Below, one piece after another: positions 1 to 64,000 of a DNA stretch of 64,000 nucleotides. The notes under the pieces are model-generated. The model made no database searches and was not told the origin of the DNA. It saw only the letters and a list, made by a program, of their open reading frames with translations. Source of the DNA: Penicillus capitatus. Lineage: Eukaryota; Plantae; Chlorophyta. Where the stretch lies: assembly GCA_965649825.1 (NCBI GenBank), contig OZ287699.1, positions 960,477 through 1,024,476 on the forward strand, in the 5' to 3' direction. Within the stretch, counting starts at the first letter, position 1. Each line of letters begins with the position of its first letter. A program made the position numbers and the translations under genes.

Positions 1-30
1 GAATTGGATATTGTGTGATGCAAGACAGAG

Positions 31-2141
31 ATGGATAGATTCGAGATCTTTGACAAGGCCCCTTATCCTCGCGGACCGATGCGAAATGTGTGACGTTCAC
101 ACTTAATTCGACTTGGGGCAGCGCGCAATGACGTGACATTCCGTCCAGGACATTCATTCAGCGAGCAGCGTATGTTTTCTTCTCGAACGGAACGCCTTCG
201 GCGATCACAACCGAGTCGATCTCCACAGGTTAAAGCCCGACACCATGGAGGAAGGCGCAGAGAGAGGAAGCGAAGGCACCATGAAAGCGCTTCTTTCACA
301 AGACAGGCAGACCGTCAGTGACATCCGAAGTCCGAGAATGGATCTCCTTGAAGTGTGGCTCAATGAGATTCTTGACGATGTAAAAGAGTGAGTGAGGGCT
401 TTTCTCGACGGATCTCGATCATGTATTTGCGTGATAGACAATATGGACGACGCAAAGCGGCATTCAGTCATCGCGGACTTTCTCTGTTACACCTGAGCCG
501 TTCTCAGCTGGAAGAGGAACAGCTAATGCCTGAGCACATCTCTCGAATCTACAGATCTCTCTTCGTGCATTCCGCCTGCTTCGGCGATGTCATTTCGGTA
601 TCGAACACATCACGATGGCCTCCATTTCGACGTGGCTGACGACAGGATGTCTTGAAATCAGAAAGGCAAAAGGACAGGGTCCTTCCTCGAATCTGGGATG
701 CTTTTGTAAAACTGTGTGAAGAGATGCTGAAACGTGAATTCAAGGTGTGCTGTTATGTGCGACATCGGAGCTGATCTGAGAAGGACACGTTCAGACACAC
801 TATCGGCGTTTAACGCGAGCCGATCAAGAAAAGACGAAGGTGCTGATAGAGACACAGCAAAAACTCCAGAAAGCTGAATCGGCAAATATTCAACTCGAAC
901 GTGAACTCTCCTCTGTACGCGAAGATCTCGATCAAGAACGGCGAGAGCGTGTTCGTCTGCAAAAAGAGAATGCAAAACTGGCGGCGGAACTGGAGCGAGA
1001 GCGACTTGCCGTGGAAGACGCGCTGCTGCGTTTTGTACGCCAAACGGACACAATGTCAGATATCCATCCTCCCGACTCCTCTATGGCCACAAACGCACTT
1101 ATGCAGGACAAACATCACGAAAGAGAGGGAGCATTGGAAGCGTCGGTCCAGTGAACTGGAGGTCGAAGGGAGAGAAAGGCTTCAGGAAGTCGATCAACTA
1201 ACAGAAGCTCTCGTTAGACGAGAGGAGACACTCACTGCCATACGCGACGCTCTTTCCCCGGTGCATAACGCATTGATGCTGATGCAAGGCAGGCCATGAT
1301 TGCATCTTGTTTTTGTATTTCCATGTTGGCTGTTCAGACTCGGAGAAGGACGATCAGCTGAGTGACGAAGGAGATGTTCAGCAATTAACGCATGAAACCA
1401 TGACAGCTGTTCATGACCTGTATGATCGATTCCGCTTAAAGGCATGCCTTGCAGAGGACTGCATCGGGATAAGTTGCTTGTTTCATGACAGGAAGTCGAG
1501 GTCGACGAGCTGAAAAGACAATTGAGGAACTTGGAGGATCAGTCGGTCCTTGCCGAAAGCCAAAGCCATAGCGGATGAGATCCACGTAAGAGTAGAACAA
1601 AAGAGGCGTCAGACTGGCGTTGCCCCTTTTCTACAGGCGCTAAGGAATGAGGAGCTATCAAGGATCGGGCTTTCTGACAGTGTTCTTCTTGTTGTTGTCC
1701 AAAACACCTGGTGGAAAGAACTGTCGACTGAAATGTTAAGTCTTGCTCTATTCTAACCCCATTGATCGGATCACCGCGAACAGTCTTGTCGTACATTTCT
1801 GAGAAGCTCGGCCTTCGACAGCGATGCTCTTCCGTATTCGAACTGCCTCCTTCTTGGCAGGATTCGCTGTAGCAGGTCTCTTATCTGTCGTTGTGCTCAC
1901 TTATATGTGTCGATGGCTTCGACGTAGGCGGATTTGCCATGTTCCAACTCCAGAAGGAAGTTCAGAGGAGTCACCAGATCCTCATTGAAGAGGTAGGTCT
2001 CACTCCATCGCACCCTCTCTGTTCGATATCCGTTTGAATAAGGTGGAAAAAATGAATGAACGATTCGAAGCAAAGCTGACAGAGATCAAAGCCTCACAAG
2101 CCGTCTCTGCCAAGGCATCCGGAGAAGGGTCCGCTTTCTAA
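31..2141 (+). CDS. Multi-exon coiled-coil protein of unknown function (5' end may lie outside the window)
   Basis: Chain of short + strand exons separated by ~50-nt GT-AG introns. Encodes heptad-rich segments (QKLQKAESANIQLERELSSVREDLDQERRER; RERLQEVDQLTEALVRREETL). Last exon ends ...KASGEGSAF-TAA at 2139-2141. Confidence 0.6.
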
Positions 2142-2176
2142 AGTACTGTGCGATGCATCGACGATTACAAGACATG

Positions 2177-3191
2177 TCAGACGATCGATGGGTTATTCGT
2201 TAATGTGGGATCTCTGCTGAAAACTCCACTCTTACCGCCGGATTTAAAATCGAGTCGCAGATCCGTAATGACGGCCTCCTTCGTCACTGCTTTTGTCATG
2301 TCGATGACATTGAGCGCGGTGATCCCCGCAGCCGTAAGGGCTTCCATTTCGACGCCTGTCCCCGAATGACACGATGCCTTTGTTCGAATGATGAGCTCAT
2401 GCAAATCCGGGTTCCACTCAAAAGCGACGTCCACGTGACTGCCGATACGCATGATCACCTCACACCCTCTGTCTATGTATCCAAACAATCAACCTGAGAG
2501 GGATGGGGTGACAGAGAGGAAGAAGCCTAGATGTCTCCTTGGCCCCCATGATGCCAGCAATTTTGGACACGGTAAGCACGTCTCCCTGATGAAGTGTCCA
2601 TCACCGACGCACACAGCGCAGTATCCGCTCACTTTCTGGATCTGGTTTTCTTTTACTTTGTCGTAAGCTTCAGCACCAAGCAGGACCTTGGCAGATGCCC
2701 TGGCCTCCCTGAAGGTTTGTTTTTTCTAGATGCAGCACAGTATTCAGATGGATGTCTCCAGATTCAGCAGATTCGCCTGCGATACGTCAACCATGACGGC
2801 AGCACCTGATGCATCGACATGGCTCAACACCTTCCCAGAGTTCACGTCGCTGAATATGCATCTCGATCGACAGTCGATGCAGTACAGAAGAAACACATCA
2901 CCTCCTAGCGGCAGGCGGATCAATTGTTACTGATTGTGGCCCTTGAACGTCTTCCCCGAAGAAGCTCGATATTTCCTGCGATCGATCCATCGTCCTCATA
3001 CACGCGCATCTCATATCGCGGACTTGATTGGCAGCGTCGATCTCGGCGTCCATCGAAAACGCAACTGGTTGTCCATCCATCATCGATTTCGAAGTCTGTC
3101 GCACATATGAGAGTACGAATGACTATCGCGAAGAGAACCGCGAGCGACAGACCGAGAGAAGACAGTGGCGTAAGCACGAGAAGGGTCCCAT
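2177..3191 (-). CDS. CNX3: Cyclic pyranopterin monophosphate synthase (MoaC/CNX3), molybdenum cofactor biosynthesis, with probable organellar presequence
   Basis: Spliced translation gives [71 protein letters not shown] and KSGGKSG, all MoaC hallmarks. Start codon approximate. Confidence 0.93.
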
Positions 3192-3285
3192 CCATGTTGC
3201 GTACCGTCGCACGACGTATAGGCGCGACATCTCACTCAATGCGTCACCATCGCTCTTCCTTATTACATGATAATACCCATATGGA

Positions 3286-3929
3286 TCATAACCACTCGCG
3301 TGGCGGCGAATCCGTTTGAAATGGCAGTCGCATAGGGATAGGCGTCGTGTCTTCTTTGACTGCCTCTTCTCTGCACCAAACCTGCCGTGGGTCCTCGTGC
3401 GATGATTGGCCTACCTGAGATCCAAAGGCAGTGCCATGATGGCATCTCTCGCAATTCGCTCTTTCATCGTCATATCTGCTTGCCACTGTCTAAAGGCAGC
3501 AAGTTAGTGAAGCGACAGTATGATAGAGGACAACCTGTGCTGACGCATTTTTTGGCGGCTGTATTCCTTGGCTTTCTCTTTTGCATAGGCGAGTTCTTTC
3601 TTCGTCATGGGTGAGGCTGGTCTCGATCTCGGTTTCGATGTCGGCTGCGAAGGGGGTGGTGTCTCGAAGAGGCGGAAACAACGTTGCATCTTCTGTTCGA
3701 TTTTAGAATCGGTGAACTTCGGTGCTGGTTGAAACTTTTTTGTTTTCTGCGTCTTCTTCTGTTTTGTGCCGCTGGATTTGGACGACTTCTTCGTTTTCGT
3801 CGAACCTTTCGCCAAATGCCGCTTCTGTAATCCACTCCCTGTCCATGCAGATGTCAGAACTGCCGACCAAGGGACGAGATCGGCAGAGAACGGTAAAAAC
3901 GTTCTGAGGCAACGCCGAGTGGCAATCAT
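3286..3929 (-). CDS. MRPL40: Mitochondrial ribosomal protein mL40-like
   Basis: Arg-rich presequence MIATRRCLRTF. Motifs AKEYSRQKMRQH, ARDAIMALPLDL, EAVKEDTTPIP and TDSPP resemble plant mL40 (AKEYSR..MRKH / AIEALP / DLTPFP / TPP). Two short introns. Confidence 0.75.
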
Positions 3930-4007
3930 GAAGAACAGTACGATGTGACAGGCACTCTGCTTTCGGCGTCTTATCGCACTGGTACCAGATGATTCCACTG
4001 CCACGCC

Positions 4008-4434
4008 ATGCCAGAGACTCGTTCTGCAAAGAGAAGGAAAGTTGAACGTTCGGAACGCAAAGGGACAAAGAGAAAAGAAAGCAAAAAGAAAGAGTCCACA
4101 AATAAACCACAAAAGAAGCAGAAATCTGAAGCACCTGCAGGTCACTCTCGACACGCCACTACCTGTCTTGTCATCGTTAATGTACTAGGCCGTTTGGACG
4201 AAGACGAGACACTCGAGGCTTTTGATTTGAATCGCAGATTCGGTCCCTGTGTCGGAATCTCCCGTCTGAATCGGTAATGTATTCTGTATGGCTTTTGTGT
4301 GACGCGTGGATTGGCATAGATGGAAGCGTGCCAAAAGATTTCGATTGGCGCCGCCCGAGATCGTGAAAGAGATTCTGGAGAAGTACGATGTGAGCAACGT
4401 CAAGAACAGATGCCTTTGGGAGGATCGTGTTTAA
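4008..4434 (+). CDS. POLD4: DNA polymerase delta subunit 4 (p12)
   Basis: Three exons give a Lys-rich N-terminus followed by LEAFDLNRRFGPCVGISRLNRWKRAKRFRLAPP...CLW, the POLD4 signature FD...FGPC.GI.RL.RW.RA. Confidence 0.88.
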
Positions 4435-4739
4435 CAATACCTCCTTTGTGGATTTAATGTATGTAGACAGACAAATCTATCATCCATTGTCCATCTATAA
4501 TGAAAATCGCATTCTTTCCATACAGCACAGCTACCAGCACTCTTCCATAATGGATCTGCCCGTTTTCATGGAAAAATTTACCCTCTATCATAAATTTGTG
4601 CGACATACAGCTATAGCGCATGCCAATCGAGGATGTTGTGTAAAATTCGAATTGGCCTTATTCCCAATTCGAGCTTGAGGTAAAGTTCGACAAGGGTCGG
4701 ATCAGGAAGAGGTGAAAAAGAGAATCTAAAACTGGCTGT

Positions 4740-5729
4740 TTATAACATCGATTCTCCCAGATGCTCGGGATTGTTGTGCCTCTCCGCTCTGAAGTGCGGG
4801 ACATAGTTTGGACCCGGTCCATGCAACAACAATGCACCGATGGCTGCCAACACAGCACCTATAGCCTCCGAAGATATGTAGTACCTACAGAAAAGCATAA
4901 ACCACAAGGCCCCTTTAAAAAGCTCTTACCAAAACACATCCGACTGACACTGCCTGTCAGAATTGATATTGGCTACGGTTGGCGAAATAATACGAGCTGG
5001 ATTCATCACACCACCAGAGTGTGGCACCCCTATACATGAAGTAAGCATAAAGCATATATCCAAGTGTGAGATAGAGTGGACCTGCCCACATGCATCCCGT
5101 CAACGCTATACCGATCACCAAAGGACTCATATCGCCGTGACCAGGTGACACGGTTGCCGAATAGACCACCATGATGAACACCCACGTCATGATGATCTCC
5201 CATGAGAACAGCTCCCACAAATCATCGGACGAATCTGTTGACTCCTTGTCAAAACAGTAAGAGCCTCCGGACATGGAAAAATGACCAAGAAGCGCCCCAC
5301 ATATGCCACCTGCCACCTGTATAGGCGGTCACGACGCTGTGAACGATAGGAAGACGTGCCTGAGCAAAGACATAGAGAATGCCTTTGACGATATTCATGT
5401 GGCCACTTGCGGTCATGGACAACGTGACGGCGGGATTCAAATGACCTCCCGAGATATGCCGCGTGAGATACACTATAGAGGACATGAGTGTCATCGTTTT
5501 GCCTAGGAGACGAGCGAAGAGGGATACCGAGAGACGTGTAGATGAATCCGTTGGCCACAGAAATCGTTGCCGCCGTTGTATTGTCCGTGTAGTCCGGCTG
5601 GTCATTGATAGTGTCAACCGGCAACGCGCCGGCAAACAGTTGAAAGATTCCCGAACCAATAAATTCCGCTATCAGCGCGCGTGCGAGTTTGCGATCGGTC
5701 AGGGCTTGAGGAAAACGTAGAAGCTTCAT
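4740..5729 (-). CDS. Aquaporin (MIP family)
   Basis: ALIAEFIGS, ISGGHLNPAVT (first NPA), WEIIMTWVFIMVVY and, after splicing, SGGVMNPAR (second NPA). Ends ...GESML-TAA. Confidence 0.92.
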
Positions 5730-5860
5730 GGTTTGTCGGAGACAAAGTGGAAAATCGGACGTCGGTCGGTGGCTCCGTTTAATGCACTTGATGGCGCAGT
5801 TCTTGCCTTCCGATGATGCGATGAACGTGTCCAGCATGTTCCACCACATCAGCCGGAATG

Positions 5861-8150
5861 TCAGGCATCTCTTCCAAAATATTCTGCAGAGTCGTTTTCA
5901 GAAAGAGGCAGAGATGGAAGCGTGCGGTATACCTGCAAGTGAGGATCGCCGAATAGAAAGTCATCATCGTCATCTTCTGGATCTCCCATGACTGGCGTGT
6001 CAGGTTCTCTGAAGGTATCTTCTCTGGAAAAGGTGCGTGTCCATGGCCATTTCCAGGAACGGTGGCAGTTGATGTGGGCTTGGCACATGGGACACTTGGG
6101 TGCACGATGCAGACCCGCACATTGTTCCAGCCACTCCATTAAGCATGAAGTGTGATAGGCATGGCCACACTTGAGTGTACAGCCACTCTTGTTGTCTGCG
6201 GTATCGATATCACCCCGTGCAGAGCTGGGCACCTTCAGAGGGCCCCAACAGATCGCACAATTGCCACCCATGCGTTCCACATGCTCAGCCGTCATTGGGC
6301 TCAATTCTTCCAACATCGTGCAGGTGAAGGACTGGGTAATTGTCCGATAGAGCCACGAGATCGGAGCGCCCCAGAAGATCAAGGAGACAAAAGACGAGAA
6401 GATAATGCCGGCTCCATAGATCCAGCAAATAGCAGGGAAAGTGTAGAGCACGACGTACTGGTAGATGGAAGAGAGACTTGAATTGACTCGAACCAGCATT
6501 CGTGCGGCTTGGGGAGGGTTTCTGAAGAGGAGATAGTTGACGTAGACCGTCAACAAAACAAAGAACTTTTCACAAGAGAACCGCATCATGGCCAAGGTGG
6601 CTTCAATCAACGGAATCATGTGACGATGATCCGCATCCTAAGCAACCGTCCACCTTCCATGCTGACAAAGCAGATGGCTGGACGCACTCACTTTCATGCG
6701 TCCGAGTTCTTTCGAATGTTTGAACAGCGCCCACTGAAAGACGTCTCCTTGATGCAGAGAACTGCAAACGGATTCGTAGTTTTGTGTGTAGATAGATACA
6801 TAGGACTCAACAGTCGATGGACTGATCATATCACGTACCCCCACATCAACTAATTCAGAGAGACTGTCACGAGCAGCACAGGTTTCCGTCGTCGGTGTTG
6901 CTTTCTGTTCCAGATATCGTCCAGCTTCGACGGCAAGATCGGCACGGGAGTGGACGAGGCTCTCTTGCTCGAGCTTAAGAGGAACCCACAATGAATTGAA
7001 AGCAGCAAAGCCTAACAGCACGACCAAGAACAGCATCACCCTCACATTGGCTCTGAGTCGATTGAAGAGCGTTTTCTGTTTGGGATCCATTTCCCAGTGT
7101 CGCTTAATCAAGTTCAGTGCAAGATCATCACGCCTCAAATCGTCGGCCTGTTCTTCTGGCACTACCACACGGATCTGGGGAGCGACGAGGATCTTGAGTC
7201 GCGACGCCACAATCTGCATGGATGATATGGATCACACATCGTGCTCAGAGAGTGGTATGGGAACAGACTTGAACACACGGAAGAATGACAAGCAGTTCCA
7301 TGGCAAAACGCGGCACTTCGAACAGCATGGATGAGCATTCCGTCCCCCAATTCTGTTCCCAGTTATTGAGCCAATAAGGTACAAGTCTCCAGCAGACGCT
7401 GACAACGGAGTCTTTCGTGACAACCTCTTCACCAGGAAGGAGTCCACCCAGTCCCAGCAACAGTGCGAGCTTCTGCAGGCCAAAGGCAAAGGCGATTGAG
7501 AAATTCCAAATCGCGAATGCCTTCCACCATCCTAACAGGTTCCAATGAAACTGACAGGTGCAGTACTGATGCTGATGGCCACAAAAGAAGTAGACGTCGC
7601 CCCATCCTTCAAATTCCGTATCGTATTGGAGGTAATAGATAAAGTTGTAGGCGCTGAGCGTTCCCCAGTAGGCCCCAAAGCAATCCCACTTACTGAGACG
7701 CGACCATCCCATCAAAGTGGCATACAGAAACCATACTGCCACGCAGACAGGTGCCCACATAGCGATGCGGTGTTGTATCTGCGAAGCGACGATGTAGACA
7801 GCGGACGTCAAGAGACTGCCGAAGACAAAGGGATACGCGACTTGGAGACGACGCCATATCATCTTTGCATAAATCGCGTGTCCGTAGAGGAGGGTGCGAA
7901 GGAAGACAAGCGTCGTAGCAGCACGAGAAACGTCGAAATGGTTCAAATTAAATTCTGCTAATTCCTCGATTGCTTTCTTTCTTCCTTGTTGACAATGCGC
8001 TCATAATGTACGGCACAGGGGGCGCGGCACTGGAAGTAGGAAACAACAGAATTTGTCAGTGCTCCAGGCAAAGATCTTTCCTGCAGGTTGTCTGTCTTTC
8101 TGTCTGTATGTCCGTCGTTGATTTGTTTTTGTGTACACGATCACCATCAT
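5861..8150 (-). CDS. Multi-pass membrane RING-H2 E3 ubiquitin ligase (5' end uncertain)
   Basis: Hydrophobic ORFs 7245-7946 and 6638-7219 lead to an exon with CAICW...CGHAYHTSCLMEWL...CPMC (RING-H2). Joining them into one gene is inferred from ~50-nt intron-like gaps. Confidence 0.7.
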
Positions 8151-8217
8151 CACCATACCGTCATGAACGCATGTTCCCTCAAAAAATCAGCCAAACACGC
8201 AAAGATGCATGGATAGG

Positions 8218-9679
8218 TCAATTTGCAGATGATTGGTACATGGTCATGAGCCTTCGGAGTCGAAATTCAGGGCTGTTTGATAAGACATCCAGCAGGCGCT
8301 TGGCATACTTTGACTTGGTATCATCAGAAAGTTGTGTCGTGGAGATCATGTCTCGTACCGCTCCAACCACTCCTCCTTCGACCATCTGTCTCAGAGCGTT
8401 TGGATTCTGAGAGAGATAATAAAGAGCCTTCAGTGCCGTGTCCGGGACGGTAACGAATGCAAAGAAATCGTCAAAAACAAAATCTGAATAGTCGACATCA
8501 TGGTTGACAGGCGGGAGCATTCGAGCGAATTCTGCCACGACGCCTTCAGCGACGGCAACGGTTCTGCCGCGAACGTCTTCACAGAGGTACTGGATGGCTT
8601 TGGCGATTGGGTATTTGACACCGGGGTCTTCTGTTCGTCGCCAATGGCGTACCAGTCCAGGAATGCAACGATCAGCAACGAAAAAACGAAACCTGTTTCT
8701 AAATGCTAAACTGGCAATAATGAGGGCAGCTCCATCCAGCGCACGGGTCGGCAATGATTCTAGTGATGGATCTGTTACCAAAGGATTGACGATAGACAAC
8801 GTTATCTCCACTCCATGGTGCTCCACCGCATCTGCCACTTCCATCATCTTCCCGCGGTGACGATAGGCGAATCCACGGATGATGCTGAGAATCTCTCTGC
8901 GTAAGTCAAAGTCTTCCATTTTGAGCAGACTGATCAGTTCTGAAATTTTCAGCAGTCCTTTGATCTGGACGAGCAGCCGAGCAGCCGGGATTTTTAGAGT
9001 GGGTTCTTGGAGCAGGTCACGAATCGTTTCCATGTGTAACTCCTTGCGCACTTTCTTTAGTTGAGCGCCATCGATGTGTCGTGTCATTTCACGCAAGAGC
9101 ACGAGAGCCGCATACGACTGAGGAAGAGCTCTTTCGGATACCAATCTGCTCACACATTCATGCATTGACTCACACATCTCACTCTTTTCCAAACTTCACC
9201 TTGAAAGTGCAACGACATCGTAGGCAGAAACGCCTCGCGACGTGACCACAGAGAGGCAGTGGCCGGGATCATCCAGCGGTCCATAACGGTCGTTTGTGGC
9301 CGATCCTTCATGTCTGGACTCTCGAGAAAAGTCCCTGACACTACCCAACTCGATTCCTTTCTTCGATGCGTAATCATGAACAGCGTTTCTTATTGAGTAC
9401 AGTGGAGCGAGTCGCTGGCTGCTCAAGCGCACGCCTGCACAAACACACGCACAGAATATCGACATTAGGGACTGTCATCTGTGATATGGCATGACCAGTT
9501 AAAGGACACGTGTTATTTCCCATGCGAAACCACTCCTGGATACTGTGACGGTCGTAGATTTGTCCCGTTTCCACGAGAACGACCGGGTCACTCATAAGTT
9601 CACGTGACACGGGACAAAGGAACATTCCAGGGACAGAATCCCTCGAACTCTCCACATCCGTATCTTGACTCGAACTCAT
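8218..9679 (-). CDS. Plant U-box / armadillo-repeat E3 ligase (PUB-like)
   Basis: U-box VPGMFLCPVSRELMSDPVVLVETGQIYDRHSIQEWFRMGNNTCPLTG, followed by an ARM-like helical region (ORF 8218-9192). Confidence 0.88.
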
Positions 9680-10492
9680 TAGAAAAAGCGGAAACGCAAA
9701 AGATAAGCAAAGCACAAACCGTCACGTTACAAACAGCGAACGTATGGTAGTTGTGCGATAAGTATTAGCGGCGGAAGAATGCGTGAGGAGTCGTAGTGTG
9801 GCGCACGAAGGATGGTGTTGATGAAGTATGAAACGACAATCGACTTGCTGCCTATCCGCCAATCGTTGCGCGGCATGCACGAAGATTAGCGAGATTCGAC
9901 GACGTCATTGTCAATTGGACGGCCGACCACCCCAAAAAAAGCAACCCAGTACAAGGCGTCAAAAAACGACAGCAGTACAACCCGTTACACTTAAAGCAAT
10001 GAAAGGCAGATCATCCATTGCCTCTTGACTGTGACATGAAGTGGATGACACCCCACTCGGTCATGTCATCGATCGAATGGCACAATTTCTTTTTCTGCCC
10101 TTATGCGTCTGAAGCTCGCTCAGGTCGAGAGACTCCAAAGCACAGGGAGATGGATCATACTGGCGGCGATGGTGCGATGCTATGAGGCGAAACCAACCTA
10201 CACCACCTGATTACAGAGCATTGGCCGGCAGTGGATAGGGGGTCTCCAGATTAGATCGTACGGACGACACCAAATGTACACGTCATGACAGTTGTCGTGG
10301 ACTCACAGTTTGTCCCAGTGTTTGACAACACCCACATCTTCCTTTACTTGACGAATCGTATGCAAAAGATGGTCGATCAAAAGGCTTCGCTTTGTTGCTA
10401 TCAACCCAACGATTCCACATCCGTCAAAGACTCCACAAAAAAGCATTGCTTCTCGACGAACTTCCATACACTCTTTGTCCACTCTCCAGATT

Positions 10493-11325
10493 TCATTCGA
10501 CGACTTGTGTTTGTTGGAAGAAGGAATCGTGGGGTTCCATGACCTTTTGATCGTGTTTACTCGTCGTCGGTTTTAGAAGATCTTCAAACGGAACGCCGTT
10601 GTGGTACTTCTCAATCAACGTCTCAATATCCTCCACGATGCGTTGCACGGCACGTTTGGAGATATTCTTCATGAAACCGGCGCAAAAAATGGGAACGAAA
10701 TTCGGAAGCAAATCCTGAATCAACATTGCTCGCGTACCTAATACGTGACCCTATCATCATCCCACCGGCCGCCATAGCCTTACCAATAATTTTATCCGCG
10801 TCGTCTGGAGAATAGACGGGAGATAGAAACCACTCCCCGGCAAACTTGTTCATGATCCCTTTCTTGTGCAGCCAATACCTGAACCATCCATCTGTTGAGG
10901 CAAAACGGCACAGGGAGAGGTATTCACCTAAAAGTGCCTTTCTGCATGTTTCGTTCGACATTAAGGTGTGTGGAGAAGGTGATGGGTACGACGAGAAATT
11001 TGAACCCTGAAACTTGTTCCACAATGACTTTCTGCCTTCCTTCCCCATCGTCTTCCACCACCTCACGATATGGAACGGCGTAGATATCGCGAAAGACGCC
11101 TGTGTTGTCCGGATTCGAGAAAACGGTCATGAGCTGCGTAGGCGTCAGCCTGAAATCTGCGTCCATGGTTATGCGGCAGAGAAACCCTTCGTAGTCCATG
11201 ACGCGTATTTCGGAGTCTTGCCGCAACGGACGCCGTTCCTGAAGGTCGGCGAAGAGTTTTTCTCCGTTCTCGGCCATTGTTGTTACAAAAGGCGATGCCG
11301 CATGCAAAGTTGAGTACTCGGCCAA
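10493..11325 (-). CDS. DUF220 / SRPBCC (START-like) superfamily protein
   Basis: VFSNPDNTGVFRDI..YREVVEDDGEGRQKVIVEQ...FKFL and GIMNKFAGEWFLSPVY match the plant DUF220 pattern. Both ends approximate. Confidence 0.7.
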
Positions 11326-11414
11326 GCGATGATCGATGACGTGAAACGCTCGTCATCTCGCTGTCCTGTCCTTCGGACTCGTCGTTCCCTTTACCGGCGC
11401 TATCGTGTCCGGCC

Positions 11415-11990
11415 ATGGCAGGTAAGGACCAGGACTGCATCCCACTGAACCTTCACGCCAGAGATGCATGCAGAAGCAAGTGCGCCCGAGAAGCTCACCC
11501 ATCCCACTTCACCAGATATCAAAGAGAAACAACCGAGTGCCGAATCACGACAGACGATCAAACGCGAGGAGAGAATCCAAGAAGCGCCACAGATAAAGAA
11601 CGGGGAGGAAGATGACGAAGAAGAAGAGACGTGCGGGTTCTGCAAATTCATGAAAGAGGGCGGCTGCAAATCTCAGTTCGTCGTAAGACCACGATGCCTG
11701 TCCAGGTCACAACTCACGTCTGGCTTCTCGAGAATTGGATGGAATGCGTCGACAGCGAAAAGGAAAAGGGGAACGATTTCGTGGAGACATGCATGAATCA
11801 AGTGCGTCGCCTTTTTTCAGATCCGTTCGGCGTGATGCATGGAAGTACACAGATTCAAGATCTACGTCAATGTATGTTGGCCAATCCCGAATACTATCGG
11901 CCAATGTTGGAAGAGGAAGAGCATTACCTTGAGGAGAAGGAATCTGAGAGTGAGGCCATAACTTCTGAGGAACGGCAGACGGCAGCGTGA
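11415..11990 (+). CDS. GCK-domain protein (twin-Cys helical hairpin, CHCH-like)
   Basis: Spliced: EEETCGFCKFMKEGGCKSQFVNWMECVD...FVETCMNQIQDLRQCMLANPEYYRPML, the plant GCK domain pattern. Confidence 0.88.
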
Positions 11991-12420
11991 TGCGAAACAT
12001 ATGGTAAAATCTGGCAGATGGATTCATGCGGCTGTTTGGATCGTGTAAACGAATTCGAGAAAATAAAAATCGATTCACGCTTGACGACGTCGACGAAAAC
12101 GCACTTGAATAAGTGTCAGGAACGGATGGTTAGTGACTTCGCAACAGTGGCTTTAGTTGTTCTCGTCGGCGATTTATATATCTAATCTCTATCAGCGACA
12201 CACTGCGTCACCTTAAGTGCTTTGTCGCTTCATCATTATCACGCTCTCTCTTTAATGGTTGTCATAATTCTGGGTAGTCGCATCAAGTCTGCCTAGAGAC
12301 TGCCTCGTTTTCCAGGGGTCTTGTCTTCTAAAGGGCGCTTATTAACGGTTCATGAACGTTCAGAGGCATTATTCTCTGGCTCTGAAAGCCAGATTACTCA
12401 CCTGTCTAGAGAAGTCTTTT

Positions 12421-12438
12421 CACGTGTTACCTATAAAT
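12421..12438 (+). promoter_or_regulatory. Candidate G-box plus TATA box upstream of the signal-peptide thioredoxin
   Basis: CACGTG (12421-12426) and TATAAAT (12432-12438) lie ~95 nt upstream of ATG 12532, in a segment absent from the sister copy. Motif match only. Confidence 0.4.
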
Positions 12439-12531
12439 CGGCATTTCTGAAGCTGAAAACGAATCTGCTCGGTAAGCTTGAAAGTCTTGCACTGTTAGTC
12501 TGTCAAGCACGGCGCAGCTGGAGCGACTATC

Positions 12532-13007
12532 ATGCTTTCTTTCAAATTTCCTATCGTTCTGTTGTTCGTCGCGCATTTCTCACTTGGCAGCACGATCGTG
12601 ACGAAAGTAACAAGTGAAGCTGAATTTGACGAGCACATCAAGACGTCGAAGGAAAATGGAACAGTGGTTCGTGACGCCGTCGGCCATCTCGGCTTCACCT
12701 GAGATTCTGCCCGTAGGTCGTTGTGGAGTTTTTCGCTTTGTGGTGCGGCCCTTGTAAACTAATGTCGCCAGTATTCGCAACGCTAGCAGAACAAAAAGAT
12801 TACTCTCACATGAAGTTCCTCAAGGTGGACGTCGACGACGTGCAGGGGCTCGGAGATCAATGCGGCATCAGTGCCATACCGACTTTTCAAGTCTACAAGG
12901 CAGGCGAAAAGGTTGGCGAAGTCAATAATGACCCAAATGGACTCAAAAAACTTCTCGACAAATATAGGCTGCCGAACGATCTATTATTTTCCTTGGTTCG
13001 TTACTGA
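12532..13007 (+). CDS. Derived thioredoxin paralog with N-terminal signal peptide and C-terminal extension
   Basis: Exon 1 (12532-12666) MLSFKFPIVLLFVAHFSLGSTIVTKVTSEAEFDEHIKTSKENGTV. 50-nt GT-AG intron (12667-12716). Exon 2 VVVEFFALWCGPC...KFLKVDVD...IPTFQ...LFSLVRY-TGA. Frame intact, WCGPC retained. Confidence 0.85.
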
Positions 13008-13125
13008 ATGGGTATGCGAAACAATCGATTGAATGAGCCTGGAAAACCCTTCGGGTCGTGTGAGCATCTCTGTTATTTCGCCCATACTGATTTCCCACGC
13101 GTGTCCACCTGAAACACGACGCTAC

Positions 13126-13306
13126 TGTGGTGCGTAAAAGCGAGCGAGAGGTAAAACAGAGTTTTCGTTACAGGATACGATTCGTGTTTGCAAAACATCG
13201 TATTTATACCACCCAGCATGACGTTATGATGTCGTCATGCTTCTTGTAATGATGTGACTGGTGTTTCTTTCCTTCCCCTTCCCACTTCATCGTCAGGTCC
13301 ACGACA
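13126..13306 (-). repeat. 3' LTR
   Basis: TGTGGTGCGT...CCACGACA on +; identical by eye to 17844-18024. Confidence 0.97.
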
Positions 13307-16135
13307 ATCGCTTCCCTGCGCTTGACTCCGATGAAAGAAAGGTCGGAGATGATCTCGGTGGGTCAAGAAAGGCTTCTTGGACTGAGGATTGAAAAGATAA
13401 TAGAGCTGAGGGGAGAATTGTTTGTGTATGATGTAGGGTCCAAGCCATTGGGGGGCTAGCTTGTTGCCATGCGTGTGGGCATGTTGGTGGTCAAAGAGGA
13501 GGACAGAAGAACCAACTGGGAGAATCGAGGAGCGCTCCGGGTGCGCCTGTTGACGTTGTTGTTGATGTTGCATCTGTTGGTCGATGGCTTTCCAGCGAGC
13601 GGCGAGAATGTCATGGTGTCGGGCGGGATGCGGTTCTTCTGATTGTGGCGTGCTGATGGATGTGCGGGGATCCGGAATAGGATGCAGGCGCGGCTGATAT
13701 CCGAATGCGGTCTGGGCGGCACTGAGCTGGGTGATAGCATTCGGGTGTGCGTTGAGGAGGGCTTGGACTTGGGGGAGGTGGCGGGCCCATTTGCCTTGTG
13801 TCGGGAGGCGCTGGAGACGACGGATGATTTCTTGGTTGAGGCGCTCCACGGTCCCGTTGCATTGCGGCCGGTATGCAGGGATGGTGCGGCGATGGATGCC
13901 GCGAGTGGTCATCCAGTTAGATAGCTGGTTGCCAACGAAAGCTGGTGCGTTGTCGGTTTGGATGGTGGTGGGGTTGCCAAAGAGTGTCGTCCAGTGGTCC
14001 AGGAGTTTGATGATAGCTGTGGCATTGGCCTGGGATGATGCGGAGAGGAGGCAAAAGCGAGTACAAAGGTCGACGGCGGCGAGAATGAAGCGCGCGGAAC
14101 CGTCGGGCTTCATAGGGCCGATGACGTCCAGGCCAACACACTGGTTCATGTGCTGCCAGGTGTTGTAGGAGGGGGCAACTGGTGGATCATGTCTGGCGAA
14201 GCGCTGGCATTGGGGGCAACTGCGTACCCACTGTTGGACATGGGAGGTAGCTTGCGGAAAGTAGATCATGCGCTGAAGCTTCTGAACGGTGGTCTGGGCC
14301 CCGTAGTGACCGCTGTCTTCATGTGCGAGGGTGAGCCAGCGCGGGATTTCGTGTGGATCGAGGCAACACGGTGTCCAGAGAAATCCGTCGGCCGAGTGCT
14401 CGAGACGGTCATGGCGGAGGCGAAAAAACTGGGCGCGGTGCTTGAGGCGGGCGCGTTGCTGCGGCGTCAGATCGTCAGGGCAGCGGGAGGTGCGCAGGAA
14501 GTTGTCCATCTGGAGGTACCAGCTGGGCCAATCGAGAGGCTGGGCGTTGATACGTCGTGCGGGAGCCACTACTGGGGTCTCCGGGAGTGTCTGGCGCCAC
14601 CATTGGCTGCGACTGAGAAGGTCGGCGATGACGTTGGCCACGCCATCTACATGTTTCACGCGACCCGCGGCCAAGTTGAGTGCGTCCAGATGGCGTTGAA
14701 CGAGGAAACTCTGGTCCTTGCTTCCGCTGGCTTGCTGTACAACAGTGGCATCTGTGAAGATGGTGAGGTGTTTACCAAGGATGTCGTGCCGGACTTCTCT
14801 GAGCGCCCGTTCGAGGCCTAGGAGTTCTGCTTTGCCACTGGAGCGGAATTGTTCGCGCTGAAACCCCCCTGCCCCAAGGCGGATGAGCTGCGTGGTCTTG
14901 GCGTCAAAGAGGGCGAAACCAAATCCGTCTCTGCTGGCGTCGACGTACAGGTCGACGGAGGCCCCGATGGCGTCTGGTCGGTTGTACCAGACGCGTTCAA
15001 AGGACCGGATGAGCGTTGTCCACCGGCCGGGGTCTTCTTTCCAGTATCGTTGTATTTCTATGGCTTCAGCGTTGGAAAGCTTTTGAAGATCCGCTAGGCT
15101 CTTAGCATTGAAGCGACAATAGTTGAGTAGCGTGCGGAGCACGCCGAGAAAAGAGCGGACTTCGGCTTTTGTCTGTGGCGGTGTCGCCCTGAGTAGCTGC
15201 TGCATTGTCGTCTGGGGAGGCAGCACCCCTTGCCGCGTGAAGCGGTGCCCCAGGAACTCTATCTCTTCTGCTCCGTACTTGCATTTCTTCGGGGATGCTG
15301 TCCATCCGTGCTTTCTGTATACCGTCAGGAGTTCTGCAACTGCCTCCGCAAGATCCCCTTCTGTCCGTGCACCGACGCACACGTCGTCAGCGTAGCTCTC
15401 GATTGCTGCCCTTATCCCCTTATGCGTCAGTAGGTCCCGTGCTTCAGCGATGGTCGTCTGGACCGCCTGGTCGAAGAACGCCATCGAGTTGATCCAGCCC
15501 ATGGGCAGTCTAGTAAATGCGTAGGGCTGGCGGTCAAAGACTGTGACGAAATACGGCTGGAGATCTTCAGCGAGCGGGATTTGGTAAAACCCGTGCCTGA
15601 AGTCGAACTTTGCGAAGATGCGCATCCCAGCAAGACCCTGCTTCGCCCCTTCCCGGTGCATGGGAAGTGCGGGTCTTCGTGTTGTCAACGTGTTGAGTCC
15701 TCGGAAGTCTAGTACCACTCGCCTCTCGAGCGAGTCCTTCTTCGCGACGGAGAACCATGGTATGACGTGCTTCGGCTTCCCGTGGAATCTCTTCACAATC
15801 TTGGCGTCTATGAGTTGGTCGATCTCCTTCCGGCAGGCCGCAGTTTCGGCAGCGAACGCGTATGGGACTTTCGTGGCTACCGAGTGCAATTGTCCCTGTA
15901 CGTCGTCCATGCTGACCTTCCATCCCCGAAAACGTCCAATTCCTTCACGGATGACGTCTGGGAACTTGGTCAGCAGCTGTTCCATGCTGCAGCAGTCATT
16001 CGTCTTGTTATGCGACAGCAGTCCTGACTGCAAGTCTACTGCCGCGTGGGAAAAGATCTTCTCGTGCCACGGAGTTGATGCTGGTTCCCGTCGCAATCGC
16101 GAACCGTGTAGCCCACTCCTGCTTGTGCCGGCACT
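13235..16135 (-). CDS. pol: Pol polyprotein: reverse transcriptase, RNase H, integrase
   Basis: RT (RRVVLDFRGLN, KFDFRHGFYQIPL, RLPMGWINS, YADD, FLGH); RNase H (YVDAS, AEL, IFTDA, NVIADLLSR); integrase (H-x4-H...CPQC, GLDVIGP, QTDNA, VERLNQE). The frame is open from 16135 and the stop lies inside the 3' LTR. Confidence 0.96.
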   Translation of the reverse strand, partial: SAGTSRSGLHGSRLRREPASTPWHEKIFSHAAVDLQSGLLSHNKTNDCCSMEQLLTKFPDVIREGIGRFRGWKVSMDDVQGQLHSVATKVPYAFAAETAACRKEIDQLIDAKIVKRFHGKPKHVIPWFSVAKKDSLERRVVLDFRGLNTLTTRRPALPMHREGAKQGLAGMRIFAKFDFRHGFYQIPLAEDLQPYFVTVFDRQPYAFTRLPMGWINSMAFFDQAVQTTIAEARDLLTHKGIRAAIESYADDVCVGARTEGDLAEAVAELLTVYRKHGWTASPKKCKYGAEEIEFLGHRFTRQGVLPPQTTMQQLLRATPPQTKAEVRSFLGVLRTLLNYCRFNAKSLADLQKLSNAEAIEIQRYWKEDPGRWTTLIRSFERVWYNRPDAIGASVDLYVDASRDGFGFALFDAKTTQLIRLGAGGFQREQFRSSGKAELLGLERALREVRHDILGKHLTIFTDATVVQQASGSKDQSFLVQRHLDALNLAAGRVKHVDGVANVIADLLSRSQWWRQTLPETPVVAPARRINAQPLDWPSWYLQMDNFLRTSRCPDDLTPQQRARLKHRAQFFRLRHDRLEHSADGFLWTPCCLDPHEIPRWLTLAHEDSGHYGAQTTVQKLQRMIYFPQATSHVQQWVRSCPQCQRFARHDPPVAPSYNTWQHMNQCVGLDVIGPMKPDGSARFILAAVDLCTRFCLLSASSQANATAIIKLLDHWTTLFGNPTTIQTDNAPAFVGNQLSNWMTTRGIHRRTIPAYRPQCNGTVERLNQEIIRRLQRLPTQGKWARHLPQVQALLNAHPNAITQLSAAQTAFGYQPRLHPIPDPRTSISTPQSEEPHPARHHDILAARWKAIDQQMQHQQQRQQAHPERSSILPVGSSVLLFDHQHAHTHGNKLAPQWLGPYIIHKQFSPQLYYLFNPQSKKPFLTHRDHLRPFFHRSQAQGSDCRGPDDEVGRGRKETPVTSLQEA

Positions 16136-17841
16136 TCAAAGATTGTGGTCTTCCCGGTGATGCGGACCGGCTCTTTGCGGTGATTTGTGAGTGTCAGCGT
16201 GGAAAATGTCTCGTACTGGACACCGAGATGGACTGAGAAGTGCGGTGCAACGATGGGCGTCCTTTTGTGTGTCATCGATTTGGGAAGGACAATTGGCGTT
16301 TTGATCATCCTGCTTTCTGCCGGTCCGAGCACTACGGATCGGTTGAGAGGGATCTGAATCCTGTCCCCTTTGATTCCTGGCAGATGAGCCACTCTCTCTG
16401 TGATCCTGCCAACTTCTTCGTGGATTATTTCGTTGACGGCGTCTTTATCGGCCTTGGGTCCTGCGAAAAGGCATTTCACGTGGCGTCCACGAATGCTGAC
16501 CGAGCGATTGTGTGGATGTGCCGAGATTTGATTCTCGACCATCGCGTCAATCCCCAGCAACAGATCGTATCCGGGTTTTGGGAGTACTAGGCACTCCAAT
16601 CGGAAATCCTGGTTCGTCGACTTCTCGACAGCAACGTCCACTCCACACCTGCCCGTAACCTTCGCTGTCTCCCCGTGAGCGAGAAGGAGGCGTGTCCCGT
16701 CTTGTTTGATCTCGAGTCCCAGCTCCTTTGCCAACGCAAGGGACATGATTGAAGATTCGGCTCCCGTGTCGACGAGCGCGTCTATTCTTCTCGGATATCC
16801 GAGATGGCTCTGAGCCACCAATCCCAACTTCATAACCCTTCGTTTTTCCCTCTTTCCTTTCGCCGTTGCCTTGGCCATATATGCGAAAGAGGTGTCTTGT
16901 TCCATTACTTCCTCCTGCCCTTCGCTGAGTGTCTCGCATATCTGTTCCCCACTTCCTTCGGGCATCGAGTTCTCCACTACGAATGCACGACGACCTCCCC
17001 ATCTCCTTGGCTGCGTTGTGGGTCTTCGATTTCCGGTCTGTCCGTCACCATTGTTCATGAGCCTTTGAAGGAATCTGAGCATGTTCTGTGCTTCCCGGCG
17101 TGAAGTCTTGCATATTTCACGCGCCCCGACCATGACTCTTCCTGCATTCGTGATGGCCCCGAAGTTGATGGCCCCGTCACTTCCGACGACTCTCCCGTCT
17201 GTGGCGGCGTTGGCTTGTACAACGCCCATGTCGACCTCCATGAGGTCCTCATCTGCTTCCTTCGGCGGTGCACTTGACTCCCAGAAACTTGCGTTCCGGA
17301 GTACGGTGCTCATGTCTGCTACAGTCGCCGTGGATGGGAGCGGTACGCAGAGCCTTCTGAGGTTCCCTGGCAGGCGCCGGTATAGCGTCTTTACCTGCGT
17401 CTCTCTCGACGCGGTCGTCCCCGCGCATGTGGCCAGGTACCTGTCCACAAACTCCAGCCAGTTTTCTCCTTTGGCCTTCGTCATCCTTCCGAGTCGCTCC
17501 TCCGCTGATATCGTGGGAGCCGGACACGCTCCAACGACTAGCTCCTTGACGATACGCCATTTGTCGTCCGTCCTGACGTGCCCTAGGTTGGCACCAAAGA
17601 AAGCGTGGACCGTCGCTGCTGGTCCAGCGAATGCCGCATTAAAGGCGGCGAGCCCGTCAAAGTGTGGCTCCACTCTCTCTAGGACTCGGCGGACGAGGTC
17701 AAATGCCGGCGACCTCGGTTCCAGTCTCTGGATCACGTATTTGACCCGAGGACGGTAATCGTCCTCAACAAACGCTGCTGAGTTGAATAGGGACGTGAAC
17801 TCGTCACGGTCCATTTTTGATATATGCAGCTCCGAAACCAT
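16036..17841 (-). CDS. gag: Gag - aspartic protease polyprotein with a C-terminal dUTPase-like segment
   Basis: ATG at 17841 (MVSELHISK). Capsid-like EERLGRMTKAKGENWLEFVDRY, DLMEVD, protease ALVDTGA and LLLGID. No CCHC knuckle seen. Confidence 0.9.
   Translation of the reverse strand: MVSELHISKMDRDEFTSLFNSAAFVEDDYRPRVKYVIQRLEPRSPAFDLVRRVLERVEPHFDGLAAFNAAFAGPAATVHAFFGANLGHVRTDDKWRIVKELVVGACPAPTISAEERLGRMTKAKGENWLEFVDRYLATCAGTTASRETQVKTLYRRLPGNLRRLCVPLPSTATVADMSTVLRNASFWESSAPPKEADEDLMEVDMGVVQANAATDGRVVGSDGAINFGAITNAGRVMVGAREICKTSRREAQNMLRFLQRLMNNGDGQTGNRRPTTQPRRWGGRRAFVVENSMPEGSGEQICETLSEGQEEVMEQDTSFAYMAKATAKGKREKRRVMKLGLVAQSHLGYPRRIDALVDTGAESSIMSLALAKELGLEIKQDGTRLLLAHGETAKVTGRCGVDVAVEKSTNQDFRLECLVLPKPGYDLLLGIDAMVENQISAHPHNRSVSIRGRHVKCLFAGPKADKDAVNEIIHEEVGRITERVAHLPGIKGDRIQIPLNRSVVLGPAESRMIKTPIVLPKSMTHKRTPIVAPHFSVHLGVQYETFSTLTLTNHRKEPVRITGKTTIFEVPAQAGVGYTVRDCDGNQHQLRGTRRSFPTRQ
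17829..17840 (-). promoter_or_regulatory. Primer-binding site, probably tRNA-iMet
   Basis: TGGTTTCGGAGC begins 3 nt after the 5' LTR and differs at 2 positions from the plant iMet PBS TGGTATCAGAGC (one would be a G:U pair). Confidence 0.7.
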
Positions 17842-17843
17842 TT

Positions 17844-18024
17844 TGTGGTGCGTAAAAGCGAGCGAGAGGTAAAACAGAGTTTTCGTTACAGGATACGATT
17901 CGTGTTTGCAAAACATCGTATTTATACCACCCAGCATGACGTTATGATGTCGTCATGCTTCTTGTAATGATGTGACTGGTGTTTCTTTCCTTCCCCTTCC
18001 CACTTCATCGTCAGGTCCACGACA
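17844..18024 (-). repeat. 5' LTR with TATA box and TGTAA poly(A)-like signal
   Basis: On the element strand TATAAAT (17926-17920) is followed by TGTAA (17890-17886); TG...CA termini. Confidence 0.95.
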
Positions 18025-18126
18025 CTACTGAGACGTCTCATGGAGTGAAGGGACGACGTGCCTTCTTGCTGACAGAGACGCCAAATGTGTTTGACCTCGG
18101 CCCTTTGCTCTGATGTCAGTCGATCC

Positions 18127-19005
18127 ATGGCGTTTTCCCCTGAGGGTCGTCGCGAAATGACGAGATGTCGATCTGCTTCGAATCCCTGTCCGGCATCGAG
18201 TCACCCAGAAGGGTGCAGTGGGCAACATGCATCGTGCACCTGAGAAACGCTCGAGAGATGCAGCGCCTCTGCGCTCCGATGCCAATGGCTTCTTTCCTCT
18301 CGTGTCAGTGAGCTCGGAAACACCAGTCTCGCCGACAAAGACCTGCAGGGGCAGAGATGAAAACGCCTGTCCGAAAACTTATGAGTTGCATGACTCTGCC
18401 AGGTGATCGTGAAACCATCGCAGCACTATTTCTCGTTCTTCCTGGGTGGAGCCTCTCCACGCAGTCAGCTGAAACGGCACGGTCCACGGTATTGTTGCTG
18501 TGACAATGGATACACCTCGGATTTGTTGGGCTGTTCGCCATGGCGCAGGCGAACGGGACATGTCTCCAGGTCGGACCGTCGGAATCCGACGTCAGCTATG
18601 AGACGAATCTACAAGCGCGCATCTGCATAGAGCTGTTCGGTGCTGAGGGCGATGCCTGCAGCGAAGAGCAGGCGAGGTCGTCGAGGGTGCGAGGGACGTC
18701 ATGCTGTCGAGGCCCTTCGATTTTGCGGCGATGTGGGGCCACGTATCGCTCGTACCCTTTCCTCATGCGAATGCGACGTTTGAACAGCAGAGGTCCGCAC
18801 GCGGCTTCCTTCTCGTCTGGCGGCATCCGCGAATGCTGAGATGGATTCTCTGTCTGTCGACACCCATGGTTTTGTCATTCGCATCAGCGAGACGCCCACA
18901 CGTGCAGACGATCCCCACTCTAGCCCCATCATCGTTTTTACCTTCTGCGGCGATACTCACCAGCTCGCGTTTCTAGACAGATGGGCCATAGAGTCATGTC
19001 CTTAA
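18127..19005 (+). CDS. Unknown gene X, copy 1 (exon structure uncertain)
   Basis: Protein-like exons (ANGTCLQVGPSESDVSYETNLQARICIELFG; MDSLSVDTHGFVIRISE...PIIVFTFCGDTHQLAFLDRWAIESCP-TAA) separated by intron-sized gaps. No family recognised. Confidence 0.4.
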
Positions 19006-19090
19006 AGAAAAGAAGAATCATAAAATAGCACACAGTTCTATGGAGACTGTCAATGGTACAGCGTTTGCCAGATCTCTCTCTGTCTCGGTC

Positions 19091-19411
19091 TCACTGTCTT
19101 CCCATCCGTTGAAGACATTGTAGAGCTTCGGGATTTGGACGGGAATCGAGCTCTTCGTTCTCGGGAAGATCTTCGATGGCGGGTGTGACGTCGACATCGG
19201 TATCCGTTTCCTTCGTTGGCACACCGAGAGTCTGATTGCCGCCACACACACTTGCCGTTTTCTTCAGTTTTTTGCATTTCAAGGCGATGGACGAATGCAA
19301 CTGAACGGTCCGCGATCGTTCTTTCTCGAGCAGATCTTGGATGTTCCATGCCAGCCAGGGATAGAAACTCGGCACATGAGATCCTTGACGGGTTCCTTTT
19401 TGCTTCATGGA
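19091..19411 (-). pseudogene. Orphan copy of the DHHC gene 3' end, truncated at the duplication junction
   Basis: MKQKGTRQGSHVPSFYPWLAWNIQDLLEK...LQRMGRQ-stop, about 90% identical to 21287-21607; no upstream DHHC exons. Confidence 0.85.
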
Positions 19412-19420
19412 AGTACACAG

Positions 19421-19558
19421 ATTCAAGATCTACGTCAATGTATGTTGGCCAATCCCGAATACTATCGACCAATGTTGGAAGAGGAAGAGCATTACCTTGA
19501 CGAGAAGGAATCTGAGAGCGAAACCATAACTTCCGAGGAACGGCAGACGGGGGCGTGA
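19421..19558 (+). pseudogene. Orphan copy of the GCK gene last exon
   Basis: IQDLRQCMLANPEYYRPMLEEEEHYLDEKESESETITSEERQTGA-TGA with intact acceptor ACACAG; the parent gene body lies 7.6 kb upstream. Confidence 0.85.
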
Positions 19559-19695
19559 TGCGAGACATGTTGTGAAATTTGGCAGATGGATTCATGCGAC
19601 ATACCGCATCTCGTTGAGTTCTTCGCCGCTTCATCTCGGTCCCATTTAAATTTCCCGTCGTTCCGTCGTTCGTCGCGTATTTCTCTTTTGGAAGC

Positions 19696-20072
19696 ATGAC
19701 TGTGACGGAAGTAACAAGTGAAGCTGAATTCGACGAGCATATCAAGACGTCGAAGGAAAATGAAACACTGGTGCGTGACGCCGTCAGCCATCTCGGCTTC
19801 GCCTGAGCTTCTGCCCGTAGGTCGTTGTGGATTTCACCGCTTCGTGGTGCGGACCTTGTCGCATGATCGCACCACGTATCGTGGCGATGAGCGAAGAGTA
19901 CCCTCAAGTGAAGTTCCTCAAGGTGGACGTCGACGACGTGTCGGCGGTCGCAGCACGATGCGGCATCAGTGCCATGCCGACTTTTCACGTCTACAAGGCA
20001 GGCGAAAAGGTTGGCGAAGTGGTCGGTGCCAACGAAGAAGCCGTCAGGAATCTCGTCCAAAGACATCTGTAG
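19696..20072 (+). CDS. TRX: Cytosolic thioredoxin (Trx h-like)
   Basis: MTVTEVTSEAEFDEHIKTSKENETL | 50-nt intron 19771-19820 | VVVDFTASWCGPCRMIAP...FLKVDVD...AMPTF...VVGAN...RHL-TAG. Confidence 0.96.
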
Positions 20073-20324
20073 TTGAACGATCTATTATTTTCCTTGGTTC
20101 GTTACTGAATGGGTATGCGAAACAATCGATTGAATGAAACTGGAAAACCCTTCGGGTCGTGTGAGCATCTCTGCTATTTCGCCCATACTGATTTCCCACG
20201 CGTGTCCACCTGAAACACGACGCTACTGAGACGTCTCAGCGAGTGAAGGGACGACGTGCCTTCTTGCTGACAGAGACGCCAAATGTGTTTGACCTCGGCC
20301 CTTTGCTCTGATGTCAGTCGATCC

Positions 20325-21203
20325 ATGGCGTTTTCCCCTAAGGGTCGTCGCGAAATGACGAGATGTCGATCTGCTTCGAATCCCTGTCCGGCATCGAGTC
20401 ACCCAGAAGGGTGCAGTGGGCAACGTGCATCGTGCACCTGAGAAACGCTCGAGAGATGCAGCGCCTCTGCGCTCCGATGCCAATGGCTTCTTTCCTCTCG
20501 TGTCAGTGAGCTCGGAAACACCAGTCTCGCCGACAAAGACCTGCAGGGGCAGAGATGAAAACGCCTGTCCGAAAACTTATGAGTTGCATGACTCTGCCAG
20601 GTGATCGTGAAACCATCGCAGCACGATTTCTCGTTCTTCCTGGGTGGAGCCTCTCCACGCAGTCAGCTGAAACGGCACGGTCCACGGTATTGTTGCTGTG
20701 ACAATGGATACACCTCGGATTTGTTGGGCTGTTCGCCATGGCGCAGGCGAACGGGACATGTCTCCAGGTCGGACCGTCGGAATCCGACGTCAGCTATGAG
20801 ACGAATCTACAAGCGCGCATCTGCATAGAGCTGTTCGGTGCTGAGGGCGATGCCTGCAGCGAAGAGCAGGCGAGGTCGTCGAGGGTGCGAGGGACGTCAT
20901 GCTGTCGAGGCCCTTCGATTTTGCGGCGATGTGGGGCCACGTATCGCTCGTACCCTTTCCTCATGCGAATGCGACGTTTGAACAGCAGAGGTCCGCACGC
21001 GGCTTCCTTCTCGTCTGGCGGCATCCGCGAATGCTGAGATGGATTCTCTGTCTGTCGACACCCATGGTTTTGTCATTCGCATCAGCGAGACGCCCACACG
21101 TGCAGACGATCCCCACTCTAGCCCCATCATCGTTTTTACCTTCTGCGGCGATACTCACCAGCTCGCGTTTCTAGACAGATGGGCCATAGAGTCATGTCCT
21201 TAA
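20325..21203 (+). CDS. Unknown gene X, copy 2
   Basis: Near-identical to 18127-19005 at offset 2,198; only 3 substitutions seen within the interval. Confidence 0.4.
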
Positions 21204-21286
21204 AGAAAAGAAGAATCATAAAATAGCACACAGTTCTATGGAGACTGTCAATGGTACAGCGTTTGCGAGATCTCTCTGTCTCGGTC

Positions 21287-22537
21287 TCACTGTCTTCCCA
21301 TCTGTTGAAGACATTGAAGAGCTTCTGGGTTTAGACGGGAATCGAGCTCTTCGTTCTCGGGCAGATCTTCGATGGCTGGTGTGACGTCGACATCGGCAGC
21401 CGTTTCCTTCGTCGGCGCACCGAGAGTCTGTTTGCTGCCACGCACACTTGCCGCTTTCTTCGGTGCTCTGCATTTCGAGGCGATGGACGAATGCAGCTGA
21501 ACGGTCCGCGATCGTTCTTTCTCGAGCAGATCTTGGATGTTCCATGCCAGCCAGGGATAGAAACTCGGCACATGAGATCCTCGACGGGTTCCTTTTTGCT
21601 TCATGGACGATGCATTCATACTCACTGGCCGAATTTTGTGTCTCCCAGCATTGCAGCGCATTCCACATGGAATGCGCGTGGCCATCTCGGCCGGATTGAC
21701 ATGTTCCAGCGTTTGATGCACTTCCTGGAGATATCTCAGTTCGCGTTGCATCGTAATAAATTCATACGTCGTGATTTCTCGTTTTCTCAGCACCAGATGC
21801 AACGCGAGCAACATTCCGATGGTGTAACCACAGATAAGGCAGACGAGAATCTGCAATGCCAGCAACGACCGCCAGCAATTGACACCGCAGATGGAACGAC
21901 AGTCGACGAGGCGGAAAGAGGACGTATAACTGCGAAGCAGAAGATAGAGTACCGCCAGGAGATGAAGACAAAGCCATGCGACAGAGCTAAAGAGCAGTCG
22001 CAGAAATGGCCAGTAGTTTTTGGCACCGATGCATGTGTTGAGCCAAGGACAGTGATGATCGAATCCGCAAATGCATTTGTCACACACTCGACAGTGCCGA
22101 CCTCCTACCGGAGAAGGCGACTACACACATGACACAAAAGCACACGGACGAAACTACCTCATACAGAAACGGACTTCGCAAATGGTACAGTAAATCGTCG
22201 TCCCGTTTGCACCGTTTGGCTCGCGTCCTTCCTGCGGATCGATCAGACTACGACGCCATAACAGAATGCGATTCGGCATCCTATGGATGCGGCAATATCT
22301 TGCCTGGTCTTCATGAAGTCGATCAGAACAGCAAAGGCTGTAAGGAGATGCAGAAGACAGAGGAGCGACGCACAGGTGTCCCAAAGGATAACGGGTGCCA
22401 TGGAGAGAGCGAACATTGCTTCTAGACCGATGAAAGAGATCCACAGTGTCACCTGTTGTTGACAGCATTGAGTGGAGAGCAATGATCGATGGGATCTTGT
22501 GGGACCTGATAGCAATTGGGCGGCCATGAAAAACCAT
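21287..22537 (-). CDS. DHHC-type protein S-acyltransferase
   Basis: YCTICE...KHCRVCDKCICGFDHHCPWLNTCIGAKNYWPF with flanking transmembrane segments and ITTYEFI (TTxE motif). Confidence 0.93.
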
Positions 22538-22630
22538 GATGGCGACGCATCTCGGCCACGGTGACGACGAAGACAACGTCAACGTTCAGACGACTTCATT
22601 TAGTATCACGTACTCGACGCCGTTTCGGGA

Positions 22631-22951
22631 ATGGGAAAACGCAAGTTGCCGTCATCCAAGGACAGCTGCCGGGCAACGCTGTCGACAGCACGTGAAGAAA
22701 TCGATGCCATCTTCGATGCGCCGGAAGGGAAAAAGAAGAAGAAGGGCGAAGCGACAAGCCACAGCAGCGACGAAACATCTTCCAAAATCGCTGGGAATAA
22801 AGATGATCTGTTTGGCGAGCGAGAGGGAGGACGCCAGCGTAAGAGAACCATCGAGGGTTTTGCTGTCTACACGGAAGATGAACTTCGCTTGAATGTTCAC
22901 AAAAGCGGGGGGACAGATCTGTGCCCCTTTGACTGTCATTGCTGTTTTTAG
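22631..22951 (+). CDS. DUF1764 family protein
   Basis: EEIDAIF...RKRTIEGFAVYTEDEL...GGTDLCPFDCHCCF C-terminus. Confidence 0.88.
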   Translation: MGKRKLPSSKDSCRATLSTAREEIDAIFDAPEGKKKKKGEATSHSSDETSSKIAGNKDDLFGEREGGRQRKRTIEGFAVYTEDELRLNVHKSGGTDLCPFDCHCCF

Positions 22952-23457
22952 CATTCCAAAGAAACCATCATCTATTTCAATTGCTTTGCTTACATCCATA
23001 AGGAACTGTTGCTAAGACGCAGACATCAACCCCCATCTCTGCAGCTGATGGCAGCCAAGAATCCCACTGTGTATCAAAGACTAAGCGGCAAAAGTTGTGA
23101 ACCATGTCAGTTGGCACCATCATTCTCTTGGACGAACCGAAGCAATGAATCAGAAGTCCATCCATTGTCTCGAGCGTCGAGAGAGGACAGCCATGTGGAC
23201 GACTGACAAAGAGAAGAGCCTATCTGGAATTCAAGTTGTCATAGGCGACGTTGGGATGGCAAGATACCTCAAAAAATACCCTACTGCAACTATGAATGGT
23301 GCAACAACAAAGAAACGAACGAACGAACAAGCAGTCTAAGAGAGAACGTCATATCATCATCGAGTGCCCCCTCCGATGAGGTTCTTGTGTTCCGAATCGA
23401 ACCGATTTAAAGAATGTCACCCCGTTCCAATTTGTGTTGTTCCTTGCTTTGTTTCGT

Positions 23458-24303
23458 CTAATAGTACTGTGACAGGAAAATCCATACAGTGCTCATGGTG
23501 ACCAGCGTCAAGACAACTGTCTGAGATATAGGAATGAAATCTGCATAGATACGACGTGTCATTGTCCCTCCACGGGAAGATCGATACCATTTTTGTCTGC
23601 TCTTTGCTTCAGATGTCCATGCAAATATCCCAGGAAACACCCAACCCAATGACAGCAGTAGAAATAGATGTGACCGAGATGCCTTATCTCCGAGTGTGAG
23701 TTCTGTTGGACATGAAATGTCGATTCCCATGAGCCATAGTGTATTCCATTTACACATAAACTTCCAGAACTCGCACAAGTTTTTTGTTATGACATCGCTT
23801 TCTTCGTAAGGGATTTGAGAGGATGAAAACAATGCAACAACAATGATGAACTGCAAAGGAATGTAGTTATAGGATAACAGAGGAGCACAGTTGGCTGCAA
23901 TGACGACCCAGACTCCCGAATCAATAAGAAGGGAGTGCAGAACTTCTGCGTATGTCATGTTCGTCGGAATCGTCCAATCGACCAGGAATCTGCAGATGAT
24001 GATCCAAATCAAGTGTACTATCAAGTGGCAAAATGGTGGGAAGTCCTTCCATCGCCCTCCGATGAGCTCACGCCGAGCTTGGGACATCAAGTAGAGTAAC
24101 ACTGATGTCGATATCCATTTTATAGTCACAGGATAACGGAGGGAATGTAGGGTCGACAGGGCAAGGCCCACATACGAGCTCAGGAGTAGGAGTTTCGTTC
24201 TGCAGAACTCCGCCTTGTACGCCTTTTCAAGATGGAATTTATGGAAGGCCTCTTCGACAGCTGATTCCGGAAACGTCAGAAAGAGTGTATTCATAGCCGG
24301 CAA
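23458..24303 (-). CDS. Intronless multi-pass membrane protein of unknown function
   Basis: 281-aa ORF with several hydrophobic helices, beginning MNTLFLTFPESAVEEAF. Confidence 0.6.
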   Translation of the reverse strand: MPAMNTLFLTFPESAVEEAFHKFHLEKAYKAEFCRTKLLLLSSYVGLALSTLHSLRYPVTIKWISTSVLLYLMSQARRELIGGRWKDFPPFCHLIVHLIWIIICRFLVDWTIPTNMTYAEVLHSLLIDSGVWVVIAANCAPLLSYNYIPLQFIIVVALFSSSQIPYEESDVITKNLCEFWKFMCKWNTLWLMGIDISCPTELTLGDKASRSHLFLLLSLGWVFPGIFAWTSEAKSRQKWYRSSRGGTMTRRIYADFIPISQTVVLTLVTMSTVWIFLSQYY

Positions 24304-24459
24304 CGCTCAATGGGATGACGGACGCCCGATGAATCGGCAGAAGCGTCCGAAAGAGGGATTTCTTGATCCGACGATCCGATAAACCAAAACCTCCAACAAT
24401 GCTAGACAGTCTACAACACTCGAACATTTTCGCATTAAACACAACGGGCTCGTTGTTCA

Positions 24460-25479
24460 TTAACCGTCGCTCGGCCGTTGCCGCTTTCGCTTCAACAGCG
24501 ATTTCATCACCGAACGCACGTCGCGTCTTTGGGGCGGCGACGCAAAGTATGCACGATGGATACGTTCCAGTGCCGTCTGAATATTGTGCAATTCACTCGT
24601 GGATGAGCACTCGTCCGCACGCATCTCGAGCCATCCACGAGGCGCCGAGGAATCGCGCGACATGACAGCAGGGAAGAAAAAATACTTGGAAGGACAAAGG
24701 AGATTCTCCGAATGCTGTGACCAGACTTGCCATGTGTCGTCGACAACAACCGTCGAACGGTCCGAGCCGATGACAATATCAAGACTCTTGGCCATCGGCA
24801 TCGAGGAATGCTCCCGAGAAATCACCTTACGATGAAAGAGCTCCTTATTGGGATCCAACAACTTTGCCATTTCGGCAGCATAGAGCTCCTCACCCATTGT
24901 GTAGATGTGCATCTCATACAGCGACTTGAGTGCATTCAACAGAGTGAACACGCCTGGGCGGAGCTTCGTCATGCTAAAACATGCCGGAATCTCATGGAGC
25001 GTGCGTTTGTGCTTGACGGGATCCTCCATTTCGGCTTCCATCTCGGCGGCGAACCATTCCTTAAGAGATGGCAATGCCGCAGCGTAGTCGAGGGGAACGG
25101 AGTGCAGCAGTGTATGGTCGAGGTCCAGTACGAGCTGCAGTTTCCCACGACCTTCGGCCTCGGCAGTGCGCATGTCTGAAAGCCGCTGTGCCTCGTCCTT
25201 TGAAAATTCCAGGCGATGATGGACGTAATGGAAGGCAAGGAGTGTCTTCTCGTCATCTTCCGTTTCGGGTTTGTTCGCTCCGCAACGAATACACATTCCA
25301 GAGAGGTATCCCGGATGTGGACACGTTGCCGGTGGCGCGGGTGAAGAAGCGTCGTCTATTCCCTGTCGACTGGAGGGCACGTCCAGCAGATCGGCAAAGT
25401 CTTCACTGCACAGCGACTGCGCGAATTCGCTATGACTCTGGCTGCCCGTTTCGTGTCCGAGGGAGCCGTTTTCGCTCAT
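24460..25479 (-). CDS. RNA polymerase II CTD phosphatase-like (FCP1/CPL4-type HAD domain, no BRCT)
   Basis: HPGYLSGMCIRCG, KLQLVLDLDHTLLHS (DxDxT), KLRPGV, MHIYTMG, VVVDDTWQVW, YFFF. Start taken at MSENG. Confidence 0.9.
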   Translation of the reverse strand: MSENGSLGHETGSQSHSEFAQSLCSEDFADLLDVPSSRQGIDDASSPAPPATCPHPGYLSGMCIRCGANKPETEDDEKTLLAFHYVHHRLEFSKDEAQRLSDMRTAEAEGRGKLQLVLDLDHTLLHSVPLDYAAALPSLKEWFAAEMEAEMEDPVKHKRTLHEIPACFSMTKLRPGVFTLLNALKSLYEMHIYTMGEELYAAEMAKLLDPNKELFHRKVISREHSSMPMAKSLDIVIGSDRSTVVVDDTWQVWSQHSENLLCPSKYFFFPAVMSRDSSAPRGWLEMRADECSSTSELHNIQTALERIHRAYFASPPQRRDVRSVMKSLLKRKRQRPSDG

Positions 25480-26298
25480 GAGAACGACGTGTTGTCGCGG
25501 ATGGCCTCTTCCTTCAACCGCGTCAGCGTCTAAAATGGAGAACGTTATCCGATATAGGCGACGACGAACTACATGAGCAATATCGCCATTATGCCAAATT
25601 GGTGGGCGCCAAAAACGAGGCAATCCCATCCGCGACGCGTCCTTTACATTGCGGATGTTTCTTTGAAGTCGCAGTGAACTTCCAATCCAAATGCCAATCG
25701 GATACGCTGTACCCCTAACTTGTACAGCACTGTTACTATCCTTGGTGACAGTCGGCCTTCGCCTATGGATGATGTGACGTCAGTATCGGTTCAGAGGAGA
25801 TAACGATCGTACGTCAGACGTTTGAACGCTTTGAACTTCCAAACCACGTGTACAGAGAAGCTACCCAGACGACCTTGTCTCAAATCTCTTCACTGTCTGC
25901 CGTCTGAATGGACTGGTGACAGGGACTGCAGCATCAAAGAAGCTGTGGATGACGCGACAGGTCATTCGCTTGCAGGTACAAATCTCGAAAAGCTGACGAA
26001 AGCCGCGTTTTGGGTTTCGGCATTTGCGGTCAATCCTTCACTATATAACCATTCTTACCGGTCAGCCTCCACACAGAACTGCGTTTTGCTCTTTGGTTTG
26101 GCCCACGACTACCAGGTACACATGCCTTCTATTTTGGTCAGATGGACGTTTCATATTTGCACGCCTACAATTGACCATGCCACTATATCTACCCGTCTTC
26201 GATCCATCGGTGCCAACGTTTGTTCTTCCTAGGTCGCTATTCTGTCGTCGTTGCCGCTTGTGGTGAGTAGTTTGACAAACCACGTTAAGATTTTCGCA

Positions 26299-27492
26299 AT
26301 GTTTTCGAGCTTTGACGGCTACTCGCTTGCCTTTCACCCCATGAACTTCCAATCCTCCGGAGGGCGCCGATACGAGGGTGGCTTCGGGCATTACCGAAGT
26401 CACAGCGCTACGAGCAGCGTCGGCTTGTCCCAGCGCCAACATTTTCACGACCCGAAAAAACCAGCCTGGGACATGGAAACGTTGAAGGCTGGCGTTCGCT
26501 GCGCAAAGACGGGAACTGGCGAGGTGAAGGACTTCATCCAAAAGTGTACTTTTCGTCCACGCGAACAAGCTTTCACGACTCTTATCAACATGTGCGGCCG
26601 TCTGCGCGACTGGGAAAAGGCGCTGGAAGTATTCGAGGCGATGAAAGACCTGAAGAACGTGCGTCCGAATACCTACACGTATTCGGCGCTGATTTCGGCG
26701 TGCAGCTGTGCGGGCGAGTGGCGCCGCGCCCTCTCCGTCTTCGATGCGATGAAGGTTGCGGCCGAAAGCGATCCCGGTTGCCGTCCAAATCACGTGACGT
26801 ACTGTGCGTTGGTGACCGCCTGTGAACGATGCGGACAGCACAGGGCAGCACTTGAGCTCTTCGAAGAGATGATGCACGCGAATATCGTCCCCGATCGCGT
26901 GACATGGATTGCGGCATTGTGTGCCGCAGATAAAATTGAAGATTGGCACAAAGCAGAGGAGTTACTGAAGCAAATGCATGACAGAGGAATTGCTGGGACA
27001 TTGGCGGTGTACTGTGGGCTACTCTACCACTATGCTGAACAGGCTGAGTGGCAGAAAGCCTTAGATAACTTCCTCATCATGCAGGAGCTGGGCATTTCTG
27101 TGGACGAACATGTCTGCCTGGCACTGATGTCAGCCTTGTCGGCTGGCTGCCAATGGGAAATGTGTCTGCAGTTATTGGAGTCTATGTCGGACAGTCAGAT
27201 CATCATCGATTTGTTCACCTACAATCTCGCACTGGCAGCCCTGGCTGCAAATGGACGTTGGGAAGAGGCATTGAATGTCCTGTCCAAGATTGTGGACATG
27301 AAACTCAAGCCGAACGAACACACGATCAACAATGTCATTCATGCATGCGAAGCTGCCGGAGAAATGAAGGCAGCAAACGATGTCCTTACTAGATATGGAT
27401 CCGTTTTTGCGAAATCTTGTTCGAACGATACGAAATCTTCTTCAGAGGACACACATACCGATGTAACAGGTGTGTCCAATCCTTCTCACTAG
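26299..27492 (+). CDS. Pentatricopeptide-repeat (PPR) protein
   Basis: Tandem 35-aa motifs: PNTYTYSALISACSCAGEWRRALSVFDAM, PNHVTYCALVTACERCG, PDRVTWIAAL, DLFTYNLALAALAANGRWEEAL. Confidence 0.93.
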   Translation: MFSSFDGYSLAFHPMNFQSSGGRRYEGGFGHYRSHSATSSVGLSQRQHFHDPKKPAWDMETLKAGVRCAKTGTGEVKDFIQKCTFRPREQAFTTLINMCGRLRDWEKALEVFEAMKDLKNVRPNTYTYSALISACSCAGEWRRALSVFDAMKVAAESDPGCRPNHVTYCALVTACERCGQHRAALELFEEMMHANIVPDRVTWIAALCAADKIEDWHKAEELLKQMHDRGIAGTLAVYCGLLYHYAEQAEWQKALDNFLIMQELGISVDEHVCLALMSALSAGCQWEMCLQLLESMSDSQIIIDLFTYNLALAALAANGRWEEALNVLSKIVDMKLKPNEHTINNVIHACEAAGEMKAANDVLTRYGSVFAKSCSNDTKSSSEDTHTDVTGVSNPSH

Positions 27493-28189
27493 ACCGTTGA
27501 CATCACTGAGCCCCCGGTATTGGTTTTGACAGAATCTGAGCACTAGGTGTACCGTTGTTGTTGTTGTGTACTGTTCTTTAATTGATGATGGTACAGACGA
27601 GTGGGAAGAGCGTACCAGACATCCCAGAAGTCGGCGTTATTTCTACCTGTTCTTGTCATTGGAATTGGCTTGTTTTAATCACGGGGGTGCGTGTGGGGAT
27701 GAGCAGTCACGTCTTTGATCATCGTATCTGTATGTTGGTCCACGTGCCTGTAGCAAAGCTAGATGTTTTAAACGAGATTTCTTTAACTGTCTCAATTGCT
27801 GCGCTGGGCCCGATACAAGAACGTGTGCGGAAGAAGTCTGGTATTTTTTTGTTCATCTTCTGCGATGGACCAACCCCGCTTTGTTTTTTTCCGTGGCTCC
27901 TTTTCTTATTGGGCTCATGATTTTTGTTCTCCTTGAATACCATTTGCGGGAGAAGATGTCTCTTCTGTGCCGTCAGTGAGACATGATCTCTTATTCTGTG
28001 AGAATCCATGACGGACACCACAGACGAATGGTGATAGATAGATGATCTACGGTGCCGTACGATTGCTGTTTCTATAAAGTTTTAGTCGAACTACCATAAC
28101 AAAGAAAGGCGACTTCGCTATAGAAACAATCTTCGATTTGAACAGAAAGCACTTTGGACATTAATTCGGTCGGTTATGGATTGATTGAT

Positions 28190-29421
28190 TTACGCATATG
28201 TGGAGGCAGCACGATCAAAGTCTTCTTCTGCCTTTATCACGGCCCTCTCCACAACATGCTTCGAATCGGTTGTCCTCAGTTCGCTAATGCACATCGATTG
28301 CATTCAGAGTGACAATAGACGAGAGAGAAGACGGCACGTCATGTATCGGTTGGCAGGTTTGCCGAGATGGAGTTGACAGGCGGCGAGGTTGGCCAATGTA
28401 TTGGCATCGTTTGGCTGTTTGTTCAGGGCATCGAGCAGATCGCGCTCTGCCTCATCGTACCTCTGCATCAACATATTGCACACAGCGCTGCCGTTATGCA
28501 AAGCAGCCTACAAAGCACATGACTGAACAGCAATGCCGCATCCAGTTCAACACAGACCGTCCATTTGAATTTGTCTCCCAACTCCTGAAAGATGTAGAAA
28601 GCCTCTTGCACTTTGGCACCTCCCTGAGGCACGATCTGAATTTCAGAAGGAGGACCCAATCAGACGCATGCACTTTCTGAATGTCTACCCAAGCGGTTGC
28701 CAATTGTGTGAGAGTCGCATCGTCATCGATCCTCGACATACTCTGAACACCGACCCATGGACACACGCATCATCACACCATCTGCACATGTTGTCAGACC
28801 TTGAGTTGCTGCTCGGCTTTGTCTAGGCGATGCATCTGAAGATAGACCTGTACACTCAGTGCCATCCTGCATACACGCCATTGACATTCGTGCACTCAAT
28901 GCCGGAGAGATGACATTTCAAGTGTCGTGCCAGCATGACACGCCTTCAGTGCCTCGACGCAGTTGCCTTCGTTTGCAAAGATCGTCCCAGCGATCAGACA
29001 GACAAAGGGATTGCTGCTTGTGACGGAATCGGACATCCAGTCCGTCATCTGCTGTATCACAGCATCCTGAAACACCCGCATCCCTCATCGCATGACCGGC
29101 CATTCACAGCCGCCAAGCACTTTGCTGGATGGGTCTGCAAAGTACTGTGCCAGAAGCTTAACGGCCACGAGTGCGGTGGAATGGGTCGAGCTGATCTCTA
29201 GCTGCACCAACTGAACAGAGATGGCATACAGAACTGCAGTTTCGAGCAAGCAACAGGACTTCATATTTTTTGAGAGCGACATAAGCGCGGTAGACAAAGA
29301 AATCGCGCTCGGTCTCTTCGTTGTCTGTCAAGTGATGCAGCTCCTGCGCTTCATTAATGGCCGATTGATAGGCACCGAGGTAAAACAGATTTCCAACATT
29401 CCACAACGACTCAGTCGACAT
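28190..29421 (-). CDS. COPE: Coatomer subunit epsilon
   Basis: LFYLGAYQSAINE, ERDFFVYRAY, DDDATLTQLATAW, KVQEAFYIFQELGDK, NGSAVC, ETL/NTLANL and EEDFDRA are epsilon-COP motifs spread over many short exons. Confidence 0.93.
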
Positions 29422-29525
29422 TTCTCACCAGATGGAATCGCAAATGCGCGAAATGCGGAACGCGACGTCGAATAGACGTCCTTTCTGTACGACCAAGGCC
29501 GGTCATTCGCAGAAGAGCTTCGACA

Positions 29526-30629
29526 ATGACACGGAGCGTATCCACAGTGCGTGTGACCGGCAGAATGTCATCAATAGACAGCGGCGAAATTGAAGTCGAC
29601 GAAGACTTCCGCACACTCATTACACGTGTCGAAGCGCCAAGAAACAATCCGATTTCGCTCGAGAATGAACCACCCTCTTCACGCCAAGTCGTCCCTCTGG
29701 AGCACCATTGAGCCTCTTGTATGAGGGTCGATCCTAGGCAGTCCATTCGGTGTTAACCAGTTGGGTCTCCAAGAAATTCATGAGCGGCTGGTCGGAGGAT
29801 CCCTCTATGGTAGACATTAGTGAGACAGGTGTGTGTTCAGTGCGATTCTGTTTCCAATTGCGGTGACGGTGTACATCACGTGGTGGTTTCTGGACTTCTT
29901 CGATGCGTTCTTCTCCCCGCTGTATACAAAGCTCATTGGATTTGAGGTGTTCGGTCTGGGATTTGTCACATCCATGATCTTCATCTTCACGACGGGTAAG
30001 GACCAGATGGGACACCTGTCAAGATATCACACTTTCATTGTGTATCAGGTCTGTTAATGTCATCATGGGCAGGGGGATTTGTTTTGGCGGTTGGGGAATG
30101 GTTCATTAAACAGGTTCCCCTCGTAAAGAACATCTACTCTGCATCGAAGCAGGTCAGCTGTCATGATCGACTGGATAGATACACAGATAAGCGTCGTGTG
30201 GTGCAGGTCAGTGCTGCACTGAATCCAGACAATGAAGCAACGCGAGCGTTCAAAGAGTGTGTCTTGATCAAACATCCACGCAACGGGGAATTTGCCTTTG
30301 GATTCATCACTGGTGAAACGTGGGTCCATGTGGGTGTCTGTCTGTGCCAGCTCAACAGCTCGATCACGAGGGTATGGATGTAGACTAACGCAGGACAGCT
30401 GCAACTGAAAAGCGTGTACGTGCCTACCAACCATGTATACGTCGGCGATATCTTCATGCTGGCGGACAAGGACATCATTCGACCAGACCTCACTGTACGA
30501 GAAGGCTTAGGTAAGGGAGACACAACAGTGCCATCCAGTGCAGTCCTCTATCCTCTGCCTGTAGAGATCGTGATCTCATGCGGAATGGCACTTCCACGGA
30601 ATCTGACAGCCGTAAGTCGAAGCGGATGA
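29526..30629 (+). CDS. COV1/LCV-like protein (DUF502)
   Basis: KKFMSG..ILFPIAVT.YITWWF, GEWFIKQVPLVKNIYSASKQ, HPRNGEFAFGFIT, VYVPTNHVYVGDI and VISCGM. Confidence 0.92.
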
Positions 30630-30649
30630 TCGTGAAGGGCGTCGCAGGA

Positions 30650-32217
30650 GGAAGGCTATTTATTGGGTCGACACGACGATGTGTCACGTCTTTCCTGTCC
30701 TCTCACGTGTAACACATTGTTCATTCGCAAAACTGGTTCGTGTTGTGATGCAGTCATCCATTGAGTGGGACGCAAGCATTCCCGTCCACCGATTCCTTCT
30801 CCCAGTGCTCCAAGGCACTGGTGAAGTAGACCACGGTTCCGTTAATGTACAGAGCAAACCGGATCTCTGCGTTTTCCTTTGTATAGTAGCAGGCCATGCT
30901 GGCATAGAGTCTGCCATTGACAAACATACATACACATGGGCGTTTGGGAATGGGTGTGCGCACCGCAAGTAGTGTAAGTCATGTGCTGCCTGGACATAAG
31001 AGAGAAATTCAGGCACCTGTGTCAAATGTGTCATGTAGAGAGCCACATGTCCCGCTTTGGGATGTGGACGATCGAGTAGTACAGCGAGTCGACGACCACG
31101 CCTATCCCAACACATCTCCTTAACACACAGACACAGCCCACCACTGTCAACAACATCCACCGTCAGCAGAGAAGCCAGAGAGCAATAGTAAACCTTTGAG
31201 GTGTTGATAGATGTTTTTGGGTATTTGCCAGCAACAGGCGATGCTCTCGAATCCGTTCATCACGAACAAACACTTCACAGAGGTCCAAGCATTGGGCATC
31301 GGAAAAGGCGATGAGCAAAGCGACTCTGAAAGGAGTAGGCATGCTCCACACAAAAGACAGCACAGATTCTCGTGGTCCTTTGGCTCCCATGCGCACACAG
31401 GTCCAGTTCGTTGTATAGTAGATCATCAGCCATCGACGGTCCGACACTGCGACACCGTACGATTTGGCAAGAGTTCGTTAAGGGAGTCGTCTACCCGCAG
31501 CAATGTAGTTTCCACAAGGCGAATAAGAGAGCGCCGTGATTCGGTTGATACCGGTGGTGATTTGCCGTCGGCTCTGGAGGATGTAATCCCACACAAAGAA
31601 ACCGGCCGAATTTGGTCCGGCTGTGGCGAATCGCGTGCCGGATGGATGAAAATCGATGCAATCCATTTCGCTGTGGCCACTCTCTTCGCCATAGCGGATC
31701 ACTTCCAAATCCGTCTCTCGGTTCAATGATCGAGCATAACGCAGAATAACGGGGCCGAGATTTGTGCTGAGGCCGAGGTTATGTCCTGTGATTGGCTGGG
31801 CTTGGATGCTGTGCACGGTCGAAGCCAGTTGCCGGGGATCGTTCGTGGAGTAGATGCGCTCCCAGACTGTGGTTTTCACGTCGTAGCAGACGACATCGCC
31901 GTCGATCGTGGCAATAGCAATGCAGTTTGGATCGCCCATGAAAGTGATGCGTTGGCCAAAGGACAGCGCTCTTGTCTGCAAAGCCGGCTTCCATTGCAAT
32001 CCAGCCCACAGCATCTTGATCACACGCATCGAGACGTGCTGTTGATAGAATCTAAAAGATACATGGTAACGGACGAGGCGTGATAGGGTAGATTCGCACC
32101 CATCGATATCCACCTCAGGCTGCGGCGGTTCTGGGCAACGATTTCACGGTCGGTGGAGCTGATGCCGATGGACATGGGTACCTTGAGGCGGTCCTTCGTG
32201 CGGAACGTCGGCGACAC
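30650..32217 (-). CDS. WD40 protein, probably the nucleoporin Aladin (boundaries approximate)
   Basis: WD repeats (IDFHPSGTRFATA...VWD; ALSYSPCGNYIAAG) and EMCWDRRGRRLAV, resembling the Aladin motif xWDxSGxRLAV. Confidence 0.6.
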
Positions 32218-32515
32218 GATGTAGGTTTAGCGACGGGGCGAGTTCGCTGCGCAGTTCCTGCATTCGGCAAGTCGAATGAAACGATCGGCGTTTCTCCAAT
32301 GAACCGTCCCGTTCAACAATTTGAGCAGCTGTTCACGCGTCACAGAAACGATACGCAATGAGCGTCATGGTAGATGAAAGGACAAGAGAGATGATCCAAT
32401 GTCCTCTCGTGCGTTGGTTGTTAACACGGATCAGAGAAAAGATAAAAATTAGCGAAGAATGGAAGTCACTCGATATGGGAAAGCGAATGCGAAATGATCC
32501 CACAATTCGCTCTCT

Positions 32516-35500
32516 CTAGTCATCGTAGTCCAGATCCATCTCCATTGGCTTCTCTTTCTCAGCCTCGATGCGGTTATTCAAAGCAGAATCCGCTTTGCTG
32601 AGGGCTGTCATGATTGCTTCGCAATGGTCTGTAGTGTCCGGCAGATTGTATTTCCATTCTTTCACGACAAGACGGATGCCGTCTGCATTGGTGAAATCTG
32701 AAATGGCAACTTTGTCTGGATTGCCCACCAGCAGTTTGCGAATGGCGATGGCCGCTGTCTCGCGACAAGGTTCATCGCTGCTGTCGAGCAAACGGGTGAT
32801 GGGCGGGATGGCACCAGCCTTGATAACGATCGCACGGATGGCGCCGTCTGCTAGATTGGCCAAAGACAGACAGGCATTTCTGTTGCACAGTTCGTGTTCA
32901 ATGCTGAGCATTTGAATCAGAAGAGGCACAACGCCTGCAGAGACGACTGCTTTCTGGCTAAGAGGATGCGCACACACGAGGTTGGAGATGGCCAACGCCG
33001 CTTTGGCTTTGCTCTTGCCGTCTTCGGCACTGAGCAGCGATGCAAAACGATCCTGAGCATTGTTCTCCAATAGAATGGTCTGGGCACGAGGATTCAGGAC
33101 GCAGAGATTGGCAAGAGCCCATGCAGCTTGTTCCTTGCAGCCATCGTTTCCTGAGTCGATCAGATCCAGCAATATCGGAATACCACCTTCATCGACAATG
33201 AGATCATGATTCTCATCTTTGCAAGCCAAAATCGCTAGTGCAGATGTGGCTGTCTTCTGATAGACTTCTTTCCCTGAACCACACGAATGAGAGCAGAAAA
33301 GCATGTGAAGGAAAACCATTGCGGATCATATCGATCAGGGGACGGATGCCGCCTTCTTTGACGATCTCCAAAACGACATCAGGATTGTAGCCGATGCTCT
33401 TTGTGCGCATCAGGACGCGAAACGGTTTGAACATGTTGTTCCCAACTCCCTCTTTGAGCTTCTCTACTGGTGTAGGCAAGATCTGACAGATAGCAAACAT
33501 AAGTCTCGTCTGAAGGTACAGGCATTGGTGTATAGTCGATACCTTGGAAATGGGTTTTGCTCCTGATTCGATGGACATTGCCACAATGTTGCCATCGTTG
33601 TATGCCAGGTTTGCAAGAGCCAAAGCGGCTCCTCTCTTGCAGTAATCGTTTCCTGAAGTTAACAAAGTCAGCAAGGGGCCAATTGCTCCTTCTTGGACAA
33701 TTAAAGCCTGCAATGCAACGCTCAGCGTATCACTGACGCAGCTCGATCGTTTCTACCTGATTTCTCTCATCATATGCTAAATTGGCCAAGGCTGAAATCG
33801 CATTCTGTTTACACACATCATTTGATTTCTTCAATAACTGAACGAGTGCTGGAATGGCGCCTAGGAAACAGAGAGCATAAGGATCTCGTGTGCATTGAGA
33901 GGAATAAGCAAACCCTCTTTCGCAATTGCCATTGTGTGCGTTGCTCCGTAGGCTAGATTGGCCAATGCCAATCCAGCATTCTTTTTGCACCACAAATTTC
34001 CGGTTGTCAACAGGTGAACGAGCGGACGGATAGCTCCTTCTTGAACAATAGTATACATGTTGTCGCTATTGAAGGCCAAGTTTGCTAAAGCTAATGCAGC
34101 ATTCTGCTTGCACACCATATTTCCTAGACACATGCATCGCATTCACGCACAGAAAGAAAGCATTGAACGAGCGCACCTGTGTTAAGAAGTTGTATGAGTG
34201 ATTTGATTCCGCTCTCTTGAGCGATGACCACCTTGTTTGCGTCATTGTATGCCAGATTGGCCAAAGCAAGAGCAGCATTACTCTGGCAGTCTACGCTTGG
34301 CACTTGCAGAAGCTGAACGAGAGCACGGATACCCCCAGCCTCTGCAATGGTCACTTTGATATCGTCATTGTATGCAAGATTCGCCAAGGCCAGTGCAGCA
34401 TTCTTCTTACTGTCTCTGTTTCCGCTCTCGACCAACTTCACCAGACTGGGGACTCCCCCACATTTGGCAATGGCGAGTTTCATATCGGCCTTGTACGCCA
34501 AATTGGCGATGGCCAGTGCAGCATACCTCTGGCATTCTTGGCTATCTGAGGAAAGCAGTTCAATCAGAGGAATCAGTCCATTCTCTTCTGCCAATGCTGT
34601 CTTGATATCATCATTGAATGCCAAATGCGCTACGGCTGCCACAGCAGCTTCTTTGCACGGCTCGGATCCTGTCGCCAGCAGCTCAACAAGCGAATGGATT
34701 CCACCGTCACGGATAATAGCTTTCCTGTTTTCATCGTTGTTGGAAAGCGATCCCAGGATCTGAATGGCATTCTTCTTGCACTCGTCGCTCTCGGATCCAA
34801 GCATACAGACAAGGGGCTGCACGCCTCCTTCTTCCACAATATTGACTTCGTTACACGATACGAGACGGGCTAAGGTGGATGTCGCTTCGGTCTTTCCAGC
34901 TTCGTTTTCTCCTCCCAGCATCTTCACCAACTGAGGTACCCCGCCCGACTCCACAATAGCAACTTTGTTCTCTCTGTTGCAGGCAATGTTGGCCAATGCT
35001 TTGGTTGCACTCTCAACCACACCCTCTTTTCCAGAATTCACCACTGCTATGAGAGCCGGGATTCCACCGGACTGCGCAATGGCTACCTTGTTTTGATTGT
35101 TCGTTGACAGATTGGCAATCGCAACGGTCACGTGTTCAACCACAGTAGGATTGTCGTGTTTCAGAAGAGACAGAAGGGCAGACAATCCTCCGGCATGTGC
35201 AATGGCCACTTTGTTTTCATGATTGAGCGATAGAGTAGCTAAGGCACGTGCTGCATGCTCCACACATGCTTTGTTTCCCACCGTCAGGAGTTTTACTAGG
35301 GAGCTTGTGCCTCCTTCTTGTGTGATCAATACCTTGTTCTCTGTTGATGCCGCGAGATTGGCCATTGCCAAAGCTGCTTGTTCCTCCACTGCTTTTCTCC
35401 CGCACTTGAGCAGCTCCACCAGTGGAGATATGCCTCCTTGATCTGCAATAGCTTGTTGATTTTCTTCGCTTTGGTATGAGAGATTTCCCAATGCCAAGGC

Positions 35501-38500
35501 AGCATTCTTCTTGCTGGCTTCGTTGCCTTCAGAGAGTAATGGGATGAGCTGTGTGATACCTCCCTGATCTGCGATCTTGGCCTTGTTCTCCGAACTGCCA
35601 AATGCCAGATTAGCAAGAGCCAATGCTGCGTTTCTTCGGCAATTGATGTTGGGAGAAACAAGGAGTTTGATGAGTTCAGGGATGCCTCCCATCGAAACAA
35701 TGGCGTCACGACTGTGCGCATTTCTGGCCAGATTGGCAAGCGCTCTCGCTGCCTCTTCTTCGGCGACTTCGTCCGTTGACAGGAAAGCCATAAGAGCATT
35801 GACGCCGCCTTCTGCGGTTATTCTGACGTTAATTTGTTCATTATAAGCCAAGTTTGCCAAGCACTGTGCACTGTTCTTTGCAATGTGTCCACTTTTCGTC
35901 GCCAGTAGTCTCAAGAGATGACCGATGCATCCTTCGTCCACCATGGACACACGATTGTCATTGTTAAACGCCAGATGAGCAACTGCCAGTGTCACTTCCT
36001 CCAGATACTCTGTGTTGTCCGTCGCAATGAGATTCACGAGAATAGTCGTTCCGCCTTCTGTAGCAATAACTTCCCTGCCAACTTTACTGGTTGCCAAACT
36101 GGCTAAAGCCAGTGCTGCATTCTTGATAGACACATCCCTGTCACTCGAGAGCAGTTCGATGAGTTTCCTTAAGCCTCCTTTCTCAATGATGATGGCCTTC
36201 TCTTTATCGTTGCCTGCCAAACGTGCCATTGCCAATGCAGCTTGGTCTTGGCTCATTTCGTTTCCATTTGCCAACAGATCGATCAGAGAAGGGATTCCAC
36301 CTTCCGGAGAGATGATCACTCCTGTACAGAACACAGCGTTCACTGCACAGTCACTGAATACAACAACAGAAAGCAACCTCGTCCATCATCGCTCGAGATC
36401 GTTCCCAGCGTACGCGCAACGTTCTGTTTTGTGGTTTTGTTGCCTGTGACAAGCAACTGTACCATCGGCAACATGACACCTTCGGCGAGCATGGCGTTTC
36501 GACAATGTTTCTTCTTGGCTAGGTTTGACAGCGCCAGCACCAAGTGGTCGATACATGCTCGGCTGCCGTCCTGCAGCTGTTTGACCATCGGAATAATGCC
36601 TCCTTCGCTCACAATGGCCTCAGATCCCTCATCGAGGATCGAGAGATCGGCTAAGGCAGCCGCAGCCTGTTCACTGCAAACGGCGTTTCCATCTTTCAGC
36701 ATATCAATAAACAGTCTGCTTGTTCCTTCTGCTAATAGGGTAATGCGGCCGAGATTGTGCTGGGCAAGATGGGCAAGTGTACGAACGAGTTGTTCTTTGA
36801 AGGTATCGGATGCTGTGGGCAAGAGAGAGACAATGACAGGTATCGAAGGAGCAATTTCGCTCAGAACACTCTCGTCTACACTCTTAGCGAGATTTGCCAG
36901 AGCGAAGGCCGATTGCTCGCGACAGACAACATGATGTGAGCTTAAGAGCTCGACGATCAAAGATAATCCACCATCAGCTGCAATGATCGCATGGTTTTCA
37001 ACATTTGCAGCAATGCGCGCCAAAGTACGGGCGGCATACCTGAAACCACAGACAGATCACACACATCCAGTCCTGCAAAGCATTGGTTGTGGAGTAGTAC
37101 CCTTTCGATGCGTCATTTCCATTTCTCAGCAGATCGAGGAGCGGACGAACACCTCCTTCCTTGGCAATGACCTCTTTACTGTCGACATTCTTAGACAGAT
37201 TTGCCATGGCAAATGCAGCGTTGGCTTTGCACGAGGAGTTGCCGCTCGTCAGCAACTGTACAAGAGTGGGAATGCCTCCCTGCTTCGAGATAACGACATT
37301 GTTGTCTTCATTGTAGGCCAAGAATGCCAAGGCGCGTGCGGCATGACCCCGACAGGCTTCGTCATTCGTACTCAACAATTCAACCAAGGGCGGAATGCCG
37401 TTCTCTCGTGCGATCGCTGCTTTTCCGGTTTCAAATCCTGCGAGATTCGCCAAGACGAGTGCTGCATTGCGTTTGCATCCTTTGTCATCATTTGAGAGAA
37501 GACGAATGAGACGAGGGATGCCTCCTTGCTCAACAATGGCCACTTTGTTTTCAGGGTTATACGAGAGATAGGCCAAAGCCAGACTGGCACTTGTCTTTCC
37601 GGTCTTGCTACTCACCAGAAGATCCAGCAACGGAGGAAGTCCTCCTGCCTCTACAATTGCCACCTGATTGTTACGATTGTGCGCCAAACTCGCCAGAGCT
37701 TTGGCCGCATGTTGTTTTGCTGTTTCCGTCCCGCTGGTCAAAAGCTCCACGAAGCTGCCGATACCCCCTTCGGTCGAGATCACTACCAGATTATCATTAT
37801 TATGCGCAAGATTGGCAACGGCACGAGCCGCATGTTCTTGACAAGCATCATCCGATGAAGAAAGCAACTCCACAAGAGAAGGTATACCGCCTTCCTTCGC
37901 AATCATAATTTTTGCCTGCTCTGTGGACGAGAGATTTGCCAACACAAGAGCAGCTGTCCGTTTGCAATTCTTGTTGTCGGACGCCAGAAGACGGATGAGA
38001 CGTGACAGGCCTCCATGTTTCAAGATCTCTTCCTGATTCAGGGAATTATACGACAGACATCCCAGCGCCGTACAGGCATTGCTCTTGCACGTACGATCGC
38101 TGCTTACAAGCAAATTCAACAGCGCCTGAACGCCGCCAACGGCAGCAATCTCCATCTGGTTCGCACGGTTATGTGCCAGTTGACTCAGCACACGAGAAGC
38201 TTCCTGTTTGAGAGTATCGTCCCCCCGCATCAGTATATCGACGAGCGGTTTAATGCCTCCTTCATTGCTGATGCTTAACTTGCTGGTGGCTGCTAATGAT
38301 CCCAACGCCTGCAGAGCTTGCAGAACCTGTGCGGGTGTGCCATTACGCATGCGGTGTACGAGTTGAGCCACGGACGGACAGCCTCCTCTAGGGGCTTTGC
38401 GTTCCGAGGCGACAGGGAGTTCACTCTGCGTTCTGAGCAAACTTCCTCCTCCTCCACCGCCACCACCAGACCCACCAGGAACAAACGATCCAGCGCGTTG

Positions 38501-38674
38501 GAGAGAAAGGCCATTCAACGGTATTTCGCCGAGGGACAATTGACTCTGTAAGGGACGAAAGGCAGCCGCATTGAAACTGAGAGAAGGCGTAAGACGCGAC
38601 GCAGAAACCGGCGGTAGGTCCTCTGGTGTTTCAGAGGAGCTTGCCGATGGTCGACTCATACCTAGTGCACGCAT
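32516..38674 (-). CDS. Very large armadillo-repeat protein (~1,900 aa, roughly 40 ARM repeats)
   Basis: ORFs 36998-38674, 36340-37023, 34124-36376 and the smaller downstream ORFs join in frame across about 7 GT-AG introns. Recurrent unit EGGIxxLVxLL..G....KxNAALALANLAYN. No other domain seen. Confidence 0.9.
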
Positions 38675-38906
38675 CGTTCAATGCCGCCAATTTTTTAACG
38701 CGGAGCAGCGTGAAGCTGTAAGGAAGGTGAGGCTGAAAGCGTGTCTGAAGCTCACTTTTAGTCTTAAAGGGACGCAACGTCAACAAAGTGTACGGTGTGC
38801 ACTTCCGATTCCAAGTCTCGCTTCTTTCGCGGTTTGCGAGTGAAGACGAAAAATACTGAAACTTCAAAGGTTGTTAACGTCTTTATTGTCGTTTTTGCGC
38901 GTCACA

Positions 38907-41165
38907 TCATGTAGATCGTGTAGGCAAACGTTGCTCAGTCATGTGACGCTTAACGGACGAGATGTCGACTTCTTGACGATGAAAGATCCCAGCCGCCAGT
39001 GCGGCCGACGCTGTTGTCGATTGAAACACCTTTGAGCATTTGTCAATGTACAGGACGGGGATATCGACGGATCTTACCTCTGTAAAATGCTCTGGTCTCC
39101 CGGCACCACTGCTGGCGATGACAGGAATGGTCACGGCGTTGCAAACCGCTTGGACCAGTTCCAGATCGAATCCCTGATGAGAGGACGGGTCTAAATAGTT
39201 CGAGAGAAGAGAGCATTACGTTGCCTTGGCCATCGTTGTCAATGCAGTTCAGCAGAATCTCTCCAGCGCCCAAGTCCTCGACGGCACGAGCGAGTTCTAC
39301 GGCACTGACATCACGTAACTCGCGTCCGCCCTTTACCGTACATTGCCACCAACAGTATTGCTCCCCACCTGGACCTATGCGCGGCGCTCATCGGGAGGGA
39401 ACGGGGAACGGATTCGACCTGCACCTTTACTCTTGGATTCGACACAAATGTGTGCGCAGTTGTGTGGATCATCTACCCAAACCCGTTTGGGATCGATGCT
39501 GACCACGACAGCTTGGGCACCGTACACTGCAGATATCTGCTCAATGCTGCTTTCTCCTGCGTGTCACATCAGTAGGGATGGTGGTGCTGTTGATCCGTAC
39601 CTGTTTTGATCCCAGTCTTAAGAAAATCTTCCGCGATATAAACAGCATCGCTTCCAATGGAGACTTTGTCTGCTCCGGCTCTGAAAAAGATAAGCCGTCT
39701 TTGATGATGAGGAATAGGGAAGAGAATCTACCTGAAGTAGGAAGAGGCAACTTCCAGTGCGGAGTAGGATTGCTTGTTTGCATCCGTAAATCCGCGTATA
39801 CCACCACCGACTGTTAGTGGTACGAAGACGCCTTCGGATGTCTTGCGCAGAACGTCCAACATCGGTAGATCCGACAATGGAAAATCCCGAAATCCTTGAA
39901 ACTGCACGTCAAGCCAGAGAATTTGTGGAGTGCTCTTTTCGCACCCGTAATGTTGAGGAATGTGACTTCGTCTGCTCCCTCTTGAAAATACCGTTCGGCC
40001 AAAGATACGGGCTGACCTAGATTGCGGACATTGCCTTCTTCTCGGACGTCATATTGGTCCCCCTTTGACGGCATAATAGTTATGAGCTCCGCCGATCAGT
40101 TCAGACCTTTGTAACGACCAAGTCGCCGTCGTCATTAGCTCTCACATCCAGGCAAGCAATCACACGTTTTGCAAGACCCGGACCGTCAGAAGAAATGGCT
40201 GATGGAGTCAAATCCCGAACAGCATCAGCTGCGTCCAGTTCAAGGAATGATCTCAGAATGCTGAGTCCAACGTGTCCACTCTTCTCTGGATGAAACTGGG
40301 TGGCATAGATATTCTTCTTGCCAACTGTATAGATGAACGATCGATTCGTCAATCATCACCTCGAGTTTCGCACTTGCAGAAATGAACCGAGATCCATAGG
40401 TCGATGTTGCCAGTGACCAGTCACTGTCGCACGTCTCTGCTCGGTAGGAATGCACGAAATAAACGCGTTCTCCGGCAACAGGACTGAGCAAAGGACTCGG
40501 CCTGTTCTCTTCAAACGTGTTCCATCCGATATGAGGAACGGAAAGGTCCTCAGACGCATCGAACTTTGTGATCCGACCTAAGCGCAAGAATTCTGCATCT
40601 TGTGCTGTGTTGCATGAAAGGACCCTTAATGACATCGAGGCCTTCGCATCCTCCGTTCTCCTCACTCACAGAGAAGAGCAGCTGAAGACCCAGACAGATG
40701 CCAAGAAATGGCTTAGACGACTGGAACAGCGTTTGGTGTTGTGTGCGGATTCAGGGACGGATGGTGTACTTGGAGATATTCAACAAGAGGCTGTTCGAAT
40801 TGACGCTCCCTCAGAACCCGCATCGCCGCACCGAAGCTTCCCACTCCAGGAAAGATCAACTTGTTGGCAGATAAGATATCCGATGGCTTCTCGATCTGTC
40901 ACCGATGAACTGTGTTTTGGAAATTTATGAACGGCAGTGGGGTACATACATCTTTGACAGTGAAGCCAAGTTTCCGAATTGCGTTTCGGACACTTCGAAC
41001 GTTGCCAGCCCCGTAATCCAACAGAAAGACTTCCTTTGAAGAGGCAACGACGGCACCTCTTCTGAATAGAGGACGGCGTTTCTGCCGCCGAGCCTGTTTC
41101 CATCGAATAGCGCGAAAACAGGAGCTGCGATCGAGACCAACAGTAGACACGGGTATCGAAAACAT
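38907..41165 (-). CDS. HIS7: Bifunctional imidazole glycerol phosphate synthase HisHF with plastid transit peptide
   Basis: [39 protein letters not shown] (HisH); [54 protein letters not shown] (HisF). Confidence 0.97.
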
Positions 41166-41209
41166 GACGGCAAAGACATGTTAATACGACGATCACGGGG
41201 ATAGAGATC

Positions 41210-41291
41210 CGCTGAGAGCAGGGTTCGAACCTGCGCGGGCAGAGCCCAATGGATTTCAAGTCCATCTCCTTAACCACTCGGACATCTCAGC
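41210..41291 (-). tRNA. tRNA-Ser(UGA)
   Basis: Reverse complement GCTGAGATGTCCGAGTGGTTAAGGAGATGGAC-TTGAAA-TCCATTGGGCTCTGCCCGCGCAGGTTCGAACCCTGCTCTCAGCG: 7-bp acceptor stem, UGA anticodon, long variable arm, TTCGAA T-loop, G discriminator. Confidence 0.97.
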
Positions 41292-42312
41292 ATCGGGCGA
41301 GAACGTCATTTCGAGCTTATTGACACTACTGTAAAGAAACCCAAGGCATTCGGTAGAGAGTCACATCCAGCGCGTCGTTCATATCTAGCGTAAGGTAAAC
41401 ACGGAGGGAATATACTGCAGCGTTTTGGTGCCTTCTGTTTACTTTTTTGCAAATGCGCCTCAGAGAACCTCGAATCAAAGTGTAATGCAGAAGACCAGGT
41501 ACAGACTCTGCCGTTTATGGATAGCACTGTTATCGATTTAGCGAATGTGAACGCGTGTGTGCTCTTCTTGCTTTCCACCTCTCAATTCCTTCACTCGATC
41601 GTAAAATGACCGTTCAGTTTATGATAAAAGAACAAGCAACATATGGACAGTGTACACAAGCACGAGTAAGAAATAGCACGAGTGAGGTCACCGTCGGAGA
41701 ATGGCACCCTTCTTTAGGATTTCAAACGAACGGATCGAATTCACTAGAATGCGAAAGAGAGCATAAATCACACGCAGAAGATGATAAGGGATGATCAGAA
41801 TCTCGGAATAGATTAACACGACGAATAGAGGGAACAGATACAGATGATGTTCTTCGTCATCATGTTTCCGAAACACTAGACTCGGAAATAATAATACCGC
41901 AATTGCAGACGATCATTGCATCTGCAGATTGCATCATCACTTTATCGATGCATCGGACAGTAATCGAAGATCTGCCAGGACAAATTTGTGGATCGTTTGA
42001 AAATTCCATCATCTCAGAGATGTCTCCTTTGCACTGAACGACATATCTGGTGGCGAAGATCGTGTTTGTTCATCCAGAATGACCGTCAGTGCATCGGCTT
42101 AGCCAGAGGAAAGCACATTGTCAGAGCTTAGAGGTGAATGGACTCTTTCGAGAAACGTCCTAAACGAGGTCGATGGAAGCGCGAGAGTCAAAGGGAACCG
42201 TTATTGCCAGCGGATTGTGGAATCTCCAGTGAAGTTCATGTTCTTCTTTTTTAATGGTTCATGCGAAGGGTAAGATACCTAACGGTTCTTCTCGTTCCAT
42301 CAACCATTCTCG

Positions 42313-43608
42313 ATGGACGTCGAAGTTTCGGTCACTGCGCCGTCAAAGAAGGCGCTAAAGAAAGAGAAAAAACGCGAAAGGTGACGAATCAGATGACGAG
42401 TCTGAGCGATCCACTCCACCCGCACTGTTTACACACAGACTGGCCCATTTGAAGGAACTTCGTAAGGCGTCAAGAAAAAAGAAGAAGAAAGAAAAGAGAG
42501 AGCGTCAAAAGGGACAGTTTCAGAATGTACAGGTAGGTCCCCACATCCAATCAACATCCACTTCCGAGAAATACAGCCGTGCTGCAACAGCAGAACACGC
42601 GGGTCGAAGACAAGGCTAGGTTAAGACAGGTGACGATCACTTGGTCCAATGCTCGCTTCTTCGCAATGCTGCTCTCCTTAGGCCAAAGAAACGGCCCCAA
42701 GATTAGTGATTGATCTATCGCTGTCTCACCTGATGACCGAGAAGGAAGTCGGTTCTCTCTGTCGACAGCTCACCACGATATACGTCCAAAACAAGCGATC
42801 GCGGCATCCATTCCATCTGAATTTTACAAGCTTTACAGGACCATTCAAAGTAAGGATTCAGTCAGGGTAGGGATTGGGCAAAGGATGGATGCAATAGGAA
42901 TCCTTTGAGAGGTTCAGTCCAACGTACCACAACTGGATCATCGACATCCACGAGGAATCCTTCCTCGAGGTTTGGGCCATGGGATCGAGAAGGAGTGTGT
43001 GGTCATTGCCGCGTTTTCAGGTTTTCTCGAATGAGAAAGGAAAAATGGTTTACTTGACGGCAGATGCGCCGGCTAATCTGATGGATCTGACACTGGAGGG
43101 AGAAACGCCGTGTCGTTTTGCCAGAGAATGGATTCTGATCATCGGCAAGTGCTTCGCTCTGCCGTCCTCTTGACACATTGTCTGCAAAGGTGGCCTCATC
43201 GATCGGAATCGGCATAAAAACATTTGCCATGAAAAGGCAATGAAGCATGGCATAATGGCAGCTCAATTGCCGCTGTATCTTCTGGAAGGGATCAACAAAG
43301 GCTTAAGTGTACGTCGCTGATTTATCATTGTTGTCAAGGAATGTGTGTCCTTTCAGGTTCTGACCACAAATCAGTGTGCAGAAATGCTCCTGCGCTATCA
43401 GGAATCTCTAGACTGGTCCTTAGCCGTCTCTTCGACCTATCCAAAGCGGAAACTGACGACTAAGCAGTCCGTGACACAGGACACATCGACAGATGGTGTC
43501 ACGACGGCTGCCGAACAGGAGAGAGATGTCAAAGAAAGTCAAGATGATGTGACGGCGTCCGCGACAGGAGTACTACCCAGTACCCATGTTGCAGAAGGTA
43601 TTGTTTGA
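42313..43608 (+). CDS. TRM10: tRNA (guanine-9-N1)-methyltransferase Trm10
   Basis: Lys/Glu-rich N-terminus, LVIDLS..HLMTEKE..SL..QL, VYLTADA, GGLIDRNRHK, AQLPL and VLTTNQC.EML. Confidence 0.92.
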
Positions 43609-43625
43609 GACAACATGTTTTAATT

Positions 43626-45566
43626 CTAGAGCTCATCTCTGTCATGCGTGTTTACGAATTCATCATCTTCCTCCTCTTCCTCATCTTCATAATCCTCCTC
43701 TTCGTCCTCGTCGTCATCATCAAAATCTGTCCATACCAAAATTGTATGCGATTGACTTGACGGTTGTCGTCTTACCGTCCACTCCCTGCGATTTAAGAGT
43801 CTCTTTGCGTTTGTCGCCTTCCTCCTTCTCAAGTTTTTCAAACATCTCCTCTGGAACACGATTTCAAAGGTCAGTTGTTGACAGGAGAGTGTGGCACTCC
43901 ACTTTCGGCATCCTTATTCTTTCCAAAAGTGTCTCTGCCAAACTGAAGTGCCTCTTCTAAACTGTCCCCCACGACAATGTTGTCAAAAATCGAACCACTT
44001 TTCACTTGCCTAAGCAAAACGCAATACCTCATCATCCATTCAAACACATTCGGCTGGATACCATAGTTCGAATCCAACGAACTTCATGTCCGGGTGATGA
44101 TAGAGTGTATCGTCGTGGACGTAGTCCGGATTCGGAATCTCTGGTCGCTTCCATTTTCCTTTGTAATCTGGATTGTCCATCATTTTTGGCTTCCATTCTC
44201 CTAAAGCCACACCATTGCTATCCTTCTCTCGACGATGCGGAGGAGACGACCTTTGAAATCTGGATTCTTGATTTTTGGCGGTTCCCAAAGACCGTCCGAT
44301 TCTTCATCCCATTCATCAGGCTTTACAGCATTGGCGTCGACAATGTACTCCGGAATGTCATCGTAGCCTAACCTCATCACGATTCGCTAACAGACAACAG
44401 AGATTAATTTTTCTTACCTTCAGGTTTGACATCGTCCGGATCCGGAATCCGGCGTCGATCGTCCCAGTCTTCTGGTTTGACTGCCGAAGCATCCTAGTCA
44501 GAGCACGAACATTTCTAGAAGGATTCTGGTCCAGTCAACACGGCGTGCATGCTCAGACAAGTCTGAAATATGAAAATAAACATCGGATTCAACAGAATCC
44601 TTCTTTATCTCTCCTCATCATTGCGATGCGCCGCCAACAACCAACGATATGACTGACAAGCACGCTTGCTTACTTCGATTGTCTTCGCTCCCACAATGTC
44701 AAAGCCCGTGAACAGATCCCCAGAGCCCGCTTCTTCTAAATCGATAAAGACCTGACACGAAGCAATGTTTCGGCATGTCTGCGGAGTCGAATGCTTCGAA
44801 AGGACTTTGTATTCGTTGGCTGGAGTGATCAGCAGTGTATAGACATGTGTCAATTCATCCGTCTTGCATCGAATCTCTTCGTTTATCATGTGATTCGTCC
44901 CATTGTGCCACACAATCACGTGGACTTTCTTCTTTCCTCCGCATATATCGGGACCGAACATGATCAAGTATGGCGTCTCTCCGTCAAGCTTCTTTCCCAT
45001 CTTGTCTTTGCTGCATCACACATAGAATCTCAACAAAGCGGGATACGTCGTTTAGTGCGATGCCTGGTTTCGGGGAAGACTTTAATGTATCCTCCACCGC
45101 AGTCGATTCTTTGTTCGTGCTTCACAGAGTACTGAAACGAAAGATGATGTGACAGGTTGGCCGGTTCAGGACGCTACCTGCCTGTATCACAAGATCGGAT
45201 TCCTTGTTATCGAAAACTTCCGGAAACTCAGCAGAGATGGCAAAGAATTTGGCATCGGGTGTTGTTTTAATGCCTTTGTCCTCTTCTGCATCGCCGTACC
45301 TAAAGATCCAATCGGCGTGTGCCATTCGTAGGAGATGCGTCACCATCGTCCAGCCGACATTACCCAAGATCCACCACTGCCGTCGTTCTGACGCCAATCC
45401 GATATGGTCCAACGATCCTCCCACGTTTCTAAAAGACAAGAACGTCGCACAATTGTCTAACCTCTGCCATGCTGCATGCAGTACTGTCGAACGTCTCTTT
45501 GAAAAAGAACTTGGCGTGCGCCGTTGTTGCCGAGAAGAGGAGCAGAGCACAGCAGAGGCGTTGCAT
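43626..45566 (-). CDS. CALR: Calreticulin
   Basis: Signal peptide MQRLCCALLLFSATTAHA, FFKETFD, YLIMFGPDICG, P-domain repeats (IPDPD..KPEDWD; GEWKP), QVKSGSIFDNI, acidic tail ending RDEL-TAG. Confidence 0.97.
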
Positions 45567-45704
45567 CGAAGAGGCATCAACGCCCTGGCGGCTCTTGGCA
45601 AAATCCGAGCGCAACATCGATGCTGTGACGGTCAGAGCCGCAACAATGGACACTTGTCCGTTCGTCAAGGCAAATTAGTTCATTAGCCTCTTCTGTCAAC
45701 GACG

Positions 45705-46216
45705 ATGTCTTCGTCTTCGACCTGCAAAGCGCCCGGTCGTGCACGTCTCGCATCAGCACTGCGGTATCGACAGAAGCCGTTACACAGTTGTGCCCATCCT
45801 CTGCGTTTACGAGACACGGTCTTCGTGGCGAAGCGACACACTTGGCGAAGACACGCCTTGGAAATCGATTTCTCCGATCCAGATGTTCTACTCGCGCTAG
45901 GTCGGTCGCCTCAGCCAGACCACCTCATATCCATTCACAGACGCACACGCATGTAGCGGGAGCGATCGTGGGAATCGGGATCGGAATTGGTGTCCCCGTA
46001 TTTATCGTCTCGCGTGACAAACTCGACGAAGAGCGTGTCGAGGCGCTGCGCGAGTTAAACAGAGAGACCTATGAAGCCACCGGAGAGTACCTCTCCAAAG
46101 TACCCCTGCCGTTATCTCTGCCGCCCACGTGTCTTCATGGTCATTCGCAGGAGGAATTGGCCAAGATCCGGCCGCCGCGATGGACAGATCGACGTGAATT
46201 CAAGGATGACGATTGA
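45705..46216 (+). CDS. Small single-pass membrane protein, probably plastid-targeted
   Basis: Ser/Arg-rich N-terminus, transmembrane segment GAIVGIGIGIGVPVFIV, then charged C-terminus ...IRPPRWTDRREFKDDD; two short introns. Confidence 0.6.
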
Positions 46217-46467
46217 GAGATCGAGAGCGCGTAGACTGTGACCCATTGAGATTTTTGGCGTTTGAGAGATGCATGTGCGAAATGACGGATGACTGTGAAC
46301 GTCCTACTCGGTGCGTCCTTTCTTTTCACGTCCTGTTTATCCGTCGTGACTTGCGATTACCCTCGGCCGCGTCGCACCGTTGTTGTTTATAACAGCAGAC
46401 TCCGGTATTTTTCCTATCGGCCTTTTGCCTTCTCCTATCATCAGCACGACCCCACCCACAGTGGACG

Positions 46468-46964
46468 ATGGAATCCAAAGGCATGGCTTTGCGTTCGAGG
46501 AGAGCGCCTCAATTATCAGAAATCTTCCGATATCACGCTCAGCCACAGGACATTGAGGTGAGTACGCTTGACCGGGCGTTGCCCTTCACACCCGCATGCG
46601 GCACCGATAATGCCGTCCATGTGCATCATTTGCAGAAAAACGTGTCGTCGCGTAGGACGACCTCGAGAAGATGTCTCGGTTGTTGACGCGATTAAAGAGG
46701 CGAAGGATGCAGCGACAGAATGCGTCAGATGCTATCCATGATGCGAGATCGGCTCCCCGTGATCTCGAGAAGACCGAAATGTATCACGAACGCGATCGCG
46801 ACCCTTTCCTCGCCACACCATCCAAGAATTTCCTAACCCCGAATAAGCGACCGAGTCATATGGCAGAAGAGAGAATGGACGAAACGGAGTCACGGCCTAT
46901 CAATCCTGAGTTTCGCCCTTGGTCGAAGTTCGATCCTGTGCACTACCATCACACTTTTCAATAA
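46468..46964 (+). CDS. Possible small unknown protein
   Basis: ORFs 46468-46686 and 46671-46964 with a GTGAGT...TGCAG intron candidate between them; no recognised motif. Confidence 0.3.
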
Positions 46965-47137
46965 GGATCCGTCGATGACGGACTCTCTCTGCAGCTTCTC
47001 CAATTGTCGACGTCTCTGGCTGTAATAGAAAGATGATTGTGTGTTCGTTTTTGGTGAGATGTTTCTGAAATCTTTGCGAATAGGAGGCGTCACCGTTTTC
47101 AAAGGGGCCAAAGAACGTCACATGGTCGCCATCATCA

Positions 47138-47572
47138 TCATCGATTCTTAATCACCGTTTGCAGTTTAATCAGTCCGATCGATCTCAAGCACCGATGGAC
47201 AATGGGTGTGAGGCTCATAGCGACCGGAATCTTCACAGGCACCAACGCCTTGGTACACAAGAAGGCCAGCGCTATACTACTGCCCTTTCCTTCGCTCACG
47301 AGTCTGTTATACCATCGCGTGTTGGCAGCGAGTTGCTCTTCGCTTTCCTGAGTCTGCGACGGTAACAGGCTCCATTTCTGAGAAACGACGGAGGGGGAGT
47401 TGAAGGAGATGGTAAAGATGACGGACGGTACTTGAAGGGTTCCTTTCACATCAAATTTATTCTCGATCGCGAAGTAGAGTCCCCAAAACGTCGCCGCCGA
47501 GATCGTAAAGTATGTTCCGATAGCCGTGACGCCGTACTTACGCACGAGGCCGCGGAATTGCCCTGACGACAT
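47138..47572 (-). CDS. FAM210 / DUF1279-like protein
   Basis: LVRKYGVTAIGTYFTIS...FWGLYFAI and ALAFLCTKALVPVKIPVAMSLTP. Confidence 0.8.
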   Translation of the reverse strand: MSSGQFRGLVRKYGVTAIGTYFTISAATFWGLYFAIENKFDVKGTLQVPSVIFTISFNSPSVVSQKWSLLPSQTQESEEQLAANTRWYNRLVSEGKGSSIALAFLCTKALVPVKIPVAMSLTPIVHRCLRSIGLIKLQTVIKNR

Positions 47573-47640
47573 GACGACGTATTTGAAGCAAACAAACACA
47601 CAAATGAACAAATGTAAACAGTTCACTAATTCCGCCGTTC

Positions 47641-48431
47641 TCATTGCGTTCCAGATGATGTGACATCTTCCTTAAGTGATTGGTATTGATTGGCTGGGCG
47701 CACCATATCGATCATATGTGTGGCGCGTCCTTTGGTAGATGTTGTATCTTCAAGGGGGCCAAGGTCAGAGGATGTTTGCGTCGTGGCACTCGGTGTCATC
47801 ATCTGAATGTATGTCGCTTTGCGTGCGTCTGACGCTTTGGGCTTATAGATCCATGACCAGGCTGCCACAAGGAATCCGACCACCGCAAACACCATCATGA
47901 CAATTGCATACGGCCTACAACCATTTCGGCCTCTGTGCCGTCTCTGCATGATAGGACAGGATACGCACCCGCTGTTCCGCAAGAACAGACCCAGCAGAAG
48001 AAGAATGATGGATGCAATGAGGGAATAAGAGCGTAGCGCCGCCCACAGGAAACAACGCCAGAGCACGCCATTCATCTGTACCACGGTCTTCTACATCACG
48101 GATTCTTCCATACAGTGCTGTCGCACCTGAGTGACAACCAATCCTCTGTCCGGTACGGAGGGAAATTTCAGAACGGCTTGATCCGCGGAGACGGGGCAGA
48201 ACTGAATGTGATACATTCGTGCATTCACATAAAATTCACCTCCATTGTACTCAAAGTACTCACACGACCCCTGAGCAGAACGACGCCTATTTGCATAATG
48301 CCACTGTCGGTTAGGCGCCCCGCCATGTATCGGTGACCGAAGACGAGGAGGCAGAACATCGTTAGCAGTGTGGGAAATGGGAGACCGCAAGCAGAAGTCG
48401 CATCAACGTCGGCAGATAAGCCGAACTTCAA
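47641..48431 (-). CDS. Unknown membrane protein
   Basis: ORFs 48225-48431, 48091-48390 and 47641-48084 with hydrophobic segments and intron-sized breaks. Confidence 0.4.
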
Positions 48432-48612
48432 GAGAACTGAGACAGTAAAGACGGAGTGCGTACAGATGGGTTATCGACGCTAAGCAACTCCGTTTTCTTC
48501 TCGATAGTGATGTGACAGCGAAAGACAACCTTTCTTTTCATCATTACCGGCGATCGACAGAAATTGACGTTTCCTCAGACCTGTCCCGAGCACGAAGGCC
48601 CGGCCGTACGTC

Positions 48613-51600
48613 ATGTTGATTTCGGATGGCGAGCAGCGACGTGGAGGATATGGAGTGAGACGTGACGAACGAGAGGCTTGTTGTTTTTACACGAGTGTGC
48701 ATGTGCAGGACGGAGGTGGACTGACACTCGATAACAAGCTCCCTTTAGCCGAGCCAGTCGCTGTCCGCGGAGAAGCAGAGATGAAACAGGAATTGGAATC
48801 GATTCGACAGCGATTGGGATCGACGACGGACTGGGTGGAACGCATACAGGCGTTGTTGAGGCTAGAGGGGTTGATTCGCGGAGGAGCAGCGCAACGATGG
48901 TCTTCTTTCTTCGAAGGACTGAAGCCGCTCCGAGATCCACTCGTTGCGCAGGTACCGTCCCTCGTCGCATCAGCGATCTCCTCCTGCAGCGCATACCCTG
49001 GAGTGCAGATCAGCGACCGCCGCTCTGCCGTTTCGCGTCAGGCCTGTCACATCGTGGCAATGTTGGCCGTTTGTGCAGGACAGAAGTTCGAGCCCTTTGC
49101 TCTGTTCTTTATTCCTGTCATCACTAAAGTGTGACCAAATGAGAAAGGACAGTGAGAATGGTGAAATGACAGGTCTTGGTGATCACCGTTCAAGTGATGG
49201 CCGATGCGGCGAATGAATGTCTCCATTCCATACTGCATCACTGTCGAAGTGGAAAACTCCTTCCCAAGATTAGCCACTCCATTCTCACAGACAAGAATGC
49301 CAAGATTCGTCAGCACTGTATTAAATATCTTCTTCAAGTCAATGACGACCTGGAACGAAAGATGCAACACTGAGATGTGGACTCAGGTCTATGACACGTG
49401 GAATCCTTCACAGTACGATCGCTATGTGGATTTTACACTTCCTGGTTTGAGAGCAGCATTGCAAGATGCATCCTCTGAGACACGAAGCTTCGGTCGAATG
49501 GCAGTGGCTGCTGTCTATCGCGCTTTTCCCGACAAAGGAAAATCGTTTGTCAAATCACTGGACGGCAGTCTAAAGCTGAGACTCCAACAATTGAAAACGA
49601 TCTACACGCCGGGTATCGCGTGAGAGGTCTATCAGAGAGTCATGATGGATTGGATTTAGGTTCTTTTGCTTTTCCTTTGATCAACATCGGAGAACTGCCG
49701 TCTCTGTGTGATCGCGAGAAGTCTGTAAATGAACAAACCAAGCAACGGAGCAATCTCGTCGAAGAAGCCGAGAGTGATCCAATCGACGATCCCCTGAGCG
49801 TTGTGCAGAAAGAATCCGAGATTGAGACTCCACGCAGAACGCAGATCGATTCTGCAAGAGAGGGCCAAGGTACGGGTTCTGCTTTTTTGATAACTTGCTG
49901 TAACGTTTCCCTGAAGCACCTCTCAGTGGAAATACAACGCCTGTCTCGTACGATACATGCGGAGCAACATCGGCAGCCATTCGATTCCAGACAGGTTCTC
50001 TTTTCAACACAGCAGTGTACGAGTGGATGGATGTTTGTGTTCATTTAAGGTAGCTTCAGCATCGGTGCCCATTCGAGAAAGAAGAACAGGAGAAGACCTC
50101 TCACTCCCGAAAAGGAAGCACGTTTGTCTGTTAGCCTTTCCAAATGTGCGTCCTCTTTGACCATAGTCATAAGCCGTTTGGCCAGTTGTCTAAAACAACG
50201 GTATGTTTGTAGCCGATCAATCTAAGACAGTTTGTTTTGCTCTCCCCGCGAGACGGGAGGTGGAGAAAGGCACAAACGCACAAAGACCATCACCCATTCC
50301 GGAAGAGAAGCAGCGATCTCTGGGGGCACTCCTTGGGAAAGCAGGAAAAGGATGGCATGACTGGAAAGCGAAGGTGCGGCTGTCCGTCATGGAATAAAGA
50401 CAACATTCAATTTCCTTGTAGGAAGGGATCATGACAGAGCTGCTGGCTTTGATACATGGCAGAGATCTAACTCCTTCTGAGATGATCGGGTCACTCTTCT
50501 CACTCACAAAGGTCCTGCGTCTATTTCTAGAAGACCCACATCACAAGGTACTCCCTGGTGTTCAGCTGGCAGTTATCAACAGCATTGTAGGTGGTGGAAA
50601 TTACGCTCGAGTTTATCGAACACTGCTATGACAGATACCCTGTGCACCTGGAGTCTCTGTTTGTCCATTTGGCACCCATCCTCTTCACAAAGAGTATCGA
50701 CCAGAAGACTTCCATACAGAATCGGTCGGCCACGATTCTTCAGAGTGGTTTCCATTCTCAGCAGATGATGAAGGGCGAATGTATTGTCTTGGCAGATTGT
50801 GCTGATTGCTATTCGGGAGATCTCCTCTGGTCGGCATGTCTGGATGCCCTCAATGTGTTAAAGATGCCAAAGTGCTTTCCGGAGATCTTCAAGTATCTTT
50901 GTCACTGCCTCAAGCGACAACCGCAGCCAAAAGTCCCTTCCCAAGCACACCTCATCCGGAGAGGGATCTGTCAAATTCTCTCCTATTCCGCGGATAAGAA
51001 CCCTACCGTGCGTCAGACGTCATCACAGTTGGTGGAGGATCTCATTGCATCCGTTTCGAAGGACGTCCTCCGTCAACATCTCAATCAAGCCGATCCAGAA
51101 GAGCGTGTATGATGATCCTCCAATCCATGGTCCTGTGGATCTAAATGTTTTTTTTCTGCAGCTTATCTTGATACAGAAACTGCGCCAGAAGCATCCTGAC
51201 CTCTTTCCAGATTTCCATACGCCGAACAAGAGCCCGGCCAGAAGCCGTACGCCGAACAGGGAGCGAAGTCGTACCCCGGGTCAGTGCTTTGAGAGAGGCA
51301 ACTCTTGTTCACCTTGGATGTCTAGAGAAAACGCCAAGCGTTTCAAAGAAAAGGCGCAGCGAGATGTGTGCCAGTATAAATGAATGGCTATCCGAGTGGC
51401 TCGTTCCCTGTCAGGGGCTGACAGAAGTGGAAAAGCTCAATCGGGTCTCGACGGCGATCGATCGAATGGCCACACTGGAAGGACAATCGTCTGAGCCCCT
51501 GCAGCCAAACGTACGTCTGCCTCTATACTCTCGACCACTCCTGGCAATTCATCCAACAGTTGATCGATCAATGTGTGGCTCTGCTGACAACTTCGAAGAG

Positions 51601-52247
51601 CGCCGTCAGAGAACAGCTGCTTCTACTCCTCCACGAAATCTTTCGACGTTTTCGCTGCCACCTTACAAAGGAGAGTATCCGAGATCTCATCCATGCCCTA
51701 TTGACTGTGGCATCCGATTCGACAGATCCAGTAACGTGGCGTGCAGGTTTTCCGATCAAAATGTGTGATACGTGGCAGGTTCTGTTGGCGATGGATATGG
51801 CAGTGGAGGCTTTGCTGAAGTCTGTTTCCATCTCGGCAGCCTATGCAGCATGTCTCAACTGCCTTCTGCAATCGGACGATCTGTTGGCGCACGATAGTCC
51901 ATTCATTGTTTTCCTCAAAATCTTGAGGAAGCTGACACAGATGCTGCACCCGGAGGAGCTGTTGTGCAGAATGGAGGAGACACAGTTTGCCATTGTCGGT
52001 GTTTTGACATCTCGTTGGAACAGTGACCTGGTGAGTGTGCGCAAAGCAGTGGTGAGCTGTTTGGCCGAGATCGGCAAAAAGATTGGCCACAAGTAAGCAA
52101 CCAACACCGACAGCGGCGTCGTCCAATCTACAATGCTGCAGGTTGGATGGTCATTTGTCTGCCCTCTCGGAATCACAAAGAAGACTCCTGCAGCTCTATA
52201 TTGAAAAGAGTGATCAGAACAGGTGTGTGCCAGACGTTTCAAAATAA
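48613..52247 (+). CDS. CLASP: CLASP-like microtubule-associated TOG/HEAT protein
   Basis: DWVERIQAL, DRRSAVSRQAC, LVITVQVMA, DKNAKIRQHC, DASSETR (CLASP_N); C-terminal VSVRKAVVSCL and LSESQRRLLQLYI. Confidence 0.85.
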
Positions 52248-53050
52248 AGTGCAAAGGGCCCGACGTTTCCGTTCTTCCTTATTCAAAGATTGAATCGAGC
52301 ATTCCTAGAATCACTGCTCCTCCATTAAACGCACGACGCGGACTGACATCACATTCCTTTGCATAGACACTCGCAAAGAGCGCTGTCATCACGAACGCCG
52401 TTCTGAAAATGCATGGAGAATGGGAGGGACAATCATGAAGGATTGCTACAGACACTTGACGGTTTTCGATTACGTGTGAGATTTGCGAACCATGAAGAAA
52501 ACGAACTGCTGCAGGTCATCTGCACATTCTTCGCCTTAAAGTGCTCCACTACATGGCATTTCACCGCGAACAGGAGATCAAGAGATGAACGATGCGAACA
52601 GTGATACGTGGATTGAGGCAGAACGATCGTAATTCGAATGTTCCTCTAGAACAGACAGAAACAGCATCACCTGCACAGATCTCTTCATACAGAGACAACA
52701 AATTGTACAAAGCACAAAACTCCAAAAATCATATTCTTCAGCCATCGGTGTTACAAAATAAAACACCGTAGTCACGTTTACCTGCACAACCTATGACGGT
52801 ATCGTCAGGAAATGCCTTATACAGACTTTTCTTCCTCTTGTCACGCATGTTGGACAGTAAGGTCAACCACAGAGGAATATCTCAGAGTTCGTTCAGGGAC
52901 CTCCGTCCATTCCTTTTAACATCCGTTCCTTTCTATTTGACGGAGTCGATCGAATCAGGAGATATCAAATTCGTCATCGTCCGGCTGATGAGACATCGTT
53001 ACTTAAAGAGAATACGTCGTTATTGTCAAAAAACGGATGCTCAGCTGTCT

Positions 53051-55515
53051 CTAAGTGTGATCTCTGACATAGCGTTTCTGAAGTGCTAGGTGCGTATGTA
53101 TGGCTCTCAGCAGCTTCATCCATCCTTCCTTTCCAGATGCCATCCTTTCTTGATACTCGGCCTCTGCCAAAGCCTTTTCTCTTTCCTCGTATGCATCGAA
53201 GACGCGTTGGGCGTCTTCCGTGCAGATAACCACTCCATCTAACTTGGGTACCTGCTTACCTCCGCGCACCTGTTCGAATCCCACAGTTGCAATGGCATAA
53301 TCGATTCCAAGCTGTCGGCAAATGGGGACGATGCGTGGCAATGTCACGTGTGTCGTGTTCTTTGGAAGAGATGGCACCAAAGGCGGTAAATCCACTTTGC
53401 CGTAATCATTCTTGGGCACAACTCCGTCCTTGGCCACAGGCGCTTTCCATTTCGTCGTCTGCCATTCTCCATACAGTCCTAACATCTCTTCTTCCCCTTC
53501 CTCCTCCTCATCGTCATCTGGTATCTATCCACACATCTCCAGGCGATTTGCAAAGACAACAAAGAACGAAGCACTTCTTCGGTAAAGGTCAATTTCTTTC
53601 CACATCCAAAGAGCTTCTTGACCAGTTTATGCGGTCTCGGCAGTTCGCTCTCTTTTACGACACGTCCATGTCGAATCCAGCGTGTCTTCGAATGCAAATC
53701 TGCCAAGTCCGTGCGCGCATAATACGGTTCGTTTCTGTACTGACCGACGCGTCTGGACTTTGGTTTTAGCCCCTGAATCAGCATCCCATGCAGCCAACCG
53801 GATATACGATGACCAGAACCTCATAGCGCTTAATGTGGCGTGGAAGAACGTAATTGAGACTGCACTTGAACTCCTCCAACGTCTTTGGGTTCTGCTTTCT
53901 CCGCTCAGCGACCATCAGCTCCAACTCTTCTTCCTCTTTCTCCATGAGATTTCTGATGCGTTTCGCTTAAACACAGTACTTAATCGCAACGGAAGCAACG
54001 ACATACAGCATCATACTTGCGCTGCTAAACTGCTCTCTCAAGGATGTCATCATCGTTTCTGTGTAGGGTTCGATGACGGCCCTCCACCACTTGTCTTTTT
54101 GCAATCGCATGCATCGGACAACGTTGCTGATGTAGCGGGGGCTCACATCTCTGGCCCCTCCACCACAATAAGCGACAACATAAATAGCTTTGCTGTTCTG
54201 AGCAGAATTGGGGACTTCTAGAGGACTGCACCAAGGAAAGAACCGTCAGTATGATCCAGTGCGGCATACCGACCAAACCTATCGACCAGTTCAAACAGCG
54301 GACTGACATGAATCCATCTGCTCTTGCCTTCCCTATTCATCCATACCTCACACCACGCTTCCTGCTTCACTTTTCTGGGCATTGCTGTCTTCTTTGCTTT
54401 GTCTGATGCAAATACCGTACCCGGCTGCATCTCCAGAAGGCTGCTCAACAAACAGATGCCATTCAGGCAAGGACAATGTAAGACAGCTATGAGAATGACG
54501 CACCGTACAATTCTTGTGTGAAATTTCAGAGACTTCAAGAGAGCGGCAAAGACAGCATTGAGATGCTCCCCTCTACCTTCTTTCCTTACAACTGTATCGT
54601 TGAGCGTTCTCCGAAGGGGCTTTGCCATTTTTATCAGATGCTTAGGTGGTTGGATGGGCTGAGGAGTGAGCTTAGTAAACGTCTGGCTAAACCACTCGAA
54701 CAGTCTCTTCATCCATTCAACGACATCGTCCACATCGGGATCCAGAAATTCGGTCGGAACAATGGATAGCATCCGACTCTGTTGAATGCTCTTTTCTGTA
54801 CAGACAGCTGTAACGTGTGACCGACCTGTAGGAGAGGATCATCGGTGGCTTTGTCGATATGGAATCCCTGGGCGATATCGAGAAGAAAAGACACCTGTGC
54901 TAGACTCTTCTGCAAATCTCTTTCCTCTTTCGACAGCTTCCGCTTCCCATCTGCCGACAGAACCGATGATCCGATGCGATGGTCGGGCCGTTCGAGTGAA
55001 GGGACCTGTCGGTTCGGTTTCGGCGGCGCCCAGATCAATGGCCAATCCTGAATTGGTTGTTTCTTGGACATCCAGTTCTTGCCATTCGACATCCGAATCT
55101 GCAGATGGCTAGAAACATCGTCTCTGTTACTCAACGGTATCTTTTTGTAGCAAGAACGACACCGATGCTCCGTTTTCTGGTTTTGCCGGTGCTCCACACT
55201 CGCCGACAGTCACATCACTTTTACGATTCGGTGCATTGAGAACGGACGCGACCTTTGAACAGGAGAGAGCGATCGCGATCTTAAGGATCGTCTGCTGAAA
55301 GAGCGTCCACCTACCTGGTCCAAATGATGGACGTTGTCTGTCTGCGTCTCCTCCTCTTTGGGCCCGAGCATCTCTTCGATGCCAGCTCGACTCGCTCCAG
55401 CAAGCGTCCGAGCATCTCGACTTGATGAAGGTGCGATCGCCCGTCGCTTTCTCGCGATTCCTCTTTTCGGACGCGACGTTGGCGTTCCTCGCTTTCGTCG
55501 TTTTCCAGGCGGCAT
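53051..55515 (-). CDS. XPC: XPC/Rad4 nucleotide-excision-repair damage sensor
   Basis: EAWCEVW...RWIHVSP, EPYYAR.D...LHSKTRW, GLYGEWQT, VPKNDYGKVD, CRQLGIDYA.ATVGF, DGVVIC and WMKLLR. Confidence 0.94.
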
Positions 55516-55663
55516 TGAATTTTCAGTCGTCTGAAGGATTTAACTCATTAACGAACAGGTTGACACAATTCGAATCAGCCCTAAAGAGTACAGAAACCGG
55601 CGAACGAGTACCAGATGCGTGACATGAATGCGATTGTAGGAGGACAGAAAAACTGAGCGACAT

Positions 55664-57596
55664 TTAGGGAAAGGCTTTAATCATTGCCAAGAATTCGGGA
55701 TAGTCGATGTTCCCATCGCCATTTACATCGACCTCATCCACGATGTGGTCGATTTCTTCTTCCGTTAGAACATGGTTTGGCTTCAAGGCATTCATAATTT
55801 CGTCACGGGTGATATATCCGTTGCCATCTGCATCTAATTGTTCGAAAGCAGCACGAATGTTCTCTTCATACTCCAGATTTCGCAGCTGAGAAAACAAGAC
55901 CTTGCATTATACCATTAATAGAGGAAAGAATAAGAGAGATATAAACGACCTGGATGTTGGCCGCTACAAACTCCTCATAGTTCACAGCGCCTCGCTGTTC
56001 CAGATCTGCATTCTGGATCACATCATACAGCTCATATTCACGGATCTATATAGAAAAGCTTGATGAGGAAGGAAAGAAGAGTGGGGGCTTGTGTGCACCA
56101 GTGATCCCTTTTCTCTCATGGCTGTTTTCATCTCATCCAGATTGATCCACCCATCGCCATCTTTGTCCATTTTGTCAAAAATGGTCTTAAGGCCTTCTGT
56201 CTCCCGCTCGGGCAGCATACCTGCTATCAATTTCAGCGCAATGCGCTTGAGTTTGTTACATTGCGAGAAATTCTCCATCTTTTTCAAAATGGCGTTTGGC
56301 AATGGTTGTCGTGGGGTGACGCCATTTTCTTTCAGCCATCTAGGCGACAGCGACATCGCCATTTTTCAGAACTGCATGGAACAAGACGAAGTGAACTTGT
56401 GTTCCAAAACGTCACGAGCTTTGGGCCGCTTCTCTGGATCGCGTTCCAACATGTAGCGAATACACTCCTTTGCATCTTTCGATACGTTTTCCCATAGAGG
56501 CCCTTTGAATTCTAACGGCCAATAGAGTATTGCACGAATCGTCTCAACGTTGGTATGACCACAAAACGGAGGTTCTCCTGTGCATCCCACAAAACGCCAT
56601 TCATCTCATGCTCGAGTTCAAACAGGGCACAAACCGCAGAGAAGAATATACACAATCACACCGGCAGACCATATATCCGCAGGAAAAGAGTAGTTCCTTT
56701 GCAGGACCTCAGGCGCAATGTAGTAGATGCTGCCCACCATTTCACGCAGCACCTCGCTCTCAGATATGAATTTCGACACGCCAAAGTCAATCGCTTTCAG
56801 TTTTGCCCCGGGTCCTAAACCATCCATCCATGCATGCATCACTCACCCGTACCGCTTGACCATCTCACCTTGATGTGACAGAAGGAAATTCTCCGGTTTC
56901 AGGTCACGATGAATAACATAATGATCATGGAGAACAGCGATGACCTTCAGCATCGCCCGCAGCATACAGGCAGCATCATACTCACTGAAGGTCCCCTACA
57001 CAGATCCATCATCATCATCTGCCATATGGATCCATCAGAATGGCCCTGCGATTGACCCACCCTCTCGACAATCGAGTCAAAAAGCTCTCCCCCTGTGCAG
57101 AGCTCCATGATGATATGTACGCTGTCTCTGTCTTCAAACACATTAAAGATCTCGATGATGTTCTCGTTTCCTTTCAACAAATGCAGGATCGTGACCTCTG
57201 CGTCAACAACCGTCTATCTTCTCATGCACGGATTCTTTACCGATACAATCGCACCCTTCTGTAGCATCTCCACCTCGGACTCGTTTTTCAGTTTGCTCTT
57301 GTGAACTGTCTTGCATGCGTATTGTATATTCGTTTGCCGATCTGTGGCAACACGCGTGATGCCAAATCTGCCTTGACCCAATTTCTGGGGAGCGAGCTCG
57401 AAATATTTGTTAATGTTTTCCGTTTTTTTGATAATAATCTCATCCTCCTCTGGTACTGCCTGAAATGGGAAGACTGTCTTCATATCATCCATCACCTAAG
57501 GCGAAGGATACGCACGCTCTGATTCCCTTCAAAGACCGTCGGTCGTCTTCGAAAGGTGTAGCCAGGGTATCGGCTTTTGGGAAGTGTGTTTCCCAT
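55664..57596 (-). CDS. Calcium-dependent protein kinase (CDPK/CPK)
   Basis: MGN start; [39 protein letters not shown]; junction [12 protein letters not shown]; EF-hands ([37 protein letters not shown]). Confidence 0.97.
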
Positions 57597-57841
57597 AACG
57601 GTATCGACGATAGTGATAACCGAACGCGATGGCGCGAAGGCCGTCTTCCGCCAGGATAAACGCAAATGAACGTAATTTTGAAAGACCGAGAGACCGGACA
57701 CTGATGAGACCGCGCGGAACCTGCCTAGTCATTGTCACATCAATACGATACCATGACGCACGCACAAGCGTTAGACACCATGAGTCATTCTTATCGCCTT
57801 CATGCATCATGTCTCCCACGGTACCTGTATGACACACCTCG

Positions 57842-58464
57842 TCATCTTAATGGGTAGACACTCACGCATCGGACCTTCATTTTCGTCGCTTTGCGTATGG
57901 CATCTTTGTCACTGTTATGATAGATCCCCTGTGCACGATCTCATACAGTCATTGCCAGCATCTCCGATGTAAGTGTACTTCGACGATGATTTCGTCCAGC
58001 GTTAGACAGAGGACAGAGTATTGTTCGATGAGTAGTGCTTCCGTTGGCGGACGCGACAGGACGTCCTTCAGAGAGATGACCAGTGTCTCGAGCACCTCTT
58101 TTACTAAAGTACGTAACGTGAAGGGTGACACAAAATGATCATGCATTCATCACACATGCGAGTTCATCGTAGTCTCCGGAACCCAAGGCAAAAAAGACGA
58201 CATCTCCTATAGGGGTGAACACAATGGCGGCCCCTCTATGAAATAGAGCGTGAGCTGCGTCGCCAGGATGACGTTTTTGCACTTGTATGTACCGACATAG
58301 CTTTTGCCTTCTTCTGCTTTGCGACCGATAGCGCTGCGAGTGTCCTGGAACGATGCGCGAATCTCTGCGCGCTTTTCTTCGGTCGTTGAGTCGTAGAAGC
58401 GCTCGTAAATGACACTGCCGATTCGGGTCGTGACCACGACAGCGTGAATTCGACCCTGTGCCAT
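57842..58464 (-). CDS. Longin-like small subunit of the TPLATE/TSET complex (LOLITA/TSPOON-like)
   Basis: IHAVVVTTRIGSVIYERF, IVFTPIGDVVFFALGSGDYDELA and KDVLSRPPTEALLIEQYSVLCLTLDEII match the recalled LOLITA pattern (ERF; DEYDELA; KDVCGKPPTE; LCLDEI). Confidence 0.8.
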
Positions 58465-58499
58465 AAGTACGACAGCATACCGCAGCTAAACACCTTGTA

Positions 58500-58964
58500 T
58501 ATCGCAGATTCGATCGAGTTGCCGCAACAAGAAAACACGCAACTTTGCACAGAGCTGTCGACACTGCGAGCAGAGAATACCAAACACGAAACAAACACAC
58601 GAACAACATCCAAGACACCATCGCGTCAAGGCACTTGTGCTATTGGAAGAGGTCTATGGCGACTTGGTCGATACAACCCAACGGCACATGCTTGTCGATA
58701 TCCGACGTGAAATGGATGAAGCCTCAAAGAGTCTGGTACTGAACCGATGATGCATCGAATTGTCTAATGGGTCGCGAAGAAGCGCTTTCTATCCGAAGAC
58801 AGAGTCTCGAATTGCAGGAACGTCTGAAACAAGCAGAGGATGAAAAGACAACTGCCGAGATCGACCGTGGGACGTCGATGTATAAACAGACACGGAAGAC
58901 GAGAGTGATGCGTGTCAACCTTGAAGAGACATCACGCTCAATGCTGGACAGTCCCAGTTTTTAA
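58500..58964 (+). CDS. Possible small helical protein
   Basis: Protein-like exons (VKALVLLEEVYGDLVDTTQRHMLVDIRREMDE; LELQERLKQAEDEK) with an intron-sized gap; start unknown. Confidence 0.3.
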
Positions 58965-59684
58965 GATAGCTACAAGAATGCCGTCCATTTTGCATTTGGC
59001 GGCAAGAATGCCAAATCCTTGCAAAGTCTAGATGCGTCATCGTCCTCTATCCGGCAGCGCCATGCGTCGGGATTCAATGCGTTGCAGCTCGGGCTAGCTG
59101 CTTACCAAAACCTTTAGAGACAGTCGCACATTCAGGGCGACAGGTTGGTCTCGCTATTCAAACGATAGCGTGTCTCTCTGATCACAGCAGTAATGTTGTA
59201 CGCAGGTTGGACGCATCCCCGAACGATCTCTGTCGAAGAAAGCCCATTAATGACCAACATTCGATTTCACGCGAATCCCGTCTATTTTCAGCCATGAGTT
59301 ACGAGCAGGTATCGTCGTCTCCTTCTTTAAGGGCTGAGATGAAAACGGTTGTGATGAACCTGCGTGTCGTTCGTCAATGCGGATTGCCTTGGGAAGGATT
59401 CATCGAAGATCTGAGCACCACGGGTCATCCGACGCCAAAGCAATGTGCTTCACATCGGTGACTAAACTACCGTTTCGGATGACAGACGTCAGACACAAAA
59501 GGAAGCGATCACAATGGCAGTGGAGGAAAAAGAAAAATTCAGACGCGGAGTTGAGTCGCCTCTACGCAAAATGGTTGTCATCAGTAAATGGACATTCGTA
59601 CCGCAGCGCCGAAAAATTTTGGACAGCAGACGCCGCGTGGTTAAAGCGCGTTTTGACTCGATCTTTGTTTTGGTTTGCTAAACG

Positions 59685-62600
59685 ATGAAGCTAGTGAAAC
59701 ACACTGAAGTGGCGTGGTTGCTTAAGCGAAAGCTATGCGTAAATCTCAGCTCGCTATGTTGCCTGATTTTGTTAACTTCGCTAAGAACGGACGCTTTCGA
59801 AAGTTCATATCGTCCGCCAGAGAACATCGAGCTCGATTTCTCGAAACTTATTTTTCCGGAGAAAAAGACAGAAGATGCACCCGCTGAAGTCGGTGAGGCG
59901 CAACGCTCTGACAAATTCGAATACCATCTGGCAAGCGATGTTTTGGAAATGACGAAAGACACGCCAGAAGAGTCGGAAGTGCACGGCAAGGATGAACCAG
60001 TTCTCTTGCCGAAAGGGAAAACGGTCGTAACTGAAATTATGGCCAAACAAAAAGATGAAAAAGAACTCAAATATGATGACGGGATGCCGATGGAAGACAC
60101 AGTGTCGATGCCGGCAATAGGATTCGGAATGGGAATCGTGCCTGAGGCTGTAAAATCATCTCAAGTGTCAGAGCCATTCAAAATGGATCTACCTTTGAAA
60201 AGTTCCTCAGCAGAAGAAATGCCAGTTGCTCAAGATAGTGAGACAGCGCAGGCCATGCCGCAATTCCTTTCCGAGGACGTGATGTCTGTTCCCATGCCAC
60301 CGGCAAAACAAGAGAGCATGGGGAAGGAACTCTCTTCTCCAATGAAAAAGGCCGATGATGTTCCGTCTATGGAAAGTGTCTGGTCTGCATCTGCAATATT
60401 GGATAAAGAGGAATCCACTCAAATGGAGACGGGACAGATGGCTGAAACAGAGCCACAGACGGGGGATACGCCAATAACAGGCAAAGATTTCTTGGGGGGC
60501 AAGTCATTGGGGAGCCTTCAACGCGTGGTTGAAAAGCAGACCACAACTGAAGAGCCGGTAGTCAAAGTAGGGATTTCAGAAGAGGAACAATCGAAGATCG
60601 ACGAAGAAAAGTCAGAAGAGGCGGATTTTACTTACAAGCCATTGTTTGACACAACCCGCATAAAAGAAGATTTAGAAGAGCAGACCACAACTGAAGAGCC
60701 GGTAGTCAAAGTAGGGATCTCAGAAGAAAAACAATCGAAGACAGATGAAAAAAAGACAGAAGAGACAGATCTTGCCTACAAGCCATTGTTTGACACAACC
60801 CACATTAAAGAAGATTTAGCCAAAGACACCACATCAGAACAGACAGAACATGAATCTAAAGGCGAAGAACATCGTGAGACTGGAATGGCAGAAAGTGTGA
60901 AAGGCAGTGGCGGTTCTGAAGAACAGACAATTGTCCCATTCATTCCAGGGAAAGTCATAATTCCAACAGGACAGAAGAGCCTCGGTTCCGTTCAGACGCC
61001 GGTTGATCAACCAGCTTCTCCCAGCGTAGTCCTACCAGTGAGTTCGATCGTAGCCAAGGGAGAAGAAGAGAGTACCGCCGTGCCCGAGGAGCCTACTGCG
61101 TCGACGGCGATCTCTGATGTAGAGGACAAGGAAGAAGAGGGCGCCACTGAAGCCGACAAGCCAACAAAGTCAATAGCGATCTCCGAGGAGGAGGATACCG
61201 CCGTGGCCGAGGAGCCCACAGTATCGACGGCGATCCCTGATGTAGAGGAGAAGAAAGAAGAGGGCGCCTCCACAACTGAAGAGCCCGCTGTGTTTATGGC
61301 CATTTCTGACATAGAGGAGAAGAAAGAGAAAGGGGCCACAATGACTGAGGAGCCCACTGCGTCGACAACGATCATCGGCATTAGTGAGAAAGAAGAAGAT
61401 GGTGCCGCCATGACCAAGCAATCTTCTGCATCGACAGCGATTTCGGGCGTCAGCAAGATAGAAGAAAAAGAAGCCGCTGTTGCTAAGGAGTCTATTGCCT
61501 CCAAGATCGTCTCCAGCATCGACGAGCCGGACGAAATCGGCACTGCGGACGAGCATTTTGTTCAGTCAGAGCTCATTTCAGAAGCTGGTAGTGAAAAAGA
61601 TGTCCAATCGATCAAGCAATCAGCTGCGTTGATTACAACTTCTGACGTCAGCAAAAAAGATGAAGAACACATTGCTACGGCGAAGAAGGCAGTCGTTCCA
61701 TTAGTGATCTCCAGTACCAGTGAAAAGAAAGAAGAAATCGTCGAGGACGAGCATTCAGCTGATTCGGCTGCAGACGATGGTGGCGAGAAAGATGTTCATC
61801 GGCTCAAGGAATCCACTGCGTCGACGGCGATCTCCAGCACCAGCAAGAAGGAAGAAGGGAGCGTCGCTAAGAGGGAGGAGCCCATTGTGTCCACAACCAT
61901 CTTTCATGTAGAGGAGAAGGAAGAAGAGGGCGCCACTGAAGCTGACAAGCCAACAGTGTCAACCGCCGTGGCCGAGGAGGAGGATACCGTCGTGCCCGAG
62001 GAGGAGGATACCGCCGTGGCCGAGGAGGAGGATACCGCCGTGGCCGAGGAGGAGGATACCGCCGTGGCCGAGGAGGAGGATACCGCCGTGGCCGAGGAGG
62101 AGGATACCGCCGTGGCCGAGGAGGAGGATACCGCCGTGGCCGAGGAGGAGGATACCGTTGTTCCCGAGGAGCCTACAGTATCAACAGCCATCTCCGATGT
62201 AGAGAAGGAGGAGGAAGAAGAGACCGAATCGGCCGAGCAAGCCGCCATCTCCGAGTCATTGCCCGGTATCAGCGACGAAGAGGAGCCAGTTATCGAAACT
62301 CCCTCTCCATCGGAGGATGCAATCCCATCTGTCTCGCCGATCGAATCGCCGCCGACAGAGTCCACGACAGACTCGTCGCAGGAAGCACCACCCTCGGAAC
62401 CAGAAACGACGTCGAAGCAGGAACCCGTCGTCGATCCCGAGGACGTCGAAGCCGCAGAGCCGTCTTCGCCAGGACAGTCGCCCGTGCACCCGGAAGAAGA
62501 GGATCAAGTCCAGGAGGAAGAGGAGGATCAAGCAGCCGGCTCCTCGGCGACCGGTGAGGATCCTGTCGAATCGTCGACGGGCGCGACGGAGGAGGCCCCC

Positions 62601-64000
62601 GTGGCAGCGAAGGCAGCAGAACCTCAGGCGCCGACAACCTTCTATCCATCGGCCCTGGGATCTCGGCAACAGGTCTCCACGTTGGCCGCCCTGAAGGAGA
62701 TCTTGGGCAGCGCCTTCGCCAATGCGACCAACGTCAAGACGGACGTCGAGACGGAGGAAGGAAGAGTGGCCATCCTGATCGAGGAGGGTGGCGATCTGCA
62801 GCTGGAGGGACTGGCGATCGGACCCATGGAGGGCGTGGACGTCCTCGTGAAGGTCGCCGCCGGCGGAGAGCTGAGACTCGACGACGTCTCCATTCGCGAT
62901 CGTCCGCAGCGTCGACTCAGGAAGGCCCTGAACGGCCGGGCCTCGATCAAGACGGGTCTGCTCGTCGACGGCGGCTCCGTCGTTTCCATCCGCGACTCCA
63001 CCTTCGAATCGGCCACCGACACGATGATCAGGGTCGCCGGAGGATCCCATCTCTCCTGCTCGGGATGCGTCTTCAGCAACAACGCCGGAGACAGAGGGGG
63101 AGCGCTGCTCGTCCGGGATTCGACCCTGCACCTCCGATCGTGCAGGATGACGGAGAACTCTGCGAACACGGGAGGCGCCGTCCACTTCGACGCAAGCGGC
63201 AGCGCTGCGGACTTCGATGCCTCAGTGCTGATCGAGGACACTCTGTTCTCCAGAAACGAGGCCCGCGGAAGAGGTGCCGGCGTCTACACGAGTTCCGCGC
63301 GGGCGATCCACATCGTAGACAGCAGGTTCCAACACGGCTCTGCGTCAGACGGCGGCGCCGTTTACATTCAGGATGTACGCATTGCTCAGATCGACCGTTC
63401 CGATTTCATCGACAACAAGGCCGATGGGTCGGGAGGTGGTCTCGTTGCCAAGTCGACTGAGACGCTGTCCGTTCTCAAATCCACTTTCAAGAACAACGAA
63501 GCGTTAGGTTCATTTGCTGGTGCTGGGTTCATGAGCAACTGCAGCGATGCAACATTCAGGTCCACCAATTTCGTTGATAATTATGCTGTGGAAGGAGGCG
63601 CATTGGCAAATATTGCTTACTCCACGCATCTAAGTAAATTCTATCTCCAAAACACTCAGTTCATGAACAACAAGGCCGACAATCTCGGCGGCGCATTACT
63701 TATACGTGGAGACACGAAATCTGAGGCATCTCACGAGGACGAGCGATCGCAGTCTGAATCTTTTTTGGCATCCATCAACTTAACCAGTTTTTCTGGAAAC
63801 TCTGCTAGGAAGGGCGGTGGAGTCTTTATCTCCTCCGACGTTTCGATAGATTTTGACGTGAAAATTGCCATGCAGCGTAGCAACTTTACGCAGAATAAAG
63901 CATCTGAAACAGGCGGGGGTATATACTGCGGAAATCATTCCAGAGTAGTGCTGTCCTTCTCAAAATTTGAACACAACAAGGCCTACAAAGGCATCAACTG
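59685..64000 (+). CDS. Large secreted/surface protein: acidic repeat stalk followed by Pmp-like right-handed beta-helix (3' end outside the window)
   Basis: One frame reads open from ATG 59685 to the window edge (>1,430 codons; absent from the ORF track because it has no stop). N-terminal hydrophobic stretch LSSLCCLILLTSL; Glu/Thr-rich region; then repeated FxxN-x-A...GGA(V/L/I) motifs. Confidence 0.85.
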   Translation, partial: MKLVKHTEVAWLLKRKLCVNLSSLCCLILLTSLRTDAFESSYRPPENIELDFSKLIFPEKKTEDAPAEVGEAQRSDKFEYHLASDVLEMTKDTPEESEVHGKDEPVLLPKGKTVVTEIMAKQKDEKELKYDDGMPMEDTVSMPAIGFGMGIVPEAVKSSQVSEPFKMDLPLKSSSAEEMPVAQDSETAQAMPQFLSEDVMSVPMPPAKQESMGKELSSPMKKADDVPSMESVWSASAILDKEESTQMETGQMAETEPQTGDTPITGKDFLGGKSLGSLQRVVEKQTTTEEPVVKVGISEEEQSKIDEEKSEEADFTYKPLFDTTRIKEDLEEQTTTEEPVVKVGISEEKQSKTDEKKTEETDLAYKPLFDTTHIKEDLAKDTTSEQTEHESKGEEHRETGMAESVKGSGGSEEQTIVPFIPGKVIIPTGQKSLGSVQTPVDQPASPSVVLPVSSIVAKGEEESTAVPEEPTASTAISDVEDKEEEGATEADKPTKSIAISEEEDTAVAEEPTVSTAIPDVEEKKEEGASTTEEPAVFMAISDIEEKKEKGATMTEEPTASTTIIGISEKEEDGAAMTKQSSASTAISGVSKIEEKEAAVAKESIASKIVSSIDEPDEIGTADEHFVQSELISEAGSEKDVQSIKQSAALITTSDVSKKDEEHIATAKKAVVPLVISSTSEKKEEIVEDEHSADSAADDGGEKDVHRLKESTASTAISSTSKKEEGSVAKREEPIVSTTIFHVEEKEEEGATEADKPTVSTAVAEEEDTVVPEEEDTAVAEEEDTAVAEEEDTAVAEEEDTAVAEEEDTAVAEEEDTAVAEEEDTVVPEEPTVSTAISDVEKEEEEETESAEQAAISESLPGISDEEEPVIETPSPSEDAIPSVSPIESPPTESTTDSSQEAPPSEPETTSKQEPVVDPEDVEAAEPSSPGQSPVHPEEEDQVQEEEEDQAAGSSATGEDPVESSTGATEEAPVAAKAAEPQAPTTFYPSALGSRQQVSTLAALKEILGSAFANATNVKTDVETEEGRVAILIEEGGDLQLEGLAIGPMEGVDVLVKVAAGGELRLDDVSIRDRPQRRLRKALNGRASIKTGLLVDGGSVVSIRDSTFESATDTMIRVAGGSHLSCSGCVFSNNAGDRGGALLVRDSTLHLRSCRMTENSANTGGAVHFDASGSAADFDASVLIEDTLFSRNEARGRGAGVYTSSARAIHIVDSRFQHGSASDGGAVYIQDVRIAQIDRSDFIDNKADGSGGGLVAKSTETLSVLKSTFKNNEALGSFAGAGFMSNCSDATFRSTNFVDNYAVEGGALANIAYSTHLSKFYLQNTQFMNNKADNLGGALLIRGDTKSEASHEDERSQSESFLASINLTSFSGNSARKGGGVFISSDVSIDFDVKIAMQRSNFTQNKASETGGGIYCGNHSRVVLSFSKFEHNKAYKGIN
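60537..60820 (+). repeat. Two-copy 144-bp (48-aa) coding tandem repeat
   Basis: QTTTEEPVVKVGISEE...YKPLFDTT.IKEDL starts at 60537 and again at 60681. Confidence 0.92.
61962..62171 (+). repeat. 24-bp coding minisatellite (TAVAEEED) x8 plus a partial unit
   Basis: ACCGCCGTGGCCGAGGAGGAGGAT units, mostly identical, in frame. Confidence 0.95.

Follow-up and report, generated by a model that had tools for sequence, protein, structure and literature searches.

We found that the left copy of a tandemly duplicated thioredoxin gene has lost the start codon retained by its sister copy, and that its reading frame opens instead with a new in-frame ATG, which would add an N-terminal extension with the pattern of a signal peptide. 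The left gene is best explained, with a confidence that falls just short of even, as a translated and ER-targeted thioredoxin, a remodelled duplicate specific to this lineage. The window referred to below is the whole stretch of DNA that was analysed (64,000 nucleotides), and all positions are those of the window.

Structure of the left thioredoxin gene

The left gene comprises two exons on the forward strand, with the following parts:

12532-12666, plus strand: exon 1, 135 nt, opening with the ATG at 12532
12532-12591, plus strand: N-terminal extension of 20 codons, MLSFKFPIVLLFVAHFSLGS, outside the fold (pLDDT 52-67)
12592-12594, plus strand: ACG (Thr21) in place of the old start codon, which the right copy and the two outgroup haplotypes keep as ATG
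12592-12666, plus strand: ancestral part of exon 1, differing from the right copy at 8 sites, of which 6 are left-derived
12667-12716, plus strand: intron, 50 nt, GT..AG, its position shared with the right copy and the outgroup
12717-13007, plus strand: exon 2, 291 nt, ending with the TGA stop at 13005-13007
12741-12755, plus strand: active site WCGPC, in exon 2
12972-13004, plus strand: tail PNDLLFSLVRY, 11 codons, read from the former 3' UTR
12976-13125, plus strand: former 3' UTR, 98% identical to that of the right copy (3 differences in 150 nt)

Translation of the spliced frame gives MLSFKFPIVLLFVAHFSLGSTIVTKV...WCGPC...LPNDLLFSLVRY*, with the layout MLSFKFPIVLLFVAHFSLGS-TIVTKVTSEAEF...WCGPC...KYRLPNDLLFSLVRY. 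The product counts 141 aa, and the length of 142 aa given in the preliminary description is thus corrected by one residue. In the alignment of the two copies, the ACG at 12592-12594 indeed faces the ATG of the right copy at 19696-19698, and the new in-frame ATG at 12532 is present, as had been claimed. Since the nearest upstream in-frame stop lies 12 codons before it, 12532 is the first in-frame ATG. It is also the sole in-frame AUG located 5' of WCGPC; the next in-frame Met is residue 61, past the active site, and a product containing the active site therefore requires a start at 12532. The stop has shifted as well: the TAG of the right copy (20070-20072) faces CTG at 12969-12971 in the left copy, and the tail PNDLLFSLVRY corresponds, by alignment with the right copy, to former 3' UTR sequence. 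The protein ends in ...SLVRY and carries neither HDEL nor KDEL, in agreement with the earlier account.

That account had also taken the active site, the frame and the splice sites to be intact. WCGPC and the frame are, and the GT and AG ends of the intron are kept, but the splice donor is altered at +3, where the left copy alone carries a G-to-T change (GTTCGT, versus GTGCGT in the right copy and the outgroup). To judge from the sequence, this change may weaken splicing, and a message left unspliced would reach a stop after 56 codons. The cis-Pro motif AIPTF is retained in exon 2. Within the former 3' UTR lie sub-blocks that are nearly invariant between species; when this conserved 3' block was searched for a non-coding RNA, Rfam returned chance matches below threshold, and the consensus fold showed almost no covariation.

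A duplicated unit split by two insertions

The tandem duplication proposed in the preliminary description is real, but its layout is not the simple one that had been supposed, since the duplicated unit measures ~2.2 kb and the left one is split by two insertions. The unit is made up of ~190 bp from the end of the upstream gene (A), a short spacer, the thioredoxin gene and a 1.4-kb spacer (S). Its parts, and the sequences that interrupt the left unit, are as follows:

11838-12030, plus strand: A1, the 3' end of the upstream gene, with its stop at 11988-11990; left edge of the unit (self-BLAST, three-way alignment and translations)
12031-12540, plus strand: unique non-coding sequence of 510 bp, in the left unit only, GC 44.5%
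13126-18024, minus strand: intact Ty3/gypsy-type LTR retrotransposon of 4.9 kb, beginning 118 bp past the left stop
18018-19411, plus strand: spacer S1 of the left unit (the retrotransposon ends at 18024), 97.8% identical to S2 at 20216-21607 (self-BLAST)
19406-19598, plus strand: A2, the duplicated fragment of that 3' end, located ahead of the right copy and 93% identical to A1
19696-20072, plus strand: right copy, encoding a canonical thioredoxin of 108 aa (exon 1, 19696-19770; intron, 19771-19820; exon 2, 19821-20072)

The flanks of the two units are 93-98% identical, whereas the thioredoxin segments are only 84% identical. The 510-bp sequence takes the place of ~41 bp of ancestral spacer, and no match to it was found elsewhere in the 64-kb window or in the two contigs L002 and L003, which are introduced below. 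The new ATG at 12532 sits at the junction of this sequence with the shared sequence and has an A at -3, and the 177 nt that precede it (12355-12531) are free of ATG in all frames. The 510-bp sequence contains TATAAAT at 12434-12440, 98 nt upstream of the ATG, which may be taken as a weak hint of a promoter.

The retrotransposon has LTRs of 181 bp that are 100% identical (13126-13306 and 17844-18024) with TG..CA ends, a target-site duplication CTAC, and ORFs for gag-protease and RT-RNaseH-integrase. The element in the left 3' flank is very young, and its excision in silico restored the sequence of the right copy.

Elsewhere in the neighbourhood, a CTD-phosphatase-like gene has its best named matches in green plants and algae, at ~38% identity, and one EukProt species carries thioredoxin and phosphatase genes 8 gene numbers apart. 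The GC content is ~50%.

The duplication and the new start are derived

The outgroup consists of L002 and L003, which come from a related (sister) species, are syntenic with the window and are ~86% identical to it over 20 kb. A protein search with the right copy led to the fragment P0108 (84% identity), which lies on L002. Positions 1-9714 of this contig correspond to 2349-12030 of the window, and positions 9517-20185 to 19401-30053. L003, which has the same sample and coverage as L002, is 99.6% identical to it and carries one thioredoxin copy, is evidently its other haplotype. In both haplotypes a single thioredoxin gene occupies the locus and reads ATG ACC GTC at the start position of the right copy, to which it is orthologous. 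The region 5' of the outgroup gene lacks an ATG, is shifted out of frame by a 1-nt indel relative to the window copies, and has an in-frame stop 16 codons before the start. The more distant relatives P0009 and P0011 begin with M-T-V / M-G-G and are likewise leaderless.

Since the outgroup is single-copy, uses the ATG of the right copy and has no ATG upstream, the duplication and the leader arose in the lineage of the window. The sequence comparison thus establishes as derived in that lineage not only the duplication and the leader but also the ACG and the shifted stop. The preliminary description had left gain or loss of the leader to be settled by the locus of a related species; this locus, a single-copy gene without the extension, shows that the left copy gained it. 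L001, which matches the window at 99.68% identity over 20 kb and represents either another haplotype or another assembly of this organism, has the left gene too, with an open frame, and the sole difference is at 12859 (A/G, Gln/Arg).

The leader arose from non-coding DNA

Codons 4-20 of the left gene (51 nt) align without gaps with the DNA upstream of the right copy, as previously noted, and homologous non-coding DNA is present in the outgroup too. When read in the frame of its ATG, the upstream DNA of the right copy gives ...R*VLRRFISVPFKFPVVPSFVAYFSFGS-M, with a stop 26 codons up and no ATG. The proposal that a 5' UTR was recruited is therefore retained for one part and loosened for the other: the leader does come from previously non-coding upstream DNA, but since the ancestral spacer, from the upstream stop to the ATG, is only ~135 bp long, its source may be promoter rather than UTR. 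The change of CCG TCG to CTG TTG (PS to LL), which had been singled out as building the hydrophobic core, is present and, since the outgroup has CCG TCG, left-derived. Both the P-to-L and the S-to-L replacements result from C-to-T transitions at CpG, which are the likeliest mutations. The formerly non-coding 51 nt carry 7 left-derived changes (14%), versus 2% in the former 3' UTR.

By heuristic inspection, the leader has a basic n-region (MLSFK), an uncharged core of ~13 residues (FPIVLLFVAHFSL) and the cleavage motif S-L-G|S, and the h-region and c-region overlap within FPIVLLFVAHFSL. These are the elements of the classical signal-peptide pattern, namely a charged n-region, an h-region of 7-15 residues and small residues at -3 and -1. 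Over 9 residues, the leader's best Kyte-Doolittle mean is 2.92, versus 1.81 for the hypothetical upstream peptide of the right copy; the native N-terminus reaches 0.04. The acidic stretch past the leader is unlike a transit peptide, so the secretory pathway would be the expected destination.

Shuffling the T-rich 60 nt of the leader reproduced the observed hydropathy in 4% of cases, and the chance of an in-frame ATG somewhere in the ~31 open codons is estimated from base composition at ~0.4. The hypothetical upstream peptide of the right copy is uncharged over 18 residues and is already half-way to the observed core; the corresponding hypothetical ancestral leader peptide is M+SVPFKFPVVPSFVAYFSFGS. 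The leader by itself is thus weak evidence, and it carries weight only jointly with the constraint on the thioredoxin domain. No protein with the left N-terminus was found in the protein collections, except for ORF calls on the same genome.

The thioredoxin domain retains its fold and the invariant positions

The domain encoded by the left gene is confidently predicted to have kept the thioredoxin fold. AlphaFold2 gave block means of pLDDT of 92-97 over residues 21-130, with the thioredoxin order of β-strands and α-helices, and the leader and the tail are disordered in the predicted structure. The best PDB sequence matches of the protein are thioredoxins (E = 1e-22). Pfam PF00085 matched residues 24-117 with 84.4 bits (cut-off 23.5), 18 bits below the score of the right protein (102.3), and this match ends ahead of the last helix.

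We also scored both proteins with a thioredoxin HMM made from 91 homologues, which gave 112 bits for the left and 162 bits for the right protein. When the same number of changes was placed at random positions, the score fell to 67 ± 11 bits and none of 1000 simulations reached 112; when three patches were placed at random, the score was 74 ± 13 bits and 0.1% reached 112. The changes in the left copy thus avoid the conserved thioredoxin positions (p ~0.001). In contrast, random bases at the observed positions scored as high in 28% of simulations, so the residues chosen within the divergent patches described below carry no signal of selection. The same figure does not support the impression, gained by inspection, that the patch residues are conservative replacements, which would imply a long-constrained donor.

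In an alignment of 73 sequences, the left copy retains all 9 invariant columns of the family and departs at 4 of the 15 columns that are at least 90% conserved, by Asp to Glu before the active site, Met to Ile before the cis-Pro and Gly-Ala to Asn-Asn after strand 5. There is no frameshift and no premature stop, and the changes are not blind to conservation. After 77 random substitutions, only 8-9% of simulated genes stayed open (141 codons, no stop), and both indels of the left copy (+6 and -3) are in frame.

We also considered a shift towards a PDI-type domain. The left protein scores 54.4 bits against TIGR01126 (right, 48.1), and this shift was rejected, the gain being 6 bits and the cut-off 107.2.

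Divergence between the copies is concentrated in patches

When the differences between the copies were polarised with L002 and L003, 74 proved to be left-derived and 11 right-derived. They are strongly clustered, the variance of differences per 18-nt bin exceeding that of all 20,000 permutations, and three hyperdivergent patches stand out:

12758-12811, plus strand: patch 1, the helix past the active site; differences at 23 of 48 aligned nt, and a 6-nt in-frame insertion
12844-12861, plus strand: patch 2, QGLGDQ versus SAVAAR; holds the haplotype difference at 12859 (A/G)
12923-12975, plus strand: patch 3; 3-nt in-frame deletion, VVGA to V-NN, C-terminal helix rewritten, ancestral stop gone

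The divergence is therefore a mosaic, with ~50% in the patches, 3-20% in exon 1, the intron and the rest of exon 2, and 2% in the former 3' UTR. In a codon-based comparison, the right copy and the outgroup gave dS 0.78 and dN 0.079 (ratio ~0.1), and the backbone of the left and right copies gave dS 0.15 and dN 0.065 (ratio ~0.43). For the patches the values were dS 0.55 and dN 0.89, a ratio above 1 that is biased upward by the post hoc choice of the patches. The patches have nevertheless diverged several-fold more than the neutral flanks (2-7%), so that plain decay after the duplication is insufficient to explain them. The patches possibly arose by very fast and probably selected change in situ, or by conversion from a divergent thioredoxin elsewhere in the genome.

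Searches for a donor paralogue yielded none in the collections covered. A word-indexed search with the left protein yielded the same gene only (P0001, 99%), all others being at most 50% identical; an exhaustive HMMER search over 1.84 billion representatives again yielded P0001 only, the rest being at most 49% identical; tblastn of the window found the two copies only; and the best match in a scan of JGI metagenomes was 52%. Hypermutation of the RIP or deamination type was rejected, since there is no clean signature: transitions make up 19 of 28 changes in the backbone (many at CpG) and 21 of 46 in the patches, and the patch changes show a sense-strand excess of G-to-A and C-to-A.

Proposed history and competing explanations

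In the history that we favor, an ordinary cytosolic h-type thioredoxin was tandemly duplicated in the lineage of the window, and the left copy then gained the unique 510-bp sequence directly upstream. The ancestral AUG was lost (ATG to ACG) and an in-frame AUG gained 20 codons 5', at the junction of the 510-bp sequence. Transcription would proceed from the new upstream sequence, and use of the AUG at 12532 would lead to translation of formerly non-coding T-rich DNA, which two CpG transitions (Pro to Leu and Ser to Leu) would have made into a leader. The protein would then enter the ER co-translationally and, after removal of a leader functioning as a signal peptide, reach the secretory pathway or the medium as a soluble, presumably active thioredoxin without a retention signal, and its surface helices and C-terminus have diverged very fast. 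A thioredoxin beyond the cytosol would have no obvious reductase partner, and this counts against the secretion reading. A bolder form of the same history, in which promoter or 5'-leader DNA gave rise to a functional signal peptide in the time since two sister species diverged and this peptide retargeted a fresh duplicate, with the patches and the tail as adaptive remodelling for an extracellular role, seems to us unlikely.

A serious rival, if a less probable one, is that the left copy, as a young duplicate, has no function and is a pseudogene or nearly so, in which the ATG is fortuitous and the leader is simply translated T-rich DNA. The ancestral ATG and stop are both gone, as would be compatible with pseudogenisation, and the Gly-Ala after strand 5, the Asp before the active site and the Met before the cis-Pro have been replaced. 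The backbone dN/dS of ~0.43, versus 0.1 between the right copy and the outgroup, the excess of dN over dS in the patches and patch residues that are no better than random ones at the same sites point the same way, as do the altered +3 position of the splice donor and the displacement of the normal promoter context by 510 bp upstream, with a 4.9-kb retrotransposon downstream. Furthermore, the leader would need little explanation, since the hypothetical peptide of the right copy is already uncharged over 18 residues and the key leader changes are CpG transitions. This explanation is nevertheless weakened by the constraint evidence. A frame that stays open after ~77 changes has p ~0.08, and jointly with two in-frame indels ~0.01; the conserved thioredoxin positions are avoided with p ~0.001, the predicted fold is confident, and the frame is open in both haplotypes. 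Nor can plain decay yield the observed pattern, with ~50% divergence in the patches and 14% in the leader versus 2-7% in the neutral flanks. A dead left copy would thus have to owe its intact frame and fold to constraint that lasted until recently, or to gene conversion from functional templates.

It is quite improbable that the left copy is functional but not secreted, either as a cytosolic protein, made from the ACG or from a transcript that begins 3' of 12532, or as an uncleaved membrane tether. The constraint evidence would suit such a protein as well as the ER-targeted one, the ACG retains an A at -3, and the ancestral spacer of ~135 bp means that ancestral 5' UTRs were short. On the other hand, initiation at ACG is inefficient, and the left-derived change in the leader region exceeds that of the neutral flanks, which is unexpected for an untranslated leader. 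As for a tether, the uncharged stretch after Lys5 runs for ~13 residues to Leu18 (~19 to Thr24), a length that is short or at best marginal for spanning a membrane, and behind it lies a good cleavage motif at -3/-1.

The remaining alternative raised in the preliminary description, that the leader is ancestral and was dropped from the right copy, is ruled out for practical purposes, because both leaderless outgroup haplotypes start at the right-copy ATG with a 1-nt indel, a stop and no ATG upstream, the N-terminus is short in distant relatives too, and 7 of the 9 differences in the leader region are left-derived.

Relation to known systems

The left copy combines the features of a start-shift duplicate, namely a lineage-specific duplication, an old start abolished and a new one gained, and an ancestral state known from an outgroup. 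In Arabidopsis PRX36/PRX72, the original start was likewise lost and a new one gained, and one duplicate was relocalised (PMC4202327); the relocalisation of duplicates has also been surveyed more generally (PMC2397506, PMC3879971). As in that pair, evolution is asymmetric and accelerated in one copy, and the N-terminus is a candidate targeting signal. Unlike PRX36/PRX72, which were localised with GFP, the left thioredoxin is known here from its sequence; its N-terminus can be followed, base by base, back to non-coding DNA still lying upstream of the sister and outgroup genes, and the event is much younger.

Secretory thioredoxins have precedents as well. Thioredoxin s1 of Medicago truncatula takes the secretory pathway by means of an N-terminal signal peptide. 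Its destination is the bacteroid (Ribeiro et al. 2017, cited in PMC5786577). It resembles the left copy, as proposed here, in that a thioredoxin whose lineage is cytosolic and h-like leaves the cytosol, and differs in being legume-specific and nodule-expressed, with known substrates (NCR peptides) and an independent origin. The ER oxidoreductases of the PDI family and ERp18/TXNDC12 combine a signal peptide, the thioredoxin fold and CxxC, as proposed for the left copy, which is slightly PDI-ward of its sister in its TIGR01126 score, in having Glu for the buried Asp and in the motif EFFALWCGPCK. It is nevertheless unlike PDI in its CGPC rather than CGHC, in the lack of KDEL or HDEL, in its single domain and in a score far under the cut-off. 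Finally, human Trx1, Verticillium VdTrx1 (PMC10102666) and Fasciola Trx1 (PMC8131638) are small WCGPC thioredoxins that act extracellularly although they are leaderless, whereas the left thioredoxin would leave the cell by the classical route.

The main value of this locus is its clean polarisation by the outgroup, and its most curious feature is the unexplained hyperdivergent patches. A dead left copy would be an ordinary duplicate in decay whose divergence happens to be oddly mosaic. If the proposed targeting is true, it would add a further, independent thioredoxin sent to the secretory pathway; since relocalisation by a shifted start and secretory thioredoxins are both already known, the case would exemplify established principles and would not alter them. 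If expressed, the left gene would nonetheless be an unusually clean case of a targeting signal arising from non-coding DNA, because the donor DNA is still visible upstream of the sister copy, the outgroup sets the direction of change and the mutations that build the core can be named.

Probable haplotypes and the downstream retrotransposon

When positions 2759-23007 of the window were compared with L001, the second contig of the same organism, and L002 with L003, the two contigs of the syntenic sister species with a single thioredoxin gene at this locus, both organisms were found to have two contigs apiece, 0.3-0.4% apart within each pair. Such contig pairs would fit diploid genomes whose two haplotypes were assembled separately from metagenomes. 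Both haplotypes of the window's organism carry the thioredoxin duplication, the 510-bp insertion and, downstream of the left copy, a retrotransposon that is missing from the sister species:

13126-18024, minus strand: intact Ty3/gypsy-type LTR retrotransposon
16036-17937, minus strand: its gag-protease ORF
13235-16096, minus strand: its RT-RNaseH-integrase ORF

The LTRs (181 bp, with TG..CA ends) are 100% identical to each other. The element, evidently a very young insertion, has a CTAC target duplication.

Divergent and conserved thioredoxin segments

The segments of the left copy that differ strongly from the right copy, and the near-invariant blocks of the 3' flank, are as follows:

12758-12811, 12844-12861 and 12923-12975: hyperdivergent patches, left copy
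13007-13036 and 13067-13096: near-invariant 3'-flank sub-blocks, left copy
about 20108-20137 and about 20168-20197: the same sub-blocks, right copy
about 10225-10330 of L002: the same sub-blocks, sister species

Of the 46 patch changes polarised by the outgroup, 13 are G-to-A and 7 are C-to-A on the sense strand, an excess that leaves the patches rich in A; we found no mutational process or donor sequence that explains this pattern. The 3'-flank sub-blocks share 29/30 and 27/30 nt between the species, as against only 15/30 in the preceding 30 nt. An Rfam search of these sub-blocks returned sub-threshold chance matches only, and covariation was almost absent from their consensus fold.

ORFs around the right copy

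19295-19558, plus strand: chimeric ORF of 87 codons, created by the duplication junction
19050-20066, minus strand: ATG-initiated ORF of 338 codons, in antisense orientation to both the right thioredoxin and A2, the duplicated 3' end of the upstream gene

The first ~39 codons of the chimeric ORF correspond to the beginning of the putative ORF 21491-22132. Its last ~48 represent the C-terminus of the putative upstream gene as duplicated, joined in frame and terminating at the stop of that gene. The antisense ORF probably arose by chance, since a Pfam search gave no match for it and its full length is not conserved in L002.

Other features of the window

41209-41292, minus strand: single tRNA-Ser, anticodon UGA (Rfam)
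60531-60819: tandem repeat, 144-nt unit, 2 copies, 88% matches
61962-62171: tandem repeat, 24-nt unit, 8.8 copies, 95% matches, ACCGCCGTGGCCGAGGAGGAGGAT
34124-36376, minus strand: long ORF, armadillo-repeat protein with 12 Arm repeats (Pfam)
36998-38674, minus strand: long ORF, armadillo-repeat protein with 6 Arm repeats (Pfam)

The tRNA is the only above-threshold Rfam match across the window. GC content climbs to 58% around the two tandem repeats. The armadillo-repeat ORFs adjoin each other, and the pair may represent another local duplication.
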